Both the position numbers and the translations under genes were made by a program. Below, one piece after another: positions 1 to 64,000 of a stretch of DNA of 64,000 bases. The DNA lies in sequence record PZ242158.1. One strand, given 5' to 3'. How positions within the stretch are numbered: position 1 is the stretch's first letter; each line of letters starts with the position of its first letter. The notes below the pieces were generated by a model, which had not been told where the DNA came from, searched no databases, and saw only the letters and a list, made by a program, of their open reading frames with translations. Source of the stretch: a phage.

Positions 1-27
1 ACCTATTACAAAGGCTCACTGGCTAAG

Positions 28-903
28 ATGGTCAAACTGGGTGCAGGAGAGGCTCCAGCAGCGACTCAGCAGCAAAAACAGCAACAAGGTGCACAATCAC
101 AAGGTCAGAAGCAGAAACCCCAGCAGAATGCCAATCAGGACGTTTTACGCATCTATGGGGATGTGACTCAGATTGTTGGCAACGTGGTTACTGTAAATGA
201 CCACAAGATTGGCGAAGGTGCTATGGTTGTAACTGATGAGCAGCTTAAAGACCTGGTGGTAGGTGGTCGTGTTGCAGCCATTGTTGACAAAGACACCGGA
301 AACATTATCAGTGGTTTCAAAGCCTATCCACCTAAGGCAGAGAACGGCACTCAAGGCTCTGGTGGCAAGCGTAAATCCTCTTACGACCCTATTGGTGTAG
401 AGACGGGGCATAGCATCAATGCTTTGCAGATCATCCTGGATCGCGGGTTTAAGGTGGATGACCCACTAAGCGTGGCTAAAACACTGCACGTAGTCACCAT
501 TGAGCTTAAGAAAGAGTATGCTCAAGCCACCAACCGAACTGAAGATGAAGTAGGTGCCAGTGTCGGTAATGCGGTGTTGAACGCTTGTCGCCGTATTGAC
601 AAGAAAACGAAAGTTGATGATTTTGCAGCGGCAATTACTGCAGAAGCAAAAGATGTCTTGACTAATCTGGCTGAGCCGTTGTACGATTGGATCAAGAACG
701 GTGCTGAGTCCACTGACCATCAAGAACCTCAAGCTGCCAAACAGGAAGCCGCTCCACAGCAAAACACTGTAGACGCTCCTCCTGTAAATGATGAGGAAGA
801 TGACCCGATGGGTCAGAATCCGGCGCAGTATGACTTCTGTGATGACATACCTTTCGCTCCGGTAGGTTTGCAATATGGCAAAAGTAGAATCCACGCATTG
901 TAA
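28..903 (+). CDS. hypothetical protein with Gln-rich segment and acidic SSB-like C-terminal tail (..DFCDDIPF then 16 more residues); no in-frame stop before position 28 so the true start may lie upstream of the window
   Basis: Long ORF; acidic tail with DDIPF motif resembling bacterial SSB C-terminus; 3' end overlaps next gene. Confidence 0.45.
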
Positions 904-1498
904 GAGGTGCATCAAGTGCGGAGAGGTGAAAGACCTCTCCGAGTTCTACAAACACCCAAAGATGTCTGACGGTCATCTTAATAAGTGCAAAGAGTGTTGC
1001 AAGAAGGCCAGCAGGGAGGCTGACCAATTTTCCCACGACTCTTCAGAAAAAGGTGTAATACGCGTGCTGTACAAGGCTCAAAAGTGCAACAGCAAGCAAA
1101 GAGGTCACCCGCCTCCGACTTACACCAAAAAAGAGTTTAAGGAGTGGCTATACCTAAACGGTTACAAAGAGTTGTATGATCAGTGGGTAGCCAGCGGATA
1201 CGACAAAAGGAAAAAGCCTTCTTGTGACAGGATAGATGATTTCAAAGGGTACTCTTTTGATAATATCCGTTTAACGACTTGGGGAGAAAATAAAGACAAG
1301 CAGACAGAGGATATTCTGTTGCATAGAAGCACCAGCGGTAGACGGTGTAAAAATGTAAGGAGGCTGGACATGAATGGCAACGTTCTTAAAGAATGGGTAT
1401 CCCACAATTCTTGTAGAAGAGAAACCGGAATATGTGTTGATTACTACATTCATGAAAAAATTCCAGCCCCAGATGGATACCTCTATGAATACTTTTAG
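875..1498 (+). CDS. homing-endonuclease-like protein (N-terminal CxxC..CxxC zinc-binding loop; C-terminal PSCDRID..GY..N motif, His-Me/HNH type)
   Basis: Cys-rich N-terminus [28 protein letters not shown] and DRID-GY-N motif typical of phage free-standing endonucleases; overlaps 3' end of upstream gene. Confidence 0.5.
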
Positions 1499-1560
1499 CA
1501 CCTAACTAACATAGCCCTGCCCGAAAGGGTGGGGCATTTTTGTATAAGGAGATCTGAAAA

Positions 1561-1977
1561 ATGACATTAGAAGATATCATTGTTAAACCTGAGAACTATG
1601 ACCAATACAACCTGTCAACTCAATCTGTAGACTTTGGATGCGCCACGGTCAGTGCGTGGCTGGTTAACGGAAAAGAGCTGGATAAATGCTTAGAAGCTCA
1701 CATGTCTATTAACAAGTTTCTGGATGAAAATACTCACTGGCTTGAGGGTGCAGGCGTATATGCTTCATGGTTGGAGAGTATGGGATTCGACTACCAATCT
1801 GAAGAGGGGTGGTGGAGCTATTTAGCTATCTGCCCAGAGACGCTGCAATGCTTCATGAAATATTCTGAAGATTTAGAGTATCGCGCTGTGGTTGACAGTG
1901 CTATTGCCCGTTATAGCCGTAAACCTTTTTCCCACGACATTAAAACTGTGGAAGAATTTGTTGAAGTTTTCTGTTGA
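1561..1977 (+). CDS. hypothetical protein
   Basis: ORF with AAGGAG RBS 8 nt upstream of ATG. Confidence 0.5.
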   Translation: MTLEDIIVKPENYDQYNLSTQSVDFGCATVSAWLVNGKELDKCLEAHMSINKFLDENTHWLEGAGVYASWLESMGFDYQSEEGWWSYLAICPETLQCFMKYSEDLEYRAVVDSAIARYSRKPFSHDIKTVEEFVEVFC

Positions 1978-2073
1978 CACAGGTTGAAAGGTGTGCAATT
2001 ATAACTTCATAGAACGGGAGGACGTGATGAACGAAGAAAACTGGGATGTATAACTAACAGGAGGCCACTGCCC

Positions 2074-2271
2074 ATGATTTATAGAATCCGTGTAAGAGAA
2101 GATGCACCAGGTTGTTACTTTGACTGGCGTGGGTGGTGGTTTCTCCACCCGATGGATGGACTCACAGATAGAATGCTGGATGCTGCCCTTTATACAGATA
2201 CCGATATAGAATATAATCTCTATCTGAAGGATGGTATAGATAACGGTCTATTTGAAGCAATTCCTGTGTAA
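2074..2271 (+). CDS. hypothetical small protein
   Basis: ORF with AGGAGG RBS upstream. Confidence 0.4.
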   Translation: MIYRIRVREDAPGCYFDWRGWWFLHPMDGLTDRMLDAALYTDTDIEYNLYLKDGIDNGLFEAIPV

Positions 2272-2339
2272 GAAACTGTGATAGCCATGTTTTATGATCT
2301 TCCTGTAGCACCACCACCTGTTGAACCCGGAGAACTAAG

Positions 2340-2765
2340 ATGATCTATGAAATGCCAAAACTGATTCGTGATGATGCCCAAAACGCTCACACCATTATTA
2401 TGGGCAAACGTATGGATATTATTTGTCATAAAGATTTCTGGGAAGGAAGTTACTTCACAGAGTATTTTGGTAAACTGGACAATGGTCTGCTGATCCAGTT
2501 CTACACCGATGCGGAAAACAACATTCACTGGGAGTTCGAAACTGAAGATATCCATAAACTTTTCACCTTCCTCGGTATTAAGGTTGAGGCCAAGTTTGAA
2601 GAAGGTGAGTGCGACGATTGTGGATTCTATGAGGTAACAGATTTCTACCTTCCAAGTGGTAAAAATCTCTACTACGAAAGCCACTTCGGCAACTCAAATA
2701 TGCCACAGGGTTGGGATGAGTTTTTGGAAATTGCAGAAGAGGAGCTGGAATACCGTGATTATTGA
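2340..2765 (+). CDS. hypothetical protein
   Basis: ORF 141 aa, co-directional. Confidence 0.5.
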   Translation: MIYEMPKLIRDDAQNAHTIIMGKRMDIICHKDFWEGSYFTEYFGKLDNGLLIQFYTDAENNIHWEFETEDIHKLFTFLGIKVEAKFEEGECDDCGFYEVTDFYLPSGKNLYYESHFGNSNMPQGWDEFLEIAEEELEYRDY

Positions 2766-3213
2766 TACTGTAAAGGGAGATCTAATCTCCATTTTCAAGA
2801 AAGGGTCAGGCCACATGATCCACGGTTGTAACTGCTTTCACACAATGGGTGCAGGTATAGCGAAAGATATTGCCCGTGAGTTCCCTCAAGCACTGGCAGC
2901 CGACAAAGAGACTGCTTATGGTAATCTAGACAAGCTGGGTATGTTTTCTTGTTGGGAGCATTTTGCCAAGGCCAGGGTCGTATATGGAATCAACCTGTAT
3001 ACCCAGTTCTACCCAGGGCCCAATGCTGAATACTTCTCAATCATGAAAGGTTTTGAGCGAGTCAACGAGGTATTCAAAGGTATGTCATTGCCGTTCTACA
3101 TTCCTAAAATCGGATGCGGTATTGGAGGTCTAAAGTGGAAACATGTAGAAGATGTAATTAATCTTGCAACCACAGATATTGATGTGGTTGTAGTAGAGTA
3201 CAAAAAGTGTTGA
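2755..3213 (+). CDS. macro-domain-like protein (ADP-ribose binding/processing); start placed at GTG overlapping upstream stop, ATG at 2656 is an alternative
   Basis: Motifs GDLISIF, HGCNCFHTMGAGIAKDI, PKIGCGIGGL resemble macro domain signature (GDIT / NAAN..GGGV / P.I..G..G). Confidence 0.5.
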   Translation: MIIDTVKGDLISIFKKGSGHMIHGCNCFHTMGAGIAKDIAREFPQALAADKETAYGNLDKLGMFSCWEHFAKARVVYGINLYTQFYPGPNAEYFSIMKGFERVNEVFKGMSLPFYIPKIGCGIGGLKWKHVEDVINLATTDIDVVVVEYKKC

Positions 3214-3464
3214 CGACCATCTTCTGAGGTGATATAGTTTCCACAACAACTAAGAGAGGAGAGCACTGTGGAGACTAAAATCTTAATTCTTGCTGTGGTA
3301 GATACAACCGAAGGAGCTATATTCGAATCTGCAGGAGGGTATTTCTACCTACCATACGGAAAAAGAACTTCCGAGCCAAGTAAAGATTCAATCCTCAAAG
3401 TGTTCCCGTGTGCTTTCTGGCTGGAGATTTTGGTATAAGATTGCAGATGATTTGGGAGAGAATT

Positions 3465-3659
3465 ATGAGAAACAAGAAAGAACTTTACTCTGGTGAGTGG
3501 ATCAACGATCAACAGGTGGGAGAGGTAACCTGCTTCCGATGTTTTACCAGGTACAATCTTAAAACTGCACCAAAAAGTGTTCCAAAGACTGATGGTTATT
3601 ATATAAAAGAACCTCATTGCCCAAAATGTAAATGCCGATTGTACTGGAGCAATCTGTAA
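3465..3659 (+). CDS. small Cys-rich (zinc-ribbon-like) protein
   Basis: CFRC ... CPKCKC pattern; GGGAGAG RBS upstream of ATG. Confidence 0.4.
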   Translation: MRNKKELYSGEWINDQQVGEVTCFRCFTRYNLKTAPKSVPKTDGYYIKEPHCPKCKCRLYWSNL

Positions 3660-3722
3660 GAGGTTGACATCTGAAAACTGCAGTGTATAATATACGCATA
3701 AACTAACAGAGAGCGATGTATT

Positions 3723-3914
3723 ATGGTAATTTTTAACCGAGATGGTATCATAGTTAGACAGCACCCGTTCCTTGAATACTATCAAATTGAGCAATGGTGC
3801 TACGGGGATTGCAGTCACTCCTATGGGCAAAGTTGGGGATACCGTACAGTTTTTGAATCCACAGACCTTGACAAAGTAAGACAGAAAGTTTTAGAACTTA
3901 TTAACAACAAGTGA
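3723..3914 (+). CDS. hypothetical small protein
   Basis: ORF 63 aa. Confidence 0.4.
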   Translation: MVIFNRDGIIVRQHPFLEYYQIEQWCYGDCSHSYGQSWGYRTVFESTDLDKVRQKVLELINNK

Positions 3915-3921
3915 GTATGAT

Positions 3922-4257
3922 ATGGTAACATTGGAAAGACGTAAAGCTATCGCCGCCACACTGGCAGACATCTTTTGGGATTGCAATTTAAAAGATACCC
4001 GATATTGTGGCGCATCTGTAGATGCATTATTCCCACGGCCCACTATTGTTGCAATGGGAAACCTGTCAAACGTGGTGTATGGAGCATGGGACAAAGAAGG
4101 TGGATTTTATATCTGGCAACCTGACTACGGGACCTGGAAAGAGGTAAGGGGTGCGGATGACTTTGGGCCTGCAGTTGCCAAAACGATGGATGGCTGGCAA
4201 ATTTATGTTGGAAATGACATGAAGCTGAAAGGCGAGATTGTTTACTGGTTACCTTAA
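3922..4257 (+). CDS. hypothetical protein
   Basis: ORF 111 aa. Confidence 0.45.
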   Translation: MVTLERRKAIAATLADIFWDCNLKDTRYCGASVDALFPRPTIVAMGNLSNVVYGAWDKEGGFYIWQPDYGTWKEVRGADDFGPAVAKTMDGWQIYVGNDMKLKGEIVYWLP

Positions 4258-4277
4258 GAAAGTGCAGGAGATAAAGT

Positions 4278-4523
4278 ATGAACAAAGGGTGGACATTTGT
4301 AGACGGCGTTGAAAACATGCCTCTAGGAAAGTATATTGTAGCCATGGCAGATGAGAATGGTAAGGTAGATTTCGGAGCTTGCGAGATTGTTCTTGCAGGA
4401 TCTGGTGACCATGTGCACAAAACTGGGATAATTAACGGTCATTTCTACTTTGATTACAACCCTGTTGTGGCGTATATGGCTATGCCAGAATTCGAGTTCC
4501 CAAAGGAGGGTGCGGATGTTTAA
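4278..4523 (+). CDS. hypothetical protein
   Basis: ORF 81 aa with GGAG RBS. Confidence 0.45.
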   Translation: MNKGWTFVDGVENMPLGKYIVAMADENGKVDFGACEIVLAGSGDHVHKTGIINGHFYFDYNPVVAYMAMPEFEFPKEGADV

Positions 4524-4713
4524 GCTTAAATCTGCATGGAACATCGCTGTGGGAGACGAGATCCGCATCCCAGGCGGAAAGACAATCATGAAGATATCTC
4601 GTATCGAGTACGAAGGTGATCGTGTATTCCACATCTTTGCAGAAGATGGTCGAGAAATTTATATACAGGCAGGTTCTCACATTTATATCCGTAAGAAAGG
4701 GGACGACAAATGA
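4516..4713 (+). CDS. hypothetical small protein
   Basis: ATG preceded by AGGAGGG; overlaps upstream stop. Confidence 0.4.
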   Translation: MFKLKSAWNIAVGDEIRIPGGKTIMKISRIEYEGDRVFHIFAEDGREIYIQAGSHIYIRKKGDDK

Positions 4714-5039
4714 CAGAGATCATCATTTCAACTGCAGGGTATGTGTTCCTGACAATCATTGCACTGACTATTTTGGTTACAGTGTATGGGTTTGTTATCC
4801 TTCCTATCCTTGAGACATTTAGTTTGTGTCGGTGTTGGAGAAAAGCTTACGGGCCACAACCGTGGAAGGACTGGCCTCACCTGGTGCGCTTAGCGTTCTC
4901 TTATGCTTACGATCACTCTAGCAGTGCATGCATAACCGGATACCACGCCCACAATTGGAGCTGGGAAGGGTTGAGGAAGTGGAATGTTACAAAGACTATA
5001 CCTCTCCGCATGTATAAACCTAAAAACAAAGATAGCTGA
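4710..5039 (+). CDS. hypothetical membrane protein
   Basis: Two hydrophobic segments near N-terminus; ATGA start/stop overlap with upstream gene. Confidence 0.45.
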   Translation: MTEIIISTAGYVFLTIIALTILVTVYGFVILPILETFSLCRCWRKAYGPQPWKDWPHLVRLAFSYAYDHSSSACITGYHAHNWSWEGLRKWNVTKTIPLRMYKPKNKDS

Positions 5040-5340
5040 TACTTGAAAATTTCTGGCATATCAAGTATAAGGGGGATTTCTAAAATGGATTTCCTCCTTT
5101 TTGATATTTCACCAGGCCAGATATTTTAAAATTCTTAGAAAATCAGAAAACGGATAGAAAACTAAAATGGATTTTTCAGGGTAGACACGATGAGCTGAGC
5201 CACTCATCCTATCGTTTGCGTCATATTCCGGGCTACCATTCCAGATTTTCCGCGTATGCTCACACCCTTCTACCAGAACTTTCCCACTCGCCCTTGGCCT
5301 TTTATGGCAATAATCCAGCCACTATCTTGAAGTTGCGGTA

Positions 5341-5540
5341 CAGCTCTCCAAGTACTCGATCTGTTTTTCGTTTCAAAGATTGAATTTTCTGAAAATTTTT
5401 CTCGATAAATTTCTCAGTACTCGATCTGTTTTTCGTTTTCTGAATCGGATTTTCTGGAAATCGTTCCAGCTCTCGACCTGAAATTTTTGGGGACGAAATC
5501 GATTTTTCGTTTTCAGAAATGGATTTTTAAAATTTCTATA
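5341..5540. repeat. imperfect tandem repeat array (three units of about 52-74 bp sharing CAG(C/T)(A/T)CTCGA(T/C)CTG..TTTTTCGTTT)
   Basis: AGTACTCGATCTGTTTTTCGTTT present at 5351 and 5416; related unit at 5467. Confidence 0.6.
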
Positions 5541-5643
5541 TGGGAATATTTTATGGGATACTGTTTTATAGGAAATTGTTACGGAGGGTAATTAGCATGC
5601 TAATTAAATTTATTAAATGCGAGGAGTTCTCATTTAGAATTTT

Positions 5644-5660
5644 GAATGATAATCATTCTC
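5644..5660. promoter_or_regulatory. Fur-box-like palindrome GAATGATAATCATTCTC
   Basis: Core AATGATAATCATT matches the E. coli Fur box core (GATAATGATAATCATTATC). Confidence 0.4.
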
Positions 5661-5773
5661 GTTTGCAGAATAACGGGCAGGCCCGGTGATTGTCTCCCGG
5701 CCCCTGTTGCCCCGGCTTGTTATTATAGTATCACACAGGACAAAGAAAGCAAGGATTTTTTGCATAAATTTTT

Positions 5774-5799
5774 AAATGATAATGATAACCGTTCTCATT
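5774..5799. promoter_or_regulatory. Fur-box-like palindrome AATGATAATGATAACCGTTCTCATT
   Basis: Imperfect palindrome AATGATAAC-C-GTTCTCATT; related copies inside the 434-bp repeats. Confidence 0.35.
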
Positions 5800-6234
5800 T
5801 TATGCAGCGCCCATCCCCGGTGGTTGTCTCCCCCGTCACCGGTGCCTGCCGTCCTTTCGATAGGCATATTGTGCCACCTGGCGGGGCCGCTGTCAACACT
5901 TCTTCAAAAATTTTTTCTAACATAATGCACCAACCGCTGCAACCTGGCGGGGCCAGCCTGGCAGGACCTGACTGACCAGGTAGGAGAGAGTGAAAACTTG
6001 CAAACCTGGTAGGCCTATGCTACAGGGCAGGTAACAATTGAAGAGGAGGTACAAAAATGAAAAGTAATATAATCCCCTGGAAAATGTAGCGATCAACGCC
6101 GCTGAAGTTATCACCCTGGTTGAAAAGGCTATGGCGGGAGCGTTGGAACATAAAGAAGAGTACGAAAAATGATGGTTAACCTGGCAGGGGCGGCGGCTGG
6201 AGAATTCTTCCCAAAAAATAATTCTAACTAATGG

Positions 6235-6262
6235 TTGACAGCTCGGAGAGTTCTGTTATTCT
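6235..6262 (+). promoter_or_regulatory. sigma70-like promoter (TTGACA-16-TATTCT)
   Basis: Consensus -35 with 16-bp spacer upstream of 6316 gene. Confidence 0.45.
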
Positions 6263-6315
6263 TATCCTCGCAAGGTGAACAACACCACACTAATTAACAG
6301 AGAGGATAAAAAATC

Positions 6316-6513
6316 ATGAACGCCTACGGAATTAAAGTACGTCGCAACACTCACCAGGCCGTCACCGATCAAATGGTTTGCCAGGTGGACGTAACCATCA
6401 ACAACGGGCAAGGCCTTTATAAATTCCGTCGCGGTCAGAGCTATACCCGGCAACAGCTTAATCGTTGCGCCCTGACAAAAGGCCAGATCAACCACTGGTT
6501 TAATAAAAAATAA
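6316..6513 (+). CDS. hypothetical small protein
   Basis: AGAGAGGATAAAAAATC-ATG start context. Confidence 0.45.
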   Translation: MNAYGIKVRRNTHQAVTDQMVCQVDVTINNGQGLYKFRRGQSYTRQQLNRCALTKGQINHWFNKK

Positions 6514-6516
6514 GTA

Positions 6517-6545
6517 TTGACATATAGTCTGACACCAAATACACT
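6517..6545 (+). promoter_or_regulatory. sigma70-like promoter (TTGACA-17-TACACT)
   Basis: Consensus -35, 17-bp spacer. Confidence 0.45.
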
Positions 6546-6577
6546 AAAAGCACAAAAGACACTAAGAGGATAAAATC

Positions 6578-6976
6578 ATGAAAACCACTACCTTTAATTT
6601 TGATAATGCGGACTTTTCTTTTTCTGATGTCAAGAACTGCCGCCGTGATCGTGGATTTTACAAGGCTTATAATCTGGTGGGCCTGGACGATGACAATAAT
6701 TTGCACGAAGTAGCTGAGATCCGGTATTATGCCGCCGCCAGTGGTAACACTCACTACTGCGTGTTTTGGATTCACGACAACAAGAACAATAAGTACGGTT
6801 ATACTGGCGGCAAGGCGAGCGGTCACGGTTACGATAAAGCTAACGCAGCACTTGAGAGCGCATTAAATGCTATGGGGATCACTGCCGACGGCTGGATCTA
6901 CGAAGAAGAGTTTTTGTCGGCACTTGCTGACCACCTGGGCTATAAAAAGCACATTGTGACATGCGCCCACGAATAA
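6578..6976 (+). CDS. hypothetical protein
   Basis: AAGAGGATAAAATC-ATG start context. Confidence 0.5.
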   Translation: MKTTTFNFDNADFSFSDVKNCRRDRGFYKAYNLVGLDDDNNLHEVAEIRYYAAASGNTHYCVFWIHDNKNNKYGYTGGKASGHGYDKANAALESALNAMGITADGWIYEEEFLSALADHLGYKKHIVTCAHE

Positions 6977-6982
6977 AAATCA

Positions 6983-7010
6983 TTGACACGCTGCAAAATT
7001 TAAGTAAACT
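6983..7010 (+). promoter_or_regulatory. sigma70-like promoter (TTGACA-16-TAAACT) followed by 5'UTR hairpin GGCGGGAATGTTTCCCGCC
   Basis: Promoter plus perfect stem-loop at about 7021-7039. Confidence 0.45.
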
Positions 7011-7058
7011 AGACACAAAAGGCGGGAATGTTTCCCGCCAACACAAAGGAAAAAGATC

Positions 7059-7463
7059 ATGAATAAGAACGTACGCCGCATCATGAATGAACTGGCAAAC
7101 GATGAAAAAATTATTGACATGCATTTGATCAACATTTGCCGCCGTTGTGTAACATATAACAACCGCGCCGCAAAAGCGCGTGAGATGAACGCAAAAGGCA
7201 CCTTAAAGCCATTCCAGGTGGTGGTAAAGGCCATTAAAGATGTAACTAATACGGCAAACCAGGTACAGGGGAGCACCAACGAGAGTACCAATATTGATCC
7301 GGCTTACATCATGAAACGGATCCGGACCTGCAAGAACAAAGAGCAAGTGTATAATGTCATAGACTGGTTGGATTCTATGGGCGATGTGGTGTACAATAGA
7401 TTCTCTGCAGCTATTGAGATCCAGCTTGACAGGTTAGACGGTAAAGTACTTAAAACTTACTAA
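7059..7463 (+). CDS. hypothetical protein
   Basis: ORF 134 aa with upstream promoter and hairpin. Confidence 0.5.
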   Translation: MNKNVRRIMNELANDEKIIDMHLINICRRCVTYNNRAAKAREMNAKGTLKPFQVVVKAIKDVTNTANQVQGSTNESTNIDPAYIMKRIRTCKNKEQVYNVIDWLDSMGDVVYNRFSAAIEIQLDRLDGKVLKTY

Positions 7464-7474
7464 ATTTATTTTTA

Positions 7475-7510
7475 GATGGCCTTGACTCCAGGGCCATCAA
7501 TAAAGTAAAT
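7475..7510 (+). promoter_or_regulatory. repeated terminator-hairpin/promoter module (GATGGCCTTGACTCCAGGGCCATC hairpin containing TTGACT -35, 17-bp spacer, GTAAAT -10)
   Basis: Near-identical 45-bp element recurs at 8096 and 11836. Confidence 0.45.
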
Positions 7511-7543
7511 TAATCTCAGCTAAGCGAAAAAGGGGGCTTTAAG

Positions 7544-7663
7544 ATGAGCACTACACGCCAATACACAAAGGTAACTATTATCGCCTGCGTTGTCGGTTAC
7601 ATCCTGGCGCAAATGTTAATGAGCAGCGCTAACAGTTTTGCAAAATTTTTCTTAAATTTTTAA
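7544..7663 (+). CDS. small hydrophobic peptide (39 aa)
   Basis: AAGGGGG RBS; hydrophobic core IIACVVGYILAQML; below ORF-track size cutoff. Confidence 0.3.
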   Translation: MSTTRQYTKVTIIACVVGYILAQMLMSSANSFAKFFLNF

Positions 7664-7691
7664 TTGACAAGCTAACTTAGATTGATATACT
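7664..7691 (+). promoter_or_regulatory. sigma70-like promoter (TTGACA-16-TATACT) with downstream hairpin GGGAAAACTTCCC
   Basis: Same architecture as promoter at 9527. Confidence 0.45.
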
Positions 7692-7742
7692 TAAACACGT
7701 AAACGGGAAAACTTCCCAGAGCACACAAAAGGAGAAAACACC

Positions 7743-8084
7743 ATGACTACTATGACCGCCGCAGAAAAAGCTATTCAGATCGCCGCACTGAAAAAACAGA
7801 TCGCAGACCTTGAGAACAAGATCGATAACTTTGAAATCGACGAGGACAAGTACGACGAAAACTATGATGAATGGTTAGACGAGATCTACGGCGAAATTAT
7901 GATCGGAAACATTTCTTTTCTTCCGTCGCGTATCCTCAAGGAGCTAGATCCTATCGCTTACCGCTGCGGATTTAGCGACTACATCGACAGCCTGGATATT
8001 GAGGACGATGAAGAATACCAGGAATTACAGACAGAGTTAGAAGAAGCAAAAGAAGAGCTTGCAGAACTGGAAGAAAACGAGTAA
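7743..8084 (+). CDS. hypothetical acidic coiled-coil protein
   Basis: ORF 113 aa, Glu/Asp-rich. Confidence 0.5.
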   Translation: MTTMTAAEKAIQIAALKKQIADLENKIDNFEIDEDKYDENYDEWLDEIYGEIMIGNISFLPSRILKELDPIAYRCGFSDYIDSLDIEDDEEYQELQTELEEAKEELAELEENE

Positions 8085-8095
8085 GATTATTTTTA

Positions 8096-8140
8096 GATGG
8101 CCTTGACTCCAGGGCCATCAATAAAGTAAACTTTATACTG
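8096..8140 (+). promoter_or_regulatory. second copy of terminator-hairpin/promoter module
   Basis: GATGGCCTTGACTCCAGGGCCATCAATAAAGTAAA repeated. Confidence 0.45.
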
Positions 8141-8173
8141 TTAACACTGAACTAATGCATAGGAGTTAAAACC

Positions 8174-8419
8174 ATGGCAGCACTAATCACCAAATATTAT
8201 GCCCCTACCAACACCAAAAGCGCCCGTATCATGGTAAAAGGCTTCGGACGTAAAAAGGTGTACACCTGGGATTATGCCTTAGACACGGAAGACAACTACA
8301 CCAACGCGATGACCGATTTTATTAATGATCTGAACACGCGGATCTTGACAAATTATAAAATTACCGATATTGCCTATATAGGGGAAGGCGGGATCTGTTT
8401 TGTCGGTATCGTCAAATAA
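8174..8419 (+). CDS. hypothetical protein
   Basis: ATAGGAGTTAAAACC-ATG start context (identical context at 12773). Confidence 0.5.
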   Translation: MAALITKYYAPTNTKSARIMVKGFGRKKVYTWDYALDTEDNYTNAMTDFINDLNTRILTNYKITDIAYIGEGGICFVGIVK

Positions 8420-8494
8420 GCTGTTTTTTCGGTGGTCCTGGTAGCAGGGCCATCTATAAAGATAGTTTATCAATACAATGAAAGGAGAAAGTAC

Positions 8495-8848
8495 ATGATC
8501 AGCGGGGCAAGTTTTATTATTGGCGCTATTGCTACGGCTTTAATTGTAAACAAGATCCAATCTAAAAACGAAAAAGATAGCAACGCCCTTACAGAATACC
8601 CGTTTTGGGTATTCAACGACAATGAAGACTATATTATCAAGTACAAGAATGAGAAGGGCGACCAGGTAACACCGCGACCGATCCCGGCTTACAAGATGCA
8701 AGAAACACTATACCGCCTAAAGGCTGGAGGCGCAAAAATCGTAGACTTTTGGGGATACGATCACACAGATCAGGAAGTTATAAAGCGCCGTATCCGGGCT
8801 ATTCAGGCCAATATTGAAGTTAGCAAGGGGGGAATATATGAAGATTAA
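8495..8848 (+). CDS. hypothetical protein with N-terminal transmembrane segment
   Basis: AAAGGAGAAAGTAC-ATG; hydrophobic N-terminus. Confidence 0.45.
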   Translation: MISGASFIIGAIATALIVNKIQSKNEKDSNALTEYPFWVFNDNEDYIIKYKNEKGDQVTPRPIPAYKMQETLYRLKAGGAKIVDFWGYDHTDQEVIKRRIRAIQANIEVSKGGIYED

Positions 8849-9035
8849 TTTTGAGAAGATTGTAAAGCGATCTCATGCTTCCGAAGAGCTGCCGGAACGC
8901 CGCCAGCGCAACAATAAACTGAATAAGCCAAAAAGATTTGGGAAGATCTGGCGAAATCATTATGATCGCAAATTACCGGGCCTGCTTTTGGAACGTGAAC
9001 GACAGGCGGAACGATACCGCCACAAAGGCAAATAA
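8838..9035 (+). CDS. hypothetical basic small protein
   Basis: Overlaps upstream stop; Arg/Lys-rich. Confidence 0.35.
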   Translation: MKINFEKIVKRSHASEELPERRQRNNKLNKPKRFGKIWRNHYDRKLPGLLLERERQAERYRHKGK

Positions 9036-9043
9036 CAACCAAC

Positions 9044-9070
9044 GCCCCGCCATTGTGCGGGGCTTTTTAT
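9044..9070 (+). terminator. rho-independent terminator (GCCCCGC-loop-GCGGGGC + T-tract)
   Basis: GC-rich hairpin followed by TTTTTATTT. Confidence 0.6.
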
Positions 9071-9276
9071 TTCTATCCTACGAATAGCGCCCCCGGTTGG
9101 CCCTGTAAGCGCCAAAAAGGCCCCACCTATGCAATCGCCCCCCTTTAACCTGAAAACATCGCTTAGGGCCGTTTTATGGCGTTAAAAATATCATTGACAG
9201 TGATTTTATTTAAAGCTTGACATCTTAAACAGGTTAGCTATACTAACCACATCAAAGAGAGAAAGGAGTAAACGCC

Positions 9277-9537
9277 ATGCGTAAATTAAAAAATTTTGAT
9301 AAAGTTGATGTTGTCCTGAATAATTTTTACTACTGCAACAACAAGGCCATTTGGTGGCGTGATAGTTCCACCGATAAAGTTAAAGCTCGCTTTCTCCAAG
9401 GGCACTGGCAAGGCCGTCCAGTGATTAAAATACTGGGGCAACTGGTAGCGTTTAAAAATTGCCGCCGTGTTGATGACGTTGAAGAGATCTTGAACATTTT
9501 ACGCCACAATAATTTAAAAAATAGTGTTGACAAGTAA
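9277..9537 (+). CDS. hypothetical protein
   Basis: ORF 86 aa. Confidence 0.5.
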   Translation: MRKLKNFDKVDVVLNNFYYCNNKAIWWRDSSTDKVKARFLQGHWQGRPVIKILGQLVAFKNCRRVDDVEEILNILRHNNLKNSVDK

Positions 9538-9554
9538 ATCTCGATAAGTATACT
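9527..9554 (+). promoter_or_regulatory. sigma70-like promoter (TTGACA-16-TATACT) plus 5'UTR hairpin GGCGGGAAAACTTCCCGCC
   Basis: Consensus elements; hairpin at about 9565-9583. Confidence 0.45.
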
Positions 9555-9611
9555 TAAACACACAGGCGGGAAAACTTCCCGCCACTAACAAAGAAAATAG
9601 GAGAAAATATC

Positions 9612-10235
9612 ATGACCACCGTTAACATTACCACAGGTTACAATTTATCTTTCGACGTGCTGACCGACGAACAAAAAGAAAAAGCTATTGAAATGGTCCG
9701 CGAAAGAGAAGAACACAGCGGGGATAATTTTTTTGCAGAAAGTGTAATTGAACACTATAAAGAATATGTCTTTCCAGAGTACGGCCTTGAAGATACCGAA
9801 GTACGTTGGTCCGGCTTTTGGTGTCAAGGCGATGGCGCGTCAATCAGTGCTGAAAACGTGGATTTAGAAAAATTCTTGCGTAAAGTAAAGGCCCTGACCA
9901 AGTTCCGATCAATTCGTCACTTGTTCGGCACAATGCACGATGGCGAGTTATCAGCCAGTGTTGAACGTATCCCGTTTAGCCATTATCATCACGAAAACAC
10001 AATAGGAGGGTGCATCGATACTAATTGGCTAGACCTGACCACCAAGCAAGAGGACAAAGTTGAAGAGCTGGAAGAGCTGATCACCGAGACGGTACGGGAG
10101 CTATCCCGCAAGGTTTACGTAGACCTGGAGGAGGCCTATCTTGAACAGTTTACTACCGAAAACCTGATCGGCCTTATTGAAGCCAATGATTGGCGGTTTG
10201 ATGTGGATGAATATGGGGAGATGAGTTTTTCATAA
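9612..10235 (+). CDS. hypothetical protein
   Basis: ORF 207 aa. Confidence 0.55.
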   Translation: MTTVNITTGYNLSFDVLTDEQKEKAIEMVREREEHSGDNFFAESVIEHYKEYVFPEYGLEDTEVRWSGFWCQGDGASISAENVDLEKFLRKVKALTKFRSIRHLFGTMHDGELSASVERIPFSHYHHENTIGGCIDTNWLDLTTKQEDKVEELEELITETVRELSRKVYVDLEEAYLEQFTTENLIGLIEANDWRFDVDEYGEMSFS

Positions 10236-10325
10236 ATAAAGTGTTGCAATAATCTAAAAACCTGCTATATTAAAAACTCAAGGGGCGAGATGACTTGCCC
10301 CCCACAAAACAAAGAGGAAAACATC

Positions 10326-10706
10326 ATGAAAAACACTACTAAAGCTATTGACACCGTTATGTTTAACCTGGTTACATTCCGTGAAGATATGAAAGATCTT
10401 CCACGTGAAACAGTGTGCGACCATATCGAAAACTATCGCAAACTAATCAAAGAGTTGCCTTTAAAACGTGACCAGTACGCGGCTAACGCTATGCTTAACG
10501 CCATGATCAAAAAGATGATCCAGTGTGATTTAACTCTGGCCTATGATTATGCAGGCGGTCGTTTTGCAGTATACAATCAGCCCGTGCCCGGTATGAGCAC
10601 CACCGAAGAATTGCACGCGTTAAATCTGAAACAAGATGTATGGGATAACATGCCCCGCGTGGTGGTGTGGGCAGAAAGCGGAAAGATTTACGGCGATAAT
10701 TTTTAA
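10326..10706 (+). CDS. hypothetical protein
   Basis: CAAAGAGGAAAACATC-ATG. Confidence 0.5.
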   Translation: MKNTTKAIDTVMFNLVTFREDMKDLPRETVCDHIENYRKLIKELPLKRDQYAANAMLNAMIKKMIQCDLTLAYDYAGGRFAVYNQPVPGMSTTEELHALNLKQDVWDNMPRVVVWAESGKIYGDNF

Positions 10707-10770
10707 TCAGGTAACAGGCGGCATATTTGCCGCCTTATTGTTAAACAGAACTGCAAAAGAGGTACATAGA

Positions 10771-11142
10771 ATGGAATTTATTATTTTGGCTGTAGTAGTT
10801 GCCTTGTTCAACGCCTGGATCGCTGGCAAGATGGGTAGATCCGCTTTTTTATGGTTTATTATATCTATTTTCCTGGGGGTGGTTGCAACTATTGTACTTG
10901 TTATCCTTGCAATTGTTGACAAGGGGAATAATAGAAAGGGTAAAGTATTTTCAGACCTGTACGACGCTCAAACATTTGTCAACGCCTACTACAGCGATCT
11001 TCCAGTCTCCCTACGTTGCAGCCTTGCACAACAGGTTTTCGATGAAGCTAAAACCAGAGATCACGCCCATGAGATTTGTTTAACTGAGGCGGATCGCCTA
11101 TTTGAGAGGAATAGAAAATATGTGGACCAGCCGTTTAAATAA
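10771..11142 (+). CDS. hypothetical membrane protein (two predicted TM helices)
   Basis: Hydrophobic N-terminal half. Confidence 0.45.
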   Translation: MEFIILAVVVALFNAWIAGKMGRSAFLWFIISIFLGVVATIVLVILAIVDKGNNRKGKVFSDLYDAQTFVNAYYSDLPVSLRCSLAQQVFDEAKTRDHAHEICLTEADRLFERNRKYVDQPFK

Positions 11143-11361
11143 TGCCACGTTAATTAACCCCTTTAGTGAAGATTTGAAGCCAGCCGCCTGGCGGGATGGA
11201 TTCAATAACGAAAGCTTTATTTTCAGGCCTGATCTTAAGGAATTTTATAACAATGGATCGAACAACGACAGAGATAATTTTTCTTGTAATGTGCGTGGTG
11301 ATAATACTCCTGGGAGCCATTGCAAACCACGTCACTGCTAACAGGAGGAAAGGGGGAGACG

Positions 11362-11481
11362 ATGACACCCAAGGATAAGCCCCGCACCGATAAGGCGCGC
11401 CGTGTTATGGTATGGCTTGAGATCATCGCCCTTGAAATATTGTTAGGCGTAGGGATGTATTTTATCGCTGTAAGTAATTGA
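11362..11481 (+). CDS. small hydrophobic peptide (39 aa)
   Basis: AGGAGGAAAGGGGGAG RBS; C-terminal TM-like segment; followed by terminator-like hairpin. Confidence 0.3.
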   Translation: MTPKDKPRTDKARRVMVWLEIIALEILLGVGMYFIAVSN

Positions 11482-11622
11482 TAACGGCCCCGATCCCTGG
11501 GGCCTAACTTTTCAAATTTTTTTTCTCCCTGAGTGTTGCAATCCGATCCAGAATATGGATAATAACAATCAACGGGGAGACACTCCCCACCGCATAGACA
11601 AAGTTCCAAAAGGAGAAACAAA

Positions 11623-11823
11623 ATGAGCAACAATATCCGCGTTATTAACTTCAAAAAAGAAGAAAAAATTGCCGTGCTGATTGACGGTCAAGAAATCTTT
11701 AAAGGTGATTATGAAGATCATCAAACGGCGATTAGTATCACTCGCGTGATTGGTTACCATAATTTTTACCCTCAAGGCGCTGAGGCAGCAGTAAAACTAA
11801 TTAAAGAGATTGTAGGCCTGTAA
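11623..11823 (+). CDS. hypothetical small protein
   Basis: AAAAGGAGAAACAAA-ATG. Confidence 0.5.
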   Translation: MSNNIRVINFKKEEKIAVLIDGQEIFKGDYEDHQTAISITRVIGYHNFYPQGAEAAVKLIKEIVGL

Positions 11824-11835
11824 AATTTATTTTTA

Positions 11836-11872
11836 GATGGCCTTGACTCCAGGGCCATCAATAAAGTAAATT
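11836..11872 (+). promoter_or_regulatory. third copy of terminator-hairpin/promoter module
   Basis: GATGGCCTTGACTCCAGGGCCATCAATAAAGTAAAT. Confidence 0.45.
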
Positions 11873-11914
11873 TAAACCCTGTTAAAATAATCAGTGCAAA
11901 AAGGAGTAATGATC

Positions 11915-12214
11915 ATGTTTATCCAGGCTAATAATCTTTATTTCTTTGATGGTCAGATCGTAGACGGCGTGGAGGTGGAAATCACCGGGTGCCCTGGCGG
12001 TCAGGTTATGACTTTTCGGAATAATGCCTTTGATGATTCTCATATCGTTATGAGAATGGAAGTTAGTAAGCTGGATGACAAGAAAACACTCATTGATTAT
12101 TCCGTGAAAGATCATCCAGACTACCACATGATCTATGGTGATTTGTGCATTGTTGACCGTGACAAGGTGGGCGGCATTGTGATCGCTATTGTGAACGATG
12201 TTTTCTCAAACTAA
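11915..12214 (+). CDS. hypothetical protein
   Basis: AAAAGGAGTAATGATC-ATG. Confidence 0.5.
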   Translation: MFIQANNLYFFDGQIVDGVEVEITGCPGGQVMTFRNNAFDDSHIVMRMEVSKLDDKKTLIDYSVKDHPDYHMIYGDLCIVDRDKVGGIVIAIVNDVFSN

Positions 12215-12231
12215 TTTCAGCAGGTGATTTT

Positions 12232-12582
12232 ATGAAAGTAAAACTATATTACCTTAATGAGCTTAACCCCCTTGCCCAGGTCCGCGCCCTGGCTAATACC
12301 TTGATTTGTGAGAAATCTGTATATTGTGTTGAGCTTAACTCCATGCGTGAACGTCTCAAAGGTGGTTACTTTGACATCCATGCTGCAATCAACGGCCTGA
12401 ATATGGAATTTATCCGCTTACGTAACAGCCGCCAGAATCTGGCAAGAATGGAACAAGATCCGGCCCACCTTCGTAAGCTGGTTATTGAAAATCATCTAAT
12501 GTTTAATGCCGATGGTGATTATTACCATTTTCACCGTAAACGCTGGTACCGTAGCGGCAATATAGGAAAGAATGCAAAATAA
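12232..12582 (+). CDS. hypothetical protein
   Basis: ORF 116 aa followed by two hairpins (12586-12651). Confidence 0.5.
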   Translation: MKVKLYYLNELNPLAQVRALANTLICEKSVYCVELNSMRERLKGGYFDIHAAINGLNMEFIRLRNSRQNLARMEQDPAHLRKLVIENHLMFNADGDYYHFHRKRWYRSGNIGKNAK

Positions 12583-12788
12583 GGCCCCTGGCAGGGCCTG
12601 CAGCGATATAATCACATAAAGGCTATGCGGTTGCATAGCCTTTATTATTTTGGCGTTACAGCGGCCCCCAAGGCGCTTAAAAAATTTTTAAAGAAGTACT
12701 TGCATCAAGTCCTACAATATGGATAATAAAGGGTGTCGGGGGGCGGTGAGGCCTCCAATCATTAACCGGATAGATAGGAGTTAAAACC

Positions 12789-13073
12789 ATGGCTATTGTT
12801 ACCGTTGGCGATGTAGTAGAAATGGAAGCCAAATACTTAAAAGCTGGTATGCATATCATACGGAATGATCAAGAATTGTTATTAACCATGGTTGAATATA
12901 ATCCCGGTCAGGATTATCCAAGCATTGACTACTTTTTCCAGTATGTTGATGAAGAATTAAAAGAGGATGAGGCTTATCAGGGTGAATTTTGTAATTTCTT
13001 TTGCCCTGATGAGGTTGTAAAAGTTATCTATCAACCTGGCGTACCTTTCCCGCTGCACGCTATCAACAAATAA
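12789..13073 (+). CDS. hypothetical acidic protein
   Basis: ATAGGAGTTAAAACC-ATG. Confidence 0.5.
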   Translation: MAIVTVGDVVEMEAKYLKAGMHIIRNDQELLLTMVEYNPGQDYPSIDYFFQYVDEELKEDEAYQGEFCNFFCPDEVVKVIYQPGVPFPLHAINK

Positions 13074-13128
13074 ACCTGGCGGGGCCGAAAAGGCCCCCAA
13101 TTATGAAAATAAAGAGAGGCAAATCATC

Positions 13129-13362
13129 ATGATGGAACAAATTAAACGCGCCGAGGCTATTAATGGCAACGTGATCTATTTTGTCAGCAAAAACGAAAAA
13201 GGCGTACCCTATGCGGCGGTAATAGTACAGCCTGACGGCGATTATTGGTGTACTGTGTACGGCGCTTATTCTTTTGGGCGTCCAGTGCATGATAAAATTT
13301 TGAAAGTAGCGAACCCTACCGGGAAAAATATCACAGCAGAAAAATTTTTTGAAAATAGTTGA
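13129..13362 (+). CDS. hypothetical small protein
   Basis: AAAGAGAGGCAAATCATC-ATG. Confidence 0.5.
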   Translation: MMEQIKRAEAINGNVIYFVSKNEKGVPYAAVIVQPDGDYWCTVYGAYSFGRPVHDKILKVANPTGKNITAEKFFENS

Positions 13363-13433
13363 CATGACCATATAAGACTGTAGTATATAAATCAAAGGGG
13401 CAAGCCCCACCAACCACAAAGAGGATAAAAATC

Positions 13434-13613
13434 ATGGCTATTATTGCAAAGACTGAGATCGTAGGCTTGGATTCTATTCTCCTCGCATATGAGGAAGCTA
13501 TAGAAATGTATGTGGTTTCCTATGGTGAGTATATCCGTGAATATAAATCTATTGATCTGGCTTTTGAATGTTATATTCGCCAGGTTAATAAAGCGTACGA
13601 TGATTATCGTTAA
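13434..13613 (+). CDS. hypothetical small protein (59 aa)
   Basis: TTGACA-16-TAGTAT promoter and CAAAGAGGATAAAAATC-ATG. Confidence 0.4.
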   Translation: MAIIAKTEIVGLDSILLAYEEAIEMYVVSYGEYIREYKSIDLAFECYIRQVNKAYDDYR

Positions 13614-13703
13614 AATAGTTTGAAAACAAACAACCATCTTACAAAGCATAATACATAAGGCGGTGGAATGGTCCGCCACCTGGAACAAGAAGAGGAAAAC
13701 AAA

Positions 13704-13808
13704 ATGAAACAGAAATTAATTGATGCGGTGATCCTGGTTATTGCCCTGGGTATTGGCCTGATTGCAACCATGGCTAATGTGATCTTGTCTTCCAACGGTA
13801 TCGGGTGA
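13704..13808 (+). CDS. small hydrophobic peptide (34 aa)
   Basis: AAGAGGAAAACAAA-ATG; single TM-like segment. Confidence 0.3.
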   Translation: MKQKLIDAVILVIALGIGLIATMANVILSSNGIG

Positions 13809-13817
13809 GGTTGGCAA

Positions 13818-14033
13818 ATGATCACTAACAAAACAGGCAAAACGGAATTTTTACGCAACTTACAGATCGGCAAGCCTGAGATCTGGTATTGCACTAAAAC
13901 ACCACGTGACGAAATGAAAGACTTCACCGCCACGCTGCAACGGGTAAAGATATCCATCACGCAGAAAAAGGCCTTGATAGTGGTGGAAGGTGAGATCCCT
14001 CAAACCGTTGTTATAGTTGAGCGTACAGCATAG
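13818..14033 (+). CDS. hypothetical small protein
   Basis: ORF 71 aa. Confidence 0.45.
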   Translation: MITNKTGKTEFLRNLQIGKPEIWYCTKTPRDEMKDFTATLQRVKISITQKKALIVVEGEIPQTVVIVERTA

Positions 14034-14124
14034 TTTAATTTATACCGATACCCGAAAATTAACCAACAAAGCATAAACAGGCGGTTACCGCCGCCTTAAA
14101 CGTAGCAGAAAGAGGATAGACACA

Positions 14125-14409
14125 ATGAAAAAGATGATCGCAGTGGTTGCCCTGGTTGTTGGACTTAATGCGCCTGTAATGGCTAAAGAGCTGGCAAAAG
14201 AGGTTGATCTAACGGATATCCATGCCGTCAATCAAATCGGGGTTACTTATCGCTTATGCCTTGCCGCTAAAACTTTTAATGACGGCACAACAGAGTACTA
14301 CGGATTCGAGGGTATCCGGTGCGGTGAGCTTGCTCGCGACCTTAAGGAAGATCCAGACCTGGAAGATCTGCCCATCACCGTAAACGGTAAAGCTTACGTA
14401 AACCGTTAA
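14125..14409 (+). CDS. hypothetical secreted protein (N-terminal signal peptide)
   Basis: MKKMIAVVALVVGLNAPVMA signal-like N-terminus. Confidence 0.5.
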   Translation: MKKMIAVVALVVGLNAPVMAKELAKEVDLTDIHAVNQIGVTYRLCLAAKTFNDGTTEYYGFEGIRCGELARDLKEDPDLEDLPITVNGKAYVNR

Positions 14410-14411
14410 CC

Positions 14412-14546
14412 ATGAGAAAGATAATCATCACCTTGGGGATTGTGGCGGGATCGCTGGCGCTCTTTCTCCTTATGGTTAGGTATGTGCTGATCGGTATTGT
14501 CCTGGTAGTCAGTGATCTATTGGAAACGGTTGGCACCTTGTTTTAA
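14412..14546 (+). CDS. small hydrophobic peptide (44 aa)
   Basis: Two hydrophobic stretches; immediately follows upstream stop. Confidence 0.3.
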   Translation: MRKIIITLGIVAGSLALFLLMVRYVLIGIVLVVSDLLETVGTLF

Positions 14547-14558
14547 AGAGCGGTAAAA

Positions 14559-14750
14559 ATGAATATCGAACAAGTTAGAAAGGTATTGGCGGTACTGCGT
14601 TATCATAATCATAGAAAGGTCATAGACGATCCTGATTATGTCGATTCAAGCCTGGAAGGGGATACACTACAAGCCATAAGTAATATGCAAGAATTGCTAA
14701 AGCGCATGACAGAGAAAAACCGACCGGACTACATAGGCGAAAAAATATAA
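14559..14750 (+). CDS. hypothetical small protein
   Basis: ORF 63 aa; terminator-like hairpin downstream. Confidence 0.45.
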   Translation: MNIEQVRKVLAVLRYHNHRKVIDDPDYVDSSLEGDTLQAISNMQELLKRMTEKNRPDYIGEKI

Positions 14751-14963
14751 TCCTTATAAACTACAAAACAGGGCTTGCAATGGTCCTGTTTTTTTGTTAT
14801 ACTTGTTTCACGGCAGGCACCTGGCGACGGGGGGAGACAATCACCGGGTGTGCCTGCTATATAAAAACTATAAAAACCGTTGACATCTGCCAGGTGCTGG
14901 GGTAGCATTTATCTCGAAGGGGGCAAAAGCGCCCACACAACAACCGGAAGAGAGGAAAACGCC

Positions 14964-15236
14964 ATGTTAAGCTGGATTAACCAAGAAGTTGAATCACGTT
15001 TTAATGCTATTTGGGATCTCATCGAAAAAGAAGACGGCACATCAAGCCCCTACCTCAACAATTTGGAATTCCATTTTGTGGAAGCGATGAACGCAGAACA
15101 TGATCACGAAGGTGGCGCGGATGAGTTCGCTAAAGGTTATGGCTTTAACAATGCCAACGAAATGATCGAGGCGGTAGTACTCCAGGCTGAGGAAGATTAT
15201 CAATTAAAAACGCTTGAATTCTGCCGCCGCAAGTAA
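14964..15236 (+). CDS. hypothetical acidic protein
   Basis: GAAGAGAGGAAAACGCC-ATG. Confidence 0.45.
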   Translation: MLSWINQEVESRFNAIWDLIEKEDGTSSPYLNNLEFHFVEAMNAEHDHEGGADEFAKGYGFNNANEMIEAVVLQAEEDYQLKTLEFCRRK

Positions 15237-15298
15237 TAAGATAATGACACGGGCCAAAAGGCCCACTAAACAAAAACCACATAAAGAGGAAAAACATC

Positions 15299-15562
15299 AT
15301 GAAACGCCTTGATCAGCTCAAATTAGTTCAATATATGGCTTATCGTGTTCTTGAAGTCCAGAAAGGTAGCAAAAAAGAGGTTTGCGAGAAAGCTTATAAG
15401 ATCTTCACTCGCAAAAAAGATGACTGGATGCTACGCCAGACCAAAAAGGCTGACATCTTGGGGTACCTGGAAGAAGAGATCCGACTTGAAGAGCAAGAAG
15501 AGATCCGCCGTAGTGAGGCAGATTATCAGGCAGCTTGGGAAAACTGGATGAGCAACAAATAA
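15299..15562 (+). CDS. hypothetical protein
   Basis: AAAGAGGAAAAACATC-ATG. Confidence 0.5.
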   Translation: MKRLDQLKLVQYMAYRVLEVQKGSKKEVCEKAYKIFTRKKDDWMLRQTKKADILGYLEEEIRLEEQEEIRRSEADYQAAWENWMSNK

Positions 15563-15705
15563 TACAACAAGGTGCACGGTCAGGGGCTTAAAGCCCCTTG
15601 ATCACATAAAAATTATGCTATCCCTGGTTGACAGGGATCGGCAGTTTTGCTATATTCTTTTTTGAAGGGAAGTTGTAAGAAAATTAACTAAGAGGTAAAA
15701 ACACC

Positions 15706-16125
15706 ATGAACATTAAATCTAATAATCCGGCATATAGCTTTGATAACGCTTTTTGTCACGGTCCGGCGGCGAAAGGATTCGAAATCGATGGTAAACTAAT
15801 TATTGTCAATGTTGACGGGGAAGAGGTTGCAGTATATCCGGTGGCAGACGTAAAAAGCCGTTTACAATGCCGCATGGATGTTACCGCCTATCAGCTTGAT
15901 CCGGTCCGCATAGTTGCCCTGGTCCTGGAAGAAGAAATTAAAGCCATGCACCATAGCAACAGGTTTATTGGTGACGCTCAGGATAATATGAAGGTGTGCC
16001 GCCATAAAGTTAATGAAGTGCTTAAAGAGTACGGCTATAAAGATCTTATGATCAAACGTGATGAAAAATTCCGGTACCGTAACGACCTGGCAAATCGGAT
16101 TTTTGAAATATACGAATCATTATAA
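15706..16125 (+). CDS. hypothetical protein
   Basis: CTAAGAGGTAAAAACACC-ATG; last plus-strand gene before gene-free zone. Confidence 0.5.
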   Translation: MNIKSNNPAYSFDNAFCHGPAAKGFEIDGKLIIVNVDGEEVAVYPVADVKSRLQCRMDVTAYQLDPVRIVALVLEEEIKAMHHSNRFIGDAQDNMKVCRHKVNEVLKEYGYKDLMIKRDEKFRYRNDLANRIFEIYESL

Positions 16126-16785
16126 TTTTTTAACTGAATTATCAAGGGGCTTAGGTCCCTTTCTTTTTGTCTGCTCTTCCTCCCTACCATAAACGGCCCT
16201 ACCTGGCAAGTGGAATAATTGACGAGCCATCAATCCCACACACTGTACAAATATACATGTAAAATAACTATTGCATAACCTTTCATTGTGTGGTAGCGGT
16301 GCTATTTTTACCCGTTTTCCTTCCAAAATTGCACGTAATGCAGCTATTGCACAAAATTTAACCTGATGCGCATCTTCAATATCTTGTCAACAACTAAAAA
16401 TCTTTATAAGTCATACACTTACACAAACCAAAAAGCGTGTTCTACGTGAAAAATCGAGTATAACTATAGCCGACAGATCTCAGAATTTACGTACGCTCAC
16501 CATTCTATAGCCTGCTAAGTATTTATTCCGACCATAGAATAACAGAATAGTCAATACCTGCATAAAATAATTATTCGTTTAAATTGCATAACATAAATCA
16601 GCTCAGGTGTCAACATTTTTCGTAAACAGTCTGAAATTGTCACGGCAAGTTATCATAATCAGAGAAATCTTTAGTCGTCTAATGTTTACTGTACGTTACT
16701 ATACTAACTGGAATCATTAGATGACTAATAGAAAGATAAGAAATAATTAACAATACAATTATTTTATCTGTAACAATAAGGCAAC

Positions 16786-16950
16786 TATGCAAACGAATGG
16801 CATGGCGCGACGGAGTCGCGACATAATATAAAAGCAGTAACCATCACCCCCGTGATAGTTTGTCTGCAATCTATTAATCAGATCATAGTTGCCTTGTATT
16901 TAGTTAATCATGACATAACAAGCAAGGCAACTATAGATCTTCTAATAGTT
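16786..16950. repeat. iteron-like inverted repeats (AAGGCAACTAT / ATAGTTGCCTTG) with palindrome GCGACGGAGTCGC
   Basis: GGCAACTAT occurs twice direct and twice inverted within about 160 bp; ATGCAAACGAATGGCATGGC also repeated at 16797 and 17059. Confidence 0.5.
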
Positions 16951-17191
16951 GCCCTGCTTTTATATTATGTCATATATTATTAACTTGTTAATTGTTAGTC
17001 AGTCAAATCAACAGCGTTATCATTTCAGTCTTTATTGTTGTTGATCGTTATTGTTATCATGCAAACGAATGGCATGGCTTATCATCTCTGTATAAACAGT
17101 TTATGCGTGAACAGTGAGGCATGCAATAGTAACAATTGTTATTGTGTCATCATGTCAAGGGTAAAGTGTCATAGTATGTCAGACATGTTTT

Positions 17192-17625
17192 TCCCCTCTT
17201 TGTCAAGTGCTGCATGAAAAAATTTACAAGCTGGTATGGTAGCATTTTTGCGGCCTTGTTTACATTCAGGAGTGTATGTATAATCCTTGTTGTGTGGGCG
17301 TTTATACGTCTGGACGGTCAGAAGTCTGCAGGTTAATATCTAATCTATTGGCTGCTAACTATATCCCACACAAATGATAAGAAATATAATTGTTATATGC
17401 GTAAACTGTAACTCATGTTATCAATCCCTGTATGTATCGCCAGTGGTGCGCATAATGGGTATTATGTTAAATTGCCCGTAATGATAACAGTTCTCACAAT
17501 GATAGGTATTCTCATTCATCCACACAAAATAGGTTGCAAATGTTGTGCCACTGTGTGAACGGCCTGGCCTATTAATTTCTCTCACTGCCTCGATATTTGA
17601 GAATTGTTATAAGAATGAGAAGTAT
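17192..17625. repeat. 434-bp direct repeat, copy 1
   Basis: Identical to 17752-18185 by visual comparison. Confidence 0.85.
17256..17284 (+). promoter_or_regulatory. sigma70-like promoter inside repeat copy 1 (TTGTTT-17-TATAAT)
   Basis: Perfect -10 hexamer with 17-bp spacer; no ORF downstream. Confidence 0.4.
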
Positions 17626-17751
17626 CCATGTTTATATTACATCTACTTGGTTCAGAACCAAAATGCGCGAAAGCGTTTCACGATAACTAGCGACCACGGT
17701 CTGTTCCCTGGCGGCCATACGGCTTCTACTGAACGCAGCAGAGGGCGATAA

Positions 17752-18185
17752 TCCCCTCTTTGTCAAGTGCTGCATGAAAAAATTTACAAGCTGGTATGGT
17801 AGCATTTTTGCGGCCTTGTTTACATTCAGGAGTGTATGTATAATCCTTGTTGTGTGGGCGTTTATACGTCTGGACGGTCAGAAGTCTGCAGGTTAATATC
17901 TAATCTATTGGCTGCTAACTATATCCCACACAAATGATAAGAAATATAATTGTTATATGCGTAAACTGTAACTCATGTTATCAATCCCTGTATGTATCGC
18001 CAGTGGTGCGCATAATGGGTATTATGTTAAATTGCCCGTAATGATAACAGTTCTCACAATGATAGGTATTCTCATTCATCCACACAAAATAGGTTGCAAA
18101 TGTTGTGCCACTGTGTGAACGGCCTGGCCTATTAATTTCTCTCACTGCCTCGATATTTGAGAATTGTTATAAGAATGAGAAGTAT
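17752..18185. repeat. 434-bp direct repeat, copy 2
   Basis: Identical to copy 1; 126-bp unique spacer between copies. Confidence 0.85.
17816..17844 (+). promoter_or_regulatory. sigma70-like promoter inside repeat copy 2 (TTGTTT-17-TATAAT)
   Basis: Same as copy 1. Confidence 0.4.
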
Positions 18186-19213
18186 TCCCATTCCGTCCGC
18201 CTGGCAGCGCTCCTGTAGGTCCTGCAAGGACTCTAGCTTTCAGCTAGACCCTTCGGGCCTCCCTACAGGTCAGGTCAAAATCGTGGTAGAATTGGGCCTA
18301 TTCAGATATTTCTGGCTGACTCTTCAGGTCTGTGTGGGAAAAGCCAACCTCTCCGGCGGGGCAGGGGGAGGTCAATTAAAAAATTTACGTGGTGTATGAA
18401 GCGCTCTTCAGGTAAGGCAGGTATTATGGGATGAAACCCTCTTCAGGCAATGATATTTGTGGGTGTGATATTTGCTGGAAAGCCAGATATGACGGGACTC
18501 CCGGCGGGGCAGGGGTAGTACAGACAGGGAAAATATGAGAATGTAGTTGGGGAAATTGATCAGACAGGTAGAGTATGGAATATGTTACAAGTATGTTAAA
18601 TATGGAGGTTGAATATCTGTAGGATTTGTGTGTAAAATCAAAGACTTAAGGGGTGTTGTGATATTTTCTATAAATAATTCAAGTTTAATAGGTGATATTT
18701 GTCTCTATCCGCTTTGTGTGGTAAACAGATTCAGATGAGATTGGTTTACAAGTGTATACATAATATACAAATTAAAGATACAAGAAACCCCCCATCCCCC
18801 TTCGGCTACCATTCACCTTTTCCTCTGACTGGTACTTAAACACTTATTCAGACTCTTCAGGTTATCACCCATATATCATATGGCAGTGACTGGTGTCCTC
18901 CGGCCCCTCTTTCGTCACCCGTCCGCTTCGCCATGCTAATGCCATAGCCAATGGTTCGGTTGTTCACCCTGTTCACTCAGGTGTATCTCCATACCCCTTC
19001 AAACCGAAGAGAACAGAAAACCCGAATTACTCGGTAAAAGAAAAGAGAAGAACTTAATTTTATCAGGATAGGCAAGAATGTCAAGGCATGACTGCTCACT
19101 AAACAAGCAAACAGTCATGTGTGGGAGGTAAGTGATTGTGGTGGTGGGAAATTTAGTTGAAAGATGTGTTATAGGTGCGCTTCCAGCACTTTAGCCGGGC
19201 AGCTAATTGTGTG

Positions 19214-19429
19214 TCAGTCCAGTGGTTCATCACCTACTTCACTGAAATCAATGTTCATGGTCTCCTCCCAACCATCAATCTCAGCACCAGAGTAGAGATC
19301 TTTAGGACTTACTCCCAAAGCATCAGCAACAGAGTCCATATTTAACACCTCTGGCAGGTATGATTCATCGAATTCAAGGTAAATCAGGCCACGAGTGTTG
19401 TCAGCTCCACCAAATATTTCTATCTTCAT
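19214..19429 (-). CDS. hypothetical small acidic protein
   Basis: ORF 71 aa, acidic C-terminus; last gene of minus-strand block. Confidence 0.45.
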   Translation of the reverse strand: MKIEIFGGADNTRGLIYLEFDESYLPEVLNMDSVADALGVSPKDLYSGAEIDGWEETMNIDFSEVGDEPLD

Positions 19430-19550
19430 GAAATCTCCTCTGGAAATGAGAGTGTGAACAGGGTTTTATACGTTCCGATGCACAGGAATTATGCACGTTT
19501 GCCTCTTCAGGCCATGCTTTAGCATGAGGAACCTGTGTGGGCTCGGTGCT

Positions 19551-19763
19551 TCATAGTCTACCACCCCTGAACTCTTCGTGCTCAGGCATAATAGAGAACC
19601 AGATATCTACGATGTCTTCCCACGTTAGGTCATCAGCCTCAGGATCTACCTGGAGCGAAGATGGAGAATCTTCAGAATCTAAGTTTTCCTCTTTCACTGG
19701 CTCAGCCAAGGGACATATAGTCACTCCTTTGGATGTCTCTTCAGATGCATGTGTGTTTATCAT
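19551..19763 (-). CDS. hypothetical small acidic protein
   Basis: ORF 70 aa; overlapping plus-strand ORF judged less likely. Confidence 0.3.
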   Translation of the reverse strand: MINTHASEETSKGVTICPLAEPVKEENLDSEDSPSSLQVDPEADDLTWEDIVDIWFSIMPEHEEFRGGRL

Positions 19764-20123
19764 GTTCCACCCGTGAGTATTCCGGCAACAGCCGCTATGG
19801 ACGTAATGATCATCAGGATCACCACTAAAACTTCGGACAATGTTCTCATTGTGTACTCCATATTCTACAAACTATGTGTGGATACTATCACTGGATCGGT
19901 AATGTGTCAACAGAAACGCCGCGAGGGTTTGGTTAAAATCCGAGCGTATGGTGATTTGGGTCAAAACGGACGTGCGTTCTCGCTACGCTCGAAATATGGA
20001 GTTGTTTGTAGGGAGCTCTTAAACGCTCTGTAATGAGATTAACTGCCCAAGGTATGCAATCGTGCACCAGATAAAGAAAAGGACGCCACAGAGCGTCCTA
20101 GGTGTCTTAAATTTGATATTTTG

Positions 20124-20435
20124 CTATACCCACGAGGGCTTATCAAGGTTGGAGTAGCTGAAAGGTGTCAAAAGGTGACTGTCAAAATCTCTCAAACTAT
20201 CCAAATCTTTTTCCTCGTCCTGACACCATCTGTGCCTACATTTGTTGTTGTAGTGCATGGAATGCATAGCGTTCTGCAACTTAACAGGCACAAGTGATTC
20301 AGGAGTAGATAGTATTGTTGGGTATGCCAGAACCACCTCAAACAGTGGAAACACATCGAAACTAAAGTCTACCTCTGCAGAGGTTGATGGCATGTAGGAG
20401 TATTTAGCCGCCTTTGTAGACATAATCCACCTCAC
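20124..20435 (-). CDS. hypothetical protein
   Basis: ORF 103 aa. Confidence 0.45.
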   Translation of the reverse strand: MRWIMSTKAAKYSYMPSTSAEVDFSFDVFPLFEVVLAYPTILSTPESLVPVKLQNAMHSMHYNNKCRHRWCQDEEKDLDSLRDFDSHLLTPFSYSNLDKPSWV

Positions 20436-20764
20436 ACAGGTTTGATAATACCTTCACCGAATAGCTCTTCGTATCTAATCTTGTCCGGATCCCACTCCTG
20501 GAGAATTTCGAAGACAATATCCAACCCAGGAACAATCACTTCTCCAGTGTCAAGCTTAGCAAGAACAAAACCGGAAGGTTGAATGGTTTCCCAGTTACGG
20601 CGATCAGAATAAAATACTTCGAAAATATCACCAACCTCAATCCGTTTCTGTTGCTCAAGATGCTCAAGGTTCTCTTTCATACGGATGCAGCGTATTTTTC
20701 GTGCAGGCCATAGACCACCTGCATCACGTTCATTCAATTCTTTTACAGTGATCGGTATACCCAT
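20432..20764 (-). CDS. hypothetical protein
   Basis: ORF 110 aa; stop/start overlap with next gene. Confidence 0.5.
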   Translation of the reverse strand: MGIPITVKELNERDAGGLWPARKIRCIRMKENLEHLEQQKRIEVGDIFEVFYSDRRNWETIQPSGFVLAKLDTGEVIVPGLDIVFEILQEWDPDKIRYEELFGEGIIKPV

Positions 20765-20790
20765 CTCAAATCTCCTTCATAGATAGTAAA

Positions 20791-20810
20791 AGAGGGGCCC
20801 AAGCCCCTCT
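20791..20810 (-). terminator. hairpin terminator (AGAGGGGC-loop-GCCCCTCT, T-rich flank)
   Basis: GC-rich stem-loop in intergenic gap. Confidence 0.45.
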
Positions 20811-20818
20811 CTTTGTCA

Positions 20819-21124
20819 TTATTCTACAGAGCGTTTGAACAGAATGTCTGCCTCGGACATGTGCTCAACCTCTTCTTCGATTTTAGCTCGACGTTTTTCA
20901 GCCTCATAGCGAATATCGAACTCGGTAGCCACCAGAGATTTGATGAATTTAGGAGAATACAGGTGATCCTGCTTCTCAACGAGAATGATATCCTTAATGG
21001 CATCTTTCAGATCTTTAATCTGAAGTTGGAGTTCCACCAGTTCTTCGATTGTCTTGCGAAGGCGATCACGCTCTGCAGTGTCAGAAGGAAGAGAGGTGAA
21101 CAGTTCAACTTTAGATTTAGCCAT
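20819..21124 (-). CDS. hypothetical coiled-coil protein
   Basis: ORF 101 aa. Confidence 0.5.
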   Translation of the reverse strand: MAKSKVELFTSLPSDTAERDRLRKTIEELVELQLQIKDLKDAIKDIILVEKQDHLYSPKFIKSLVATEFDIRYEAEKRRAKIEEEVEHMSEADILFKRSVE

Positions 21125-21152
21125 AGTAAGAGTCTCCTTATGTTGTTTTAAA

Positions 21153-21470
21153 TTAACGTTCTACAAAAATATCGTTCAGTTCAATAACCAGGAATTTCTG
21201 GTCTTCACTGTCGTCTCGTGCCAGCACCTCACAGACGTATCGGTCATCTCCATCATCATCGCAGTCAAATACAAGACTGAGGACTTTATCATGGTAAACC
21301 TTCGCCACTACCGCCTCGTAAGTATTGCCGATTGTGAATCCAAGATAATCTCCGATGCATTTGACAACAACATGGTCTCCAGCATTTAAGTCAATCTTCG
21401 TCATTACTGCGCTCCTTGGGTAATAATACTGTATGTAAAACTTTAACCAGAGATGTGAATAACGCCCCAA
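21153..21470 (-). CDS. hypothetical protein
   Basis: ORF 105 aa. Confidence 0.5.
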   Translation of the reverse strand: MGRYSHLWLKFYIQYYYPRSAVMTKIDLNAGDHVVVKCIGDYLGFTIGNTYEAVVAKVYHDKVLSLVFDCDDDGDDRYVCEVLARDDSEDQKFLVIELNDIFVER

Positions 21471-21559
21471 AACACACCGATAGCGCTAAAACAGACAAGG
21501 CCATCATTAAAGCTTCAGTAAAATCAGTCACCCCTCACCTCTTGTTAGTCACTATACTG

Positions 21560-21823
21560 TCATTTATCCTTGCCGTCAAGAACTTTTTTAAATCTTTCAG
21601 GGATATCGCCTGTTCTTAGATAGCTCATGACCTCACAAGGTTCCCACTTAAATTTCTTACAAAGCAGGGCGGCTGAGATTGTTTCATTGCGAAAAGAAAG
21701 GATATTAATATCCCATTCTGAGAACCCCAACTTCCGAAGGGTAGCTACAGAAATCCTCACCGCAACCCAGCAGCAAAAACATGCAACAAACGCCACTGCT
21801 ATAACCCACATCAGGATGTTCAT
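21560..21823 (-). CDS. hypothetical membrane protein
   Basis: Hydrophobic N-terminus. Confidence 0.45.
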   Translation of the reverse strand: MNILMWVIAVAFVACFCCWVAVRISVATLRKLGFSEWDINILSFRNETISAALLCKKFKWEPCEVMSYLRTGDIPERFKKVLDGKDK

Positions 21824-21912
21824 ACAAGCACCTCACTGAAATACAAGACACAGTGTTAAGGTTACTGACCAGCAAATAATTAACAGTGCCGTTGCAACCT
21901 TGGCAAGATTTA

Positions 21913-22200
21913 TCATAGTGCCTCTAAGATTTCATATCCTTCGGGTCGGAATACAAGCCACTCCGTGGCTCCGTTTGGTCGATACGCTTTATACAGAACA
22001 ACCTGATCTCGGCACATGCACATAGCTACATAGTTTTCATCCACACCTGCAGCCTGCATTGCAGCTTCTTCTCCGGCAACTGCTTTGCTTACAACCTCCT
22101 TGGTAGGCAGGTGTGCGATCAGCTCGTCACCATCATTAATTCCAAAATGGCTGAGTTCTCCATTGGTATCTTTAATCTTAATCTTAACCAGATCTTTCAT
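21913..22200 (-). CDS. small acidic protein, paralog family C (C-terminal ..EGYEILEAL)
   Basis: Shares C-terminal Y-E-[IV]-[VL]-[DE]-E signature with neighbours. Confidence 0.5.
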   Translation of the reverse strand: MKDLVKIKIKDTNGELSHFGINDGDELIAHLPTKEVVSKAVAGEEAAMQAAGVDENYVAMCMCRDQVVLYKAYRPNGATEWLVFRPEGYEILEAL

Positions 22201-22529
22201 TAGTCTTCCTCCAGGTTCAAAGGCCCTAAGATTTCATATGCCAGATTAGAAGTTACCAGAGGGTCTTCTGCATCTTTAGTATTGTACCACCCGTGAATAA
22301 CCAGAGTCCCACTTTGTTTCATGTCCAACTGGAGCTCTTCTGCCGTTTCCTCATCCAGCTCCAAGATTTCCATGAGGTATTTGATGTTAGGAAGGTATGC
22401 AGCTGTTACAGTTCCCTCCACCAAACCTTCGGGCCAACCTACATCCGGATGACAAGTAGGAACCAAGTTGGTCAACTTAATGGTGTACGCTTTTTCTGCA
22501 CGAGCCTTCAGTAACGGGTCAATCTTCAT
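22200..22529 (-). CDS. small acidic protein
   Basis: ORF 109 aa, coupled to neighbours. Confidence 0.5.
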   Translation of the reverse strand: MKIDPLLKARAEKAYTIKLTNLVPTCHPDVGWPEGLVEGTVTAAYLPNIKYLMEILELDEETAEELQLDMKQSGTLVIHGWYNTKDAEDPLVTSNLAYEILGPLNLEED

Positions 22530-22879
22530 TATTCGTCCTCCTCTTCGGTGCCTGCTTCCAGTAATAAGTTAAGAATATCTTCTGCACAAGGCTCATAGAA
22601 CTCTTGGCCTTCATTATCGATGATTTTGTAGTCATCTCCACGAATAATTAGTGGATCACTCTCAAAATTATCGAGACCTTTAACAACGACAACACGATCG
22701 ATTGCCATCATTGTAAGAACTTTATCGACATCTTCCTCTGCTACACCATACTGCAGCAGAATGTCTTTAGTAGGAGGAACAGCATCCACCACAACACCGT
22801 TACCAAAACCTTCCGGAAGTTTAGCTAAAATATCTTCCGGAACCACATTAACATCAAAACCAGTAATTTCTACTTTCAT
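22529..22879 (-). CDS. small acidic protein, paralog family C
   Basis: Starts MKVEITGFD; acidic C-terminus. Confidence 0.5.
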   Translation of the reverse strand: MKVEITGFDVNVVPEDILAKLPEGFGNGVVVDAVPPTKDILLQYGVAEEDVDKVLTMMAIDRVVVVKGLDNFESDPLIIRGDDYKIIDNEGQEFYEPCAEDILNLLLEAGTEEEDE

Positions 22880-23140
22880 TTACAGCACCTCTTCGTCAAC
22901 TACTTCATAAAAATGGCCTGGGATTGCAATAGCGTTCTCACCTTCACCTACAAACACAGTTCCGTCAAGAATCAACATCATAAGAATTTCTGTAATATCC
23001 TCTTCCGGAACGTTGCCAAAACCTTTAATCAGCTCGTAGGTTGGAATATTTACCTCTAAGATGTCACCATCTTTAGAACGGAAATCAACACCGTCCTGAA
23101 TCTCTGCCGTTTCAAGGTTTTTCAATTTAATCTTCATCAA
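22880..23140 (-). CDS. small acidic protein, paralog family C
   Basis: MMKIKLKNLE.. and ..FYEVVDEEVL C-terminus. Confidence 0.5.
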   Translation of the reverse strand: MMKIKLKNLETAEIQDGVDFRSKDGDILEVNIPTYELIKGFGNVPEEDITEILMMLILDGTVFVGEGENAIAIPGHFYEVVDEEVL

Positions 23141-23216
23141 TCGGTCTCCTGTCTTGTTAAGATGAAGGTATTATTTCACACAGGGTTGGCGTTGTCAACA
23201 CCTGTGTGCAAGAAAA

Positions 23217-23612
23217 TTACTGAAACAGTGCGGATAAATTACCTTCTGGTGGGAACTTATCTGCCAAAAACGGTGTTAGCACAGTAGCCTTCTGAAGATC
23301 TGGGGTCCACTCGTTGTTCAGAACATCCCAGTAGTACGCAATGTTGCTGTGTGGGTGCCGCATTACGAACTTTTTCCCTTCGTAGTCATCTGAAACCTCT
23401 ACAGAAGAAATAACAACAGAATCTTCAAGGGTTTCTTCATAGAAAGATCCGCCTTCAAATTTCCAACGAGATGCAAGAGCCCCTGCCTTGAACGCTGCAG
23501 ATAACGGACTGTCGGCAAGAACATACATTTCTTGCACTCTGTCGCTGCGATCTTTGCTTCTTACGTTGTATACAGTATCTGAGCTATACTCAACACGGTA
23601 TAGGCTTACCAT
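23217..23612 (-). CDS. paralog family B protein (HP.S..YW....W.TP motif)
   Basis: Similar to 25419-25817 product. Confidence 0.5.
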   Translation of the reverse strand: MVSLYRVEYSSDTVYNVRSKDRSDRVQEMYVLADSPLSAAFKAGALASRWKFEGGSFYEETLEDSVVISSVEVSDDYEGKKFVMRHPHSNIAYYWDVLNNEWTPDLQKATVLTPFLADKFPPEGNLSALFQ

Positions 23613-23971
23613 TACCGCACCTCCTCAATAACTTCCACATCTGAACCTACCACAAATGCAAAAGGACAGGTTTCATGAAAGACATCCGGATCGCCGCCAA
23701 GCTTGCTAACAATCTCTCCACCACTAATAAACACAAGCTCACCGATATTCATCAGATTGCTGAAATAGTACCCATAATGATTAAAGAATGCAGCAGGGTC
23801 AGGTAGACTAGTAGCCTCAAGCACTACATCAGTTGAGGTTACTTTCTTATCATAACCTCTCGCCTTTTGAGATGCAAGATCTGCAGAATCCTCAGGCGAC
23901 CGGAGATGCACAGGAATTGTTTCACCAATAAAGCGTACTTTCATATTATCACCCAACAACCATAGCTTCAA
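23612..23971 (-). CDS. small protein, paralog family A (alternative start MKVRFIGET at 23944)
   Basis: Contains MKV(K/R)..G...G(E/K)..V.(K/S)GG.. pattern. Confidence 0.45.
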   Translation of the reverse strand: MKLWLLGDNMKVRFIGETIPVHLRSPEDSADLASQKARGYDKKVTSTDVVLEATSLPDPAAFFNHYGYYFSNLMNIGELVFISGGEIVSKLGGDPDVFHETCPFAFVVGSDVEVIEEVR

Positions 23972-24212
23972 AAGGGGTCATGAACGAATAAACGGCATCA
24001 TCATCTGCTTCAGGGAATGCTCCCAAAGACTTCATGTCTGAGCCCTTGACAAATACAAGGTTTTGATCAAAAGCTTCTTGAGGATCAATCCGATACATAT
24101 TTCGTAGAATATCGCCTACCTCCTCATCAAGAGGTGAGTATGCTGTGCACGTTTTTCCGATCAAGCTTTGAGAATCAGGGTATCCACCTGAAGTTTTAAA
24201 ATAAACAATCAT
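23949..24212 (-). CDS. small protein, paralog family A
   Basis: VFVKGSDMKSLGA resembles VLVKGKDLLAAGA. Confidence 0.45.
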   Translation of the reverse strand: MIVYFKTSGGYPDSQSLIGKTCTAYSPLDEEVGDILRNMYRIDPQEAFDQNLVFVKGSDMKSLGAFPEADDDAVYSFMTPFEAMVVG

Positions 24213-24303
24213 ATAGTATCACCTCTGGTAAGAGATTGGGATTCCTTTCCCACAAATAATTACAAACCTTCCTTATCGAGGAAGTATGCTAATCCAAGCA
24301 GGA

Positions 24304-24573
24304 TTATTCCTCTACAATCTCATACACATCCGGAGTTACAATCAACTCTTCTCCGTTACCCGGTGCAACAAACACCACCATGCCTTCAGGTGTGTGCTTT
24401 TTAGCCATCTCGATAACATCTTCTCGCAGAGCTGGCTCCATCAGATCAAAACCTTCACCCAGGGCATCACGAACCACCTTCATATAGTCAACTGGTTGTG
24501 CTTCGACAATCATACCTTCAACCAGTCCACAGTTTTTGTCTGCCAGCTCAGTTTTGAATAATTTAATTTTCAT
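24304..24573 (-). CDS. small acidic protein, paralog family C
   Basis: MKIKLFKTELA.. and ..VYEIVEE. Confidence 0.5.
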   Translation of the reverse strand: MKIKLFKTELADKNCGLVEGMIVEAQPVDYMKVVRDALGEGFDLMEPALREDVIEMAKKHTPEGMVVFVAPGNGEELIVTPDVYEIVEE

Positions 24574-24710
24574 TTAGAGGTCTCCTCAATTATTTGATAT
24601 TAATAGCCGTAACCTAACACATTAACTACAACTGCGATTGCAAACATAATTTCAAAGCATGCAATCTCTACATTTGGGACTAATTTCTTGATCACACCCA
24701 TTGTAGCACC

Positions 24711-25028
24711 TCATTCTCTAAAGTCAATCTTTACTTTGCCTTTCCCCTTACCTTTCTTTCCACCGCATTTAGCCAGTTGACGTGCTGCAACATCTACCAT
24801 ACGGTCAGTTGCCTCGTAAGCATCACTGCCTTTAGCTTTGGCAATAACTTCTTTTCCAGAATTGTCAAAAATGAACGCCATAACTTCCTGGTGATCATTT
24901 TCAACTTTTACACTCACACGTGCATAGTTGGCAGAGGGATGCAAACGCTCCAGCTTAGACATTTTGTGGGAAATGAAAGACACCATACCTTCAGTGATTT
25001 CTACGTTGCCAGTGATTTCAATTTGCAT
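24711..25028 (-). CDS. hpf: ribosome hibernation promoting factor / YfiA (RaiA) family homolog
   Basis: MQIEITGNVEITEGM...KLE...VKVE...G.E..A.A.G.D.Y.A.D...D..ARQL.K closely parallels E. coli HPF (MQLNITGNNVEITEALR..). Confidence 0.75.
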   Translation of the reverse strand: MQIEITGNVEITEGMVSFISHKMSKLERLHPSANYARVSVKVENDHQEVMAFIFDNSGKEVIAKAKGSDAYEATDRMVDVAARQLAKCGGKKGKGKGKVKIDFRE

Positions 25029-25045
25029 AACGTGTTCCTTTTAAA

Positions 25046-25067
25046 GAAGAGGGAACCAAACCCTCTT
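25046..25067 (-). terminator. hairpin terminator-like element (AGAGGG-AACCAAA-CCCTCT)
   Basis: Stem-loop in gap upstream of hpf. Confidence 0.4.
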
Positions 25068-25110
25068 TGAAAACAATGATACTAAATCTGAAGCGTTGTG
25101 TCAACAGTTT

Positions 25111-25401
25111 TTACAGATTGTTGTCGATAGTTTTTAAAATATCCACAGCAAGATCTGCCATTTTTCGAACATACTCTGCAAACTCAACAGGATCCTTGAT
25201 CAAAGAATTCACAGGGTCGTACCCTAGAGCGTTCAAAATGGCTGCAGCATCTACAACCTTCTCATCATTTGCGAAGATCTCTCCGTCAAACTTGTAGGTC
25301 CATTTTGAGTCAACCTTAGCAGAGCAGGGTTTGTCCATGCTTGTTACACCATCGTCTTTAAACTCTCCTGCGTTATCAATATTTAGAATTAAATCCATCA
25401 T
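25111..25401 (-). CDS. hypothetical protein
   Basis: ORF 96 aa. Confidence 0.45.
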   Translation of the reverse strand: MMDLILNIDNAGEFKDDGVTSMDKPCSAKVDSKWTYKFDGEIFANDEKVVDAAAILNALGYDPVNSLIKDPVEFAEYVRKMADLAVDILKTIDNNL

Positions 25402-25418
25402 GGTGACACCTCACTGTT

Positions 25419-25817
25419 TCAGTTTAGCTTTTCTTCAACAACCCCATAACTTGGGGCAGAGTCAAGAGCTTTCTGGTTTAAAAGTGGCGTAGCAGAATCT
25501 GCAAACGGTGTCCAAGTTTTTGTTCTGGCATTCCAGTAATGCTTCACTCTGGAATCTGGATGCACTATAACAAAAACTTTTTCACTTGTCAACACATTAA
25601 TTTCTTCTACACCCTTGCTGATAATTTCTCCGTCATAGCCCCCAGTCTGGTATCCTTCGTACCAGGTTCTTGCATAGGCATAGCCAGCCTGCCAGCATGC
25701 AGCCTCCTCCGAGGTGGAGACTACGTAGAAGTCTTTCTCAAATTCTGGAATACGCCCTTGCTTTACGCTCCAAGCCCCGCGAATTTTCATTGTAACTTTA
25801 AACAGTTTATTTTTCAC
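25419..25817 (-). CDS. paralog family B protein
   Basis: ..HPDSRVKHYWNARTKTWTP.. similar to 23217-23612 (..HPHSNIAYYWDVLNNEWTP..). Confidence 0.5.
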   Translation of the reverse strand: MKNKLFKVTMKIRGAWSVKQGRIPEFEKDFYVVSTSEEAACWQAGYAYARTWYEGYQTGGYDGEIISKGVEEINVLTSEKVFVIVHPDSRVKHYWNARTKTWTPFADSATPLLNQKALDSAPSYGVVEEKLN

Positions 25818-25829
25818 AACGGTTACCCA

Positions 25830-26084
25830 TCACAGCTCTACAATATCTGCATCTGACCCTACCCCAAAGGCATAGTAGGACTCTTCCCCGAAATAATATT
25901 CAGGTGCACCAGCGGTGATCAGGTCTGATCCCAAGATAAACACCACGTTGTGGCCTACATAACTGTGATGTTGCCGCACAGGATCATCCCACGGCAACCC
26001 TTCAAAGTATACCGCAGGAACGACCTTTCCATTCAGGAAGGATTGTCCCAAGTAGACGTTAGAATCAAGAATTTTAACCTTCAT
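25830..26084 (-). CDS. small protein, paralog family A
   Basis: MKVKILDSNVYLGQ..GSDLITAGAPEYYF. Confidence 0.5.
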   Translation of the reverse strand: MKVKILDSNVYLGQSFLNGKVVPAVYFEGLPWDDPVRQHHSYVGHNVVFILGSDLITAGAPEYYFGEESYYAFGVGSDADIVEL

Positions 26085-26301
26085 GATCGTCCTCCACTAC
26101 CTCTACATCCTCACCTAGGGCAAAGTTATAGGTCCACTGACTGTCAAAGCATTCCTGAGATGCACCAGCGGCAATAAGATCTGCTCCTTTTATTTTTAAA
26201 AGGTCAGGGTAATCTTCGTTAGGGACAGCAGTAAACACTTTTCCTACTAAAGGCTCCTGACCAATATAGAAGCTTGAATCTAAAACTTTAACTTTCATCA
26301 A
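26074..26301 (-). CDS. small protein, paralog family A
   Basis: MMKVKVLDSSFYIGQ..GADLIAAGASQECF. Confidence 0.5.
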   Translation of the reverse strand: MMKVKVLDSSFYIGQEPLVGKVFTAVPNEDYPDLLKIKGADLIAAGASQECFDSQWTYNFALGEDVEVVEDDHEG

Positions 26302-26585
26302 CGGTCTCCATCAGGTGGTTGTGGGACGTAAACACTGTTACGAATATCGTCAGCAGTGTAGTAATAAGTGGTTCCAACCCTGTCTCGGGCTGCAATGTAC
26401 TCTGCTATACCAATAAGTGCCATTGATTTGGTGGCGTATCTTCCCAACTCGTTAGCTCCCCAGTAGAATTTAGACCAGTAGGGAATAAGACCGAACAAAT
26501 ATACCTTTTGACGAACTTCCCAGTAAGTGCCTTTTCCGACAAGTTTAAACTCTACTTCACTACTGTTAATCTTTTTCATTATCAA
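26298..26585 (-). CDS. hypothetical protein
   Basis: ATGA overlap with neighbours. Confidence 0.5.
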   Translation of the reverse strand: MIMKKINSSEVEFKLVGKGTYWEVRQKVYLFGLIPYWSKFYWGANELGRYATKSMALIGIAEYIAARDRVGTTYYYTADDIRNSVYVPQPPDGDR

Positions 26586-26878
26586 TCTCCCTCTACCGTG
26601 GTCGGATTGTCAGTAAGAAATTGAGCATTGGCTGGAGGCACGCCTGACATTTTCCACACAACCATAAGTTTGTAACCAGGCACTCTATTAAGTGCAGATC
26701 GAGTAGAGTTTGTGCACGTATACTTTCGCTTTCCAAACCCGTTCTCCATCATAATCCAGTACCCAGTATCTTTGTCACCAGGTATCGGTAGACCACCTTC
26801 ATCAACCCACTGAATGGACCACGGCACGATGGCTACAGCTTTATATTTAAACTTTTTAAACCACTCAAAAAGTTTCAT
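26582..26878 (-). CDS. hypothetical protein
   Basis: ORF 98 aa. Confidence 0.5.
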   Translation of the reverse strand: MKLFEWFKKFKYKAVAIVPWSIQWVDEGGLPIPGDKDTGYWIMMENGFGKRKYTCTNSTRSALNRVPGYKLMVVWKMSGVPPANAQFLTDNPTTVEGD

Positions 26879-27063
26879 AATTCAGCCTCGCTTGGCAACT
26901 CTTCTACCTTAACATGCCGAAAAGTGTTACCGTAATGGTTGATCCATGACATCAGCTCGCTTTCTTGCTCTTCCTCTGGGATGAACTCTCGAATGCTGAC
27001 AAGTTTTAAGAAAACCCAATCACAATCTGCACCCATTCTACCAGACAGGCAATAGTGCTTCAT
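26875..27063 (-). CDS. hypothetical small protein
   Basis: ORF 62 aa. Confidence 0.4.
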   Translation of the reverse strand: MKHYCLSGRMGADCDWVFLKLVSIREFIPEEEQESELMSWINHYGNTFRHVKVEELPSEAEL

Positions 27064-27081
27064 AAAACCCTCCTGCCTGGT

Positions 27082-27276
27082 TTAGAATATTGCTTCTTCC
27101 ATTGCGCCTGAGAGCAACAAAGAGGTGATCTGGCTAACATTCATCTCAGACTCTACTTCCTCCCCTTTGAAAGGTTCGCGGCAGAATAGGACTGTTTCAG
27201 GACTTTTACTTCGAACAATATAATACAAATCATTCAATGTGTTGTAGTAATAAGTGTTAAAACGTAAGTTTTTCAT
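27082..27276 (-). CDS. hypothetical small protein
   Basis: ORF 64 aa. Confidence 0.4.
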   Translation of the reverse strand: MKNLRFNTYYYNTLNDLYYIVRSKSPETVLFCREPFKGEEVESEMNVSQITSLLLSGAMEEAIF

Positions 27277-27560
27277 TTTCTAGTCCCCTTCTTAGATTTT
27301 TGTGTAGAAACGCTTTCTGCAATACGAGACAGACGTTCTTCTGAAGCCTTACCTACTCCAGGTTTTTTGAGTGGATTATCTTTATGACCACAATCCAACT
27401 GGATATTGGATACCTCTCCAACTTTGTAAGTCAATTCTAGCAAAAGGTTGTCGTCCTTGTCAAATGTTTTTACGATAAATTTTTTATCGTTCTCCTGAAC
27501 TTCATATCTGGTACCTGCAGTATACAGCATGGTGCCATCAGCATAGGATATCCAGATCAT
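27273..27560 (-). CDS. hypothetical protein
   Basis: ORF 95 aa. Confidence 0.45.
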   Translation of the reverse strand: MIWISYADGTMLYTAGTRYEVQENDKKFIVKTFDKDDNLLLELTYKVGEVSNIQLDCGHKDNPLKKPGVGKASEERLSRIAESVSTQKSKKGTRK

Positions 27561-27904
27561 TGAGCCTCCTTTTGCTGCAACAGCATTAACTCTTTGTTAG
27601 AGATCTTTACTGCTGTTTTTATTGTTCCATCTTCACGAAACCACGACCAGAACTCTACAGTGTCACCACTATCAAGTAAAGCATGCCCATGGTAAAAATC
27701 TTTGTCCTTAGACAGTTTCTCATCTATATCTGCATCAACACATTCGTGATCCATAGCATTTTGCCTGAACGCATCGGTTATGCCAATGCACGCCTTGCTC
27801 TCAAGACTGGTATATCCGATATCTTTTAATTCAGTTTCCCAAGTCCAGTACCCTATAAAAGCTAAAACAGCTACCCACAGTAATAACGTTTTAATCTTTG
27901 GCAT
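27557..27904 (-). CDS. hypothetical protein with N-terminal signal/TM segment
   Basis: MPKIKTLLLWVAVLAFIGYWTW hydrophobic N-terminus. Confidence 0.45.
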   Translation of the reverse strand: MPKIKTLLLWVAVLAFIGYWTWETELKDIGYTSLESKACIGITDAFRQNAMDHECVDADIDEKLSKDKDFYHGHALLDSGDTVEFWSWFREDGTIKTAVKISNKELMLLQQKEAQ

Positions 27905-27966
27905 TCTCTCTACCTCTTTCTTAGTTTATTTCACTATGGCACATCCTTTGTGCCATATCTCAACTA

Positions 27967-28437
27967 CTACTTAAATAGTAGTTCAAAATAGTGCAAAATT
28001 AACAGAAGTTGAACTACACCTAGTGCAACGGCGAGTATGTTAATCTTAGAATCGAAAAACTTCTTAACTTTTACTCTAAAAGGTTCCTTAATGTCCTTTA
28101 CGATCCTATCTATAGATGACCTCATATCTCTGATTACCATCCTGAACATTAAAGACGGATGCTCCCCCATCTCTGTAACGGAATCGAAAACATACTCTCT
28201 TCGGTCATAAGGGCCGCCAGCTCTGCGTATTAACCTCTCCACAGAGACCTCGAACGTCACACCTGTAACGTAATCATCTATAACAAGTCGTGACGGGTCT
28301 TTACCTTTACTATCAAGAGGTATCAAAGTTATCTTTCCAGATTTTGTTAAAATTTCCCCTTTTTCAAGCAAGGTGTACCAATGCTCTCTGCCAAGACTGT
28401 TGAGGCACGTTTTTACATATTTAACAAACATCGTCAC
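27967..28437 (-). CDS. hypothetical protein with C-terminal TM segment
   Basis: ORF 156 aa. Confidence 0.45.
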   Translation of the reverse strand: MTMFVKYVKTCLNSLGREHWYTLLEKGEILTKSGKITLIPLDSKGKDPSRLVIDDYVTGVTFEVSVERLIRRAGGPYDRREYVFDSVTEMGEHPSLMFRMVIRDMRSSIDRIVKDIKEPFRVKVKKFFDSKINILAVALGVVQLLLILHYFELLFK

Positions 28438-28637
28438 CCCTCACCGCACGTCTGATATAACCACTCTATAAAATCTTGATACCATTCGCCCTCTGAGCGC
28501 TCCGTAGGCCAATAATCTTCACCCTCTCGTGCATTAAAATCTGAGTATTCAACTTTCCACTCCTTTACCAGCTCGTGGAGAAGGTTTTCAGCCTGCTCTA
28601 AAGATTTATTTTTTACCATTGCTGTCTCCTTTTTCAA
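28434..28637 (-). CDS. hypothetical small protein
   Basis: ORF 67 aa. Confidence 0.4.
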   Translation of the reverse strand: MKKETAMVKNKSLEQAENLLHELVKEWKVEYSDFNAREGEDYWPTERSEGEWYQDFIEWLYQTCGEG

Positions 28638-28838
28638 GATAGTTATACATCAGAACTGCACCACCTAAGATGGCTACCAGTAACAATATCCCAGATAGCA
28701 TCTCAATAAACATGGCTTGAAACACTGGAAGGTCTCCCTAAATTAACGCACCATTTTAAATACATGCTCTTTTCCCATAAAGGTGCCTGGCTAAGATCTG
28801 CGTAGAACGCAATCTCTTTAAGAACAGTATAGATAGTT

Positions 28839-29066
28839 TTAGGTGCGGTCTCCATCCCTACTCTCCTTCCTGATATTCTTGTAGTAATCAACTAGGCACA
28901 TTATTACGATGAAGATAACAACAGGCCAAAAAGGTGCAGCAGTGATGATGGTGATAAAATCATCAAACTTCACCCTTCGTCTGGACACGATGCATACACC
29001 TGTCAAGAATACCGCTGTTATAACGGACATTACCAGGTAACCTATTAGCACAACATTTATACTCAT
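28839..29066 (-). CDS. hypothetical small membrane protein
   Basis: Two hydrophobic helices. Confidence 0.4.
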   Translation of the reverse strand: MSINVVLIGYLVMSVITAVFLTGVCIVSRRRVKFDDFITIITAAPFWPVVIFIVIMCLVDYYKNIRKESRDGDRT

Positions 29067-29096
29067 TGGTCCTCCCTTTGTAGGTTAAATTGTATA

Positions 29097-29630
29097 CTAC
29101 AAATGGTCGCTGAGGGTGTCAAGAAAATTATCCCGTTCTTTCTCAGAGTTTTCATGTGTGTAGCTGAAAAACATATCGAGAATAACCTTATTGATATATT
29201 CCAGCTCCTCTGTGTTCAGATGCTTAGCAGGATCTACAATGACATCCCAAATATCATACAGACCACACTCATGATACCCATAACGCCACTCAATTGTCAA
29301 GCTGAGCGGCAAATCTTTACCTTCACAAACAACCTTCCATCTACATATGTTGGTATCTGGTCGTACCTGTGCACGGTACACCTGCACAAAATCCAATTTG
29401 AATTTGAGGTACTCGTCATACAATTTAAGCACAAAGCTCTCGATTTGTGGAGACACTTTTGCAGCAAACTGTGCGTATTTGTACTTGCACTGAATGATCT
29501 TTCTGCGTTTTGCAGTTAAATTTTTTGCCGCCAGTTGTTCTTCAGTGTATCTCCACCTACGATCAACAAACGCAACAGGGTCTTTGTCCCCATAGAGGTC
29601 TTCCCAGTTAATCAGAAGCATACCTGTCAC
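29097..29630 (-). CDS. hypothetical protein
   Basis: ORF 177 aa. Confidence 0.5.
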   Translation of the reverse strand: MTGMLLINWEDLYGDKDPVAFVDRRWRYTEEQLAAKNLTAKRRKIIQCKYKYAQFAAKVSPQIESFVLKLYDEYLKFKLDFVQVYRAQVRPDTNICRWKVVCEGKDLPLSLTIEWRYGYHECGLYDIWDVIVDPAKHLNTEELEYINKVILDMFFSYTHENSEKERDNFLDTLSDHL

Positions 29631-29860
29631 TCCTCCACAACTTCAAGGCCTTTACCGCCTCGCTCTGGCAGATTACTTAAAGATAGGTAATACATATAAT
29701 CAGGAGAGATCCTGCCAGACTCTGCACCTGCAGCTAGTAAATCCTTCCCTTTAACCAGGACAACATTCTCGTTTGCAGATAGCCGTTTTGCTTCCACAAT
29801 TTTACCAACACAGTCAACCAAGGAAGGGTACCCTAAATCTGTAAGAAATTTAACTTTCAT
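29627..29860 (-). CDS. small protein, paralog family A
   Basis: MKVKFLTDLGYP..VLVKGKDLLAAGAESG. Confidence 0.5.
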   Translation of the reverse strand: MKVKFLTDLGYPSLVDCVGKIVEAKRLSANENVVLVKGKDLLAAGAESGRISPDYMYYLSLSNLPERGGKGLEVVEE

Positions 29861-29897
29861 GCTACCTCCTACCTACCGTCCCTGGTAAGATAAATTA

Positions 29898-30296
29898 TTA
29901 CTGAACAGAGCGCGGTGCTGGGAAGGATAACTCTTCTAAAGAGAAGATTTCATTTCCTACCACCCAAGTTGCTGGGTCATCTGGATCAACAGGTTGGATA
30001 ATCATTACCTCATCCGCCTCGCACACACGTTTCCCACCCATAGTAGCGTCAGCCACTAACATACGCGGCTCTTCAGAAATGCACAGGTAGCCACCTCGGC
30101 CCACTGTTCCTTCCACGGGATCCTGCCCTTTGACCACAATGAATACCTTCTCTCCTGTGGAGATATTACTTTTCACACTAACAGTTTGACCAACTTTAGA
30201 TGTACCGATCTTGGTGGCTTCAAACATTAAATCCCGAATTACTGTTGCATAGTTGCCGGACACTTTCTTACCTTCTTTAGTAATCTCAATCTTCAT
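29898..30296 (-). CDS. hypothetical protein
   Basis: ORF 132 aa. Confidence 0.5.
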   Translation of the reverse strand: MKIEITKEGKKVSGNYATVIRDLMFEATKIGTSKVGQTVSVKSNISTGEKVFIVVKGQDPVEGTVGRGGYLCISEEPRMLVADATMGGKRVCEADEVMIIQPVDPDDPATWVVGNEIFSLEELSFPAPRSVQ

Positions 30297-30568
30297 AATC
30301 TAGGCTCCTTAAATGAATCTATGTAATCAATTAAATCCCAAGCATCGCGATGGGCTGTCAGAGGGTATACTTCTCCGAGAGGGATCATAGCAATAAGTCT
30401 ATCAAAAACCCAGTCTGGACGCAACATTTTATGGTGATATTCCCACTCACCTTCCACAGATTTTTTCTGAGTGATCAGGATCTCTGTGTAGTGTTTCGCC
30501 TGTCTTGAGTAGATTGAAAATGACTTGTACATAAATGACCCCCTCTTGTTGAAAACAACAATACACAA
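30293..30568 (-). CDS. hypothetical protein
   Basis: ORF 91 aa. Confidence 0.45.
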   Translation of the reverse strand: MCIVVFNKRGSFMYKSFSIYSRQAKHYTEILITQKKSVEGEWEYHHKMLRPDWVFDRLIAMIPLGEVYPLTAHRDAWDLIDYIDSFKEPRL

Positions 30569-30883
30569 CTACCAGGTTACTGTCAAGTAGGCAACCGTAT
30601 TATTTTTCTCTGGGGAGATGCCAACAACATCTACCTGCAGACCTCCTGCCCTTAAATCTCCAACAATGTGCGGGAAGTAATCTGAGAGATGCGAGGGCAG
30701 ATTTATCGAAAATCCGCACCCCAGAAAGCCTGCTAACGCTTTATTTTGTATCTCCCCTACAATCGCATCATAAATGGAGTTAAGCTCGTCAGGGAGCGTT
30801 ACAGGGCGTTTTAGCGCTAGCTGGTGTAATTTGTCCTTAGCACTCATTTTCATTTCAGGTCTACCTCTGGGGGTGCCAACCAC
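30569..30883 (-). CDS. hypothetical protein
   Basis: ORF 104 aa. Confidence 0.45.
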   Translation of the reverse strand: MVGTPRGRPEMKMSAKDKLHQLALKRPVTLPDELNSIYDAIVGEIQNKALAGFLGCGFSINLPSHLSDYFPHIVGDLRAGGLQVDVVGISPEKNNTVAYLTVTW

Positions 30884-31383
30884 ATAAACGGCGGCAAGTC
30901 TAAACGGTTTTTCTTATCCCACACAAAATATGCATATGCTTGCCCGTCAGTTCTGCCGTTTGATTGAAATGATGGACGCTTAGATATTGTGATCACAGTA
31001 GTAGGTGCATTATCAAGCCACCATTCAAATCTGGCTTTGCTTTCCAGAAAATTAAGACGCAAAAGCATAATAACTACGTCAGCATCTTTCAACGCCTTGT
31101 CTACAAACTCACGAGCCAGGCTGTATGGTGGGTTGGTGATAATACAGTCAACATGGTTGTATTCTGTATTCAGATAGTCAACACCTTCTTGTATTTCTCC
31201 CCATGCAGATCCTAACGGCATACGGGAGTAGAACACACCTGAGGCACTATTCCTGCAAGGCTCTAAGTAGGTCCAGTCTTCTGGGAACGGAATAAGGTCA
31301 TACAGCCCTTCTGCACACCACTCCGGTGTCACATACTCATCGTAGGCGTTACGTTGTTCATCAGGTTTTCTAGCACAAGTCAT
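30850..31383 (-). CDS. small phage-type DNA N6-adenine methyltransferase (Dam-like)
   Basis: CIITNPPY catalytic motif IV in a 177-aa protein. Confidence 0.55.
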   Translation of the reverse strand: MTCARKPDEQRNAYDEYVTPEWCAEGLYDLIPFPEDWTYLEPCRNSASGVFYSRMPLGSAWGEIQEGVDYLNTEYNHVDCIITNPPYSLAREFVDKALKDADVVIMLLRLNFLESKARFEWWLDNAPTTVITISKRPSFQSNGRTDGQAYAYFVWDKKNRLDLPPFMWLAPPEVDLK

Positions 31384-31402
31384 GCAAATCTCCAGATCAT
31401 AA

Positions 31403-31422
31403 AAGCCCTCCGAAGAGGGCTT
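31403..31422 (-). terminator. hairpin terminator (AAGCCCTC-CGAA-GAGGGCTT)
   Basis: Perfect stem with T-rich flank on minus strand. Confidence 0.5.
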
Positions 31423-31434
31423 TAGAATTAATGT

Positions 31435-32484
31435 TTAAGCTTCTTCGACAATTCCTGCACCCAGGATTTTTTCATTGAGCTCTTTTGCTGTTTTAATAAT
31501 ATTGTCCACAAGACGCTTGCGAGTCTTATCTTTCACCTTAACCTCTTCACCGCCGTTCAGAGTAGTCTTCAATTGAGACAGAATATCCTGAAGTTCAACG
31601 ACAGAGAATCTCTGCAGATCTTCTGAAGTAATCTCACCCAGGGCAATTCGGACGGTCTCGCCACTTTCCATCTGCAGATTCAGGAACACAGTGTGAACAT
31701 CACCTTTCGAACCACCCGCTTTTGCAGATTCAACAGCATGAACTAACTCATCTAAAGATGTGCACTGATGAATCTCCGGAAGACCTGCTTCACCTAACAC
31801 GCCTTCTTCATCACCTTTTGCCAGAAGCTTTTTCGGTTTTTGTCCGTTCTGGATGCGTTGTATGTTGCCTTCATCCAGAATAATAGCTCCAGTGCGTGCT
31901 GCCAACTCTTCTCCGTCCAACCACACTTCGCCACCAGCTGTGATGGATGCGATCTCATCTTCTGTCAGCACCCCACCGTAGTATTTTTCGATCAGGTGTT
32001 CAAAACGTTTTTTCCAGTAGCTGACCTGAGTATTCATGTTAACACCGTTACCATAAGTGCCACCTTGATAGTAGTGGAACATAAATTCTGTGTCCGGAGC
32101 CACAGTGCGTTCTTTGCAACCAAGCCATAAGATTGTTCCAGCAGAGCAGCACATCCCTTCAGCATGTGCAACAACGCTTGCCTGAGACTCGCGGAATGCC
32201 TGCAGATAGGCCATTGCAATGTGCACGCAACCACCAGGGCTATTGATGATCACACGTATGCTTTCTTCCGGCTGAGCCATACGGATCGTCTGCAGACGAG
32301 ACATATGATCCTGCAGGTCCTCCAAATCGTCGATATAAAGAACGTGGTCAACAACAGGTGTTGGGTAGCTGTATGTTTCCATGATACCGCCCGGCATACC
32401 AAACATTTTATTACTCATAGGTTCGAAACCGTTCTGTTTTTCTTTCATGCCGTGTACCATGGTGCTGCGAGGTGTTAAATTCAT
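31435..32484 (-). CDS. ClpP-family serine peptidase with C-terminal extension
   Basis: INSPGG and GMCCSAGT motifs characteristic of ClpP/S14 fold. Confidence 0.6.
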   Translation of the reverse strand: MNLTPRSTMVHGMKEKQNGFEPMSNKMFGMPGGIMETYSYPTPVVDHVLYIDDLEDLQDHMSRLQTIRMAQPEESIRVIINSPGGCVHIAMAYLQAFRESQASVVAHAEGMCCSAGTILWLGCKERTVAPDTEFMFHYYQGGTYGNGVNMNTQVSYWKKRFEHLIEKYYGGVLTEDEIASITAGGEVWLDGEELAARTGAIILDEGNIQRIQNGQKPKKLLAKGDEEGVLGEAGLPEIHQCTSLDELVHAVESAKAGGSKGDVHTVFLNLQMESGETVRIALGEITSEDLQRFSVVELQDILSQLKTTLNGGEEVKVKDKTRKRLVDNIIKTAKELNEKILGAGIVEEA

Positions 32485-32544
32485 GAGAAATCCTTAATAT
32501 TGGAAGTTGAAAGCTATTTATTTAAACCTGATTCACATTTACCT

Positions 32545-32979
32545 TTATTTAGCAATCACTATGGAGTACTTACGATTGTCAGAAGCATCACAACTCAGTG
32601 ATTGCCAATCTACCACATACCACGTATCATTGTCAACAATTACTTTATCGCCTGTTCTGTAGCAAGTGCTGCTTTCAATAATTCGAGACTCGATAAAGAA
32701 TCTGTGTCGGCGCTCACGTAGCAACGCTAAGTTGATTATATTACCACCGCTGTCCTTGGTCCACACATTCTTGGATCCTTTATTTGCCAAAATTGTCTCA
32801 CCGTTATAGACAAATAGGCAGTATATTTTATTCAGTTTCTCTTGTATTGTAGCCATACTGTCCTTCTCTTTGTTTTGTCCGATAATAATATCTAAAGCTT
32901 GCCTATTTGTCAACAACTGTTTTAGATATTTAAGGGTGGAATAACCACCCTTCTGTATTACTCGGAAACAGGGGTCCAA
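32545..32979 (-). CDS. hypothetical protein
   Basis: ORF 144 aa. Confidence 0.45.
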   Translation of the reverse strand: MDPCFRVIQKGGYSTLKYLKQLLTNRQALDIIIGQNKEKDSMATIQEKLNKIYCLFVYNGETILANKGSKNVWTKDSGGNIINLALLRERRHRFFIESRIIESSTCYRTGDKVIVDNDTWYVVDWQSLSCDASDNRKYSIVIAK

Positions 32980-33746
32980 ATATGATTTGCACGATCCTCA
33001 ATAAGATTGAGTGCGATTTGACGACCCAACCCGGAACGAACGACATCGTCTGGACTATCAAAGCTGATCATTCCAACCTCAGGATCTGGATGACGAGTAA
33101 AGAAATCTGTCACCCATGCAAGGCCAGATTTACCAGGGATGTCACGTTGGCTATTATCACCCATAATTACAAGGGTGGCTTGATCAGAGATCCTTGTGAT
33201 AATTGACAACATTTCTTCAGGGTTAGTTTGCTGTGCCTCGTCAATCAGGACAAAGCATCGCTCATCGAAACTACGACCACGAATGCTTTCAACTTCACAA
33301 ATCTCGATACGACTGTTCTGACCGTCTCCCAGCATTGCGGCAAAAGCACCTTTGCCAACACGACGACAAATCGTGTCCATCATGCTTCGAAGATAGGGCC
33401 ACAGTTTCTGCATTGCATTTCCGGGTTTAAATCCTGAAGTCTTTCCTGTCTGGACGTAAGGACGTGCAACAATGATCTTATCAATCTCGTTCTTACGCAG
33501 AAGATCACCTGCATATGCAGATGCCATAAATGTCTTACCGGATCCAAACACGCCGTTTACAATAATAATCTTACGTGACCCTAGATAATCAAGATACTTT
33601 TGCTGCTTCTTATTCATTGGTCGGAGAGCTGGAGCGGTGTGCTCTCTTTCGTCAGCAAATTTCTCAGCAGCCTTACGCAGGCGATCAGATTTGCGAGCCT
33701 CTCTAGCTTCATCACGCATGCGTTTTGTTTCTTTAGCTCGACCCAT
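32958..33746 (-). CDS. phoH: PhoH-like ATPase
   Basis: Walker A GVFGSGKT, Walker B VLIDEAQ, PhoH-like spacing. Confidence 0.75.
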   Translation of the reverse strand: MGRAKETKRMRDEAREARKSDRLRKAAEKFADEREHTAPALRPMNKKQQKYLDYLGSRKIIIVNGVFGSGKTFMASAYAGDLLRKNEIDKIIVARPYVQTGKTSGFKPGNAMQKLWPYLRSMMDTICRRVGKGAFAAMLGDGQNSRIEICEVESIRGRSFDERCFVLIDEAQQTNPEEMLSIITRISDQATLVIMGDNSQRDIPGKSGLAWVTDFFTRHPDPEVGMISFDSPDDVVRSGLGRQIALNLIEDRANHIWTPVSE

Positions 33747-33784
33747 GTTGGGACTCCTTTCAGATTGAGATGTGCCAAGTACTT

Positions 33785-34135
33785 TTACTGCAACAGTTTT
33801 TCAATAGCCGCTTCCATGCTGCTTGCAACAGCCTGAACTCGGATATTCATCTCTTCTTGGTGGATCAGCTCCTTAAGCTCTTTAATGGTAAATTCTTTAG
33901 AGAAACCTTCCACCATAATCTTGTGCAAGGCTTCTTGCGTGTCTACTTGCAAGAACTTTTCCAGTTTGTTGGCAGAGGCTTCTAAATCAGCCCGAATACG
34001 AGGGTCATCTGTGCGATTCAGCATTAGGCGTAAGCCATCAAGATTAGTAGAAATAGCATCTGCATGTTGAGTAACTAACCGTGGCAAAATGAGGTCTACA
34101 AACTTATTAGCCAAATCGATACGTTCTTGTGTCAC
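33785..34135 (-). CDS. hypothetical protein
   Basis: ORF 116 aa. Confidence 0.45.
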   Translation of the reverse strand: MTQERIDLANKFVDLILPRLVTQHADAISTNLDGLRLMLNRTDDPRIRADLEASANKLEKFLQVDTQEALHKIMVEGFSKEFTIKELKELIHQEEMNIRVQAVASSMEAAIEKLLQ

Positions 34136-34309
34136 TGTTGCACCCCCTCTTCATCTTCATGATGTTTCTTTTCACGCTTGTGTTTTTTCTTAAGCTCAAG
34201 CGCAATCTCTTTCTTGTACGCCTTCTTCAAGGCTTTTTTAGCCATTTGGCACCTCCTCTGCTTTCATTTTACGATAATTATACCTATCTAAACAAAGCTT
34301 TGTCAACAA

Positions 34310-34783
34310 CTAGTCTACCTGAACCCAACCGCCTGATACTTTTTTAAACATTCTTTGGTTATCACTGCCTCGGAACGGTTTCTTGGTTGGTAAATCTTTT
34401 ACATACTTACCGTCAATGATGATATCAGCCAGTTTAAGAACATCACTAGAGATATGGTCAAATGTGAACCCAGTATATACAAGAATAGTTTTCTTGTCAC
34501 CAAATTTTTCCTTAATTTTCTCCATCAGGCTAATAATACCTGGCTCATTATAGTATGCTAAGGGTTCTCCACCCAGCAGAGAGATACCGCACACAGACGG
34601 GTTATCCAGATCTGACAAGATTTTTTGCAAATCTTCTTCAGTGAACTCCCTCCCCTTATCTTTTGACCAAAATGCCTGATTAAAGCAACCAGGGCAAGCG
34701 TGTGGGCACCCAGATACCCACAAGGCAGTTCTAATACCTGGCCCTTCTGTGTAAGATACTTCTGTGTATCCGACAATGTTCAT
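34310..34783 (-). CDS. nrdG: anaerobic ribonucleotide reductase activating protein (radical SAM)
   Basis: GCPHACPGC cysteine cluster; size and position next to nrdD. Confidence 0.8.
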   Translation of the reverse strand: MNIVGYTEVSYTEGPGIRTALWVSGCPHACPGCFNQAFWSKDKGREFTEEDLQKILSDLDNPSVCGISLLGGEPLAYYNEPGIISLMEKIKEKFGDKKTILVYTGFTFDHISSDVLKLADIIIDGKYVKDLPTKKPFRGSDNQRMFKKVSGGWVQVD

Positions 34784-34896
34784 AGATACTCCGTATCACA
34801 TTCAGGGCAATGCCAAATAAAATCGTCCAGTGCCTTGCACCAACGAAGATTGCAACGACAACCACACTTGCAAATTTTATAAATGCCTGATGACAT
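34780..34896 (-). CDS. small Cys-rich zinc-ribbon protein (38 aa)
   Basis: AAGGAGGTG RBS; CKCGCRC..WC..HCPEC; stop overlaps nrdG start (ATGA); below ORF-track size cutoff. Confidence 0.45.
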   Translation of the reverse strand: MSSGIYKICKCGCRCNLRWCKALDDFIWHCPECDTEYL

Positions 34897-34944
34897 GCTG
34901 CACCTCCTTTAGTTTATAACATGTTTAAAGGTTGATATATGGCT

Positions 34945-35937
34945 CTACAGGTTATTACCTGTCCTATGTTTACAACAAATCTCTCTATGCGCTGATTCTA
35001 CCATACTGAACACTTCAGGTCTGTAGTTAAAGAATTCGGTACTACCATCAAATTTTACAGGGAAGTTTATTTTATATTTACTGAAGGCTTTGTGCATAGA
35101 TTTTTCTACAGCCAGCATGTTTTCAGTTGATCCTTCCAACGTTTTCACTATGTGAAGATCGCGGATACCAGCTCCAGATCTTTGTGCACTTTTAAGTATC
35201 TGGTCTCTTCGCTTACTTTCATTATGACTGACCCCTATTTTCATAAATGTAGGTACTTCTGGATCATCAACCATAATGTAGAGTTTTCCGTTATCGTGTG
35301 ATAAAAATCCTGTTTTAGCGCATCTAGGGCAAGCATGTCCCTGCTTAAGACTGCTTGGTACGGTTAACCATGTGTGGCTACAACCTTTACAGCAGCACAG
35401 GACTTTCTTATCCCACCCAATAATTTCTTCCAATATCTCAACATAAGGATTTCTACTTCTTATGGACTCAACCCACTTTTCGTGTGGTGATGTTTTACTT
35501 TGTGAGATTCTTGACCCCTTGCAAACTGGACAACCTCTTTTCAAATTTATATGGTTATCAGGTGTCTGTGTAAAGTGATTTCCACAAGTGTTGCAGATTA
35601 TTTCTACCCTGTCTTTGCAAGTCTTGTAGTATACGAGAGAGTAGTCATATTTATCTCCATGGATTTCTTTGGCCCTTTCTACAAATTTAAGACCTTTATT
35701 ACACTTTGCAGCACGAGAAAGTTTTGCACAAAAAGGACAACCACGACCTTGCAAGTGTTTACAAGGTGCTTGCATAAAATCCCCATGGATTTGGCAGGTA
35801 ATGCAAACCTTCGCATAGCAATCCACGTACACTGTTTTCGTGTAATCGTATTTATAACCGTGAATGATTTTCGCCTTCTCTATAAACTCTTCTGTTGATA
35901 ATTTAGCCATTTCTTGTTTCCTAACTTCCCTAAACAT
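34945..35937 (-). CDS. free-standing homing-endonuclease-like protein (three zinc-ribbon repeats plus C-terminal T5orf172/GIY-YIG-like domain)
   Basis: Repeated HG.KYDYS...C..HG.F...P..H..G.GCP.C units; C-terminal YIMVDD..KIGVSHN. Confidence 0.5.
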   Translation of the reverse strand: MFREVRKQEMAKLSTEEFIEKAKIIHGYKYDYTKTVYVDCYAKVCITCQIHGDFMQAPCKHLQGRGCPFCAKLSRAAKCNKGLKFVERAKEIHGDKYDYSLVYYKTCKDRVEIICNTCGNHFTQTPDNHINLKRGCPVCKGSRISQSKTSPHEKWVESIRSRNPYVEILEEIIGWDKKVLCCCKGCSHTWLTVPSSLKQGHACPRCAKTGFLSHDNGKLYIMVDDPEVPTFMKIGVSHNESKRRDQILKSAQRSGAGIRDLHIVKTLEGSTENMLAVEKSMHKAFSKYKINFPVKFDGSTEFFNYRPEVFSMVESAHREICCKHRTGNNL

Positions 35938-35974
35938 CTGTATAGTGCCACATCCTTGTGGCTTTTGTCAAGTA

Positions 35975-37207
35975 TCAGCAACCACAACTTCCGTAGTGCT
36001 TAACTCGCTCGATAACTTCCGCTTGCTTACCTTTATTGTAAGGACGGGAGTTAGGACTGGAAAGATATCCAGACACTCTTCGGATCACTGAGATATATTG
36101 TTCATCGTGGCATCCGCACGCAGGGCAGCAGAACCCTTTAGCTGTTGCACTGAACTCACCAGAGAAACCACACTTGAGACATTTATCCACAGGTTGGTTA
36201 ATACCAAAATACATAATATGTTTATACCCGAAGTCAACAAGAGCCTCTAAAGCATCCAGGTTGTTTTTCAGGTTAGGTGTCTCTACGTATCCAATGTTGC
36301 CACCAGAGGAGATCATAGCAAAACCTTCCTCATACTCCCACTTATCAAAAGGAGAGCTATTTATCCACACTGGCTGATGGAAACTGTTGGTGAGATATTC
36401 ATGCTCGTGCTTCAACACTTCCGGGTATTCACGATCCAGACAGGTTGCAGCTTTATAGCATAGACTCTCAGAAGGAGTGCCGTACAAGCTAAATGCTAGT
36501 CTACTTTCCTTCTTGTATCGCTCACAAGCATCTCTCATGTGCTGAAGGATTCCAAGAGCTAAAGCCTTGTCACCCTCTCTGCCCAAAATCTGACAGGTTT
36601 CATACACACCAATATACCCAATACTGATGGAAGCGTACCCGTCATAGAAGAGTTTATCAATACTCTCTTCAGGATCCAGGCGAGCAAGAGCGCCTTCACA
36701 CCACATGATGGGGTTCTGCCCTGCCTTTGTTCCTTTTAGACGGTTAACCCTTACAAGGTGAGCCTCATATGCAAGATCCAAGTATTCGTCAAGAACTGCA
36801 AAGAAATCAACACCTTCCGTCTTAGCTTTTGCCGCAATCATTGGCAGGTTAAGGCTAACAACGCCTAAGTTAAATCTGCCAAGGTATTTCTCCTCGCCTG
36901 TTTCCAAGTCATTGTATTTGCTAAGAAAACTCCTGCAACCCATGCTAGTTACTTTGCCATCTGTCGAGCCTGTCACTTTTCTATTTAGTGGTACAGATAC
37001 GAAGTCAGGATAGATACGTTCTGCACAGCATTCCAGAGCTAATCGTTTCAAATCATAGTTAGGATCCCCAGGGTTCATGTTGACACCCTCTTCCAGGAAG
37101 AACAGCACTTTAGGGAACACAGGTGTGATACGTTCTTCACCAAGACCCATTTTGTGGACTTTCAAGTAATTTTTGGTAATCATTCTACCAAAGACCGAAG
37201 TGTCCAA
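35975..37207 (-). CDS. nrdD: anaerobic ribonucleoside-triphosphate reductase, C-terminal exon (glycyl-radical domain); true 5' boundary is the intron 3' splice site
   Basis: Zn site CPACGC and glycyl radical motif RRVSGYL near C-terminus. Confidence 0.8.
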   Translation of the reverse strand: MDTSVFGRMITKNYLKVHKMGLGEERITPVFPKVLFFLEEGVNMNPGDPNYDLKRLALECCAERIYPDFVSVPLNRKVTGSTDGKVTSMGCRSFLSKYNDLETGEEKYLGRFNLGVVSLNLPMIAAKAKTEGVDFFAVLDEYLDLAYEAHLVRVNRLKGTKAGQNPIMWCEGALARLDPEESIDKLFYDGYASISIGYIGVYETCQILGREGDKALALGILQHMRDACERYKKESRLAFSLYGTPSESLCYKAATCLDREYPEVLKHEHEYLTNSFHQPVWINSSPFDKWEYEEGFAMISSGGNIGYVETPNLKNNLDALEALVDFGYKHIMYFGINQPVDKCLKCGFSGEFSATAKGFCCPACGCHDEQYISVIRRVSGYLSSPNSRPYNKGKQAEVIERVKHYGSCGC

Positions 37208-37491
37208 ACCTAAACTTAATGTGATAAAAGGGGTTTGCGGTCCCCACCCTTATGTTTCCACAAGGCCAGACTATCTCTTGCCTGAAATCACACCGTGTGA
37301 TTCTTAATCAGACCCCTGCGTTTCGGAATCTTCCATAATCCCTACACCAAAAGGTTAGTCGTTACAACCGCCTCACTCCTTGTGAAGCTAGTCACGGGAT
37401 TGGCATAGCTTTCGCCTTAGCGTTCCCCGTTAGCCAGCGATCAGCTGACCCCTCATACTGAGGTTAGCAGAGTTTTAAAACGGCCAGTTTG
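37208..37491 (-). ncRNA. putative ORF-less group I intron interrupting nrdD
   Basis: About 280 nt separate two nrdD halves; contains R-like element ACGACTAA (P7 5' strand, plus coords about 37352-37368) and S-like element AAGAGATAGTCTGG (P7 3' strand, about 37265-37278); exon 2 frame reads ..GPQTPFITLSLG.. only after the intervening segment. Confidence 0.55.
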
Positions 37492-38355
37492 TTAACCGTT
37501 TACCGAGGTTAGTGTGTTGATCTGATAAAGCAACGTCTGCATGCTGTCAAACACGTCTTTATCTGTCATTTGCATTGCAACAGTTTCAGCATCCGGCAAC
37601 CAATGTTCCTGGCAAAATTTAAGGTTCTTCTCATAGGTTGCTTCAGCATACTGTGCCAGATAATGATCAATATGGCTCATAGTCTGACCACCATATTGAG
37701 CACTAGCTACCGCGCTAGAGATTTGACTAAGGATTGTTGTTGCAACCCCTATTGACTTCGGCTTACTGACATGGGCGTTGCCAATGTTGAATCCGTTTTC
37801 CAACATATCTGGATAATTTACCAAACAACAGTTTGTTAACGGACTGATCAAGTAGTCAAGATCATGCACATGGATGAAGCCTTTATTGTGCTCTTCTGAA
37901 ACACGGTCTGGCAGGATCTGTGTTGATGCAAGGTGTTTGCTAAGGATGCCTGCAAGCAGGTCACGATGAGTGTGTACATGATTAGTGGGCTTATTTGCGT
38001 TTTCTTTTGTAAATTCATCACAAGTTCGATCCAAGAAGCCACTAATATCTGCAAGCAGTTTTCCACCTGCCTCTCTGTTATTATCTCTTGTCTGTCTATA
38101 CTGGATGTATTCTCTGGCTGCACATTTTAAACCCATATCCATAAGAGCATCTTCAACAAGGATATGGATATTTTTTACAGAGATCGTGCACTGGTCGGTT
38201 GGTAGATTGTTAGCAACAACTTCATTAACCGCGCAGGCGATCCGGTAAGCTTCTTCTTCAGTATGTCCAGACTCAAGTAAGGCGGACTCTGCCGCCTTGA
38301 TCACCTTAATTCCGTTATAGAACTCTTCTCTACCGTCCCGTTTTACAACTTTCAC
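37492..38355 (-). CDS. nrdD: anaerobic ribonucleoside-triphosphate reductase, N-terminal exon (ATP-cone)
   Basis: MKVVKRDGREEFY.. ATP-cone start; annotated stop lies inside putative intron. Confidence 0.8.
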   Translation of the reverse strand: MKVVKRDGREEFYNGIKVIKAAESALLESGHTEEEAYRIACAVNEVVANNLPTDQCTISVKNIHILVEDALMDMGLKCAAREYIQYRQTRDNNREAGGKLLADISGFLDRTCDEFTKENANKPTNHVHTHRDLLAGILSKHLASTQILPDRVSEEHNKGFIHVHDLDYLISPLTNCCLVNYPDMLENGFNIGNAHVSKPKSIGVATTILSQISSAVASAQYGGQTMSHIDHYLAQYAEATYEKNLKFCQEHWLPDAETVAMQMTDKDVFDSMQTLLYQINTLTSVNG

Positions 38356-38630
38356 TTTTTCTCTCCAAAACCATTCTTAACAAAAGAGATGAAATCGTCG
38401 GCACCGCCTATATGGACACTTTCAAGATTGCTTTCTAAGAAGATCTGCGGCAACGTTCTGGGGACAATTGGACTGCACTTCTCAATAAGCTCTTCTTTTG
38501 TGTAGCCCTCGCCAAGTGTCTTATATACAAAAGGCAGACCTTTGCTGATTGCAAATTCTTTTGCTCTGACACAATGTGGGCAGTTATCCTTACCGTAAAT
38601 GATGATGAAAAAAGATTTTTCGCAGCTCAT
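38352..38630 (-). CDS. glutaredoxin/thioredoxin-like protein (NrdC/NrdH-like)
   Basis: CPHC active-site motif in 92-aa protein adjacent to nrd genes. Confidence 0.7.
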   Translation of the reverse strand: MSCEKSFFIIIYGKDNCPHCVRAKEFAISKGLPFVYKTLGEGYTKEELIEKCSPIVPRTLPQIFLESNLESVHIGGADDFISFVKNGFGEKK

Positions 38631-38633
38631 ATA

Positions 38634-39722
38634 TTAAAACTCCCAAATTTCTTCTTCAGCGTCGTTAACAGTTGTGTTGACGCGGTAGTCAGTGTTCGAC
38701 ATTTCTTGGTTCGCCGTCTGTTGTAATGAAGGTTTCATCCACACCTGCATAAACGGTAGCGGGTCCTTTGTTGGCGGCACAAAGTCTTTGTCGATGTCGT
38801 AGTAATCATAAATCGGTGAGCAGTTATAGTCAACCCACTCTTTAAGCAACGGTGAGTTAAGACCTATAATCGCTCTTCCTTCGCTGAAAATATAGTCACT
38901 CCAACCGTACTCTTTGGTTCGTACTTCATCAAGAATCTCTTTTAACTCCCCCTTTATCTCAAGGAAGCTTTTCTCCCATGCGGGATCATTAAGCAAGATA
39001 TCAATGATGGCAAAATCACCTTTCGAATGTAGCATTTCGTCAAGCATGATTTTTTGAACAAGCTGCGCCACCTGAACAAAGATACCCTGTTCAGCTACTG
39101 CGAAAGTGCATGCAAAACTTGCAATAAACTCAATACTTTCCAGAGCTAAAAGCGCAAAAAGCGCTCTAAGAATGCATTTCCGCACAATATCTTCTTCAAC
39201 ACTAGAAGGATCCAGGCGGTATTTTGCACCAATAACCTCAAGCTCTTGCATGTATTTGACAATAACGCCGGATCTGCTCAGAACGTTTTGGTTTTCCTGA
39301 ATCTCTTCTATAATCTCACGGGCATTGGGGAGGCATTGTCTAACAATCTCTGAGTAAGTTAGTGCGTGAAGAACTTCAATCTCTGACTGTTTCATCAATA
39401 GAGTGAAAAGCTCACTATTAGTGATGAATGGTGAAAAGAGGCAGATGATAGATCTTGCCGCAACGCTATCAGCCTCCCATTGCCACATCAAGGTCTGCAC
39501 CATCACGTCATAAGTTGACTTTGAGCATGTTACAAAATCTGAAATAGATTGCGACAAATCCACTTCATCCTCTGCCCAATCTTGCTCTTTTTGTTTTTTG
39601 TATAGTTCAAACAGTTGTGGATATTTTTTGTTGATAGAGTCGTACATACCCATTTGCTGTCCCAGAAACAGCGGATAGTCACCAGTTTTATGAGCGGTGT
39701 TCTCAGCATTAAATACAGCCAT
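38634..39722 (-). CDS. nrdB: ribonucleotide reductase class Ia beta subunit (start taken at internal ATG 39722 with GAGGT RBS)
   Basis: Ferritin-like di-iron fold motifs; upstream extension in ORF track spans a terminator hairpin. Confidence 0.85.
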   Translation of the reverse strand: MAVFNAENTAHKTGDYPLFLGQQMGMYDSINKKYPQLFELYKKQKEQDWAEDEVDLSQSISDFVTCSKSTYDVMVQTLMWQWEADSVAARSIICLFSPFITNSELFTLLMKQSEIEVLHALTYSEIVRQCLPNAREIIEEIQENQNVLSRSGVIVKYMQELEVIGAKYRLDPSSVEEDIVRKCILRALFALLALESIEFIASFACTFAVAEQGIFVQVAQLVQKIMLDEMLHSKGDFAIIDILLNDPAWEKSFLEIKGELKEILDEVRTKEYGWSDYIFSEGRAIIGLNSPLLKEWVDYNCSPIYDYYDIDKDFVPPTKDPLPFMQVWMKPSLQQTANQEMSNTDYRVNTTVNDAEEEIWEF

Positions 39723-39737
39723 TATTCTACCTCTAAA

Positions 39738-39755
39738 ATGGGGCCGAAGCCCCTT
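39738..39755 (-). terminator. hairpin between nrdA and nrdB (GGGGC-CGAA-GCCCC, T-rich flank)
   Basis: Perfect GC stem in 38-bp gap. Confidence 0.45.
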
Positions 39756-39760
39756 TAAAA

Positions 39761-42076
39761 TTATAGTGCACAGCTTTCGCAATACGGATCTTCAACTGAA
39801 CTATCTGCAATCAAAGGATAGTTCTTTCTGGTTTCATCTTCAGCCTGTTTCTTGGCATGAAGTTCCTCTGCCAAGGAGTCACCAGCACCAACCCTAGAGT
39901 TTAAATAATACCATGTCTTCATCCCGAATTTAGTGGCACGGATAAGGTACCCTAACTGCTCCTTCATTGAAATTTTACCATCTTTCAACTTGGTGTAGTC
40001 TATGTATAAATCCGCGCTGATTGCCTGACCTGTGAATTTTTGAATCACGGCATACATATCGATCATGTCGTTAGTATCAACGTCCCAAGCCGAGGTGTAA
40101 TACTCTTTCAACTCATCATAGTCAGGAACGATAAACAGCACCTGCCCTTGTGGCGACTTTTTAAAGATAATGTGCTCACGGACAGGATAAACCCCGTTAG
40201 TGGTGTTTGTTGCCAGCGAAGAGCTTTCATTAGGCATATATGCTTCAAGAACGCTATTACGTAGCCCACCATTCTCAATGATTTCTTTACGTAACCCTTC
40301 CCAATCCTGTTTAAGAGAAGGATCTTTCACCACGCTATCGACCTCTTTGTTATAGGTGTCGATTGGTAACCAACCTTCTGGATATTTTGTTTTATGCATC
40401 CACTCGCAGACACCACGCTCTTTTGCCAACCGTAAACTTGCCTTATGCAAGCTGTAGCTGTGAAGTTCTGCAAGATCGTGAACGAGCTGTTTACTTTCAG
40501 GAGACCCGTAAGTAACCTTGTGGCTGGCAATAAAATGTGCAACATTGGTAAGGCCAACCCCGATGGATCTGCGTTTTTTAACTGTGCTTTCCATATTTTC
40601 ATACGGATATGTCATGATTTCCATAACATTGTCAATCATAAGCACCGTATAGTATGCAACATCCTCATACTCCTCTGGAGTAACCCTCCCAGCTACAAGA
40701 GATGACAGGAAGCACAATGCAACCTCTCCATCATCAGCATCGTACTTGAAGATATTACGCATATCTGAATAGCCTTTTGTCGGGAGGGCTATTTCTGCAC
40801 ACAGGTTGCTTGAATAGATCACATCTTTAAAAGGTGTATGTCTATTCATCTCATCTGTCCAGTATACGTACAGCCTTCCCACCTCAGTGCGCTGCGTGAT
40901 CAGTTCAACAGCAAGATCTCTAGCTCGGATCCATGTTTTAGGAATACTGTCATCTTTAGCAATACGATCAACCTCTGCATCAAACTCCTCCATAGACATG
41001 GTGAAGATACCCTCATGCAGTTGAGGCGCGTGCTTATAAGAAACAAGCATCCAATCTAAATTCTTAGCCACACGGTTGATAAACGACCTATTAATACCGA
41101 TAGAGTAGTCCATGGTGTTGATTCTTTTTGAAGCAACAGTCATAGGGTTTCTCAAACGGATTAGCTCATCAATCTGCGGGTCCAGTGCAAGGAATGATAC
41201 TGTTGCAGAACCACCACGTGATTGTTGTCTGTTCTCCTTAACCCCAGCATCAATACCTCGATAATATGGAATCTTACCCATATGTTTAATAGTGTTACCA
41301 CGAACACCATCGCCTGCAGATCTTGAGGATAAGTAGTAGCCGATACCTGCTTGATTAACCGTCATTGTGTACGCAACTTCACGTGCCACACCAATAGATT
41401 TTGCTGTATCGTCAGCTTTTATTACACAACAAGATGCATACCCTGTCTTACCTGTGCGCAGCCCGTTTAAGTACGGTGTCGGGGCATTGATCTTTAAGTC
41501 GGACAGATAAGTGTATAATTTTACAACATCGTTGATACGACGTTCTTTCGGCATATTCTTCATGACAGCCATTGCTATCCCCATAAACATCATCTGGGGA
41601 GATTCAAACAAGGTGTCTTTAAGAGTATCCTTGATCCCATATTTGTCGCGAAACTGTTTAAGGACTGCATAGCCATAACCGAGATCTTTACTGTGGTCAA
41701 TAACAGCGTCTAAAGTGTTTAGCTCGGTAAAGCTATAGCCCATATCCTCCCAATACCCTTTCTCAACCATGGTATTGTAAAATGATGGTAAGGAAGGGAT
41801 CTTTGTAAACCCTCCAAAAGCCTCTTTATAAATCTGACCAATAAGAACACGACCCGCCATACGGGAATGTGCTTCGTCTTTACGGCTAACACAGGAGTCT
41901 ATGATAGCTTGGTTAACTTCTTTGGTTGTACATCCATCATACAGTCGTTTGTATGCATCCAGTGCAATGTGTGACCAATTGCCGTTACCGTCGTCACCGA
42001 AAATAGCTGCCTTATTTAAACGTTCTGGATCGAATGCCACTTCACATCCGTTGCTTTTAATTACCTTGGTGATCAA
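39761..42076 (-). CDS. nrdA: ribonucleotide reductase class Ia alpha subunit
   Basis: 771 aa; ATP-cone N-terminus, catalytic NLCAEI-type region, C-terminal CxxC redox pair (..YCESCAL). Confidence 0.9.
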   Translation of the reverse strand: MITKVIKSNGCEVAFDPERLNKAAIFGDDGNGNWSHIALDAYKRLYDGCTTKEVNQAIIDSCVSRKDEAHSRMAGRVLIGQIYKEAFGGFTKIPSLPSFYNTMVEKGYWEDMGYSFTELNTLDAVIDHSKDLGYGYAVLKQFRDKYGIKDTLKDTLFESPQMMFMGIAMAVMKNMPKERRINDVVKLYTYLSDLKINAPTPYLNGLRTGKTGYASCCVIKADDTAKSIGVAREVAYTMTVNQAGIGYYLSSRSAGDGVRGNTIKHMGKIPYYRGIDAGVKENRQQSRGGSATVSFLALDPQIDELIRLRNPMTVASKRINTMDYSIGINRSFINRVAKNLDWMLVSYKHAPQLHEGIFTMSMEEFDAEVDRIAKDDSIPKTWIRARDLAVELITQRTEVGRLYVYWTDEMNRHTPFKDVIYSSNLCAEIALPTKGYSDMRNIFKYDADDGEVALCFLSSLVAGRVTPEEYEDVAYYTVLMIDNVMEIMTYPYENMESTVKKRRSIGVGLTNVAHFIASHKVTYGSPESKQLVHDLAELHSYSLHKASLRLAKERGVCEWMHKTKYPEGWLPIDTYNKEVDSVVKDPSLKQDWEGLRKEIIENGGLRNSVLEAYMPNESSSLATNTTNGVYPVREHIIFKKSPQGQVLFIVPDYDELKEYYTSAWDVDTNDMIDMYAVIQKFTGQAISADLYIDYTKLKDGKISMKEQLGYLIRATKFGMKTWYYLNSRVGAGDSLAEELHAKKQAEDETRKNYPLIADSSVEDPYCESCAL

Positions 42077-42381
42077 TTTGCTTCCTCCACTTCATTAACG
42101 TATTTATCAAGGCAGGTATCAGTATCTTGCTGGATAAAGGTATCCTCTTCTACAGAGATATTTATAATTTTACCTGTATACTCGTCATAATAAACATCAT
42201 CATACATTTTAATATCGTTTGTCAGGCCGTTGAACCAAAGCCAACCAACATACTCTGCCCGACTTGCAAAACCAAGATCCTTCCACTTGGAGTTATGACT
42301 CATCTTCACCACCTTAGCTTTCAATACCGAATAATTTTTCCAGGCGATGCAGATCTTCAAAATTGAAAGGTTCATCAACAA
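42073..42381 (-). CDS. hypothetical protein
   Basis: ORF 102 aa. Confidence 0.5.
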   Translation of the reverse strand: MLMNLSILKICIAWKNYSVLKAKVVKMSHNSKWKDLGFASRAEYVGWLWFNGLTNDIKMYDDVYYDEYTGKIINISVEEDTFIQQDTDTCLDKYVNEVEEAN

Positions 42382-42814
42382 TATGAATATCTTCAGCCTT
42401 TTCAGATTGTTTTGTATACTTTCTTACATTAACACGATCCTCTACAGGGATATCATACGGAAGATCTTGAACAAGCATTGCCTCACCGGGTGCTTTATCT
42501 ACATCTAAAATATCTACACCGTTATACATTTGCGGGTATCTAAAGTCTGCACGCATGACACCAGCAAATACATCTGCCTTTCGATAATGTGTTGGCTTAT
42601 TTTTGCATCGAACGTTTTTTCCACGAAGAACATCAATACTTTTTAAATCAAACCCTACGGCAAAGAGTGCAGCTCGGAGACCGTTTCGTGTGCGAACGTT
42701 AAACCCGGGAACGGTAGATAGGAAATCCAAAGTAACTGAAATAAATGTCTTTTTAGGAATCATAACATTACTCATATCTGTCTCCATTTCTGGCTCACCA
42801 ACAAAGTGAGCCAT
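42314..42814 (-). CDS. hypothetical protein
   Basis: ORF 166 aa. Confidence 0.5.
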   Translation of the reverse strand: MAHFVGEPEMETDMSNVMIPKKTFISVTLDFLSTVPGFNVRTRNGLRAALFAVGFDLKSIDVLRGKNVRCKNKPTHYRKADVFAGVMRADFRYPQMYNGVDILDVDKAPGEAMLVQDLPYDIPVEDRVNVRKYTKQSEKAEDIHIVDEPFNFEDLHRLEKLFGIES

Positions 42815-42873
42815 TATTATAGATTATCTAATACTATTAGTCAACACAAAAGTTACCTATCGCTGTGATAGGA

Positions 42874-43857
42874 TTAACCTTTCACGAAGTGGTTATTAAG
42901 CAGTTGTCTGTGCTGAACCCACCCACAAAAGTTGGCAGACCAGAATTTACCATCACGGTCTTGATGGGTTACACCTTCCTGCCAAGTACTGATGTCTTGT
43001 GTGATTTCACATGAAGACAGGTAGTAGTTTAAACGTTCCATTGCGTTATCGTGATCCATAGGTGTTGCCTGGTGCTCGTAAGGGCTTGCATGAATACGAT
43101 CCCCACCAATCAATTTTTTAGCCACACTATCTGCCTTTTCAAACGTGCTGTCAATATTTCGATAAGATACTTGTGCACAGCAACTAGCACTGATAGACAG
43201 AGCTTCTTTAGTATCGAGAATGCAGAGCTTTCCTTCTGTGTCACGTACAGCGTAGTTAAACTCTCCGTCCAAATAAACGTGCTCTACATATGGGGTGTGC
43301 CATTGACCCGGTTTAAGGATTTCAGGAGTGCTATTCTCAAGAGCCTCCCACATACAATTAGCTAACATCTGAATCGTAGGATCCGCATCGTGCCAGCAAC
43401 GGAGGTGGAAAAAATTATTCCACTCGGTGCTTGTTACAACTGTTTTCATGCGCTGGAACGGCTCCACTAAGCGGTTACATACTTGCTTATGGTAACCAGC
43501 AAGGGCGAACTTCTCTGCATGCCAAGCGGCGTTTTTTGCAGCTTCTTTCCAAAACTCTTCAGGAGTTAGCTCCATGTCAGTGTACTCTACACGGATCTTT
43601 TGATCGTGTTCCCCACCATCTTCCATTCCTCGCTTATTTACACCGAAGCGAACTGGCATTGCCGGATTCTCCACAATCTGTTGCAGCATCTTGCCGACAG
43701 GTACTGCACGGGAAGACATGGCGTTTCGGCTGAACACTCGGTGCGTCATAAGCTCTGAGTGAATAATTCGAGGATACTCTAGTTCAAAAGTGGTGATACG
43801 CTTACCTTTCTCGGAAATGCTGTCAGCAATAATCTTTGCAGTGCACAGTTTTAGCAT
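42874..43857 (-). CDS. thyX: flavin-dependent thymidylate synthase
   Basis: ThyX signature THRVFSRNAMSSR (RHRxxSxxxxSxR). Confidence 0.8.
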   Translation of the reverse strand: MLKLCTAKIIADSISEKGKRITTFELEYPRIIHSELMTHRVFSRNAMSSRAVPVGKMLQQIVENPAMPVRFGVNKRGMEDGGEHDQKIRVEYTDMELTPEEFWKEAAKNAAWHAEKFALAGYHKQVCNRLVEPFQRMKTVVTSTEWNNFFHLRCWHDADPTIQMLANCMWEALENSTPEILKPGQWHTPYVEHVYLDGEFNYAVRDTEGKLCILDTKEALSISASCCAQVSYRNIDSTFEKADSVAKKLIGGDRIHASPYEHQATPMDHDNAMERLNYYLSSCEITQDISTWQEGVTHQDRDGKFWSANFCGWVQHRQLLNNHFVKG

Positions 43858-44057
43858 TATTTAGCTCTCCTTGTTTTAATTTTGGAAATTTCGTCTGGGT
43901 TTATGTTGGCCTTAAATGCAAGGTATCTGTTGAACATGTCAGAGCACATATCTTGGGTGATCCTAGAGGCATACACTAGCTTACCTCCTAGATCATACAC
44001 CTCTAGCCAGTCACCGTATCTGACTACAGGATCGCCACCTTTAGAACATCTGCCCAT
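43857..44057 (-). CDS. hypothetical small protein
   Basis: ORF 66 aa. Confidence 0.45.
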   Translation of the reverse strand: MGRCSKGGDPVVRYGDWLEVYDLGGKLVYASRITQDMCSDMFNRYLAFKANINPDEISKIKTRRAK

Positions 44058-44058
44058 T

Positions 44059-44652
44059 TCAAATACCTTCTAAAAATTTTCCTATTTTATACCAGCTATT
44101 AGCGGTATAGTCAACACTGACCTTTAACTCCTCGAATTGCTCATAAGGCGTATCTTTTAGGATTTTAATAACTTCAGGTCGTGAAGCGAATTGGTTCAGG
44201 TATTCATGCCTGTCGTCAATTATAACATCTACAGCCACATTCCCTTTGAAATGTGTGGCGTAGAAGCCGTGGCCCTGGGTGTGATCGTCCAGATCCATAA
44301 AATCACCGGTCCAACGCTTTAAGAACCTTGATTTAGATGCAAGGTGACCTTTCTTGCATACCGAGATAAATGCAAGCTTGTGACCACGAGCCACCAAATC
44401 TTTCATAACCTCAATAGCCCCCTCTTCAGGCTTAAGGAAGTCGTAGAGGAACGGATCACTCCAGAAATCAAAAGGTCCTATGATGTTTTCTTTGGGGCGA
44501 TCAGGCCAATACTTTGACAGATCGTAATACATCAGCCCATTAGAAGGTTTAACGACTGTCTTACTGGCTGGACCATACAAACGCTCCAACCACTCCCACC
44601 ATGCTGTTCCTGAATCTACCAGTGTCAAATCTACATCAATTCCGATTAACAT
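44059..44652 (-). CDS. HAD-family 5'(3')-deoxyribonucleotidase-like protein
   Basis: N-terminal IDVDLTLVDS (DxDxT) and VIIDDR motif. Confidence 0.55.
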   Translation of the reverse strand: MLIGIDVDLTLVDSGTAWWEWLERLYGPASKTVVKPSNGLMYYDLSKYWPDRPKENIIGPFDFWSDPFLYDFLKPEEGAIEVMKDLVARGHKLAFISVCKKGHLASKSRFLKRWTGDFMDLDDHTQGHGFYATHFKGNVAVDVIIDDRHEYLNQFASRPEVIKILKDTPYEQFEELKVSVDYTANSWYKIGKFLEGI

Positions 44653-45263
44653 TCTTCTTGGGCCTCTTTAGCATCAATATACTTGCACACAATCTCCGAT
44701 GCACATTCCCAAGGTGCACCTTCAGGATTTACAACATCGAACTCAATCCCTTTTATTCCGTTCTTTTCCAGACTTAGATAGGTTCTGGAATCATTTCCCC
44801 AGTCATATCCGACACGGTGAATACGGAACAACAACAGATCTCCACCTGTGCTGTATGCGTACTCACTAAGGCATGCCAGCTCCTCTTTGAATCCACCATC
44901 GGAGTAAACAACAACCCCTTTACCTTTAGGGAAATCTTTCTTCAAGGATGTGACTGCGGCCTTACCGAAAGCATCTTCACCAAAGATAGGTTTAATCAGA
45001 TTTTCACTACAATGGATCATCCACTCTCGCGGAGAAACATGCTTACCGTCTATCATTAAGAAAGGGCAAGGCTCTTCTTTGTAGTGGCGGTCATAAAGTG
45101 CATTCCAGAGTTGAGGAGTTACACCAGCTGCCTTAATTGCCACGCTGAAGAGCATCTCCTTAACCTCACGATGGTGTGAGTTAGGAATAGCTTCCAACAA
45201 GAGATCTGCAATGTGATCCTTACCACTACTAGGTGGGGCGTTAAGAACAATAATATCCATCAA
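44646..45263 (-). CDS. deoxynucleoside monophosphate kinase-like P-loop protein
   Basis: P-loop NAPPSSGKD at N-terminus, similar layout to T4 gp1. Confidence 0.55.
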   Translation of the reverse strand: MMDIIVLNAPPSSGKDHIADLLLEAIPNSHHREVKEMLFSVAIKAAGVTPQLWNALYDRHYKEEPCPFLMIDGKHVSPREWMIHCSENLIKPIFGEDAFGKAAVTSLKKDFPKGKGVVVYSDGGFKEELACLSEYAYSTGGDLLLFRIHRVGYDWGNDSRTYLSLEKNGIKGIEFDVVNPEGAPWECASEIVCKYIDAKEAQEEC

Positions 45264-45463
45264 AAACCTCCGTGGTATTCTTCAACTGCATCAATAATAC
45301 TTTTACACTTATCTACCAGCTCGTTAGCCACTACAGCATCGTCTTCCCAAACAGCCTCTTCAATCTGATCAAGCAATGATCGCATCTTATCCATCATTTC
45401 TGGGATAAAGTTTTCTGAAAAGCTGTCTGGAACTGTTAACTTTAGTGTCATTGCGGTCTCCAA
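45260..45463 (-). CDS. hypothetical small acidic protein
   Basis: ORF 67 aa. Confidence 0.45.
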   Translation of the reverse strand: METAMTLKLTVPDSFSENFIPEMMDKMRSLLDQIEEAVWEDDAVVANELVDKCKSIIDAVEEYHGGF

Positions 45464-45478
45464 TCATACTATGCGTTA

Positions 45479-45937
45479 TTAGAAGTTTGTTTTTACACGT
45501 CCCTTTTCATCTACCTCATTGTTAGCTAAAAGCGTTACAAAGTCTGTGAAACGGACATGAAGAACTCTTTTCTTGTCAAGGTATCCTAAAGCCACCCCTG
45601 AAAAATTTAGCATCAAGGGGGCTAAAGAAGCTCTGGCACTGAAATGCTGTTGTTCTACTCTTCCTACACCCTTAGTGTAGGATGGGTTAAGATTGTAAGT
45701 TCTGAATCCCAGTTTTGTTGGAGCTTTAGAATTAAAAACAACTTTATAGCGTTTCTTACTCAACTTATGCTCCAGGATAAGAATTCCCTTATCACCCTTG
45801 ATAAGTTGAAAATCTGTAAAGTGCTCTTTTAAGACGAAAGGTAGTGCCAGTCCCATAGCCTGGCCTCTTTGTACCGCTGTCTCACCAAAAGCTTTTGCAT
45901 CAGTAAGTTCTTTGGTCAAGTCTATGCTTTTGATCAT
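45479..45937 (-). CDS. hypothetical protein
   Basis: ORF 152 aa. Confidence 0.5.
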   Translation of the reverse strand: MIKSIDLTKELTDAKAFGETAVQRGQAMGLALPFVLKEHFTDFQLIKGDKGILILEHKLSKKRYKVVFNSKAPTKLGFRTYNLNPSYTKGVGRVEQQHFSARASLAPLMLNFSGVALGYLDKKRVLHVRFTDFVTLLANNEVDEKGRVKTNF

Positions 45938-46718
45938 ACCGGGTCTCCAAAATGTATTGTAGTTCTTTCTTGCCTATACTCTTCATTCCAGCAGTCTTAC
46001 CTGCTTCTTCTTGAAAAGAAGAATAGCATTCAGCAAACACTCTGTCAACACCGTCAACTAAAGATTTTATGAAATATGTAGATTCTTCAGATTTTGGATC
46101 ATCATCACCCAATACTTTTCCAGCGTTATACCCAACACGTCTTACACAGAAGTCGTAGTCATCCGGTGTGCTAAAAGAAAATAACTTATTCTCTCCAATA
46201 TCTACAGGATCCCTATTGCACGCCTTTTTCTCCCAAATTTGGAAAACACATGGCACGTCATAAGGTTTGCCATTAAGTAAAAACGAGTTCTTAGGGCACC
46301 TTTCGCTGTAGACAAGGTGCATAGACATGTCCAGTTTGTTTGAAAAAAATATTTTTTCAAATGTCCGTGGCAAGATGAAGGCTATAGCCCCGCCAAGCTC
46401 TAGCAATGATGCACAATGGTTAAAGAATTTGCAAGCTAAAGATGAATTCTTACCAAACGGTGGGTTACCTATGAAGACATCTGCCTTGGGGTGCACCTCC
46501 AAGAAGTTTGCCTGAATGCACGGTGTTGGTCCTTCAAATTCAGGATCTGGTACTAAATCGTACGACAGTATCTCTGAAAATAGTTTTGAAAAAGAACCTC
46601 TTCCAGCAGAAGGCTCAACGTATGCACAATTCCCATACTTATCTTTTACTTTACCAACAAGATATTCTGCATACTCAGGGTTTGTGTAATATTTGTCGTT
46701 GGACTCTTTCTTACTCAA
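45900..46718 (-). CDS. DNA N6-adenine methyltransferase
   Basis: SAM motif VEPSAGRGSF and catalytic NPPF. Confidence 0.65.
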   Translation of the reverse strand: MSKKESNDKYYTNPEYAEYLVGKVKDKYGNCAYVEPSAGRGSFSKLFSEILSYDLVPDPEFEGPTPCIQANFLEVHPKADVFIGNPPFGKNSSLACKFFNHCASLLELGGAIAFILPRTFEKIFFSNKLDMSMHLVYSERCPKNSFLLNGKPYDVPCVFQIWEKKACNRDPVDIGENKLFSFSTPDDYDFCVRRVGYNAGKVLGDDDPKSEESTYFIKSLVDGVDRVFAECYSSFQEEAGKTAGMKSIGKKELQYILETRYDQKHRLDQRTY

Positions 46719-46736
46719 AGTGCCTCCAAAAGGAAA

Positions 46737-46757
46737 AGGGAGGCTTGCGCCTCCCTA
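46737..46757 (-). terminator. hairpin terminator (AGGGAGGC-GCAA-GCCTCCCT + T-tract)
   Basis: GC stem followed by TTTTCCTTTT on minus strand. Confidence 0.55.
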
Positions 46758-46763
46758 TACTTG

Positions 46764-47747
46764 TTAGATTATCTGAATCAGGGTGTTTTTCATCTCTTCT
46801 CTGGTACGGATGTTGTTACGATCACGAACAACAGATCCACAACCTTCACAGCGGTATGTTTTAAATGCACTCAGCTGAGTATATGCCAAAGCTTCTTCCT
46901 CGTGAAGGTGTTCTCCACCACAGCGTGGGCAACGAACCTTTGGCTCCTCGTCCTGGTAGTACAATGACATGTTTGGGTGCTGCTTAGCAAACGGGCGAGC
47001 CAGCAAATACAGTCCTTCCAGAGACAGGATATCACCAACATTATACTCCCGCATCTGTTTAAATGCCTCAAGATCACCATGGACACACTTGATCCACATT
47101 TCAAATGTGTGATCAATCAGTTTCTGTCGGGCCAGTTGGAAGTATTTGCATGCATACTCCAAAGTGTTTGCATTCAAACGAAATGCCTTTTTGATCATTT
47201 TAAGGGTGTCAACATCTTTGTAGGGGCTTGTTGGAGGCAACCCGTGAAATGCAAATCGTTGGTTGGCCCACCCGCAGTCAAAACCTGAATTGTGGGCTAC
47301 TGCGACATCGCATTTATCCAGATAATACCACAAATCCTGAATCAATTCGAGATCATTGTGAATATCCTCATCCCACATTTTGTAATCTGGAAGAGCGCAA
47401 TCAACCACACTAGGGCTGTCTAACCACTTACCTGCGAAAGTTAGCATATAGGGCATAACTTCAATACCACAGGTTTGAATGTTGGTCTTATAGTGCCCAA
47501 AGAACCAGCCGTTTGTTGGGGATGTCTCTGTATCATACACCCAAACTTTAGCACCTTTGTGCTCTTCAAGGAAGCGCTCCGTTGCCTCTCCTACAATCTC
47601 TGACATATTCTCTTGTGCACGTCTAAGCTGTAGTCGGATCCAGCTCTCACGTGACTCACGGCCTAAAAATTCACGAGCAATTTGTCTATTAGTGTATCCC
47701 TGTTGCTTTAGTGTTAAAATTTGCTCAAGAGTTAACTTTGTCATCAT
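46764..47747 (-). CDS. DnaQ-like (DEDD) 3'-5' exonuclease domain protein with N-terminal HTH and C-terminal zinc ribbon
   Basis: YDTETS (Exo I), VAHNSGFDCGW (Exo II), CPRCGG..CEGCG. Confidence 0.55.
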   Translation of the reverse strand: MMTKLTLEQILTLKQQGYTNRQIAREFLGRESRESWIRLQLRRAQENMSEIVGEATERFLEEHKGAKVWVYDTETSPTNGWFFGHYKTNIQTCGIEVMPYMLTFAGKWLDSPSVVDCALPDYKMWDEDIHNDLELIQDLWYYLDKCDVAVAHNSGFDCGWANQRFAFHGLPPTSPYKDVDTLKMIKKAFRLNANTLEYACKYFQLARQKLIDHTFEMWIKCVHGDLEAFKQMREYNVGDILSLEGLYLLARPFAKQHPNMSLYYQDEEPKVRCPRCGGEHLHEEEALAYTQLSAFKTYRCEGCGSVVRDRNNIRTREEMKNTLIQII

Positions 47748-47759
47748 CGTTAAGATTCC

Positions 47760-47981
47760 TTAGTAAAACTGAAGAATGTCTTTTAAAGCGAAGTCACGAT
47801 ATTCGCCCTTGTCTACATCGAAGGCACGCATCAACCACTGCTCTTCTTTATGATACTCTGTAGAGCCAAACCATAAATTAGGCTCAGTAACGCAGCGATC
47901 TGCAACAACACCTTTCCAGTTACGGTATTTCATCCTGATCAGGACTGAGTCGCAAGGATTGAATACCTTTTTCATCCCCAT
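47760..47981 (-). CDS. hypothetical small protein
   Basis: ORF 73 aa. Confidence 0.45.
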   Translation of the reverse strand: MGMKKVFNPCDSVLIRMKYRNWKGVVADRCVTEPNLWFGSTEYHKEEQWLMRAFDVDKGEYRDFALKDILQFY

Positions 47982-48525
47982 AGAAATCTCTCTCCTCAGT
48001 TTTCTTTATAAACTCTTGCATGTAGAACTCAATAGCCTCATGCTTGGTGCACTCCGGATCAATGACAAGATTGAGATCTGATTCTGCTCGTGCAATAATC
48101 GTAGCTTTAGAGCATCTCCTCAAGAACTTTGTCATATCATCTCTGTAGTTTTTGTGGAGCGGGAAGTCGCTGTAGTCTTTCTCCAAATAGTCAGCCATCC
48201 GGCGCAACGCCTCTGATAAACTGCAATCTGTATACTCGTTACAGTATTTCATCCAGTATTTAAGCACATACCCCTCAAAGGTATTAGTGCATTGAGACAA
48301 AACACCCCTGCAACGACCAGTCAGATGATCATGATCTAAACAAGGCTTACGAAGTGGCTCGCACAAGATCGGATCAAGACCATCCTGCTCCTCTGACAAT
48401 TCTTTTCGAAAGTTGGCTATGTCCTTAGAATCTTTTAACCACCCGTTATGAACTGGGGCTTTGACAGCTTTCTTTCTTATTTTACGCTTTGCGATAATCC
48501 CTCCAGATGAGCCCTGCCTATCCAA
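47920..48525 (-). CDS. endonuclease VII-like Holliday junction resolvase
   Basis: CLDHDHLTGRCRGVLSQCTNTFEG parallels T4 gp49 HLDHDH..RGLLCNLCN..EG. Confidence 0.7.
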   Translation of the reverse strand: MDRQGSSGGIIAKRKIRKKAVKAPVHNGWLKDSKDIANFRKELSEEQDGLDPILCEPLRKPCLDHDHLTGRCRGVLSQCTNTFEGYVLKYWMKYCNEYTDCSLSEALRRMADYLEKDYSDFPLHKNYRDDMTKFLRRCSKATIIARAESDLNLVIDPECTKHEAIEFYMQEFIKKTEERDFYGDEKGIQSLRLSPDQDEIP

Positions 48526-49106
48526 TAAGCATCTGCGAGATCGGCCTTACCTTGTACCAAATTGATCCCGTCTAGGAACCCAGGTTCAGATACTTCGCAG
48601 GCCTTAACCATCAACTTTTTATCCATTGTAACAGGTTTCTTCACAGTATGCTCTTTACCTGTCTTTTTGTCAAGCTTTTTCTTCTCCTCAAAAGCAAGTT
48701 CTTCAGGAAGATGACTACGAGCAAACTTTTTGGCAGTTGTTGGTGTCACTGTGTGGACCTTAAACAGGCCGTCATTTTCACAATCAGCTAAGGCATCCCA
48801 AAGCATAATTTCAAGACCGTAAAACAACCCAGCCAGTTCACGTGTGGCATCCCCGCGTGATCCAAAGGAAAGCCCTTCCATAACCACGGTGTCAACGTGA
48901 TGCGTGTGGATATAATATCTGACCTGTTTGCAGATCCAGTCAATACGCTCAGCAGCTGTTGCAAAAGAAACCGTCCCTGGTTTCTTCTCTTTTGCAGATG
49001 AGCTTTGAGTTCGTAACACAACCTTATGAACAGGCTTTCCATCGTCCCATACAACGCAAGCTGTGTGTGTCAACGACTGGTCTATGGATAATAGACGCTC
49101 TCTCAT
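48477..49106 (-). CDS. putative RNase H-fold (RuvC/YqgF-like) nuclease
   Basis: N-terminal SIDQSLTHTA and MEGLSFGS acidic motifs; weak. Confidence 0.3.
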   Translation of the reverse strand: MRERLLSIDQSLTHTACVVWDDGKPVHKVVLRTQSSSAKEKKPGTVSFATAAERIDWICKQVRYYIHTHHVDTVVMEGLSFGSRGDATRELAGLFYGLEIMLWDALADCENDGLFKVHTVTPTTAKKFARSHLPEELAFEEKKKLDKKTGKEHTVKKPVTMDKKLMVKACEVSEPGFLDGINLVQGKADLADAYWIGRAHLEGLSQSVK

Positions 49107-49438
49107 GCTTCCTCATCCTCCTCTCCTTCATCAGGAGCATAAGCCTTATCTTTGAACAAGACGAGAGAGCAAAGCTTAACATCTGTTTCCACACTGGTGA
49201 ACATGCATAACCGCTCGCCCTCAATCAGCTCACAATCCTCTTTTAAAACAGCAGACCATACACGGTCATCTGCGTAATCATCCGTGTACAGGATGTATGA
49301 AATGGTGTCATCTTCATACAACCGCCACATACCTGTGGCAACAATAAATGTATTTTTTGTTTTAATGGCCCCTGTTGTATGATCATCCTCAAAAACAGCT
49401 TCCATGATTGCATTATCTACAGAATTTTTAGTCATCAA
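49103..49438 (-). CDS. hypothetical protein
   Basis: ORF 111 aa. Confidence 0.45.
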   Translation of the reverse strand: MMTKNSVDNAIMEAVFEDDHTTGAIKTKNTFIVATGMWRLYEDDTISYILYTDDYADDRVWSAVLKEDCELIEGERLCMFTSVETDVKLCSLVLFKDKAYAPDEGEEDEEA

Positions 49439-50574
49439 ATTGCTCCAACATTTCTAAGAACGTTAACAAGTTTTGTTTGATCATTGAATGTTCGCTTCAT
49501 ATACAAACAGTCAAAAATTATACTCATCCATTGACCTACGGAAATTCTACGATCAACACCATTGAAGTCAGTATACTTAACAACACCTTTCGGGAACCAC
49601 TTCTTGTACTGATCAATAATAGCCACCCACATCTCCTTTGGAGTGCTGCACTGAGACAGTAGGTAGAATGCTGAGGCATCCCCGAACTTACCCTTACCGA
49701 TAAGTCCTTGATACGGCTTGATATTGTCAGCAGAGTCACCACACAGCATTTGGTATCCGAAGAACAGCATTCCGTAACCACCAACCTCTCCATTAGGCTT
49801 CATGAAGATGTTCCCCATACCGTTATCGATCAGCATAGGGGTTTCCCTTACAAAATCTCCCTTATCGTTTCGCATGGGATCGAACACAAGCCCCGGTAGT
49901 GTTCTTTGGTCCTTATCAATAGAGATAATAAACTTGTTGAACTTACCTGTTTTTTGGTAGTGGTTCCAACCTTCAAATTGCTGAATAGCTAACCAGTCGT
50001 CAGCCTCGATACCGTTGATCACTTGAGCATTATACTGCTTTTGGAGATACTGTCTTGCATCTCCAAGCAGCAGTGGTCGAAGAGTATTGTTACGGTTGGC
50101 CTTGTATCTTTCCGGCATTGGAAGATCTAGTCTGAAGTTACCTGTGCCTCCCAACACCCCGACACATCGCTCTTCCGGAATACCCAGATAGTTAAGAACT
50201 GCATTAGCTTTACACTTAATTGTGTGTAAGCAGTTCTCTACAGGATCAGGGGTTTGGATATCCAAGACATCGAAATCTTCGCGTGTCCACGGAATAAACT
50301 CCTTTCCAGCCTTTTTACATGCGGCTTCACGGTTGGTATTCTCAGCTTTTAACCAACCACCAACGGTGTTCTTCTGCCTCCCCCAGAACTCTGTTCGTGT
50401 TTTAAACATCTTCTTGCGTCCGGAGGCTTTGTGTGTTACCTCAATTGTCCTTTTTTCACAACTTGCCGCAGCTTGATATGCAACCTGGTCGAAGTCATAA
50501 TAAACTATAGCGTCAGGTTCGAGAAGATCAGCAAGACAATCTACAGATTCAATAAGTGGATATTCTCTACTCAA
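49435..50574 (-). CDS. 5'-3' exonuclease / flap endonuclease (T4 RNase H-like)
   Basis: YYDFDQVAYQA, GIEADDWLAI, IISIDKDQ, GDSADNIKPY resemble FEN-family motifs. Confidence 0.6.
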   Translation of the reverse strand: MSREYPLIESVDCLADLLEPDAIVYYDFDQVAYQAAASCEKRTIEVTHKASGRKKMFKTRTEFWGRQKNTVGGWLKAENTNREAACKKAGKEFIPWTREDFDVLDIQTPDPVENCLHTIKCKANAVLNYLGIPEERCVGVLGGTGNFRLDLPMPERYKANRNNTLRPLLLGDARQYLQKQYNAQVINGIEADDWLAIQQFEGWNHYQKTGKFNKFIISIDKDQRTLPGLVFDPMRNDKGDFVRETPMLIDNGMGNIFMKPNGEVGGYGMLFFGYQMLCGDSADNIKPYQGLIGKGKFGDASAFYLLSQCSTPKEMWVAIIDQYKKWFPKGVVKYTDFNGVDRRISVGQWMSIIFDCLYMKRTFNDQTKLVNVLRNVGAI

Positions 50575-50875
50575 AGTCCCTCCTGTTAGTTACTCTGCAA
50601 GATGGTTGGATGCTGTAATGAAATGCATCATCACTTTCTGCAATAAGTGACTCAACATCCCAATACTTTTCAAAAAGGAACGGATTAGACCCCCAGTGGT
50701 GGGTTATTTTCATCAAGGAGTCTGGTATCAGATAGCCACAGATCTTAATTACATCGCCAGGTTGAATTGTGTTTTCATGAAGGTTGCTTGCCTTCTTCAG
50801 AATCATACCTTTGTGATTCTCATTTGCATACAACTGGACGATATCTTTATCTTCAACAATAAAAATTTTAAGCAT
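50567..50875 (-). CDS. hypothetical protein
   Basis: ORF 102 aa. Confidence 0.45.
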   Translation of the reverse strand: MLKIFIVEDKDIVQLYANENHKGMILKKASNLHENTIQPGDVIKICGYLIPDSLMKITHHWGSNPFLFEKYWDVESLIAESDDAFHYSIQPSCRVTNRRDFE

Positions 50876-50934
50876 ACCTAGTTCTCCTAGTTAATAAATA
50901 GTTAACTGATAATATCAGATCAGAGACTCATTTG

Positions 50935-51228
50935 TCAAGACTTTTTAGTCTTTCTTGGAGAGCTTTTTGTTGATCTTTTTCTTTTGTGGTAAATTCCAAG
51001 TGCAGCATTTTCTTGGGCACACGTTTTAACGGTTTTTAGATCAGAGCTTTCAGCTTTAGGTAGATTAAGCTCCCACCAACCCAACCAGTAAAGCTCTGAT
51101 TCCGACAGCTGCTCAGATTCAGACTTCCGATACAAGGCTTGCATACCTCTGATGATATCGTCCAGAGGTGTATCGAATACAAAAGCTGTCTTATCAAATT
51201 TCTCTTTTGCAGGTTTCTTAGCCATCAA
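50935..51228 (-). CDS. hypothetical basic protein
   Basis: ORF 97 aa. Confidence 0.45.
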   Translation of the reverse strand: MMAKKPAKEKFDKTAFVFDTPLDDIIRGMQALYRKSESEQLSESELYWLGWWELNLPKAESSDLKTVKTCAQENAALGIYHKRKRSTKSSPRKTKKS

Positions 51229-51682
51229 GGTAACCCTCTATCCACGAAAAGTCAGTCTTCCATTCTGGAACTTTACTAAGCTCACGCCACTCTGCAAAGC
51301 AGTCTCGGTAATAGGCCTCTGCCATACCCTTGGTGATCTTATTCACCTTAGCCAACTGATTAACTGCCTGAGCATACTTTCCACGGATATTTGCTAACCC
51401 AGGATGCACAGATGTGTGACAATCTGGGCACAACGCTATCAGTCCGACAAGCCGGATCACTCCCTCTTCGAAAGTGTAAAGTTCATGACACTCCACTGGA
51501 TGTTTGCTGCCTTTACCTCCGCACACCTCACAAGTGTAGTTGGCTTCTCTGTAACACTTCTTACGGATCTTATCCCACTCACTCTTCTTCACAGCGTTTC
51601 GGAGGTTATTATACCAAGCTGTTTCTGGGATCAGTTGCACAATAAGCCTGCGTTCAGACTTCATTAAACGTCCGTCTTCCAC
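51218..51682 (-). CDS. zinc-finger/HNH-like protein
   Basis: CEVCGG..H..ECHEL..CPDCHTSVH. Confidence 0.4.
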   Translation of the reverse strand: MEDGRLMKSERRLIVQLIPETAWYNNLRNAVKKSEWDKIRKKCYREANYTCEVCGGKGSKHPVECHELYTFEEGVIRLVGLIALCPDCHTSVHPGLANIRGKYAQAVNQLAKVNKITKGMAEAYYRDCFAEWRELSKVPEWKTDFSWIEGYLDG

Positions 51683-51691
51683 GTATCCTCC

Positions 51692-51898
51692 TCATTCAAA
51701 GAAATGGGTGCGAGGGCAGGAACCTGCCTCACCTTGTTTCACAAGCTCGTAGAGCTCACCTTGGCTTGTCTCATAAAGGCAAATACGTTTACCATTGTCC
51801 CGATATACATCGACAAGATACGCTGTTTCACCTGCAAACACGACACCACAGGACAGACATGCTGCCATGAACAAAATTGCCAACAGAAAATCTTTCAT
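51692..51898 (-). CDS. small secreted Cys-containing protein
   Basis: Signal peptide-like MKDFLLAILFMAACLSCGVVFA. Confidence 0.45.
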   Translation of the reverse strand: MKDFLLAILFMAACLSCGVVFAGETAYLVDVYRDNGKRICLYETSQGELYELVKQGEAGSCPRTHFFE

Positions 51899-51961
51899 GG
51901 TTAAACCCTCCTAAACATTTTATGAGGTAACAATACCACGTCCGTGTGGTTATGTCAATGA

Positions 51962-52723
51962 TCAATCCTCAACACAAGGTCTTGGATAGCCTCTGGATAA
52001 CTTCCACTCAGTTAGTGACATCCCTCCGTAGAGACAGTTTACTTCCCAAGACTTTCTTGCACAAACTGCCTCCCACCACGGATTTAGCCACTTCCTGTCG
52101 TTGAAGCATCTTAAGTTTCTTCCTTTGTTATCTCGTGCCCTCCAACAGGTATCTTTCTTAGACCAATCAATACCTGGCAGGATATTATTCTTGTGCGGGT
52201 TTGGAACTATCTTTAAAGCCTCTTCCGGGTTGGCTATTGACCATTCAACCCTAGACTTAGCCTCTTCGAAAGTGTCAAAATCTCCCAACCTAACATTTAC
52301 CCTATTTATCCTTCTACTTGCCCTCCACTTACCCTCTCTTTTCAGCCATACCACACCAGTCACTGTAGAGGTGTTATTGCTTTGCACATTTTCCAAGGCT
52401 CTCTTACAGTAGTTATCCCAAGGCTTCAACATTTGAAGGTTTTCTATCTTGTCTACAGGCACTCCGTTAGTAGAATTTTTCTTAGAGACGATATGATCGA
52501 TATGCCAAGTATCTGTGACACATCCGTAAAACATGTCAAAAATTTCCCTATGTCTGCCACGTTTAACATTTGTCAGCTTATTGTACACTTGGAAATATCC
52601 AGTCTTTTTGTTGTAGTGTCCAGCCCTATTTCCATTCCTACTGTAGCCAGGTTTCCAAAAGATTAGATCACCATCCTTGTACCAATAAGGATAGTGATCA
52701 TTAAAAAAGAAATGTATCTTCAT
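51962..52723 (-). CDS. HNH homing endonuclease with AP2 DNA-binding domain
   Basis: HIDH..N..N HNH core and AP2-like GVVWLKREGKWRASRRI...LGDFDTFEEA. Confidence 0.7.
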   Translation of the reverse strand: MKIHFFFNDHYPYWYKDGDLIFWKPGYSRNGNRAGHYNKKTGYFQVYNKLTNVKRGRHREIFDMFYGCVTDTWHIDHIVSKKNSTNGVPVDKIENLQMLKPWDNYCKRALENVQSNNTSTVTGVVWLKREGKWRASRRINRVNVRLGDFDTFEEAKSRVEWSIANPEEALKIVPNPHKNNILPGIDWSKKDTCWRARDNKGRNLRCFNDRKWLNPWWEAVCARKSWEVNCLYGGMSLTEWKLSRGYPRPCVED

Positions 52724-52748
52724 ATCTCAACACACCTCTGGTGTAGAA

Positions 52749-52770
52749 AGGTAGGCGAGTGGCCTACCTT
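52749..52770 (-). terminator. hairpin terminator (GGTAGGC-GAGT-GGCCTACC + T-tract)
   Basis: Stem-loop with flanking T/A tracts, potentially bidirectional. Confidence 0.5.
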
Positions 52771-52777
52771 TTGATCA

Positions 52778-53275
52778 TTAATCCAGAACAACACCTCCAA
52801 ACTCTACAAATTTCTTAAGCAACTTGTCAATGGTTTTTGGATTTTGGTCGTACTGGTTGTATGGGAACGAAGCCCAAATATTTGAGGTCTTACGTATAGC
52901 AGATTTAATATGACCGTTATCTATGTCTTCAAGTGCTTTACGTTCCCTGATCAACTGGATTGCCCACTTATCCTGGCTATCTGGTCCAAAATCCGGCAAC
53001 TTAAGCTGTTTTTTGTAGTGTTCCCAGTATTTGACAAGAAATTGATATTTACCGCAGGCTGTAGTTCTTTGCCCTTTTGAGTTAAACACTTTACCAGGGC
53101 GACCGTTTGCAAAAGGGTGCGTAGAAAAATCTGTAAAGATTTCAGGTTTTCCGTCCATCCCGTATGCTACAACATCGTATCCTCCACATTTGGTGGCAGG
53201 GTGGGTTGTTGTTCCCTCTGCCCAGCCAATAAGATCCAAGAAAGCTTTTCGTTGAACATTTTTATCAAGTTTCAT
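52778..53275 (-). CDS. endolysin, lambda R-type lytic transglycosylase
   Basis: NVQRKAFLDLIGWAEGT...CGKYQFL...WASFP closely parallels lambda R. Confidence 0.8.
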   Translation of the reverse strand: MKLDKNVQRKAFLDLIGWAEGTTTHPATKCGGYDVVAYGMDGKPEIFTDFSTHPFANGRPGKVFNSKGQRTTACGKYQFLVKYWEHYKKQLKLPDFGPDSQDKWAIQLIRERKALEDIDNGHIKSAIRKTSNIWASFPYNQYDQNPKTIDKLLKKFVEFGGVVLD

Positions 53276-53402
53276 TTTTCATACTCTCCAGTTTACTCAT
53301 AACTAACCAGATCAACAACACTACACAGTGTGGTTGTTATGTAGGTACCAATTGAAAAACCATCATTCGATTGGCTACCGTTACCTACTAAACCTTCCTA
53401 CA

Positions 53403-54686
53403 TCATTCCAGAACCTCCCAAGTGTCTGGGTCAACATTTCGGACGCAGATACCGACAGGGAATTGGTAGTTGTTGTCTTCTGTCCTTGATTGATATTTGA
53501 AGGTGACAAACTTGCCGATCATTTCCTGCATCCTGTCATAGCTACGCTCCTCGTGCGTGCCTTTCATCTTCATTTTAACAATAACACCTTCCTTGTCAAC
53601 ACAGATAAGAACACCTTCATCATTCTTATCTTTCTCAACGTCAATAACTTTCACCTCTGCGTCGTTGAACTTTTTCCATTTCAATGCTTCAGATGTTCGC
53701 TGACCGTACTCGTATTTACCGCAGAAATTACGCATGATAGTACCTTCATATCCTTCGGACATGAATATACCAACAGATTCTTCGCAATGATCAACTGTGT
53801 ACGCAAGCTCTGCGTCAACAACCTTGATATGGTCAAGCATCAGAGTGGTAACGGTATCCTCTGCATCCATAAGATCCTTGCAGCGTCCAGACTCTGTTTC
53901 TGGATCCCACCACACCTTGTCGCTAGGAATATCAAAAATGTGATACTCCAGATCGTAGCTACAGTACCCACCGTAACGCAAATCATCACGAACAGGCTCA
54001 ACATCGACAGGAATATCTACCTTGTTGAAGTTTTTGTATGTTGATAAGCCTGCCTTAATTGCTGCATGACGGCGTTTTTTATCTGCCTCATAGTCTTTAT
54101 CGATCTCGGCCTGAATCTCTTCCTGTGTGCGCCACCGTTTAGCAAGAGACACTATTTTCTGCAAAGGAAGACCATGAATGTATAGTTCCCCATCAAGTTG
54201 TTTAATCCCAGTGGTAGAATGGAAAGAACGAAGTTGCTCTAAAAGCTTTCCTTGAATAGGGTAGGACTTATTACCACGGGAAATAAATTTAGGCTCACCA
54301 TTTTGGAAAACAACAAGCAGACGAAGGCCATCTAACTTACGCAAGATCCAGCAAGGTAATTTAAGTGCCTTGCCACGCTTCAGGTAGTCATGCACCAGCA
54401 TGGGTAAAAGATCAACACCCTGCTCGCAATCTTCCATGTTTTCAACATACCCCAGACGGACTTGTTTTTCCCACTTGCTGATAGCCTCAAGCTCGGCCTG
54501 TTGCTCAGCTGTAGTCTCGTTGGCACGACCTACGTTCTTAGGTGTGCATACCGTCTCTTTGTACTGCAGTTTACCATCAAGCTTGCCAAACTCTACGATA
54601 ACCTTATCACCATCCGTGAATACTTTCCACTGTTGGTAGCTGCCATCTTTATTCAGTGCGTACAGTGTTGTTTTGATCTGATGCAT
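53403..54686 (-). CDS. ATP-dependent DNA ligase
   Basis: Motif I RKLDGLR (KxDGxR), motif III DGELYIHG, downstream EG and K-x-K motifs. Confidence 0.7.
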   Translation of the reverse strand: MHQIKTTLYALNKDGSYQQWKVFTDGDKVIVEFGKLDGKLQYKETVCTPKNVGRANETTAEQQAELEAISKWEKQVRLGYVENMEDCEQGVDLLPMLVHDYLKRGKALKLPCWILRKLDGLRLLVVFQNGEPKFISRGNKSYPIQGKLLEQLRSFHSTTGIKQLDGELYIHGLPLQKIVSLAKRWRTQEEIQAEIDKDYEADKKRRHAAIKAGLSTYKNFNKVDIPVDVEPVRDDLRYGGYCSYDLEYHIFDIPSDKVWWDPETESGRCKDLMDAEDTVTTLMLDHIKVVDAELAYTVDHCEESVGIFMSEGYEGTIMRNFCGKYEYGQRTSEALKWKKFNDAEVKVIDVEKDKNDEGVLICVDKEGVIVKMKMKGTHEERSYDRMQEMIGKFVTFKYQSRTEDNNYQFPVGICVRNVDPDTWEVLE

Positions 54687-54955
54687 TACTCGGCCTCTTC
54701 CTTAAAAATTTTAAACATCTCTTCTTTACTCATTACCAACCAGTCTCCCATAAAGTCAACTAGCCAATCTCCCTGGTACAAGACAAGGTTACCAAAAGGC
54801 TCGACAAGCTCACACATGCGACGAAGATCTCTGGTCCGAACAGGTGACGATGTAAACACACCTGTATCAATCCACCGTTGCAGATCAGATACTGATGAAG
54901 AGCTTCCGTCAAACTGATGTGCTTCTACAGGTTTAGCAAGATTAAATAACGGCAT
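54686..54955 (-). CDS. hypothetical protein
   Basis: ORF 89 aa. Confidence 0.45.
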   Translation of the reverse strand: MPLFNLAKPVEAHQFDGSSSSVSDLQRWIDTGVFTSSPVRTRDLRRMCELVEPFGNLVLYQGDWLVDFMGDWLVMSKEEMFKIFKEEAE

Positions 54956-55250
54956 TGCAGTCCTCCTTCTGTAGTAGGTCTTTTATAGGATAAACAAGTA
55001 AGTGTGGGTCGTAATAACGTATAGTCCTATTCTGCCACACTATGAACTTTATTACAACCAAATTTACAATATCTTTATCACCATGTAGCCCAACACACAC
55101 ATTTGTCCATATTTTGTGGTTGAAGACCTTGCTATCGATGTAGATTTTAGTGTCAAACTTATCTTCCATTCTACCAATAAGTTTGATCAGCTCCTTCATC
55201 TGGTCGCCAAACACAGCATCTTTTTCAAGATCTCTGGAATGCTTGTACAT
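54942..55250 (-). CDS. hypothetical protein
   Basis: ORF 102 aa. Confidence 0.45.
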   Translation of the reverse strand: MYKHSRDLEKDAVFGDQMKELIKLIGRMEDKFDTKIYIDSKVFNHKIWTNVCVGLHGDKDIVNLVVIKFIVWQNRTIRYYDPHLLVYPIKDLLQKEDCNAVI

Positions 55251-55288
55251 AACTGACTACCTCACTGCATACTTTCCATAATAAGTAA

Positions 55289-55306
55289 AGCCGGGTAATC
55301 CCGGCT
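55289..55306 (-). terminator. hairpin terminator (AGCCGGG-TAAT-CCCGGCT)
   Basis: GC stem in intergenic gap. Confidence 0.45.
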
Positions 55307-55312
55307 ATGTTG

Positions 55313-56026
55313 TTAAATATACTCTGTTACATCCTTGAAGCTCGAAGGCTTCATAATCTTACCTTTACTGTCAAGGAATATAATAACTTTATTGCCGTTG
55401 TAGAACTCCTCTTTAGCAACGAAACCTTCGTAGCGACCACCAAAACGACGCTCAAGATCTTTAATCTCCAACTCGATGAGTTGTTCAGCAGGCATATCTG
55501 CACTGGCACCGTGTGAATGCCGTAGATGGTTGATCCGTGCAAACTTACTGTCATTAGATTTTAGAACCTTCCGCATCATCCCACACACATCCCCGCTAAG
55601 CTGGAACAGCAAAGCTGTTGATAACTCCGCTAGTCGGTAAGCTGACGCTCTTTGCTTGGATGTGTTTTTCGCAGCGATCAGTGTATCATAGAACTCACCG
55701 ATCTTGAACTTAAGACCTCGCGGATTATCAAACAGGTTTGACCACTTTTCGTGGTTATCATTAACAAGATAAGCTGCATAACTTGTGACAACGTGAAGAT
55801 CGCAGGCCTCTTTTAGCAGGTGATCTCCACCATCACCTTTCTCCAGCTCTTCCAAAACTTCATTGAACTCTTCCTCAATGAAGCTAAGCTGTAATTCGAA
55901 TGGTGTGTATGATTTTTTCACTTTAGCTGCCACACGGTTCCAGTTTTCCACCCAGTTGGCAGACCAAAGGTAGTTTTCAGGCTGGGACAGTTTTTCCAGG
56001 TTGTCGATCAGTTTAGTATTCAGCAT
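55313..56026 (-). CDS. hypothetical protein, possibly MazG-like nucleotide pyrophosphohydrolase fold
   Basis: EEEFNEVLEEL...LLKEACDL pattern reminiscent of MazG E..E...E..D motif; weak. Confidence 0.3.
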   Translation of the reverse strand: MLNTKLIDNLEKLSQPENYLWSANWVENWNRVAAKVKKSYTPFELQLSFIEEEFNEVLEELEKGDGGDHLLKEACDLHVVTSYAAYLVNDNHEKWSNLFDNPRGLKFKIGEFYDTLIAAKNTSKQRASAYRLAELSTALLFQLSGDVCGMMRKVLKSNDSKFARINHLRHSHGASADMPAEQLIELEIKDLERRFGGRYEGFVAKEEFYNGNKVIIFLDSKGKIMKPSSFKDVTEYI

Positions 56027-56039
56027 TAAAGGTCTCCTT

Positions 56040-64000: not shown

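Follow-up and report, generated by a model that had tools for sequence, protein, structure and literature searches.

In the window, the 64,000-nucleotide stretch of phage DNA (PZ242158.1) that we analysed, 28 genes were called on the plus strand between positions 6316 and 16125 (Table 1), with products of 34-207 amino acids, in agreement with an original prediction of about 25 small genes in this size range. The window is, as judged from its sequence, a Vequintavirus genome of an rV5-like coliphage: across positions 6300-16130 it shares 93-99% identity with rV5 ORFs 164-196, a region in which nine promoters and four terminators have been predicted (PMC3606486, 2013, Table S4). In the transcription unit of the replication genes, the block occupies the distal end. 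All 28 products matched PHROG families, each of unknown function, and the sole Pfam match was that of gene 8, which is T7 gp1.1-like. The expectation that the products would lack enzyme motifs was thus borne out, as was that of several tiny hydrophobic peptides, of which there are four (genes 4, 14, 21 and 24).

The GC content of the block (42.6%, vs 42.5% for the whole window) was not elevated as had been predicted relative to the flanks. Codon usage, by which the prediction was to be checked, was clearly distinct from that of the rest of the window: RSCU values of the block correlated at 0.47-0.58 with those of three control gene sets, vs 0.83-0.88 among the control sets themselves, and C was more frequent at third positions (0.257 vs 0.190, p = 1e-6).

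Table 1. Genes of the block with their upstream and intergenic features, all on the plus strand. Promoters are given as -35 box, spacer length and -10 box.
Feature	Gene	Upstream or intergenic element	Content	rV5 counterpart
Gene 1	6316-6513	6235-6315	TTGACA-16-TATTCT 6235-6262; weak hairpin; RBS AGAGGATAAAAAATC	P195A
Gene 2	6578-6976	6517-6577	TTGACA-17-TACACT 6517-6545; A/C-rich leader without structure	P195
Gene 3	7059-7463	6983-7058	TTGACA-16-TAAACT 6983-7010; hairpin GGCGGGAATGTTTCCCGCC 7021-7039; leader dG -14.6, z -3.7	P194
Gene 4	7544-7663	7462-7511	D1 copy 1: A/T-rich tract; palindrome GATGGCC..GGCCATC 7475-7498	
Gene 5	7743-8084	7664-7742	TTGACA-16-TATACT 7664-7691; weak hairpin GGGAAAACTTCCC 7705-7717, z -1.2	P192
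Gene 6	8174-8419	8083-8132	D1 copy 2: hairpin 8096-8119	
Gene 7	8495-8848	8418-8467	degenerate D1: hairpin GGTGGTCC..GGGCCATC 8431-8454 retained via G.U pairs; -35 box gone	
Gene 8	8838-9035			
Intrinsic terminator after gene 8		9044-9063	GCCCCGC..GCGGGGC then TTTTTATTT	
Gene 9	9277-9537	9190-9276	two tandem -35 boxes; TTGACA-16-TATACT 9217-9244; unstructured leader	P186
Gene 10	9612-10235	9527-9611	TTGACA-16-TATACT 9527-9554; hairpin GGCGGGAAAACTTCCCGCC 9565-9583, z -5.4	P185
Gene 11	10326-10706	10244-10325	TTGCAA-16-TATATT 10244-10271; hairpin GGGGCGAGATGACTTGCCCC 10282-10301, z -2.9	
Gene 12	10771-11142	10716-10735	hairpin/terminator 35 nt before gene; AGGCGGCATATTTGCCGCCT then TATTGTT	t184
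Gene 13	11120-11341			
Gene 14	11362-11481			
Terminator-like hairpin after gene 14		11486-11504		t181
Gene 15	11623-11823	11536-11622	TTGCAA-16-GATAAT 11536-11563; hairpin GGGGAGACACTCCCC 11574-11588, z -3.6	
Gene 16	11915-12214	11823-11872	D1 copy 3: hairpin 11836-11859	
Gene 17	12232-12582			
Two hairpins after gene 17		12582-12645	second (12616-12645) then T-run: terminator	t177
Gene 18	12789-13073	12700-12788	TTGCAT-16-GATAAT 12700-12727, gene 15 design; hairpin 12739-12756, z 0.0	
Gene 19	13129-13362	13081-13097	hairpin GGGGCCGAAAAGGCCCC 31 nt before gene; without recognisable promoter	
Gene 20	13434-13613	13359-13433	TTGACA-16-TAGTAT 13359-13386; short hairpin GGGGCAAGCCCC 13397-13408, z -0.75	P174
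Gene 21	13704-13808	13648-13703	CATAAT -10; decayed -35 TTGAAA, 21-nt spacer; hairpin AGGCGGTGGAATGGTCCGCCACCT 13658-13681, z -2.5	
Gene 22	13818-14033			
Gene 23	14125-14409	14079-14096	hairpin AGGCGGTTACCGCCGCCT 28 nt before gene, z -2.1; CATAAA relic upstream	
Gene 24	14412-14546			
Gene 25	14559-14750			
Terminator after gene 25		14765-14792	hairpin then TTTTTTT	
Gene 26	14964-15236	14880-14963	TTGACA-17-TAGCAT 14880-14908; imperfect hairpin 14919-14934, z -1.6	P168
Gene 27	15299-15562	15251-15298	hairpin GGGCCAAAAGGCCC 15251-15264, z -2.9, then ACTAAACAAAAACCACATAAAGAGGAAAAACATC	
Gene 28	15706-16125	15578-15705	hairpin 15578-15603; TTGACA-17-TATATT 15628-15656, -35 box inside palindrome ATCCCTGGTTGACAGGGAT (15620-15638)	P164
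Block-closing terminator		16144-16161	AAGGGGCTTAGGTCCCTT then TCTTTTTG	t164

Promoters, translation starts and repeats

Sites matching the promoter consensus at 10 or more of 12 positions numbered ten on the plus strand and none on the minus strand, relative to a chance expectation of 1.9 ± 1.4 per strand, and a looser scan gave 37 sites vs 24.4 ± 4.6 in shuffled sequence. A promoter for each gene had been predicted, but only about half of the genes (~15 of 28) have one of sigma-70 type, which is strong in nine (genes 1, 2, 3, 5, 9, 10, 20, 26 and 28) and weaker in about six (genes 4, 6, 11, 15, 16 and 18). Seven others (genes 8, 13, 14, 17, 22, 24 and 25) overlap or abut the preceding gene and have no promoter of their own, and six carry a hairpin in the spacer without a convincing promoter. 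As strong promoters were about as dense in the window's other gene blocks, they are not special to this block.

The start context that had been described as near-identical in almost all genes, aaAGAGGAnAAAnAnC-ATG or in fuller form aaA(A/G)AGGAnAAAnAnC-ATG, is common to ~17 of the 28 but not to the remainder. The spacer from the Shine-Dalgarno sequence to the ATG is 50% A, vs 28-36% in control genes, and position -1 is C in 57% of block genes vs ~18% of controls; Shine-Dalgarno pairing was no stronger in the block than in control genes. Exact multi-copy repeats are present within the block. The 50-nt repeat D1 occurs before genes 4, 6 and 16, with a degenerate copy before gene 7, and has a T-run ahead of its hairpin and none after it; in its first copy a TTGACT -35 box lies within the palindrome loop, with TAAATT as the -10 box. 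The cassettes of genes 5 and 10 are 78% identical over 54 nt (repeat family D6), and the RBS of gene 18 is that of gene 6, identical over 20 nt (repeat family D17).

Leader hairpins

A full cassette comprises a host sigma-70 promoter, frequently behind an A/T-rich tract; a GC-rich stem-loop starting 10-12 nt past the -10 box, which we infer to correspond to transcript positions of about +3 to +5; an A/C-rich linker without structure; an AGAGGA-type Shine-Dalgarno sequence; and an A-rich spacer of 7-8 nt before the ATG. The GC hairpin is found at this distance, with the ribosome site left open, in 8-13 leaders; in genes 3, 10, 11 and 15 the distance is exactly 10 nt. Eight leaders are predicted to fold as a single 5'-proximal hairpin (z -2.1 to -5.4) with the Shine-Dalgarno sequence and AUG unpaired. 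When all spacers of 55 nt or more were folded over positions -57 to -13 as an unbiased test, z was below -2 in 10 of 20 block spacers vs 0 of 24 coding controls. The block, which takes up 15% of the window length, holds 13 of the window's 28 hairpin-before-RBS sites; hairpins were also present in 5 of 16 control spacers. The two hairpins quoted in the original prediction are real (7021-7039 and 9565-9583). Of the 13 leaders with a hairpin that were folded, five were non-significant relative to shuffles (z -1.2, 0.0, -0.75, -1.6 and -1.2).

Stem sequences vary while pairing is retained (GGCGGGAA/TTCCCGCC, GGCGGCA/TGCCGC, GGGGAGAA/TTCTCCCC and GGCGGTTGA/TCAGCCGCC), and G.U-only pairs in the degenerate D1 copy and in L012 point to plus-strand RNA as the folded molecule. 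Orthologous hairpins were too conserved to show real covariation, and a sequence-only alignment gave just four consensus pairs.

The cassette in other phages

The combination of promoter, hairpin and RBS also precedes small genes of Phapecoctavirus tuntematon and is found in the direct terminal repeat of the jumbo Asteriusvirus vB_Ec-M-J, with z below -2 in 11 of 18 and 8 of 19 leaders, respectively, vs 0 of 42 coding controls; pooled over the three phages, the counts were 29 of 57 leaders vs 0 of 66 coding controls. The hairpin starts 10-12 nt past the -10 box in 41 of the 57 distinct cassettes of the three lineages. Gene 3 of the window and the tuntematon homologue of gene 19 are preceded by the identical hairpin, GGCGGGAATGTTTCCCGCC, and gene order is shuffled between the two phages. 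The regulatory wiring that had been called unusually uniform is real but can be accounted for by a shared modular cassette, which is unique neither to this island nor to this phage lineage.

Comparison with related phages showed the block to be hypervariable among close relatives, with the junctions of gene gains and losses within repeated cassette sequences. V5 and APCEc02 carry an extra gene between direct copies, ~28 nt long, of gene 27 leader sequence; APCEc02 is without gene 28 and its entire cassette, the junction lying inside two similar flanking hairpins; and MiataMamis has a 542-nt insertion at the gene 9 cassette with its junction at the TTGACA -35 box. In the gene 21 leader, some relatives keep TTGACA, only inoa (L008) has the canonical 17-nt spacer, and JLBYU08 and V5 have the 21-nt spacer of the window. 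The junction sequences thus show the cassettes to mark sites of gene gain, loss and swap, both inside the genus and between phage lineages; purifying selection alone would likewise leave surviving indel junctions between genes. These junctions in repeated cassettes resemble the PeSL-mediated gene shuffling of T4 (PMC2839356, PMC4122927), although the layout differs.

Proposed function of the cassettes

We consider it probable that the block consists of reusable promoter, hairpin and RBS cassettes that combine early expression by the host polymerase, protection of the mRNA 5' end, an open ribosome site and homology for recombination. Most likely, to judge from promoter type, host RNA polymerase would fire these promoters at once on DNA entry. 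As in ompA and papA mRNA, the 5'-terminal stem-loop would probably protect the mRNA by impeding 5'-end-dependent decay via RppH and RNase E. The self-contained hairpin would insulate the ribosome site and keep it open regardless of the downstream ORF, so that unrelated small genes would be uniformly highly expressed, and the cassettes, because they are similar to one another, would serve as short homology patches for ORF insertion, deletion and exchange. The predicted 5' overhang, 3-5 nt, is about the longest that, as reported by Emory in 1992, still protects ompA-type mRNAs, which counts against this proposal. Stabilising 5' stem-loops have been described (Emory 1992; Bouvet and Belasco 1992; Arnold 1998; all cited by PMC3997798). 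Some hairpins may have lost their promoters and persist within polycistronic transcripts; since scanning RNase E bypasses internal "orthogonal" stem-loops (PMC9943677), 5' protection would account for the promoter-less hairpins of genes 12, 19, 21, 23 and 27 only if the RNA were processed immediately ahead of each one.

The constant distance from promoter to hairpin would also suit a recognition site, and it is possible, if doubtful, that the hairpins are bound by a phage or host regulatory factor that times the early genes, or shuts them off, as a single regulon. The factor might be an RNA-binding protein (a translational repressor, an antiterminator of the lambda N/boxB type or a nuclease-protection factor) or a dimer bound to DNA at +12 to +30. 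Three unrelated coliphage lineages share a core of G-rich...GGGAA / TTCCC...C with recurrent loops ATGG, GTGG and TAG; the first transcribed nucleotides are also conserved, as ACATAG in Phapecoctavirus and as TTTACATC in Asteriusvirus, and boxB-like GAAAA/AAAA loops occur in the promoter-less hairpins before genes 19 and 27. However, stems and loops both differ widely among cassettes while pairing is kept, and the G.U-only pairs speak against an operator of double-stranded DNA; inspection by eye showed no partner motif resembling boxA, an Rfam search gave no match, and Pfam and PHROG searches of the products found no candidate binding protein.

Terminator-like sites are enriched (23 vs 10.1 ± 3.4), with genuine terminators at 9044, 11486, 12616, 14765 and 16144; the hairpin at 10716 is annotated as t184 in rV5, and the PeSL stem-loops of the T4 type, with GGGG...CCCC stems, are terminators. 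The leader hairpins might likewise be terminators or attenuators that insulate cassettes and throttle read-through instead of protecting mRNA, but we judge this improbable: they lie downstream of their own promoter, and the sequence after them is A/C-rich with no U tract, so that they would be inefficient at stopping either read-through or the transcript to which they belong, and in D1 the T-run precedes the hairpin.

That these features are nothing special, and that the eye has made too much of base composition and of normal gene starts of bacterial type, accords with the ordinary GC, the control-level Shine-Dalgarno strength, the strong promoters of other blocks and the hairpins in control spacers, but is scarcely credible and was for the most part refuted by comparison with shuffles and controls, given the excess of strong promoters on the coding strand only, the folding of leaders relative to coding controls in three phages, the concentration of hairpin-before-RBS sites, the exact repeats and the constant promoter-to-hairpin spacing.

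Searches of the 28 products in Pfam, PHROG and further resources gave no match to a known host-takeover or anti-defence protein, so the case for such a role goes by analogy, on which it is plausible. Homologues of the largest gene of the block occur in the terminal repeats of jumbo phages; together with the small promoter-rich genes, the hypervariability and the distinct codon usage, this fits a block of variable small early "accessory" genes in an rV5-like E. coli phage.

Identity and setting of the small-gene block

A DNA search with window positions 6300-16130 matched 236 phage records. The whole 9.8 kb was collinear at 93-99.4% identity in 77 of these, which places the phage in Vequintavirus; the top match was Escherichia phage rV5_ev147 (99.4% over the full length), and the type phage V5/rV5 (NC_011041) has the same locus at 93% DNA identity. 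In annotated relatives the block, which we number as genes 1-28, consists of consecutive "hypothetical proteins" (rV5 ORF164-196). It lies at the distal end of a plus-strand unit headed by rIIB, helicases, primase and a T7-like DNA polymerase, and it is followed on its 3' side by ~2.4 kb of gene-free, AT-rich DNA and then by a convergent minus-strand unit. Relative to rV5, the window has gene 17 and lacks ORF166. The ~1.3 kb gap before gene 1 contains ORFs annotated in relatives, at least one of which is interrupted in the window.

The locus and its promoters are already known. In the accessible parts of the rV5 genome paper (Kropinski et al. 2013, PMC3606486), nine sigma-70 promoters (P164, P168, P174, P185, P186, P192, P194, P195 and P195A) and four terminators (spanning t164-t184, Table S4) were predicted for this region, and nine promoters of the window are identical in place to those listed there. 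Those parts list promoters and terminators, but mention neither the leader hairpins, the fixed spacing and the common start context described here, nor the D1 repeat, the shift in codon usage and the indels bounded by cassettes.

The gene-free stretch between the two convergent units also holds an exact 434-nt direct repeat, with a 126-nt spacer that matches nothing else. The repeat is single-copy in four relatives, and in rV5_ev147, the one checked, the single copy continues directly into the sequence found 3' of the second window copy. Several relatives' GenBank records start or end close to it, and it may be a terminal repeat, an assembly artefact or a true duplication. A nearby non-coding segment is dense in short direct and inverted repeats, and from its sequence looks like an origin or a protein-binding array.

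Features of the window, with positions, strand and sequence where reported
Feature	Window position	Strand	Sequence
Gap before gene 1	5040-6315		
Interrupted ORF in this gap	6057-6227		
Motif occurring five times, mostly right after stop codons	5877, 5943, 6180, 12587, 13075		CCTGGCGGGGCC (or CCTGGCAGGG)
Promoters identical in place to rV5 predictions	6235, 6517, 6983, 7664, 9217, 9527, 13359, 14880, 15628		
Leader hairpins quoted in the original prediction	7021-7039, 9565-9583		
D1 copies before genes 4, 6 and 16	7462, 8083, 11823		
Degenerate D1 copy before gene 7	8418		
-35 box in palindrome loop, D1 copies	7475, 8096, 11836		GATGGCCTTGACTCCAGGGCCATC
-35 box in palindrome loop, gene 28	15620-15638		ATCCCTGGTTGACAGGGAT
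-35 box in palindrome loop, further site	near 23.2 kb	minus	CACACAGGTGTTGACAACGCCAACCCTGTGTG
GC hairpin with U-rich tract	9044, 12616, 14765, 16144		
Gene 5	7743-8084	plus	
Gene 10	9612-10235	plus	
Gene 17	12229-12582	plus	
Gene-free AT-rich stretch	~16.2-18.6 kb		
Non-coding region of short repeats	16740-17150		ATGCAAACGAATGGCATGGC (twice), ATAGTTGCC (both orientations)
18-nt perfect inverted repeat	16820/16954		
434-nt direct repeat	17192-17625, 17752-18185		
Ribosome hibernation promotion factor homologue	24711-25028	minus	
Six-tRNA-gene cluster	62085-62894	plus	

Promoters, start context and codon usage

When we required a match at 10 or more of 12 consensus positions, the coding strand of the block contained 10 promoter sites and the opposite strand none (1.9 +/- 1.4 expected), and a looser scan found 37 sites where 24.4 +/- 4.6 were expected. 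Other gene blocks of the window were equally rich in strong promoters. The original prediction had assigned almost every gene its own promoter, but only ~15 of the 28 have a recognisable one. Seven genes overlap or directly adjoin their upstream neighbour, and six have a hairpin in the spacer with no convincing promoter.

The start context, which had been described as near-identical throughout, was common to ~17 genes. The spacer between the Shine-Dalgarno (SD) sequence and the ATG was 50% A (28-36% in controls), and position -1 was C in 57% of cases (~18% in controls); SD pairing was not above that of control genes. Repeat finding recovered families of ribosome binding sites (RBSs), including an exact 20-nt RBS common to genes 6 and 18.

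The GC content, which had looked higher than in flanking DNA, was 42.6% against 42.5% for the whole window, and a GC island was rejected. Codon usage did set the block apart, with relative synonymous codon usage (RSCU) correlations of 0.47-0.58 to three control gene sets that agree with one another at 0.83-0.88, one of them made up of the same-strand genes immediately upstream. C-ending codons were favoured in the block (C3 0.257 versus 0.190, p = 1e-6).

Leader hairpins

Both leader hairpins that had been quoted as examples are real. Eight folded leaders formed a single 5'-proximal hairpin with z scores of -2.1 to -5.4 and with the SD and AUG unpaired; five others were weaker. An unbiased test covering all spacers of 55 nt or more gave z < -2 in 10 of 20 leaders and in 0 of 24 coding controls. 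The block, which is 15% of the window's length, contained 13 of its 28 sites with a hairpin shortly before an RBS.

The hairpin begins exactly 10 nt downstream of the -10 hexamer in the leaders of genes 3, 10, 11 and 15, and 11-13 nt downstream of it in those of genes 5, 18, 20 and 26. As transcription usually starts ~7 nt past the -10 box, the predicted stem would begin at about +3 to +5, leaving an overhang of 3-5 nt. The hairpin is followed in order by an A/C-rich, G-poor linker, an AGAGGA or AAGGAG box and an A-rich spacer.

Orthologous stems are near-invariant within the genus (7-13 distinct sequences per leader), and classical covariation is therefore not demonstrable; MAFFT with RNAalifold recovered 4 pairs from 25 diverse cassettes, because arm lengths differ. 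A search of Rfam gave no match to the leaders at the gathering threshold and no relevant one at E <= 1, the matches in the window being tRNAs elsewhere, where a cluster of six tRNA genes is found, and one chance-level match. RNase III sites were rejected by reasoning, as a stem of 5-10 bp is not long enough. The A-tract in front of some hairpins raised the possibility of antisense terminators, which was also rejected, since the reverse-strand tails are poor U tracts.

Two further leaders were observed in passing. The gene 10 leader hairpin of the relative APCEc02 (L009, 7271 region) is the exact reverse complement of that at window 9565-9583 (GGCGGGAAGTTTTCCCGCC versus GGCGGGAAAACTTCCCGCC), leaving the stem unchanged and the loop in effect inverted. 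Elsewhere in the window, the gene for a ribosome hibernation promotion factor homologue has a leader with a TTGACA-17-TATCAT promoter and a hairpin 8 nt later; ClpP-like, PhoH-like and Sir2-family genes lie further along its unit.

The D1 repeat and decayed promoters

The 50-nt repeat D1 is present in three near-identical copies and, apart from one degenerate copy, nowhere else in the window. Each copy consists of an A/T-rich tract followed by a 10-bp palindrome with the -35 box in its loop; the gene 28 promoter likewise has its -35 box in a palindrome loop. Among relatives the arms of the D1 palindrome are invariant, and the -35 box varies freely at its sixth base. The degenerate fourth copy has lost the -35 box and keeps its stem through G.U pairs only, which by its sequence points to selection on a plus-strand RNA hairpin and not on a promoter or DNA palindrome.

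A -10-like relic is retained at the promoter-less hairpins of genes 21 and 23. At the gene 21 site some relatives keep a TTGACA -35 box, which is combined with a canonical 17-nt spacer only in the relative inoa; JLBYU08 and V5 have a 21-nt spacer, as does the window. With these relics and the TTGACA of relatives, the promoter-less leaders look like cassettes in which the promoter has decayed and the hairpin and RBS have been retained.

The same cassette in other coliphage lineages

The same layout precedes most small genes in Phapecoctavirus tuntematon and in the jumbo Asteriusvirus vB_Ec-M-J. In tuntematon, 26 genes with ~80-nt spacers show the pattern TTGACA-N16/17-TAAACT-gtatcACATAG-GGCGGGAA..TTCCCGCC-..AGAGAGA..ATG. 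The vB_Ec-M-J cassettes lie within the 21.5-kb direct terminal repeat and read CTTGCAA-N17-TATAAT-gttttACATC-hairpin-RBS. Leaders were significantly structured in 11 of 18 cases in tuntematon and 8 of 19 in vB_Ec-M-J, relative to none of 42 coding controls. Across the three lineages we collected 57 distinct cassettes with promoter and hairpin, in 41 of which the hairpin starts 10-12 nt past the -10 box, and in nearly all of which 17-31 nt separate the hairpin end from the ATG. Between cassettes the stem sequences differ and the pairing is kept. An 88-nt cassette was too short a search query and so matched Vequintavirus records only.

Gene gain, loss and exchange

Nine relatives differed from the window by discrete, cassette-sized changes at seven variable sites, with junction repeats of ~28 nt in the leader, 18 nt in hairpins and 6 nt in the -35 box. 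V5 and APCEc02 have an extra gene between genes 26 and 27 that is flanked by a direct leader/RBS repeat of ~28 nt, and APCEc02 is missing gene 28 with its promoter, the junction falling within two similar flanking hairpins. MiataMamis has a 542-nt insertion joined exactly at the TTGACA of a tandem promoter, and lacks gene 24. Gene 17 is precisely missing from V5 and phita32, where the remnant ATGATGCAAAATAA fuses the ATG to the last codons. Other genes have been gained or lost between genes 20 and 21 and past gene 25. As selection against broken genes would by itself push junctions into spacers, it is the flanking repeats, not the junction positions, that constitute the real evidence.

Between subfamilies, seven genes of the block (19, 21-25 and 28) are shared with tuntematon, where their order differs and other genes lie among them. 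Protein identity is 67-90%, except for gene 21 (53%), and DNA identity is 74-82% where alignable. The cassette hairpin of the tuntematon gene 19 homologue is identical to the hairpin before window gene 3, and several Phapecoctavirus genomes match gene 20 as an isolated stretch at 92-93% identity.

Gene products

Gene calling gave 28 plus-strand genes encoding 34-207 aa, in agreement with the ~25 small genes of this size originally predicted. All 28 matched PHROG families, each of unknown function, indicating that they are conserved genes and not chance ORFs. The expected tiny hydrophobic peptides are present (four, of 34-44 aa), and a transmembrane or signal segment occurs at the N-terminus of three others. 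Enzyme motifs were absent, as had been stated, the sole Pfam match being that of gene 8 to the T7 gene 1.1 protein (gp1.1), itself uncharacterised. Apart from gp1.1, searches of Pfam, PHROGs and NCBIfam gave no functional assignment, and a PDB sequence search with genes 2, 10 and 28 gave no match; within Pfam and PHROGs, and PDB for those three genes, there was no homology to characterised anti-defence or host-takeover inhibitors.

Two products are very acidic, those of gene 5 (net charge about -26) and gene 10 (207 aa, about -25). The gene 10 family comprised at least 1,379 related clusters in an exhaustive search and had no relative in Pfam, NCBIfam or PDB; the AlphaFold model was confident (pLDDT 93), and a structural neighbour search of the PDB found none. 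A search of IMG/VR for relatives returned only 8 loci, which added little. Homologues are at times fused into proteins of 480-780 aa. Other records name the product a "YeeU-like antitoxin", "DNA translocase FtsK", "holin" or "acetyltransferase", names that none of our searches supports. In jumbo phages, gene 10 homologues sit within annotated terminal repeats, and the CBB paper (PMC5259590) views that phage's terminal-repeat region as continuing the early, host-takeover genes. From this position, and by analogy, the host-takeover or anti-defence role originally suggested for the block is a reasonable reading.

Comparison with known systems

The exchange described above mirrors shuffling by the promoter-early stem-loop (PeSL) of T4-type phages, a mobile regulatory cassette whose crossovers have been located to the interval from the -10 box to the ATG (Arbiol et al. 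2010, PMC2839356; Comeau et al. 2014, PMC4122927). As in PeSLs, a sigma-70-like early promoter, SD and ATG form a conserved unit, the composite includes a GC stem-loop (GGGG...CCCC in PeSLs), and copies lie among ORFans in a hyperplastic region with relatives' indel or replacement junctions inside the elements. However, the PeSL stem-loop is a terminator just upstream of the promoter, whereas the commonest hairpin here lies downstream of the -10 box, in the 5' UTR, and has no U tract. The D1 hairpin overlaps the -35 box and follows the T-run, and in both D1 and gene 28 the -35 box is within the hairpin loop. Unlike PeSL phages, the cassette-bearing phages are not T4-like. A further mark of PeSLs is the formation of excised mini-circles through recombination of neighbouring elements. 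The cassette is a variant of the PeSL idea, not a new kind of system; the promoter-downstream hairpin, its presence in three coliphage lineages and its association with gene gain, loss and exchange are worth recording.

The 5'-terminal stabilising stem-loops of ompA and papA (Emory 1992, Bouvet and Belasco 1992, Bricker and Belasco 1999, as cited in the accessible text of PMC3997798) similarly place a stable hairpin a few nt from the (here predicted) 5' end, followed by an accessible RBS. In the present leaders, by contrast, the 5' end is a prediction, 3-5 nt may precede the stem and several hairpins have no promoter.

Early or takeover gene clusters are found at phage genome ends in SPO1 (the terminal-redundancy module), T5 (the pre-early, first-step-transfer genes) and T7 (class I genes), and resemble the block in having small genes of unknown function in a row, served by many strong promoters of host type and by strong RBSs; in addition, one block product resembles T7 gp1.1. 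The "early region" of CBB likewise runs into its terminal repeat (PMC5259590). The block differs from such clusters in having no homology to characterised takeover proteins and in being transcribed towards a gene-free region, not away from it.

Proposed mechanism and alternatives

We propose the following as the most likely mechanism behind the layout, statistical excess, cross-lineage conservation and junction repeats that we observed. The predicted early promoters would be served by host polymerase, and a hairpin at the extreme 5' end of the mRNA could hinder decay through RppH and RNase E, as the ompA and papA stem-loops do. The self-contained hairpin and A/C-rich linker would leave the RBS open for any downstream ORF, and similarity among cassettes may make them substrates for recombination. 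An overhang of 3-5 nt is of borderline length for 5' protection. Since scanning RNase E is not stopped by internal stem-loops, the promoter-less hairpins would need another role, or RNA processing just upstream. A literature search on Vequintavirus and Phapecoctavirus turned up neither transcriptomes nor mapped start sites, and the leader hairpins were not described in it.

Alternatively, the hairpin could be an element bound by a specific factor. This is suggested by a recurrent core (G-rich...GGGAA/TTCCC...C), recurrent loops (ATGG, GTGG and TAG) and recurring initially transcribed sequences, but is opposed by the diversity of stems and loops; in the window the latter vary among TGT, AAC, ATGA, ACA, ATGG and TTAC, and no lambda-type nut site (boxA and boxB) was found. 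In its strongest form, which we consider improbable, the hairpin would be a specific cis-element of early transcripts in at least three unrelated lineages (Vequintavirinae, Stephanstirmvirinae and Asteriusvirus), read by a common factor that might, for example, spare or favour phage early mRNAs during host shut-off, and the whole promoter, hairpin and RBS unit would be a mobile expression cassette taking ORFans from one phage family to another. A role as terminators or attenuators is disfavoured by location past the promoter and by the missing U tracts, the 3' tails of leader hairpins (AACACAAAGG, ACTAACAAAG and CCACAAAACA) being unlike those of intrinsic terminators; hairpins with a U-rich tract do occur in the window, as separate features. 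Chance is rejected by the controls.

Under the proposed mechanism of a protective 5' hairpin with an open RBS, in which the hairpin sets mRNA lifetime or translation, the cassette would be a small natural module of promoter, protective hairpin and open RBS that, if this is true, allows uniform expression of arbitrary ORFs in E. coli. As a portable unit before dozens of unrelated small genes, it delimits the set of early accessory genes in several of the large groups of coliphages found in therapy collections (rV5-like, phAPEC8-like and 121Q-like). It could serve as a search key for such genes in new genomes, and it suggests a route by which genes move between lineages.

Follow-up and report, generated by a model that had tools for sequence, protein, structure and literature searches.

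Large lytic phages crowd small genes without a known function into their early regions; many of these genes are believed to serve host takeover or anti-defence, and the expression and exchange of such early genes are poorly understood beyond T4 and T7. In T4-like phages, promoter-early stem-loop (PeSL) cassettes have been described (Arbiol et al., 2010, PMC2839356; Comeau et al., 2014, PMC4122927), which are intergenic elements clustering in variable early regions. They start from the upstream stop codon within an AT-rich tract and carry sigma-70-type –35 and –10 boxes at promoter spacing, together with a stem-loop that has G-T pairs and in some subclasses (PMC2839356) overlaps the –35. A Shine-Dalgarno sequence and the ATG of a small ORFan form their 3' end, and genes that lie between two copies are lost or gained when the copies recombine. 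The stem-loops were given a terminator/attenuator role by the authors, and one of them cut reporter expression as much as rrnB T1. In phage T7, the RNase III signals are intergenic coding-strand hairpins in the overlapping early transcripts of the host polymerase; the published criteria are two helical turns and an internal loop, the latter confining RNase III to one cut and leaving a hairpin that protects the 3' end (PMC1540722).

The stretch of DNA analysed here (the window; 64,000 nt, record PZ242158.1) belongs to an rV5-like Vequintavirus with 99.5% identity to rV5_ev156 (Vequintavirinae); rV5-like phages are in wide use as therapeutic and biocontrol candidates. A core sequence, GATGGCCTTGACTCCAGGGCCATC, has three exact matches on the + strand, at 7475, 8096 and 11836 (0 expected, 100 shuffles). 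These three exact copies had been noticed in the first-pass annotation, whose positions hold as the starts of the hairpin, although the 42-mer that it quoted begins 6 nt earlier (7469, 8090 and 11830). The repeat is real, but the longest block common to copies 1-3 in the alignment is an identical stretch of 44 nt (7466-7509, 8087-8130 and 11827-11870), a lower stem and the recombination role had gone unnoticed, and a diverged fourth copy (68% identity, fold unchanged) had been overlooked. The copies are as follows:

7463..7511, + strand: module copy 1, an exact repeat; lower stem 7463-7472/7502-7511, upper stem 7475-7484/7489-7498, loop ACTC; base directly next to the stop codon that ends gene 7059-7463; covariance-model score 85 bits; fold –22.7 kcal/mol, z –6.7.
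8083..8133, + strand: module copy 2, found as exact repeat and by covariance model; 3' of gene 7743-8084, with gene 8174-8419 downstream; fold –21.1 kcal/mol, z –5.0.
11823..11873, + strand: module copy 3, found as exact repeat and by covariance model; 3' of gene 11623-11823, with gene 11915-12214 downstream; fold –23.6 kcal/mol, z –6.0.
8416..8470, + strand: module copy 4, hairpin only; 13-bp lower stem, 10-bp upper stem with more G-U pairs, loop GTAG; mid-operon between genes 8174-8419 and 8495-8848, with CCTGGT in place of the –35; fold –28.2 kcal/mol, z –7.4 on the + strand and only –9.2 on the minus strand; covariance-model score 76 bits.

A covariance-model search of the window and of ~128/136 kb of the nearest genome returned these four copies only, all on the coding strand, confined to one 4.4-kb stretch in a single orientation; their positions are stable among >100 relatives. 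Each copy is intergenic, lies 3' of a stop codon and stands amid small early-region genes, and in 4/4 copies the lower stem has at its base a TAA whose position varies by no more than 1 nt and which precedes a T-rich tract. All of the flanking proteins (7/7) are assigned to PHROGs of unknown function.

By analogy, the closest known kind of element is the PeSL cassette. The four copies share its intergenic position from an upstream stop codon within an AT-rich tract, copies 1-3 have putative –35/–10 boxes at promoter spacing, the stem-loop contains G-U pairs and overlaps the –35, and a Shine-Dalgarno sequence with the ATG of a small ORFan follows at the 3' end, in a cluster within a variable early region; in addition, an indel bounded by the module matches the recombination described between PeSL copies. 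Copy 4, which has no –35, would be a 'degraded' PeSL in the sense of PMC4122927. The two differ in their phages, T4-like myoviruses against an rV5-like Vequintavirus, which in our view bounds the original description, not the mechanism, and in size, the module's sequence family comprising four copies only. Moreover, the module has its entire promoter enclosed in a long hairpin of two tiers, in whose lower stem the AT-rich tract is paired with the –10 region. Its hexamers are less close to consensus (18-nt spacer, TAAATT), one of its copies consists of the hairpin alone and remains under structural selection, and the stem is not followed by a T-run. For PeSL, promoter and terminator/attenuator activity and mini-circles have been demonstrated. 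Our literature search found no report of PeSL-type cassettes in rV5-like phages and no transcriptome of any Vequintavirus.

On balance, we believe that the module is a PeSL-type cassette of an rV5-like phage, combining an early promoter, an RNA processing or stability hairpin and a recombination site. As DNA, copies 1-3 would be early promoters for the host RNA polymerase, in which a UP-like AT-rich tract is followed by TTGAC(T/A) and, after an 18-nt spacer, by TAAA(T/C)T, and each would drive the small gene just 3' of it. As RNA, transcribed from upstream promoters, each of the four copies would form a hairpin of two tiers where the preceding gene ends. This hairpin would be inefficient as an intrinsic terminator and most likely acts as a post-transcriptional processing and stability element: if RNase III cut once in the internal loop, the upper hairpin would stay on the upstream mRNA as a protective cap. 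Finally, being near-identical direct repeats, the copies would recombine, removing or adding the intervening genes and homogenising neighbouring copies. If true, rV5-like phages arrange small early genes as recombining promoter-plus-hairpin cassettes, and the PeSL idea reaches a second phage subfamily, beyond the T4-like phages.

The RNA fold has the same two tiers in all copies, namely an AU-rich lower stem of 10-13 bp, a 2/3 internal loop, an upper stem of 10 bp and a tetraloop, and it is specific to the + strand (–21 to –28 kcal/mol, z –5 to –7.4), the minus strand folding much more weakly. Across 82 copies from 22 sources, pairing is kept in 98.6% of cells vs <=55% in slid registers, four lower-stem pairs show changes on both sides, and the covariation score is 0.204 vs 0.123 in shuffles (0/500 exceed it), the bulk of this signal coming from one paralog comparison, i.e. 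from few independent events. Site 4 differs from site 1 at 10/40 stem positions and keeps 20/20 pairs (chance 5.5e-5), the minus-strand pairing being kept in only 15/20 in the same comparison. Among relatives, site 4 diverges about as much as the local background (0.096 vs 0.088 mismatches per site) and its pairing is still kept; covariation in the site 4 orthologs alone is not significant (50/500 shuffles). Since copy 4 is without a promoter and yet structurally conserved, these comparisons show that the stem-loop presumably has an RNA-level job of its own. In fact, the folds include G-U pairs and so belong to the + sense single strand and not to a symmetric DNA palindrome. This bears on a further explanation, in which GATGGCC-N10-GGCCATC is a DNA operator: a dimeric regulator of phage or host origin, bound there, would cover the –35 and turn the early promoters off. 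Such an operator would account for a perfect 7-bp inverted repeat over the –35 at three promoters of one temporal class, but we hold it to be highly improbable: copy 4 keeps its pairing through G-U-type changes that break the DNA symmetry (half-sites GGTGGTC and GATGGCC) and has no promoter to regulate, the conserved pairing runs through the lower stem with both-sided changes that an operator does not need, and the strand asymmetry points to a single-stranded fold.

Canonical intrinsic (Rho-independent) terminators have in common with the module a GC-rich stem-loop directly after a gene, but differ from it in the U-tract that follows the stem. In all copies and on either strand, no T-run lies 3' of the upper or of the full stem: the 3' flank of the upper stem is AAUAAAGU, and the full stem is followed by AAUCUCAG, UUAUACUG, UAAACCCU and UUAUCAAU. 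The T-run of the module sits instead 5' of the hairpin, and one copy lies inside an operon. The hairpin is thus not a canonical terminator, and the terminator scan of the region does not list it. The sole canonical intrinsic terminator nearby is:

9044..9072, + strand: stem 9044-9063, GCCCCGC..GCGGGGC followed by TTTTTATTT (terminator scan).

This terminator, annotated as such in phage EdH4 too, is likely to be where transcripts running past copies 1, 2 and 4 end. Several nearby hairpins of the region also carry a 'terminator' annotation in one relative. Copy 4 lies between co-oriented genes and the promoter scan predicts no promoter 3' of it, so that transcription must read through hairpin 4 to reach the downstream genes.

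The first-pass annotation had proposed that the module is an intrinsic terminator for the upstream gene with an embedded promoter for the next one, and that formation of the hairpin would occlude the –35 and may couple termination to re-initiation. The hairpin is indeed GC-rich, stable and directly 3' of stop codons, a polymerase paused at the finished hairpin would sit over the –10 and the start region, and the PeSL authors assigned their stem-loops as terminators or attenuators; as the one that they tested in a reporter terminated as well as rrnB T1, partial attenuation of read-through at the module is possible. As a whole, however, we judge this model unlikely. Besides the missing T-run, an efficient stop at the mid-operon copy 4 would silence genes 8495-9035. 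Furthermore, the hairpin of an intrinsic terminator arises in the transcript RNA, not in DNA, and therefore cannot mask the –35 of a DNA promoter, the G-U pairs being those of a + sense single-strand fold; to our knowledge, no mechanism couples intrinsic termination to re-initiation. Neither the terminator nor the occlusion is thus supported here, and the conserved promoter-less copy 4 questions the default 'terminator' label given to such hairpins in genome annotations.

The promoter predictions that concern the module are the following:

7482..7511, + strand: putative sigma-70 promoter of copy 1; –35 TTGACT 7482-7487, 18-nt spacer, –10 TAAATT 7506-7511 (promoter scan, 9/12 matches); AT-rich tract 7464-7474 upstream, gene 7544-7663 downstream.
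8103-8108 (–35) and 8127-8132 (–10 TAAACT), + strand: putative promoter of copy 2 (promoter scan).
11843-11848 (–35) and 11867-11872 (–10 TAAATT), + strand: putative promoter of copy 3 (promoter scan).
6983..7010, + strand: upstream promoter TTGACA-16-TAAACT (promoter scan, 10/12; intergenic layout).

From the upstream promoter, the predicted transcript of gene 7059-7463 would run into hairpin 1 and include it. The scan lists all of the exact copies (3/3, with 9/12 matches each), which share TTGAC(T/A)-18-TAAA(T/C)T and an AT-rich tract 5' of it. Pairing of TTGACT with GTAAAT had been suggested before; the 17 nt between them are correct, but GTAAAT has a T at the near-invariant A of the –10, and the usable –10 is thus one base further along (TAAATT/TAAACT, 18-nt spacer). 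The view of the module as a composite of hairpin and plausible sigma-70 promoter between genes is otherwise sustained: TTGAC is present in 59/60 copies from relatives, the AT-rich tract is in place, and the predicted start lies 26-37 nt 5' of the next gene's ATG, with a Shine-Dalgarno sequence present. Modules 1-3 are moreover conserved 2-7 times as strongly as adjacent intergenic DNA.

These data also bear on the explanation that the module is an RNA hairpin only, a processing or stability element in read-through transcripts, the promoter match being incidental and the downstream genes being served by upstream promoters. Copy 4 keeps the hairpin without any –35; the –10 bases double as lower-stem bases, so that pairing constrains them anyway and their conservation cannot tell a promoter role from a hairpin role; and the promoters of copies 1-3 are sub-consensus (9/12, 18-nt spacer) in comparison with the other early promoters of the region (10-11/12, 16-nt spacers), where promoter-like hits number 31 vs 20.8 expected by chance. 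What makes a chance match improbable in our opinion is the –35: TTGAC is kept although two of its bases, A and C, stand unpaired in the loop, where the two that follow (3-4) vary freely, and its first T (T27) is invariant at sites 1-3 as a mere U-G pair, although the C-G of site 4 shows that a stronger pair is structurally tolerated. The AT-rich tract and the spacing to Shine-Dalgarno sequence and ATG likewise fit a promoter.

With regard to recombination, the relevant segment is:

7510..8130, + strand, 621 bp: cassette between copies 1 and 2, with genes 7544-7663 and 7743-8084 and its own promoter at 7664-7691.

ECP32, ime and an IMG/VR contig lack exactly these 621 bp and each have just one module left, a hybrid with hybrid flanks; this is seen in the annotation of ECP32 and ime and in Blast block maps, whose blocks overlap by 47-59 nt within the module. 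The cassette-less genomes are not one clade and represent at least two genetic backgrounds, their closest relatives carrying the cassette at 0.2-0.5% divergence vs 6.1% between two cassette-less genomes. In addition, loop variants are concordant between sites 1 and 2 of one genome in 12/17 cases vs 6.9 expected (p=0.005). Mosaic breakpoints between genomes are not enriched at modules (percentiles 21-89), so the evidence for recombination consists of one indel and of the loop concordance, according to which the module has evidently served as a recombination site. Several indels among relatives fall in this region, those other than the 621-bp one not being module-bounded. If true, recombination at the module explains some gene-content differences among near-identical isolates. 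The near-identical copies, the module-bounded indel and the concordant variants of neighbouring copies would also be expected of a repeat that is selfish or serves recombination only, for instance a miniature mobile element or a homing target, and that has no regulatory role. This seems to us very unlikely for a family whose only four copies share a 4.4-kb stretch, their orientation and a fixed distance to stop codons, and which was not found in 5,426 E. coli genomes, has no target-site duplications and no terminal repeats beyond the hairpin, and combines stable positions in the relatives with breakpoints that are not enriched at modules.

As for the RNA-level role in the cassette that we favour, the T7 signals offer a comparison. 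The T7 early sites R0.3, R0.5, R1, R1.1 and R1.3 were folded (n=5) at coordinates which we take to be theirs and which were checked only as falling in intergenic gaps; they have an upper stem of 9-13 bp, a loop of 3-5 nt, an asymmetric internal loop and a lower stem. Both kinds of element combine a ~10-bp upper stem that includes G-U pairs with a small loop, an AU-rich lower stem and, between the stems, an internal loop that is asymmetric, and both span about two helical turns (PMC1540722). The double-stranded length of the module is 10 + 10 bp (copies 1-3) or 13 + 10 bp (copy 4), stacked over a small internal loop, i.e. about two helical turns, and the internal loop is asymmetric (2/3 nt) in 4/4 copies, as the single-cut plan of RNase III requires. 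The upper stem has 10 bp vs the minimum of 11 bp from cut to loop in the minimal R1.1 substrate. For T7-type RNase III sites, the box criteria are UA/UG at the distal box and no G-C at proximal box position 2; with boxes mapped by analogy with R1.1, pairs 2 and 3 from the loop are U-A and U-G in copies 1-3, as in R1.1, and U-A and C-G in copy 4, and the pair equivalent to proximal position 2 is A-U or G-U. The two differ in that they have no sequence homology and in the smaller internal loop and longer lower stem of the module. The plan of the module matches that of the T7 sites, and from this likeness we infer cleavage by RNase III.

A more tentative proposal, possible but in our view doubtful, is that three overlapping codes share one 50-nt segment: promoter DNA, in which the UP-like tract and the –10 region are the two arms of the lower stem; a T7-style RNase III site, which would separate and stabilise the upstream message; and a repeat through whose copies the small early genes would be shuffled. 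A ribosome that terminates at the upstream stop codon, which is placed at the stem base, would unfold the lower stem, and translation could in this way control processing. If true, PeSL stem-loops gain a processing role rather than a terminator role. In the T7 annotation, promoters adjoin several of the RNase III signals.

The DNA region comes from an rV5-like Vequintavirus and shares 99.5% identity with Escherichia phage rV5_ev156, with more than 100 other Vequintavirus genomes matching it at 90-97% identity. Seventeen 'Campylobacter phage' records (MG0656xx, with Campylobacter as recorded host) likewise match this region of an E. coli rV5-like phage at 90-95% identity, and their host label looks doubtful. 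The repeated module described here is set in a long series of small genes that all run on the + strand; the rV5 genome paper assigns this series to one transcription unit needing host RNA polymerase (PMC3606486). The elements discussed are the following:

7463-7511, + strand: copy 1, two-tier hairpin with putative sigma-70 promoter
8083-8133, + strand: copy 2, two-tier hairpin with putative sigma-70 promoter
8416-8470, + strand: copy 4, hairpin only
11823-11873, + strand: copy 3, two-tier hairpin with putative sigma-70 promoter
7510-8130: 621-bp cassette between copies 1 and 2, with genes 7544-7663 and 7743-8084

The first-pass annotation had reported a core repeated three times, and the 24-nt core does occur exactly at 7475, 8096 and 11836, against zero occurrences expected by chance; 44 bases are identical across copies 1-3. 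Copy 4, 68% identical, was recovered by repeat search and a covariance model. The window and the nearest complete genome (about 128 of its 136 kb) contain no fifth copy. Each of the four copies starts where a + strand gene ends, at its stop codon. No blastn match to the module was obtained in 5,426 E. coli genomes, so it does not originate from the host or from a prophage, and scans of IMG/VR and metagenomes yielded just a few further rV5-like contigs, with the module in no distant lineage. Rfam at gathering thresholds returned only tRNAs in the window and no match at the module.

Folding predicts an upper stem, GAUGGCCUUG/CAGGGCCAUC, of 10 bp including one U-G pair and capped by a tetraloop, and, set apart from it by a 2/3-nt internal loop, a lower stem of 10 bp (13 bp in copy 4) in which a 5' T-rich tract is paired to a 3' A-rich tract. 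The 7-bp stem previously noticed is thus real, and was incomplete in extent. Folding energies range from -21 to -28 kcal/mol, with z-scores from -5 to -7.4, and the opposite strand folds much more weakly (in copy 4, -9.2 vs -28.2 kcal/mol). In the relative represented by IMGVR_UViG_3300010279_000001, the module at site 1 carries a loop of 5 nt (TTGATAACC) and is followed by a differing sequence downstream.

Between copies 4 and 1, 10 of the 40 stem positions differ and all 20 pairs are kept, an outcome with a chance probability of 5.5e-5 in simulation; on the other strand only 15 of the 20 pairs would form. In an alignment of 82 coding-strand copies from 22 sources, itself fitted to the model, standard pairs occupy 98.6% of pair cells, compared with at most 55% in slid registers, and in four lower-stem pairs both partners have changed. 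The covariation score is higher than in any of 500 shuffles, with much of the signal coming from one paralog split in this model-fitted alignment; for site 4 orthologs by themselves covariation is not significant (50/500 shuffles). Among relatives, site 4 has diverged as fast as the background, yet it is 99% paired, which we read as selection on structure alone. Nearly all changes in the upper stem go via G-U, a pattern that fits a + sense single strand rather than a DNA palindrome. A palindromic DNA operator was rejected, since pairing in copy 4 is kept only through changes of the G-U type and this copy has no promoter.

In the promoter scan, each of the three exact copies scores 9 matches out of 12, as TTGACT-18-TAAATT or TAAACT; the GTAAAT box proposed earlier is misplaced by one base. 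Among relatives, TTGAC is kept in 59 of 60 copies at sites 1-3, though its A and C lie unpaired in the loop; the two loop positions that follow vary freely, and the perfect consensus TTGACA is common. The hexamer's first T never changes at these sites, even though it forms only a U-G pair, where site 4 has C-G. Modules 1-3 are 2-7 times as conserved as the adjoining intergenic DNA, an AT-rich tract lies upstream of the promoter, and 26-37 nt past the predicted start come a Shine-Dalgarno sequence and an ATG. There is thus good circumstantial evidence, drawn from sequence, that copies 1-3 are putative promoters. The module strings are missing from the 33 promoters and 20 terminators tabulated in the rV5 genome paper (PMC3606486), and a literature search found no usable Vequintavirus transcriptome or prior description of the module.

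This arrangement matches every sequence-level feature of the promoter-early stem-loop (PeSL) cassettes, in which a stop codon within an AT-rich tract and sigma-70 boxes are combined with stem-loops that carry G-T pairs and may overlap the -35 box, and, in the 3' part, with a Shine-Dalgarno sequence and the ATG of a small ORFan; PeSLs lie in variable regions and their copies recombine with one another (PMC2839356, PMC4122927). Unlike the present rV5-like phage, the phages in which PeSLs have been described are all T4-like, and our literature search found no PeSL report for rV5-like phages. The intergenic gaps around the module share a related plan, a promoter followed by a GC-rich hairpin at the transcript start, and for this reason the whole region looks cassette-built.

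A second cassette class is found at 6977-7058, 7664-7742, 9527-9611, 10236-10325, 11536-11622 and 13359-13433. It is ordered as a near-consensus promoter (TTGACA/TTGCAA-16-TATACT and similar), about 10 nt, a GC-rich hairpin (GGCGGGAA..TTCCCGCC, GGGGCAAGCCCC and others), a Shine-Dalgarno sequence and a small ORF, and its hairpins would occupy the 5' end of the transcript. Some of them are annotated as terminators in the EdH4 record despite having no + strand T-run.

The hairpin had initially been taken for a terminator at the gene end. On neither strand is the upper stem or the full stem followed by a T-run, and the terminator scan does not include the module among its predictions. Moreover, copy 4 has no -35 box and is flanked by genes 8174-8419 and 8495-8848. 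With no predicted promoter from there to the canonical terminator at 9044-9063, polymerase must read through this copy. The earlier interpretation is partly right: the module combines a putative promoter with a hairpin, and is not a canonical terminator. The proposal that the hairpin occludes the -35 box, thereby coupling termination to re-initiation, confuses RNA with DNA and has no basis. The hairpin may still attenuate transcription in part, because one PeSL stem-loop has been reported as a strong terminator.

The hairpin was also compared with the five T7 early RNase III sites, at positions that we take to be those of Dunn and Studier 1983. The sites are not listed as features in the T7 RefSeq record, and the check on the positions was solely that they lie between annotated genes and inside the internal loop of the fold; each lies within an annotation gap, and the five gaps were folded. 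The T7 sites are built on the same plan as the module: an AU-rich lower stem and an asymmetric internal loop carry an upper stem of 9-13 bp, which includes G-U pairs and ends in a small loop. Substrates of E. coli RNase III typically comprise two helical turns, and internal loops restrict the enzyme to one bond, so that a 3' hairpin remains and protects against exonucleases (Pertzev and Nicholson, PMC1540722). The module has the general substrate features set out in that work and, given these and the T7-like plan, we favour a reading in which the hairpin would serve as an RNA processing or stability element.

The 621-bp cassette between copies 1 and 2 is precisely what is missing from ECP32, ime and one IMG/VR contig, in each of which two alignment blocks overlap within a single hybrid module. 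The flanks of ECP32 are nearest those of the cassette-bearing ECO111 5-P and B9-1 (0.5-0.6% upstream), and those of ime are nearest the cassette-bearing EdH4 and Mangalyan (0.2%). As ECP32 and ime diverge by 6.1% and each is closest to cassette-bearing relatives, the event either recurred or was moved by module-level recombination. Sites 1 and 2 of one genome share rare variants in 12 of 17 cases, vs 6.9 expected (p=0.005). A scan for mosaic breakpoints, that is, switches in relatedness, found no enrichment at modules, its strongest peaks being at ~7210, 9095 and 9275, and the idea of modules as general recombination hot spots was dropped on this ground; the copy 1-copy 2 indel and the loop concordance are the evidence that suggests module recombination. 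In rV5_ev146 (LR699804), 7053-7555 is deleted, including gene 7059-7463 and module 1, with a junction that is not at a module.

Within the dispensable cassette, the 113-aa product of 7743-8084 belongs to a PHROG of unknown function and is strongly acidic, with many D/E residues and repeated E-rich C-terminal runs. Other differences were seen among relatives. The sequence of rV5_ev146 diverges past window position 8985. The more distant IMGVR_UViG_3300010279_000001 (L014/L018, 82-87% identical) carries a 540-bp insertion near 9197, in the long non-coding stretch past the 9044 terminator. Gene 12232-12582 (116 aa; indel 12229-12571) is absent from V18, Mangalyan, SYGMH1, a gut metagenome contig and an IMG/VR contig, and this indel is not bounded by modules.

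The window also contains other repeats. Three to four imperfect direct repeats of 47-51 nt, spaced by 65-74 nt, occupy 5342-5527, where no gene is annotated in relatives, and give weak cross-matches to the same region in these. A 300-nt direct repeat, 100% identical, is present at 17192-17491 and 17752-18051, 560 nt apart. Finally, a 28-nt repeat (GGTCAGTAACTGTCCGTGATACGGACAC) occurs three times within 92 nt at 59629-59720, and six clustered tRNA genes (62085-62894) follow about 2.4 kb downstream.

Follow-up and report, generated by a model that had tools for sequence, protein, structure and literature searches.

The window analysed here, a 64,000-nucleotide stretch of phage DNA (PZ242158.1), comes from an rV5-like Escherichia coli myophage (Vequintavirus), and phage rV5_ev156 is 98.9% identical to it. 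An original prediction had placed five very small hydrophobic open reading frames (ORFs) in this window. All five, here called p1 to p5, are present where it put them and encode 39, 39, 34, 44 and 29 aa. Together with a further candidate, p6, they lie among the following features:

7482..7511, + strand: promoter-like site (TTGACT-18-TAAATT) 5' of p1, called by consensus match alone (9/12)
7544..7663, + strand: p1, 39-aa peptide MSTTRQYTKVTIIACVVGYILAQMLMSSANSFAKFFLNF, equal to rV5 ORF193, phrog_16391
7664..7691, + strand: strong sigma-70 promoter (TTGACA-16-TATACT with TG) directly 3' of the p1 stop, P192 in the rV5 annotation
11253..11378, + strand: p6 candidate, 41-aa peptide MDRTTTEIIFLVMCVVIILLGAIANHVTANRRKGGDDDTQG, overlapping annotated gene 11120-11341 in its +1 frame
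11362..11481, + strand: p2, 39-aa peptide MTPKDKPRTDKARRVMVWLEIIALEILLGVGMYFIAVSN, equal to rV5 ORF181, phrog_13629
11486..11504, + strand: intrinsic terminator hairpin directly 3' of p2, the operon end; the Murica and EdH4 annotations have a terminator here
13359..13386, + strand: sigma-70 promoter-like site (TTGACA-16-TAGTAT, 10/12 matches) at the head of the p3/p4 operon
13704..13808, + strand: p3, 34-aa peptide MKQKLIDAVILVIALGIGLIATMANVILSSNGIG, the core of rV5 ORF173, equal to phrog_14631
14125..14409, + strand: upstream partner gene of p4, phrog_9845; its 94-aa product is exported, carries the signal peptide MKKMIAVVALVVGLNAPVMA and has two conserved Cys
14412..14546, + strand: p4, 44-aa peptide MRKIIITLGIVAGSLALFLLMVRYVLIGIVLVVSDLLETVGTLF, equal to rV5 ORF170, phrog_16005
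14765..14792, + strand: terminator hairpin at the end of the p3/p4 operon
19551..19763, - strand: gene for a 70-aa acidic protein, downstream of p5 and start-stop coupled to it, phrog_16356
19760..19849, - strand: p5, 29-aa peptide MRTLSEVLVVILMIITSIAAVAGILTGGT, phrog_34195, Murica gp147
19882..19910, - strand: sigma-70 promoter-like site (TTGACA-17-TAGTAT with TG, consensus match) directly 5' of p5

Good ribosome-binding sites had been claimed for all five ORFs. This is correct for the four starting at 7544 (GGGGG), 11362 (GGAGG...GGGGGAG), 13704 (GAGGA) and 19849 (GGAG), but not for 14412. No Shine-Dalgarno (SD) motif precedes p4, the ATG of which lies 2 nt past the stop of the upstream gene (TAA-CC-ATG); translational coupling or re-initiation is therefore the likely route of its start. 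As for the arrangement, p1 is situated between two promoters, and p6 and p2 are the last genes of an operon in which a 123-aa membrane protein is encoded as well; the gene of that protein (10771-11142) adjoins them. Genes p3 and p4 are internal cistrons of one operon, with p4 coupled to the exported 94-aa protein, and p5 is the first gene of a small operon, start-stop coupled to the acidic 70-aa protein. Small-gene operons behind consensus sigma-70 promoters constitute an early-type layout, in agreement with the placement in an early region that had been proposed, and the promoter sequences suggest that the five genes are expressed early. In phage rV5, these ORFs belong to a group described as "88 mainly small ORFs" that have sigma-70 promoters (PMC3606486).

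The five genes are already known, as all of them are found in public annotation. The assertion that they had been missed by a 60-aa cutoff applies to the ORF list behind the original prediction and not otherwise, since all five are in GenBank and in PHROGs. ORFs 193, 181, 173 and 170 of rV5 were published as "membrane protein, 1 TMD" on the basis of TMHMM and Phobius (Kropinski 2013, PMC3606486 Table S3), and p5 is annotated in Murica and in BASEL phages. These four rV5 ORFs and Murica gp147 are the same genes at the same genomic positions, encoding peptides that are 82-100% identical to those described here; there is no difference in kind, and this genome carries one allele of each. Two of the five are nevertheless left out of approximately half of the annotated records sampled. 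Full-length matches to the PHROG families 16391, 13629, 14631, 16005 and 34195 (E-values 4e-21 to 7e-32) covered every profile position of p1 (39/39), p2 (39/39), p3 (34/34), p4 (44/44) and p5 (29/29), and the category of all matches is "unknown function". The PHROG profiles for p3 and p5 span exactly 34 and 29 residues, and N-terminal extensions are not conserved; the starts at 13704 and 19849 are thus a better fit than the more upstream ones chosen in several GenBank records. The longer forms themselves, 46 aa for ORF173 and 33 aa for p5, are unsupported by conservation. For rV5, structural proteins, the major head protein among them, are the only ones marked with mass-spectrometry evidence, and these ORFs are unmarked (PMC3606486 Table S3); a literature search found no Ribo-seq of a Vequintavirus.

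We scanned positions 7000-20500 for ATG-initiated ORFs, 25-60 aa long, that contain a hydrophobic 17-mer and are preceded by an SD-like motif. Five ORFs were obtained, compared with a mean of 0.4 (sd 0.5, maximum 2) in 100 dinucleotide-preserving shuffles; four of them belong to the original set and the fifth is 11253-11378. The number of SD-preceded hydrophobic ORFs is above chance, and these are not random ORFs. Conservation in relatives, the absence of which had been named as one refuting outcome, is extensive: between 113 and 162 phage genomes carry each ORF at full length, and length, start, stop and SD are retained in 14-16 of 16-17 matched loci. The pN/pS ratios are 0.16 (p1), 0.17 (p2), 0.41 (p3), 0.54 (p4) and 0.11 (p5), compared with 0.04-0.34 for accepted neighbouring genes and ~1.0 for hydrophobic control ORFs in the nearby non-coding region. 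ORF integrity in relatives and frame-specific purifying selection support all five as protein-coding genes, to differing degrees.

The coding evidence is strong for p1, p2 and p5, each of which displays a phylogeny-aware excess of third-position changes. Full-length p1 was found by tblastn in 113/113 phage records, with start, stop and SD intact in all matching rV5-like loci (parsimony changes per codon position 10/2/26, p = 8e-6). The corresponding figures for p2 are 119/119 records and 15/6/21 (p = 0.017); for p5, 114/114 records align across at least 80% of the peptide, and the changes are 0/3/14 (p = 7e-5). For p3, the evidence is strong at the protein level. The nucleotide sequences of its two allele groups are only 61-65% identical, and the exact 34-codon ORF, the hydrophobic helix and the motif ATMANMILSSxGIG at the C-terminus are preserved in both; under random substitution, ORF and hydrophobicity would be retained with a probability of <=0.001. 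The tree-based codon-position signal of p3 is not significant, because few changes occurred within each allele group.

The evidence for p4 is moderate. This peptide occurs in 162 phage records of Vequintavirus and Phapecoctavirus, near full length in 160 and mostly at 60-80% identity, and its profile retrieved only 3 clusters among 1.84 billion representatives. For the most diverged alleles, chance substitution would leave p4 intact and equally hydrophobic with a probability of 0.007-0.05; among less diverged alleles, this value is 0.05-0.44. The UniRef name of one allele, DUF3096, is not borne out, as 0/12 alleles match that Pfam model at E<=10; only weak sub-threshold matches to DUF7396 (best E = 0.004) and LPAM_1 were seen. 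A lipoprotein, as the latter match might hint, is rejected as well, because a lipobox Cys is lacking and cysteine is absent from all p4 alleles.

Could such ORFs, p4 and p5 in particular, serve only the translation of their neighbours, as coupling or leader cistrons or as open non-coding spacers? Besides its position 2 nt after a stop and its missing SD, p4 shows a weak codon-position bias (18/13/23, p = 0.25); the stop of p5 and the start that follows it share an ATGA, and the next ATG after p3 lies 9 nt past its end. However, p5, with no first-position change, is the most constrained peptide of the set, and across 20% nucleotide divergence p4 retains its exact length and hydrophobic profile, with 15 residues invariant. 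Moreover, p4 is conserved in two phage subfamilies, the sole indel among its alleles is in frame, and a conserved hydrophobic helix would be unnecessary for a mere coupling ORF. We regard this explanation as very unlikely, and conclude from the sequence comparisons that the five tiny hydrophobic ORFs are genuine conserved genes in early-type operons of rV5-like phages.

As a by-product, lying outside the original five, the scan brought up p6, which is almost never annotated. Its end overlaps the start of p2 by 17 nt, an SD-like AAGGAA/GAGGAA is located 11 nt 5' of it, its frame is open in all loci examined, and tblastn found it at full length in 118/119 records. In tree-based counts over 26 unique sequences, 27/56 changes were synonymous in the p6 frame (expected fraction 0.25, p = 1.5e-4; codon positions 14/13/29), versus 10/60 for the same bases in the annotated frame (p = 0.78; 29/18/13). 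The coding signature of this stretch thus seems to belong to the p6 frame, and p6 is probably also a true coding gene.

Each of the five peptides has one strongly hydrophobic stretch by the Kyte-Doolittle scale (19-residue window, best means 1.9-2.95), as the claim of a single transmembrane-like segment implied; on the Hessa 2005 scale, the best 19-mer sums range from -3.6 to +2.1 kcal/mol. The AF2 model of p4 is a single 42-residue helix (pLDDT 93). Each product is accordingly predicted to form one membrane-spanning helix, and since the more basic end is the N-terminus, an N-in orientation in the inner membrane is predicted. In p2, a basic N-terminal tail that varies precedes a nearly invariant helix containing two Glu.

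Small membrane proteins of phages invite comparison with holins, pinholins or antiholins, and the original prediction listed lysis functions of this kind. Known holins have at least ~60 aa and a charged C-terminus, and the five peptides possess neither feature: after the helix, p1, p2, p3 and p5 have a C-flank of 0-11 residues with 0-1 basic residue and hence hardly any soluble C-terminal domain, and the C-flank of p4 comprises 22 mostly hydrophobic residues with one basic residue. Among the candidates, only p6 has a charged tail after the helix. The BASEL annotation labels the neighbouring 123-aa membrane protein (10771-11142) a "putative holin", but none of the peptides matched a PHROG of the lysis category. 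In rV5, the lysin is gp89, and the proposed holin is gp129 (78 aa, 2 TMD; PMC3606486), whereas the peptides correspond to rV5 ORFs 170-193 and ~162. Given this distance from the lysin and the proposed holin, and the location in sigma-70-type operons of small genes, a role in lysis is highly improbable, the least likely of the functions that had been listed.

A role as toxins or as inhibitors of host membrane proteins, also on that list, is possible. In its toxin form, the idea is that the peptides resemble type I toxins (TisB, Hok, Ldr and Ibs), which oligomerise and dissipate the proton-motive force, and would bring about early host shut-off. A length of 29-44 aa, a single hydrophobic helix and a basic N-terminus are reminiscent of type I toxins in general, the operon placement is early-type, and toxicity to the host is common among early phage products (PMC13250531). 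The two Glu within the p2 helix might suit the polar lining of a pore on oligomerisation. Nevertheless, no toxin family (Hok/Gef, Ldr, TisB, Ibs, ShoB and others) was matched in Pfam-A or NCBIfam at E<=1, and with regard to an antisense RNA antitoxin, Rfam families gave no match in 7000-20500. Early depolarisation would, by our reasoning, harm a phage that depends on host energy metabolism for about an hour, and there would be redundancy among five or six distinct depolarising peptides. Invariance of the C-terminal motifs in p3 and p4, and near-invariance of the p2 helix, point to specific partners more than to generic damage of the membrane. We therefore consider the toxin explanation unlikely, while granting it some weight.

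Since no homology to any characterised protein was detected in Pfam, NCBIfam or PADLOC, the biological role and target of the peptides are matters that we can only infer. On balance, we lean towards the view that these are true one-helix peptide genes, the products of which act as accessory inner-membrane factors for host takeover or superinfection exclusion and not for lysis. Host RNA polymerase would transcribe them from consensus sigma-70 promoters in short operons of small genes, and each product, essentially a single hydrophobic helix of 29-44 residues, would insert N-in into the inner membrane. There, the peptides may bind, helix to helix, host inner-membrane proteins or those of an incoming phage, and the outcome of such binding would be takeover or exclusion rather than lysis. 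This accessory role would be specific to the lineage.

The peptides might alternatively be subunits of phage-built membrane assemblies, formed with the adjacent larger phage proteins and without direct targeting of the host. For instance, p4 could be the membrane anchor of the exported 94-aa protein, with which it is always paired, Phapecoctavirus included; p6 and p2 share an operon with the 123-aa membrane protein, and p5 is coupled to the acidic 70-aa protein. We judge such assemblies to be rather unlikely. This alternative overlaps with the preferred one, because a complex of this type could itself be an exclusion or takeover device.

An inner-membrane role by helix-to-helix binding, which we prefer, has counterparts in several known systems. 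AcrZ, MgrB, KdpF and PmrR, as well as TisB, Hok, Ldr and Ibs, are one-helix proteins that act by helix-helix contacts or by membrane damage. They share their size class and single transmembrane helix with the peptides described here, but they are chromosomal, whereas the present peptides are confined to two phage genera, and their HMMs in Pfam and NCBIfam gave no match at E<=1. With the superinfection-exclusion proteins T4 Imm and Sp, HK97 gp15 and P22 SieA, the five share no Pfam or PHROG similarity. PfsE, the smallest protein of phage Pf4, sits N-in in the inner membrane and binds PilC (PMC8764522). It is likewise a tiny phage-encoded peptide with a single helix, and its mode of action is the mechanism that we propose here. 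PfsE is, however, unrelated in sequence and comes from a temperate filamentous Pseudomonas phage, and type IV pili are not known to be used for rV5 infection of E. coli K-12 hosts. Imm (9.3 kDa), a small early membrane protein of the virulent E. coli myophage T4, binds the tape-measure protein and stops incoming genomes (bioRxiv 10.64898/2026.03.06.709160). Imm is about two times larger, has several helices and shows no detectable homology to the peptides described here. Its periplasmic companion is T4 Sp, and the pairing of p4 with the exported 94-aa protein may recall this membrane-plus-periplasm exclusion pair.

The original prediction placed five tiny hydrophobic ORFs, here called p1 to p5, in this DNA, and we found all of them at the coordinates that it gave.

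p1: 7544-7663, plus strand, 39 aa
p2: 11362-11481, plus strand, 39 aa
p3: 13704-13808, plus strand, 34 aa
p4: 14412-14546, plus strand, 44 aa
p5: 19760-19849, minus strand, 29 aa

Each contains one strongly hydrophobic stretch (Kyte-Doolittle 19-mer mean 1.9-2.95), as expected from the single transmembrane-like segment that had been described. The good ribosome-binding sites claimed for all five are present in four, as Shine-Dalgarno (SD) motifs at normal spacing; p4 lacks an SD, and its ATG lies two bases after the TAA of the upstream gene. A blind scan for ATG-initiated ORFs of 25-60 aa that have an SD-like motif and contain a hydrophobic 17-mer returned five ORFs, against 0.4±0.5 (maximum 2) in 100 dinucleotide-preserving shuffles; these were four of the predicted ORFs and a new candidate at 11253-11378. 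When hydrophobicity was the sole criterion, 14 ORFs were obtained, several of them in a non-coding stretch; because hydrophobic ORFs are this common, hydrophobicity alone is unconvincing. The observation itself is correct and above chance.

The region 7000-20500 matched 239 phage records, the top match being Escherichia phage rV5_ev156 (98.9% identity over 99% of the query); by taxonomy the hits fall in the genus Vequintavirus of the Vequintavirinae. It is the small-gene part of the genome, with plus-strand genes to ~16.1 kb and minus-strand genes from ~19.2 kb, and these convergent units are separated by a gene-free stretch of ~3 kb (~16150-19150). The description of the reference phage rV5 reports "88 mainly small ORFs" in this region, sigma-70-type promoters throughout and a non-coding gap (PMC3606486).

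The gap corresponds to the rV5 "non-coding" segment 104013-106618. It contains several small hydrophobic ORFs in which substitution is neutral (pN/pS about 1), and in A51.2 a 273-nt ORF in the equivalent gap is annotated as "putative membrane protein". On the minus strand, a strong promoter-like site (19084-19057; TTGACA-16-TAAAAT with TG) is directed into the gap. An exact direct duplication of 434 bp, at 17192-17625 and 17752-18185 (start-to-start spacing 560 bp), also lies there; the segment is single-copy in 23/23 related loci covering the region (87-97% identity), and the duplication is either a recent event specific to this genome or an assembly artefact. Rfam matched no family in 7000-20500. 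Elsewhere in the window, a tRNA cluster at 62085-62897 on the plus strand (Arg, Tyr, Ser, Thr, Met, Pro) includes a tRNA-like element at 62554-62652 with a four-base anticodon (atcc) according to ARAGORN. Among the matching records, 24 entries named "Campylobacter phage" (MG0656xx, host listed as C. jejuni) show 93-95% identity to this region; probably either rV5-like phages of E. coli were present in those preparations or the records are mislabelled.

For comparison we fetched 41 loci, about 30 of them rV5-like and two from Phapecoctavirus. Comparative power came mostly from GenBank phage records, since scans of IMG/VR and of metagenomes yielded only 8 and 5 loci (2 and 5 of them rV5-like, respectively). 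ORF length, start, stop and SD were preserved in 14-16 of the 16-17 loci matched per peptide, the exceptions being the most diverged contig (L004) and phage V18. Conservation in relatives, on which the original prediction had been made to depend, was evident for p1, p2, p4 and p5, each found in 113-162 phage records. By tblastn against 50,697 phage records, p1 was full length in all of its 113 records and p2 in all of its 119, and each of the 114 records of p5 spanned at least 80% of the peptide. The 162 records of p4, most at only 60-80% identity, were near full length in 160 cases and include Phapecoctavirus, which belongs to a different subfamily.

Pooled pN/pS was 0.16 for p1, 0.17 for p2, 0.41 for p3, 0.54 for p4 and 0.11 for p5, in each case the lowest of all scorable reading frames; accepted neighbouring genes ranged from 0.04 to 0.34. 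Hydrophobic control ORFs in the non-coding stretch (16679-16792, 16852-16983 and 17214-17336) gave about 1.0 and had no third-position bias. Tree-based changes at the three codon positions numbered 10/2/26 for p1 (p=8e-6), 15/6/21 for p2 (p=0.017) and 0/3/14 for p5 (p=7e-5); this test was not significant for p3 and p4. The two allele groups of p3 share only 61-65% DNA identity, and both retain exactly 34 codons, a hydrophobic helix and the motif ATMANMILSSxGIG; random substitution left the p3 ORF intact in about 4-5% of trials, and both intact and equally hydrophobic in at most 0.1%. In p4, 15 residues are invariant across about 20% DNA divergence and the sole indel is in frame; random trials yielded an intact and equally hydrophobic ORF in 0.7-5% of cases for the alleles that diverge most and in 5-44% for less diverged ones. 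From this intactness, the substitution ratios, the tree-based counts and the random-substitution trials, we are highly confident that p1, p2, p3 and p5 are genes; for p4 our confidence is good but less high. Judged by these comparisons, p1-p5 are real, conserved genes for predicted membrane microproteins.

The five are already known, as hypothetical proteins of rV5-like phages with a single membrane helix. Of these, p1-p4 correspond to ORFs 193, 181, 173 and 170 of the rV5 reference genome, each listed as "membrane protein, 1 TMD" by TMHMM and Phobius (Kropinski et al. 2013 Table S3, PMC3606486), and annotation of p5 exists for Murica (29 aa), the BASEL phages and MiataMamis. All five exact sequences occur in public protein collections with NCBI accessions, and each has one PHROG, all of unknown function. 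Annotation is patchy: p1 and p4 are featureless in roughly half of the annotated records sampled, and several records carry long antisense or over-extended ORFs over these sites instead. The original finding, ordinary in itself, thus restates existing annotation and alters little; its useful by-products are a sixth candidate, corrected starts for p3 and p5, and the recognition of probably spurious antisense annotations.

Several records use longer starts, giving p3 46 aa from 13668 and p5 33 aa from 19861. Other alleles lack the 12-residue extension of p3 or break it with a stop, the four additional p5 residues are free to vary (MEYT, MGYT, MECT, MERT) and have no SD, and the PHROG profiles span 34 and 29 residues; for these reasons the shorter starts of the original prediction are the better ones. 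In V18 (L025), the p3 allele has a stop within its upstream extension, the p2 allele has an altered C-terminus, and at about 8001-8190 a deletion has created an in-frame fusion of p4 with the C-terminal portion of the 63-aa product encoded downstream. In rV5, ORF162 (101 aa; L011 12529-12834, minus strand) overlaps p5 in another frame. It appears to be the acidic 70-aa gene downstream of p5 called from too early a start, and its overlap explains why the reference annotation lacks p5; pN/pS and codon-position tests found no coding signature for the over-long version.

Antisense ORFs were considered as alternatives to the peptides and rejected: 13610-13960 (minus) over p3, 11235-11654 (minus) over p2, 14375-14536 (minus), and 19749-20033 (plus) over p5. 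Those over p3 and p5 are annotated as genes in FFH2 (ORF155 and ORF147) and also in rV5_ev156. All oppose the local gene polarity, and the antisense frames scored worse than the peptide frames at p2 (0.41 vs 0.17), p3 (0.66 vs 0.41) and p4 (0.67 vs 0.54). No matched locus has an intact 11235-11654 ORF, and 19749-20033 is broken in 3/17 loci and lacks third-position bias. The annotated antisense ORFs across p3 and p5 carry no coding signature and are, on this evidence, probably spurious.

The peptides are embedded in transcription units with the following features.

7482-7511: weak promoter-like site; p1 lies between it and the next feature
7664-7691: strong promoter (P192 of rV5)
10771-11142, plus strand: 123-aa membrane protein in the same operon as p2
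11486-11504: terminator, with p2 as the last cistron before it
13359-13386: promoter of the operon in which p3 and p4 are internal cistrons
14765-14792: terminator of that operon
14125-14546: gene for a 94-aa protein followed by p4; conserved, translationally coupled pair (L016 9382-9803; L022 3877-4298)
19910-19882, minus strand: promoter with p5 as first cistron; the p5 stop overlaps the ATG of the acidic 70-aa protein (ATGA)

The 123-aa protein is a "putative holin" in BASEL annotation. This label looks unsupported: no holin family was matched, only membrane domains weakly (e.g. PycTM, E=0.011), and the gene lies in a sigma-70-type operon distant from the lysin. The 94-aa protein encoded directly before p4 carries a typical Sec signal peptide, and two of its cysteines are conserved; the gene pair also occurs in Phapecoctavirus (phAPEC8 gp249/gp248 and ESCO13 gp137/gp136). 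The block 13753-16100 has about 82% DNA identity between Vequintavirus and Phapecoctavirus, which belong to different subfamilies, and this suggests that the module was exchanged between the two genera.

The sixth candidate, p6 (11253-11378, plus strand, 41 aa), was the new ORF flagged by the blind scan. It would encode a transmembrane peptide, MDRTTTEIIFLVMCVVIILLGAIANHVTANRRKGGDDDTQG; relative to the annotated gene 11120-11341 (rV5 ORF182 homologue) it uses the +1 frame, and it shares 17 nt with the start of p2. No locus compared interrupts either frame, and the p6 frame aligned full length in 118/119 Vequintavirus records.

Tree-based substitution counts in the two frames (26 unique sequences; synonymous/total changes, expected synonymous fraction, p, changes by codon position)
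Annotated frame, 11120-11251: 21/52; 0.18; p=1.6e-4; 13/16/23
Annotated frame, 11252-11338: 10/60; 0.20; p=0.78; 29/18/13
+1 frame upstream of the p6 ATG: 2/23; 0.23; p=0.98; 6/13/4
p6 +1 frame, 11253-11336: 27/56; 0.25; p=1.5e-4; 14/13/29

The coding signature follows the annotated frame until 11251 and is lost thereafter, and the +1 frame carries it from 11253, with none before its ATG. The stretch is short, its tree comes from the same short region, and the third frame also has a weak synonymous excess (p=0.02). The annotated gene could instead be fused to p6 by programmed +1 frameshifting at the TTTT run that immediately precedes 11253; we consider this less likely than independent initiation, because the p6 ATG is invariant in 29/29 loci analysed and is preceded at 11 nt by an SD-like AAGGAA or GAGGAA, and the A-site codon (UAU) is not slow. 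The operon 10290-11481 might end in an overprinted gene, selection following the p6 frame rather than that of the ORF182 homologue from about 11252; we hold this tentatively, at slightly under an even chance. The exact p6 peptide was not found among 15 billion proteins of a collection, gene finders have only ever called two homologues, and no GenBank record inspected annotates it, the whole stretch being left unannotated in Mangalyan and SYGMH1.

Pfam, NCBIfam and PADLOC gave nothing above noise for the five peptides or for four neighbouring proteins, and we found no literature on Vequintavirus transcriptomics, Ribo-seq or the function of these peptides. A word-index search with p4 returned rV5-like phage proteins only, and its HMMER profile matched only 3 clusters, all of 44 aa, among 1.84 billion representatives, with no bacterial or distant relatives; the UniRef name DUF3096 was not reproduced. 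AF2 models p4 as one 42-residue helix (pLDDT 93) with no hairpin, adding little beyond helicity, and the fold of its 94-aa partner had no informative structural match. In tblastn, p1, p2, p4 and p5 were limited to E. coli phages of two genera, with Salmonella relatives absent from the lists, a distribution that fits accessory, host-specific functions.

The peptides p1-p5 are predicted to lie N-in in the membrane, because basic residues are more numerous in the N-flanks than in the C-flanks; in p2, six K/R precede the helix and two residues follow it. The helix of p2 is near-invariant and its tail variable, and the C-terminal motifs of p3 and p4 are fixed, both of which point to specific contacts between helices and not to generic insertion into the membrane. 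From this anatomy, the most likely role would be early takeover or exclusion through binding of inner-membrane proteins, with a toxin role second. The holin or antiholin function originally suggested, or any other role in lysis, is unlikely given the size, position and promoter type. Pure coupling ORFs are likewise unlikely, because the peptide sequences themselves are constrained, that of p5 most.

If the overprinted reading of p6 is true, rV5-like phages would have at least six early membrane microproteins, with three membrane proteins packed at the end of operon 10290-11481, and this lineage-specific toolkit would act against the E. coli envelope, an example being an exclusion device of p4 and its exported 94-aa partner common to two phage subfamilies. 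Vequintaviruses are used in therapy and biocontrol and form part of the BASEL collection, so the defined set of six would be a tractable target list for deletion and exclusion assays. The closest working models for the role of p1-p5 are PfsE, the smallest Pf4 protein, which sits N-in in the inner membrane, binds PilC and blocks superinfection (PMC8764522), and T4 Imm, a membrane protein of 9.3 kDa whose binding partner is the incoming tape-measure protein (bioRxiv 10.64898/2026.03.06.709160).

Follow-up and report, generated by a model that had tools for sequence, protein, structure and literature searches.

A direct terminal repeat and a conserved non-coding block in the gene-free zone of an rV5-like coliphage genome

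Analysis of the window (the whole 64,000-nucleotide stretch of phage record PZ242158.1) indicated that its gene-free zone is very probably (about 0.88) the concatemer junction of the linear genome of a Vequintavirus, in which a direct terminal repeat (DTR) of about 459 bp lies between arms of about 1 kb, two copies of the repeat being joined here through an adapter. The window is from an rV5-like coliphage (Vequintavirus), and 122 Vequintavirus records match it at 92-98% identity. As a preliminary description of this DNA had stated, the zone (16126-19213, no strand assigned) lies between convergent transcription units, the plus-strand genes ending at 16125 and a minus-strand gene at 19214. The length of 3 kb given there is that of the zone as assembled (3,088 bp); however, 560 bp of it, an extra repeat copy and 126 bp of adapter, is artefactual, and the biological zone is about 2.53 kb (~2,528 bp), a collapsed length that matches the 2.49-2.60 kb of the relatives. 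Such a block had also been called unusual in a phage, but a gene-free zone is present in all 122 matching records of the genus, and in Kropinski et al. 2013 (PMC3606486) it is drawn as a 'non-coding' box in rV5. As the non-coding end region of an rV5-like E. coli phage, the zone had thus been described before. Three natures had been suggested for it: an origin or terminus, a packaging or terminal region, or non-coding RNA (ncRNA). That of a terminal region was borne out, since the direct terminal repeat lies in the zone, as do the two physical ends of the genome; an iteron-type origin was not, and ncRNA is possible for 18790-19160 only.

The largest repeat of the zone, overlooked in the earlier survey of repeats, is an exact direct repeat of 434 bp: positions 17192-17625 and 17752-18185 are 100% identical and 560 bp apart. 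Tandem Repeats Finder did not report it, its maximum period of 500 being below the 560-bp spacing of the copies. The copies bracket a 126-bp insert found in no relative, and the 434-bp segment is single-copy in all 122 Vequintavirus matches, with the right flank directly after it. Searches of 50,697 phage records (distant mode), 5,426 genomes of E. coli, IMG/VR (with an exact 47-mer) and the remainder of the window yielded no match to the insert, which was therefore taken as foreign DNA; Mu-end and leader/barcode alignments then resolved it as adapter. Twenty-one nucleotides match the right end of phage Mu exactly (NC_000929, 36678-36698), and an alignment of 83 nt with the leader, barcode and Mu end reached a score of 81 (shuffles: mean 26, maximum 45), barcode 08 giving the best result. 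The leader and barcode references in this alignment were what we take to be the Nanopore sequences, the Mu-end match alone being verified with a search tool. The sequence of the Mu-end oligonucleotide is published, and the Oxford Nanopore (ONT) rapid kits use MuA. The insert (17626-17751, minus strand) is an assembly artefact, an error-laden Oxford Nanopore rapid-barcoding adapter made up of leader, barcode and MuA transposon end. Since the insert is adapter with a Mu-end match, the zone consists of two DTR copies joined by an artefact, and their joining in the assembly, through leftover Nanopore adapter, makes it 560 bp too long. The right-end and left-end copies would have been joined head to tail via this untrimmed adapter, giving a false 560-bp 'duplication'.

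Adapter and barcode remnants abutting DTRs in Nanopore phage assemblies were described by Elek et al. 2023 (PMC10438801), and there, as here, such DNA adjoins terminal repeats after assembly and polishing. Unlike in those cases, the remnant in the window is internal, lying between abutting DTR copies and resembling a tandem duplication, evidently because the contig had been handled as circular or had been rotated. The adapter presumably reached the junction by contig rotation or in a chimeric read. Transposase-based kits normally do not tag natural DNA ends. A genuine tandem duplication or insertion in the phage would also give identical tandem copies 560 bp apart, and an arrangement seen in no other record could be strain-specific; this is nevertheless highly improbable, since 21 nt of the spacer match the Mu end and the spacer can be aligned with the Nanopore leader, the barcode and the Mu end, the limits of the 434-bp repeat lie within 10 and 16 nt of published DTR ends, and the same kind of artefact is described for other DTR phages (PMC10438801). 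The source record, with its internal adapter scar and duplicated terminal repeat, needs correction, because the artefact would be misread as tandem duplication or novel DNA.

In window orientation, copy 1 is the right-end copy of the DTR (17182-17625, plus strand), whose last 16 nt were lost at the adapter junction, and copy 2 is the left-end copy (17752-18201, plus strand), which lost its first 10 nt there. The boundaries 17182 and 18201 are the ends of the EdH4 GenBank record, which has an exact 459-bp repeat at both ends; Korf et al. 2019 (PMC6563267) give terminal redundancies of 458 bp in the Vequintaviruses EdH4 and HdK5. Position 17182 is the end of the HdK5, ECP2309 and Pr121LW records, 18201 is the start of the EdH4, bov11CS3 and bov25_3 records, and the two positions serve as record ends in 7 records from several laboratories. 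The same sequence at both virion DNA ends is seen in the two identical window copies and in the EdH4 repeat. The DTR itself is conserved, and hypervariable indel regions lie exactly outside both of its boundaries. The identity and boundaries of the DTR, the artefact and the conservation pattern are shown for this zone. One paper reported a PhageTerm call of 'headful, partially permuted' for another Vequintavirus; headful (pac) packaging with circular permutation nevertheless appears improbable here, as the ends of the relatives are identical and apparently fixed, and the position of the adapter coincides exactly with the limits of the DTR.

The 'non-coding' box of rV5 and the 458-bp redundancy are the same locus, so that two separate published observations are tied together. 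The EdH4/HdK5 redundancy (PMC6563267) and the rV5 box (PMC3606486) share with the window the locus, the boundaries and 92-98% identity, and the window differs in its adapter artefact. In the accessible parts of these papers the DTR is not linked to the non-coding box, and the motif arrays, hot spots and ultraconserved block treated below are not described. Both DTR ends also align, base for base, with those that PhageTerm defined in Klebsiella phage KPP-1 (Mydovirus, Vequintavirinae; PMC9862379), whose repeat has 514 bp and 2x coverage and was classed as T7-type. This base-for-base conservation of the termini extends over two genera of Vequintavirinae. As in the window, the short DTR of KPP-1 lies in a gene-poor zone between convergent units; KPP-1 differs in that its nucleotide similarity to the window is weak, one of its arms is shortened to 334 bp and no counterpart of the ultraconserved block could be detected.

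Near its left edge the zone has an intrinsic terminator (16144-16171, plus strand), a hairpin with a T-run that closes the plus-strand transcription unit and that the Alma, Murica and EdH4 records annotate as a terminator too. For most of its length the zone evolves at roughly the synonymous rate, and constraint is concentrated in a few motifs and one ultraconserved, promoter-linked block. The motifs listed in the preliminary description are all present, though its coordinates are off by up to 11 nt. The inverted GGCAACTAT/ATAGTTGCC sites were found at 16780, 16885, 16926 and 16945, the window having six copies against 0.64 expected, and the palindrome GCGACGGAGTCGC at 16807-16819. Of the two ATGCAAACGAATGGCATGGC copies reported, that at 17059 was found as given and the other is at 16787, not 16797. 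These 20-bp direct repeats (16787-16806 and 17059-17078) bound a dispensable module (16787-17078, no strand assigned) whose content includes the GGCAACTAT/ATAGTTGCC sites (16780-16953), an 18-nt inverted repeat (16820-16837/16954-16971) and a hairpin with a CCCC loop (~16845-16860). In the viable phage FV3, a 272-bp deletion has removed one ATGCAAACGAATGGCATGGC copy and everything between the repeats, including the GGCAACTAT pairs and the inverted repeat.

Could the AT-rich left arm (~16500-17180) with its repeats be an iteron-type replication origin? With 34.7% GC in 16001-17000 (about 43% elsewhere in the window), there is the AT-rich stretch expected beside such an origin, the GGCAACTAT sites are enriched, and the arms of the long inverted repeat and its inner hairpin show covariation between Vequintavirus and the L004 clade, whose DTR-equivalent contains three perfect DnaA boxes. 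We nevertheless consider such an origin unlikely. The enriched motifs are 9-mers, mostly in inverted pairs, rather than at least three direct iterons of about 17-22 bp in one orientation; the sole 20-bp repeat is present twice, 272 bp apart; no initiator gene adjoins; the loss in FV3 takes out the GGCAACTAT pairs together with the inverted repeat; the left arm has a diversity (pi) of 0.074, about the synonymous rate; and the zone of the window, when scanned for DnaA boxes, gave no perfect one. The GC skew does turn at the zone, but the turn tracks the switch in gene orientation there, which explains it; the rV5 authors (PMC3606486) attribute it to gene orientation as well.

As part of the terminal region, variable-number short-repeat arrays abut the DTR on its left (17085-17181, plus strand): GTRAACAGT-like units of about 16 nt are followed by four RTGTCA units (17144-17181), the last of which forms the palindrome TGTCA|GACA at the cut site. 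The copy number of these arrays varies among 17 relatives (pi 0.149). Neither GTRAACAG nor RTGTCA is enriched window-wide, the clustering being local only.

On the right, an indel hot spot lies immediately outside the DTR (18202-18269, no strand assigned; pi 0.156) and includes an insert of about 50 nt made up of small hairpins, which is absent in rV5, FV3 and Murica and replaced by alternative inserts in other relatives. The 'extended hairpin' noted here earlier does have its two arms, CCTGTAGG (18212) and CCTACAGG (18262), but it is specific to the window and not conserved: relatives have a direct repeat CCTGTAGG...CCTGTAGG or lack the ~50-nt insert, and relative to them the window has its loop flipped from TGAAA to TTTCA and from GT to AC.

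Five CTCTTCAGG copies had been listed for this region; those at 18320, 18404 and 18439 were found as stated, and the other two are at 18853 and 19503, not 18854 and 19514. The first four (18320-18861, plus strand) lie within the zone. In the window CTCTTCAGG occurs eight times against 0.53 expected, always on the plus strand; read on the minus strand it is CCTGAAGAG, in the sense of the operon running toward the DTR. All Vequintavirus loci and the L004 clade retain the sites at homologous positions and in the same orientation. Two of the local copies (18439 and 19503), as well as one KPP-1 copy, overlap with the -35/spacer of sigma-70-like promoters; a uniform sigma-70 promoter role was rejected, since only two of the five local copies have a -10 hexamer at proper spacing. 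The 120 metagenome matches to a TGTTCAC-repeat pattern were mostly due to chance, only 8 of them being relatives.

Six GATATTT sites, all on the plus strand (18152, 18305, 18452, 18467, 18660 and 18694; span 18152-18700), straddle the DTR boundary. The pair at 18452/18467 lies inside a deeply conserved 'island 1' (18431-18538), the only part of the right arm alignable to the L004 clade. The motif CTCC(C)GGCGGGGCAGGGG, reported twice before, was confirmed at 18351 and 18498; island 1 also has the G-rich repeat CCGGCGGGGCAGGGG (18351 and 18498). KPP-1 likewise has AAATATC repeats adjoining its DTR, in the form AAATATCAC-N-AAATATCAT.

The earlier view that the zone has no convincing ORF was upheld: the largest ORF within it encodes 80 aa, and none of 13 small ORFs scanned against PHROG belongs to a family. 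The genes flanking the zone encode small proteins without an assigned function, and the large terminase gene is absent from the 64-kb window. The zone has no tRNA, the only tRNAs of the window being at 62085-62897, and an Rfam 15 scan of 15500-20000 gave no match at E<=1. Small ORFs are called here in several GenBank records (12 in Mangalyan, a 'structural protein' in APCEc02, gp150 in Murica), as would be expected if the zone held unannotated small protein genes, but this is very unlikely. The 13 ORFs scanned lack a PHROG family; the ORF calls differ from record to record; a 35-aa ORF at 18431 is frame-broken in the L004 clade; the ORFs of the conserved block, in two overlapping frames, have 33% amino acid identity against 75% nucleotide identity, a control gene showing the opposite; and the remaining ORFs sit in segments that evolve about neutrally.

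The ultraconserved non-coding block (18790-19160, minus strand) spans about 350 bp with a core at 18816-19065, and is conserved at the nucleotide and not at the protein level. Its pi is 0.0106, against 0.077-0.100 at third codon positions, a level of constraint like that of non-synonymous sites. Lineage L127 shows 98.4% identity in the block, 87.5% in the neighbouring gene and 74-76% in the flanks. It has no match in Rfam, PHROG or the E. coli genomes; as it has no similarity to the latter, it is not a host mimic. A conserved sigma-70 promoter on the minus strand (19057-19084; TTGACA-16 nt-TG-n-TAAAAT) points toward the DTR, with a predicted start at about 19049. It scored 11/12, joint best in the region, and its version in the L004 clade is TTGCAA-17-TG-n-TATAAT. 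About 15 nt downstream of the predicted start is a hairpin with a U-run (19012-19034, minus strand), which could be an attenuator or terminator and whose stem changes compensatorily in the L004 clade (CCGA/TCGG to CCAGAA/TTCTGG). Another hairpin, recognised from the sequence, CATGACTG...CAGTCATG (19087-19119, minus strand), lies immediately upstream of the promoter, and the L004 clade has a different 8-bp stem, ATACCTAC/GTAGGTAT, at its site.

That the block is an ncRNA transcribed from the conserved minus-strand promoter toward the DTR is a tentative possibility, compatible with the zone being a terminal region. It is favoured by the promoter score and its conservation in two clades, by the low diversity of a non-coding block and its excess conservation in L127 over the neighbouring gene, and by compensatory stem changes in two hairpins; the minus strand also folds somewhat better (z -1.85) than shuffles and than the plus strand (z -0.51). 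Against it, the block has no Rfam match, the covariation term of RNAalifold reached only -1.94, from what were in effect two lineages and with many pairs broken, the hairpin and U-run 15 nt past the start would terminate most transcripts, and uniform base-by-base constraint is atypical of structured RNAs. A literature search on Vequintavirus transcriptomes found nothing relevant. More broadly, the ~350-bp block with its sigma-70 promoter firing into the DTR may be either an essential cis element of end processing or a new constrained ncRNA, with the CCTGAAGAG and GATATTT arrays as sites for terminase or an early regulator, a reading we put forward as speculative. Either a cis element or an ncRNA of this kind, if real, would be the first described for rV5-like myoviruses, phages in wide use for biocontrol and therapy directed at E. 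coli O157; for studies of their packaging, replication and regulation the block offers a defined target.

For the terminal region as a whole, a cutting mechanism and roles for the motifs are proposed by analogy with T7. Two large transcription units converge onto the non-coding arms flanking the DTR. Replication would yield concatemers with one DTR per junction, as in T7-type phages with short DTRs; terminase would cut at the fixed boundaries 17181|17182 (...RTGTCA|GACA...) and 18201|18202 (...CCGTCCGCC|TGGCAGC...), and duplication of the repeat would leave both ends of each virion DNA with a DTR. Candidate cis-acting signals are the arrays near the cuts, the CTCTTCAGG and GATATTT sites in their single orientation, and the conserved promoter firing into the DTR. 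In the cis-element form of the proposal, host RNA polymerase would drive a transcription-coupled maturation or priming of concatemers, as a sigma-70 counterpart of T7 phiOR/CJ. In T7, RNA polymerase pausing at the concatemer junction recruits terminase. The terminal repeat of T7/T3 is flanked by the SRL/SRR short-repeat arrays, phiOR is the promoter and CJ the pause site. The zone resembles this junction in its short exact DTR with apparently fixed ends, in the adjoining short-repeat arrays and in a promoter a few hundred bp off that fires into the repeat. It differs in belonging to a myovirus of about 137 kb, in its sigma-70 promoter, in a DTR three times longer and in non-coding arms of about 1 kb, and no sequence similarity between the zone and the T7/T3 junction was found. 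No phage RNA polymerase is known to us in this myovirus.

A further comparison is offered by the long terminal repeat of T5, a 10-kb repeat that contains a non-coding injection-stop region rich in direct and inverted repeats and tied to two-step DNA transfer; we know of nothing of this kind for rV5-like phages. The T5 tract carries DnaA boxes, as does the DTR-equivalent of the L004 clade, whereas the zone of the window does not. Like the zone, it is a large conserved non-coding region close to one end of the genome, with many direct and inverted repeats.

The gene stops are as given in the preliminary description, 16125 on the plus strand and 19214 on the minus strand, and no convincing ORF was found between them: the largest has 80 aa, and a PHROG family was found for 0/13 small ORFs of the zone versus 4/4 flanking genes. 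The largest feature of the zone, which that description overlooked, is an exact 434-bp direct repeat (17192-17625 and 17752-18185) with its two copies 126 bp apart. Every relative examined has a single copy of this segment followed directly by the right-hand flank, and none has the 126-bp spacer (17626-17751). Searches of 50,697 phage records, 5,426 E. coli genomes, IMG/VR and the remaining window sequence gave no match to the spacer either. Reverse-complemented, it shares a perfect 21-nt stretch with the right end of phage Mu and aligns over 83 nt to a Nanopore leader, barcode and Mu end with a score of 81 (shuffled controls: mean 26, maximum 45), the leader and barcode references being what we take to be the Nanopore sequences. 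The sequence of the Mu-end oligonucleotide is published, and MuA transposase is used in ONT rapid kits. In Nanopore assemblies of phages with direct terminal repeats (DTRs), adapter or barcode remnants adjoin the repeats (Elek et al. 2023, PMC10438801). On these grounds we conclude that the spacer is sequencing adapter, and that the flanking copies are therefore the terminal repeats from either end of a linear genome, brought together in silico. Most likely, an adapter-led contig would have been treated as circular and then rotated. The 3 kb block described earlier is thus a real zone enlarged by the artefact; its biological size, about 2.53 kb, falls within the 2.49-2.60 kb range of relatives.

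According to Korf et al. 2019 (PMC6563267), the genomes of the Vequintaviruses EdH4 and HdK5 are terminally redundant by 458 bp. The EdH4 record begins and ends with identical copies of a 459-bp sequence, and its ends map to 17182 (|GACATGTTTT...) and 18201 (...CCGTCCGCC|) of the window. Position 17182 is also the record start or end of HdK5, ECP2309 and Pr121LW, and 18201 the record start of bov11CS3 and bov25_3. In the window, the exact repeat misses these limits by 10 and 16 nt, which is where the reads ran into adapter. In Klebsiella phage KPP-1, which belongs to another Vequintavirinae genus, coverage is doubled over a DTR of 514 bp that PhageTerm classes as T7-type (PMC9862379). The surroundings of this DTR are likewise gene-poor and bounded by convergent units, and the DTR ends align base for base with those inferred here, both at the left (GACGGACAG... 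and GGCGGACGG...) and at the right (...CTTGACAAGGAGAGAGAATTGTGTT| and ...CTTGACAAAGAGGGGAAAAACATGTC|). A single published headful call, for another Vequintavirus, is given less weight here than the exact repeats.

The terminal region proposed in the preliminary description was therefore the correct reading, since the zone holds the DTR and both genome ends. The 2013 rV5 paper (PMC3606486) shows a grey "non-coding" box without ORFs, with two of four transcription units ending at the genes beside it, and names gene orientation as the cause of the GC-skew change at the box. A GC-skew turn was indeed found in the window (16-20 kb), coinciding with the switch in gene orientation. As the box and the terminal redundancies are published, zone and DTR are both already known; the zone is the known terminal non-coding region of Vequintavirus plus a sequencing-adapter artefact, real but largely explained. 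The left border is variable, because the 139-aa gene next to it (15706-16125, plus strand) is absent from Alma, FV3 and APCEc02, in which the zone begins straight after the preceding 87-aa gene.

By megablast, 122 phage records match 16000-19400 at 92-98% identity, nearly all of them Escherichia phages of the genus Vequintavirus (rV5-like myoviruses, about 137 kb). Nineteen of the 122 are labelled "Campylobacter phage"; as all 19 are rV5-like coliphage genomes (about 87-94% identity), these host labels are probably wrong. One of them, A135, is marked UNVERIFIED, and the Campylobacter-labelled records among the matches listed carry no annotation. To the right of the zone, the minus-strand block carries genes for nucleotide metabolism (ribonucleotide reductases, ligase, exonuclease). 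Within 34948-37207 (minus strand), a 410-aa NrdD (anaerobic ribonucleotide reductase) ORF matches only the C-terminal part of the family profile and has an HNH endonuclease ORF immediately upstream, so that a homing endonuclease seems to have split nrdD. Seven tRNA genes are clustered at 62085-62897 (plus strand); among them, the 99-nt ARAGORN call at 62554-62652 has an unassigned four-base anticodon (atcc).

What remains of interest is an ultraconserved block linked to a promoter, together with the motif arrays surrounding the cut sites. Nucleotide diversity (pi) was calculated for 17 Vequintaviruses aligned to the window with the artefact removed. In the flanking genes pi was 0.012-0.014 at codon positions 1+2 and 0.077-0.100 at position 3; values were 0.074 in the left arm (16126-16905), 0.062 in the DTR and 0.073 in the right arm (18266-18815), so the bulk of the zone drifts near the synonymous rate. 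The segments directly outside the DTR boundaries (16906-17181, pi 0.149; 18202-18265, pi 0.156) are indel hot spots. At the left one, short units of variable copy number, GTRAACAGT-like (about 16 nt) and then RTGTCA, reach the cut site in the palindrome TGTCA|GACA. At the right one, small hairpin inserts are gained and lost among relatives. The "hairpin" CCTGTAGG...CCTACAGG noted earlier is present, within an insert of this kind; relatives carry CCTGTAGG twice as a direct repeat or no insert. Here the window differs from relatives by loop flips of two quasi-palindromes; against the closest relatives, the inversions at 18212-18269 are exact (CTAGC-TGAAA-GCTAG to CTAGC-TTTCA-GCTAG, and CCTGTAGG to CCTACAGG) and bear the hallmark of template switching at hairpins during mutation. 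A GC-rich cassette of about 50 nt with three adjacent hairpins (e.g. ACACCCGAAGGGGTGACCAAAGGTCACCTGGCATAGCCAGTGAAAG) was found in relatives only, none being present in the window. Its sites and orientation vary (L002 about 2470-2520; L012, L013, L014, L018, L020 and L022 near 1480-1530; L005 9326; L024 10057, 11540, 12492 and 12540; L027 255), with up to four copies, two in tandem, in L024. The middle stem covaries clearly (GTGACC/GGTCAC, GTGGAC/GTCCAC, GTGGC/GCCAC), and the cassette resembles a small mobile element built of hairpins.

The core of the ultraconserved block (18816-19065) has a pi of 0.0106, a constraint equal to that of non-synonymous sites. Across the block, the intermediate lineage L127 shows 98.4% identity without gaps, compared with 87.5% for the adjacent protein gene and 74-76% for flanking non-coding DNA, and the conserved stretch extends over about 18790-19160. 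Apart from island 1 (18431-18538), no other right-arm sequence could be aligned to the distant L004 clade, to which the block has 74-78% identity. The block's upstream end on the minus strand holds TTGACA-16-TGnTAAAAT (19084-19057), one of the equal top-scoring sigma-70 promoter matches of the region, and this predicted promoter is kept in the L004 clade as TTGCAA-17-TGnTATAAT. A predicted hairpin precedes it and a predicted hairpin with U-run (19034-19012) follows; both stems change in sequence between clades with pairing retained. Folding gave z-scores of -1.85 (minus strand) and -0.51 (plus strand). In RNAalifold the covariation term was -1.94 and many pairs were broken, across what amount to two lineages, and no match was found in Rfam, PHROG or E. 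coli. Of the ncRNA cluster suggested previously, at most a candidate ncRNA is left, at this block and not in the rest of the zone. A coding block was ruled out, as indel lengths are not multiples of three and four ORF peptides (two overlapping frames) share at most about 33% aa identity over their length versus 75% nucleotide identity; a control gene was the opposite (38% aa identity, E 1e-12, DNA unalignable). In T7, the phiOR promoter lies at the concatemer junction, and a pause there recruits terminase; by its geometry, a predicted promoter firing into the terminal repeat recalls this arrangement.

A deletion in FV3 has removed one of the two 20-bp direct repeats ATGCAAACGAATGGCATGGC (16787, 17059) along with all that separates them, the home of most GGCAACTAT pairs and of an 18-nt inverted repeat. 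This module is therefore dispensable, which leaves the proposed iteron origin unsupported. The L004 clade (IMG/VR, metagenomes) retains the bounding repeats; its inverted repeat (17-18 nt, perfectly complementary) has arms unlike the window's yet matching each other, and its inner hairpin (CCCC loop) shows compensatory changes relative to the window. Together with the FV3 deletion, this indicates a maintained structure, yet not an essential origin. The L004 locus also carries an HNH homing-endonuclease-like gene inserted in the non-coding zone (8776-9486) and, inside the DTR equivalent, three perfect DnaA boxes (TGTGGATAA) within 45 nt (7842-7886); the window has neither.

All short motifs of the preliminary description exist, with positions slightly off (16787 not 16797, 18853 not 18854, 19503 not 19514). 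Both main ones exceed chance expectation in the window: CTCTTCAGG occurs 8 times, all on one strand (0.53 expected), and GGCAACTAT 6 times (0.64 expected). Every Vequintavirus locus, like the L004 clade, has 4-6 copies of CTCTTCAGG, at homologous positions and all in the same direction; in the L004 clade the sites persist despite unalignable surroundings. On the minus strand it reads CCTGAAGAG, in the sense of the operon running toward the DTR. A CATAAT lies at suitable distance from the copies at 19503 and 18439 but not from the other three, and a KPP-1 copy supplies the -35/spacer of a good predicted sigma-70 promoter (TTGACCTGAAGAG...TATACT) before a gene. Possible roles of the motif are that of a promoter-associated operator or of a packaging-protein site. 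Within 550 nt across the right DTR boundary there are six GATATTT sites, all on one strand; the pair at 18452/18467 falls in island 1, conserved in the L004 clade, and KPP-1 has the same doublet beside its DTR. A 35-aa ORF annotated at island 1 in some records was rejected, its frame being broken in the L004 clade. A similar GATATTT pair, 17 nt apart (5103, 5120), was found in a gap of about 600 bp (5040-5645) with no ORF of at least 60 aa and negative local GC skew.
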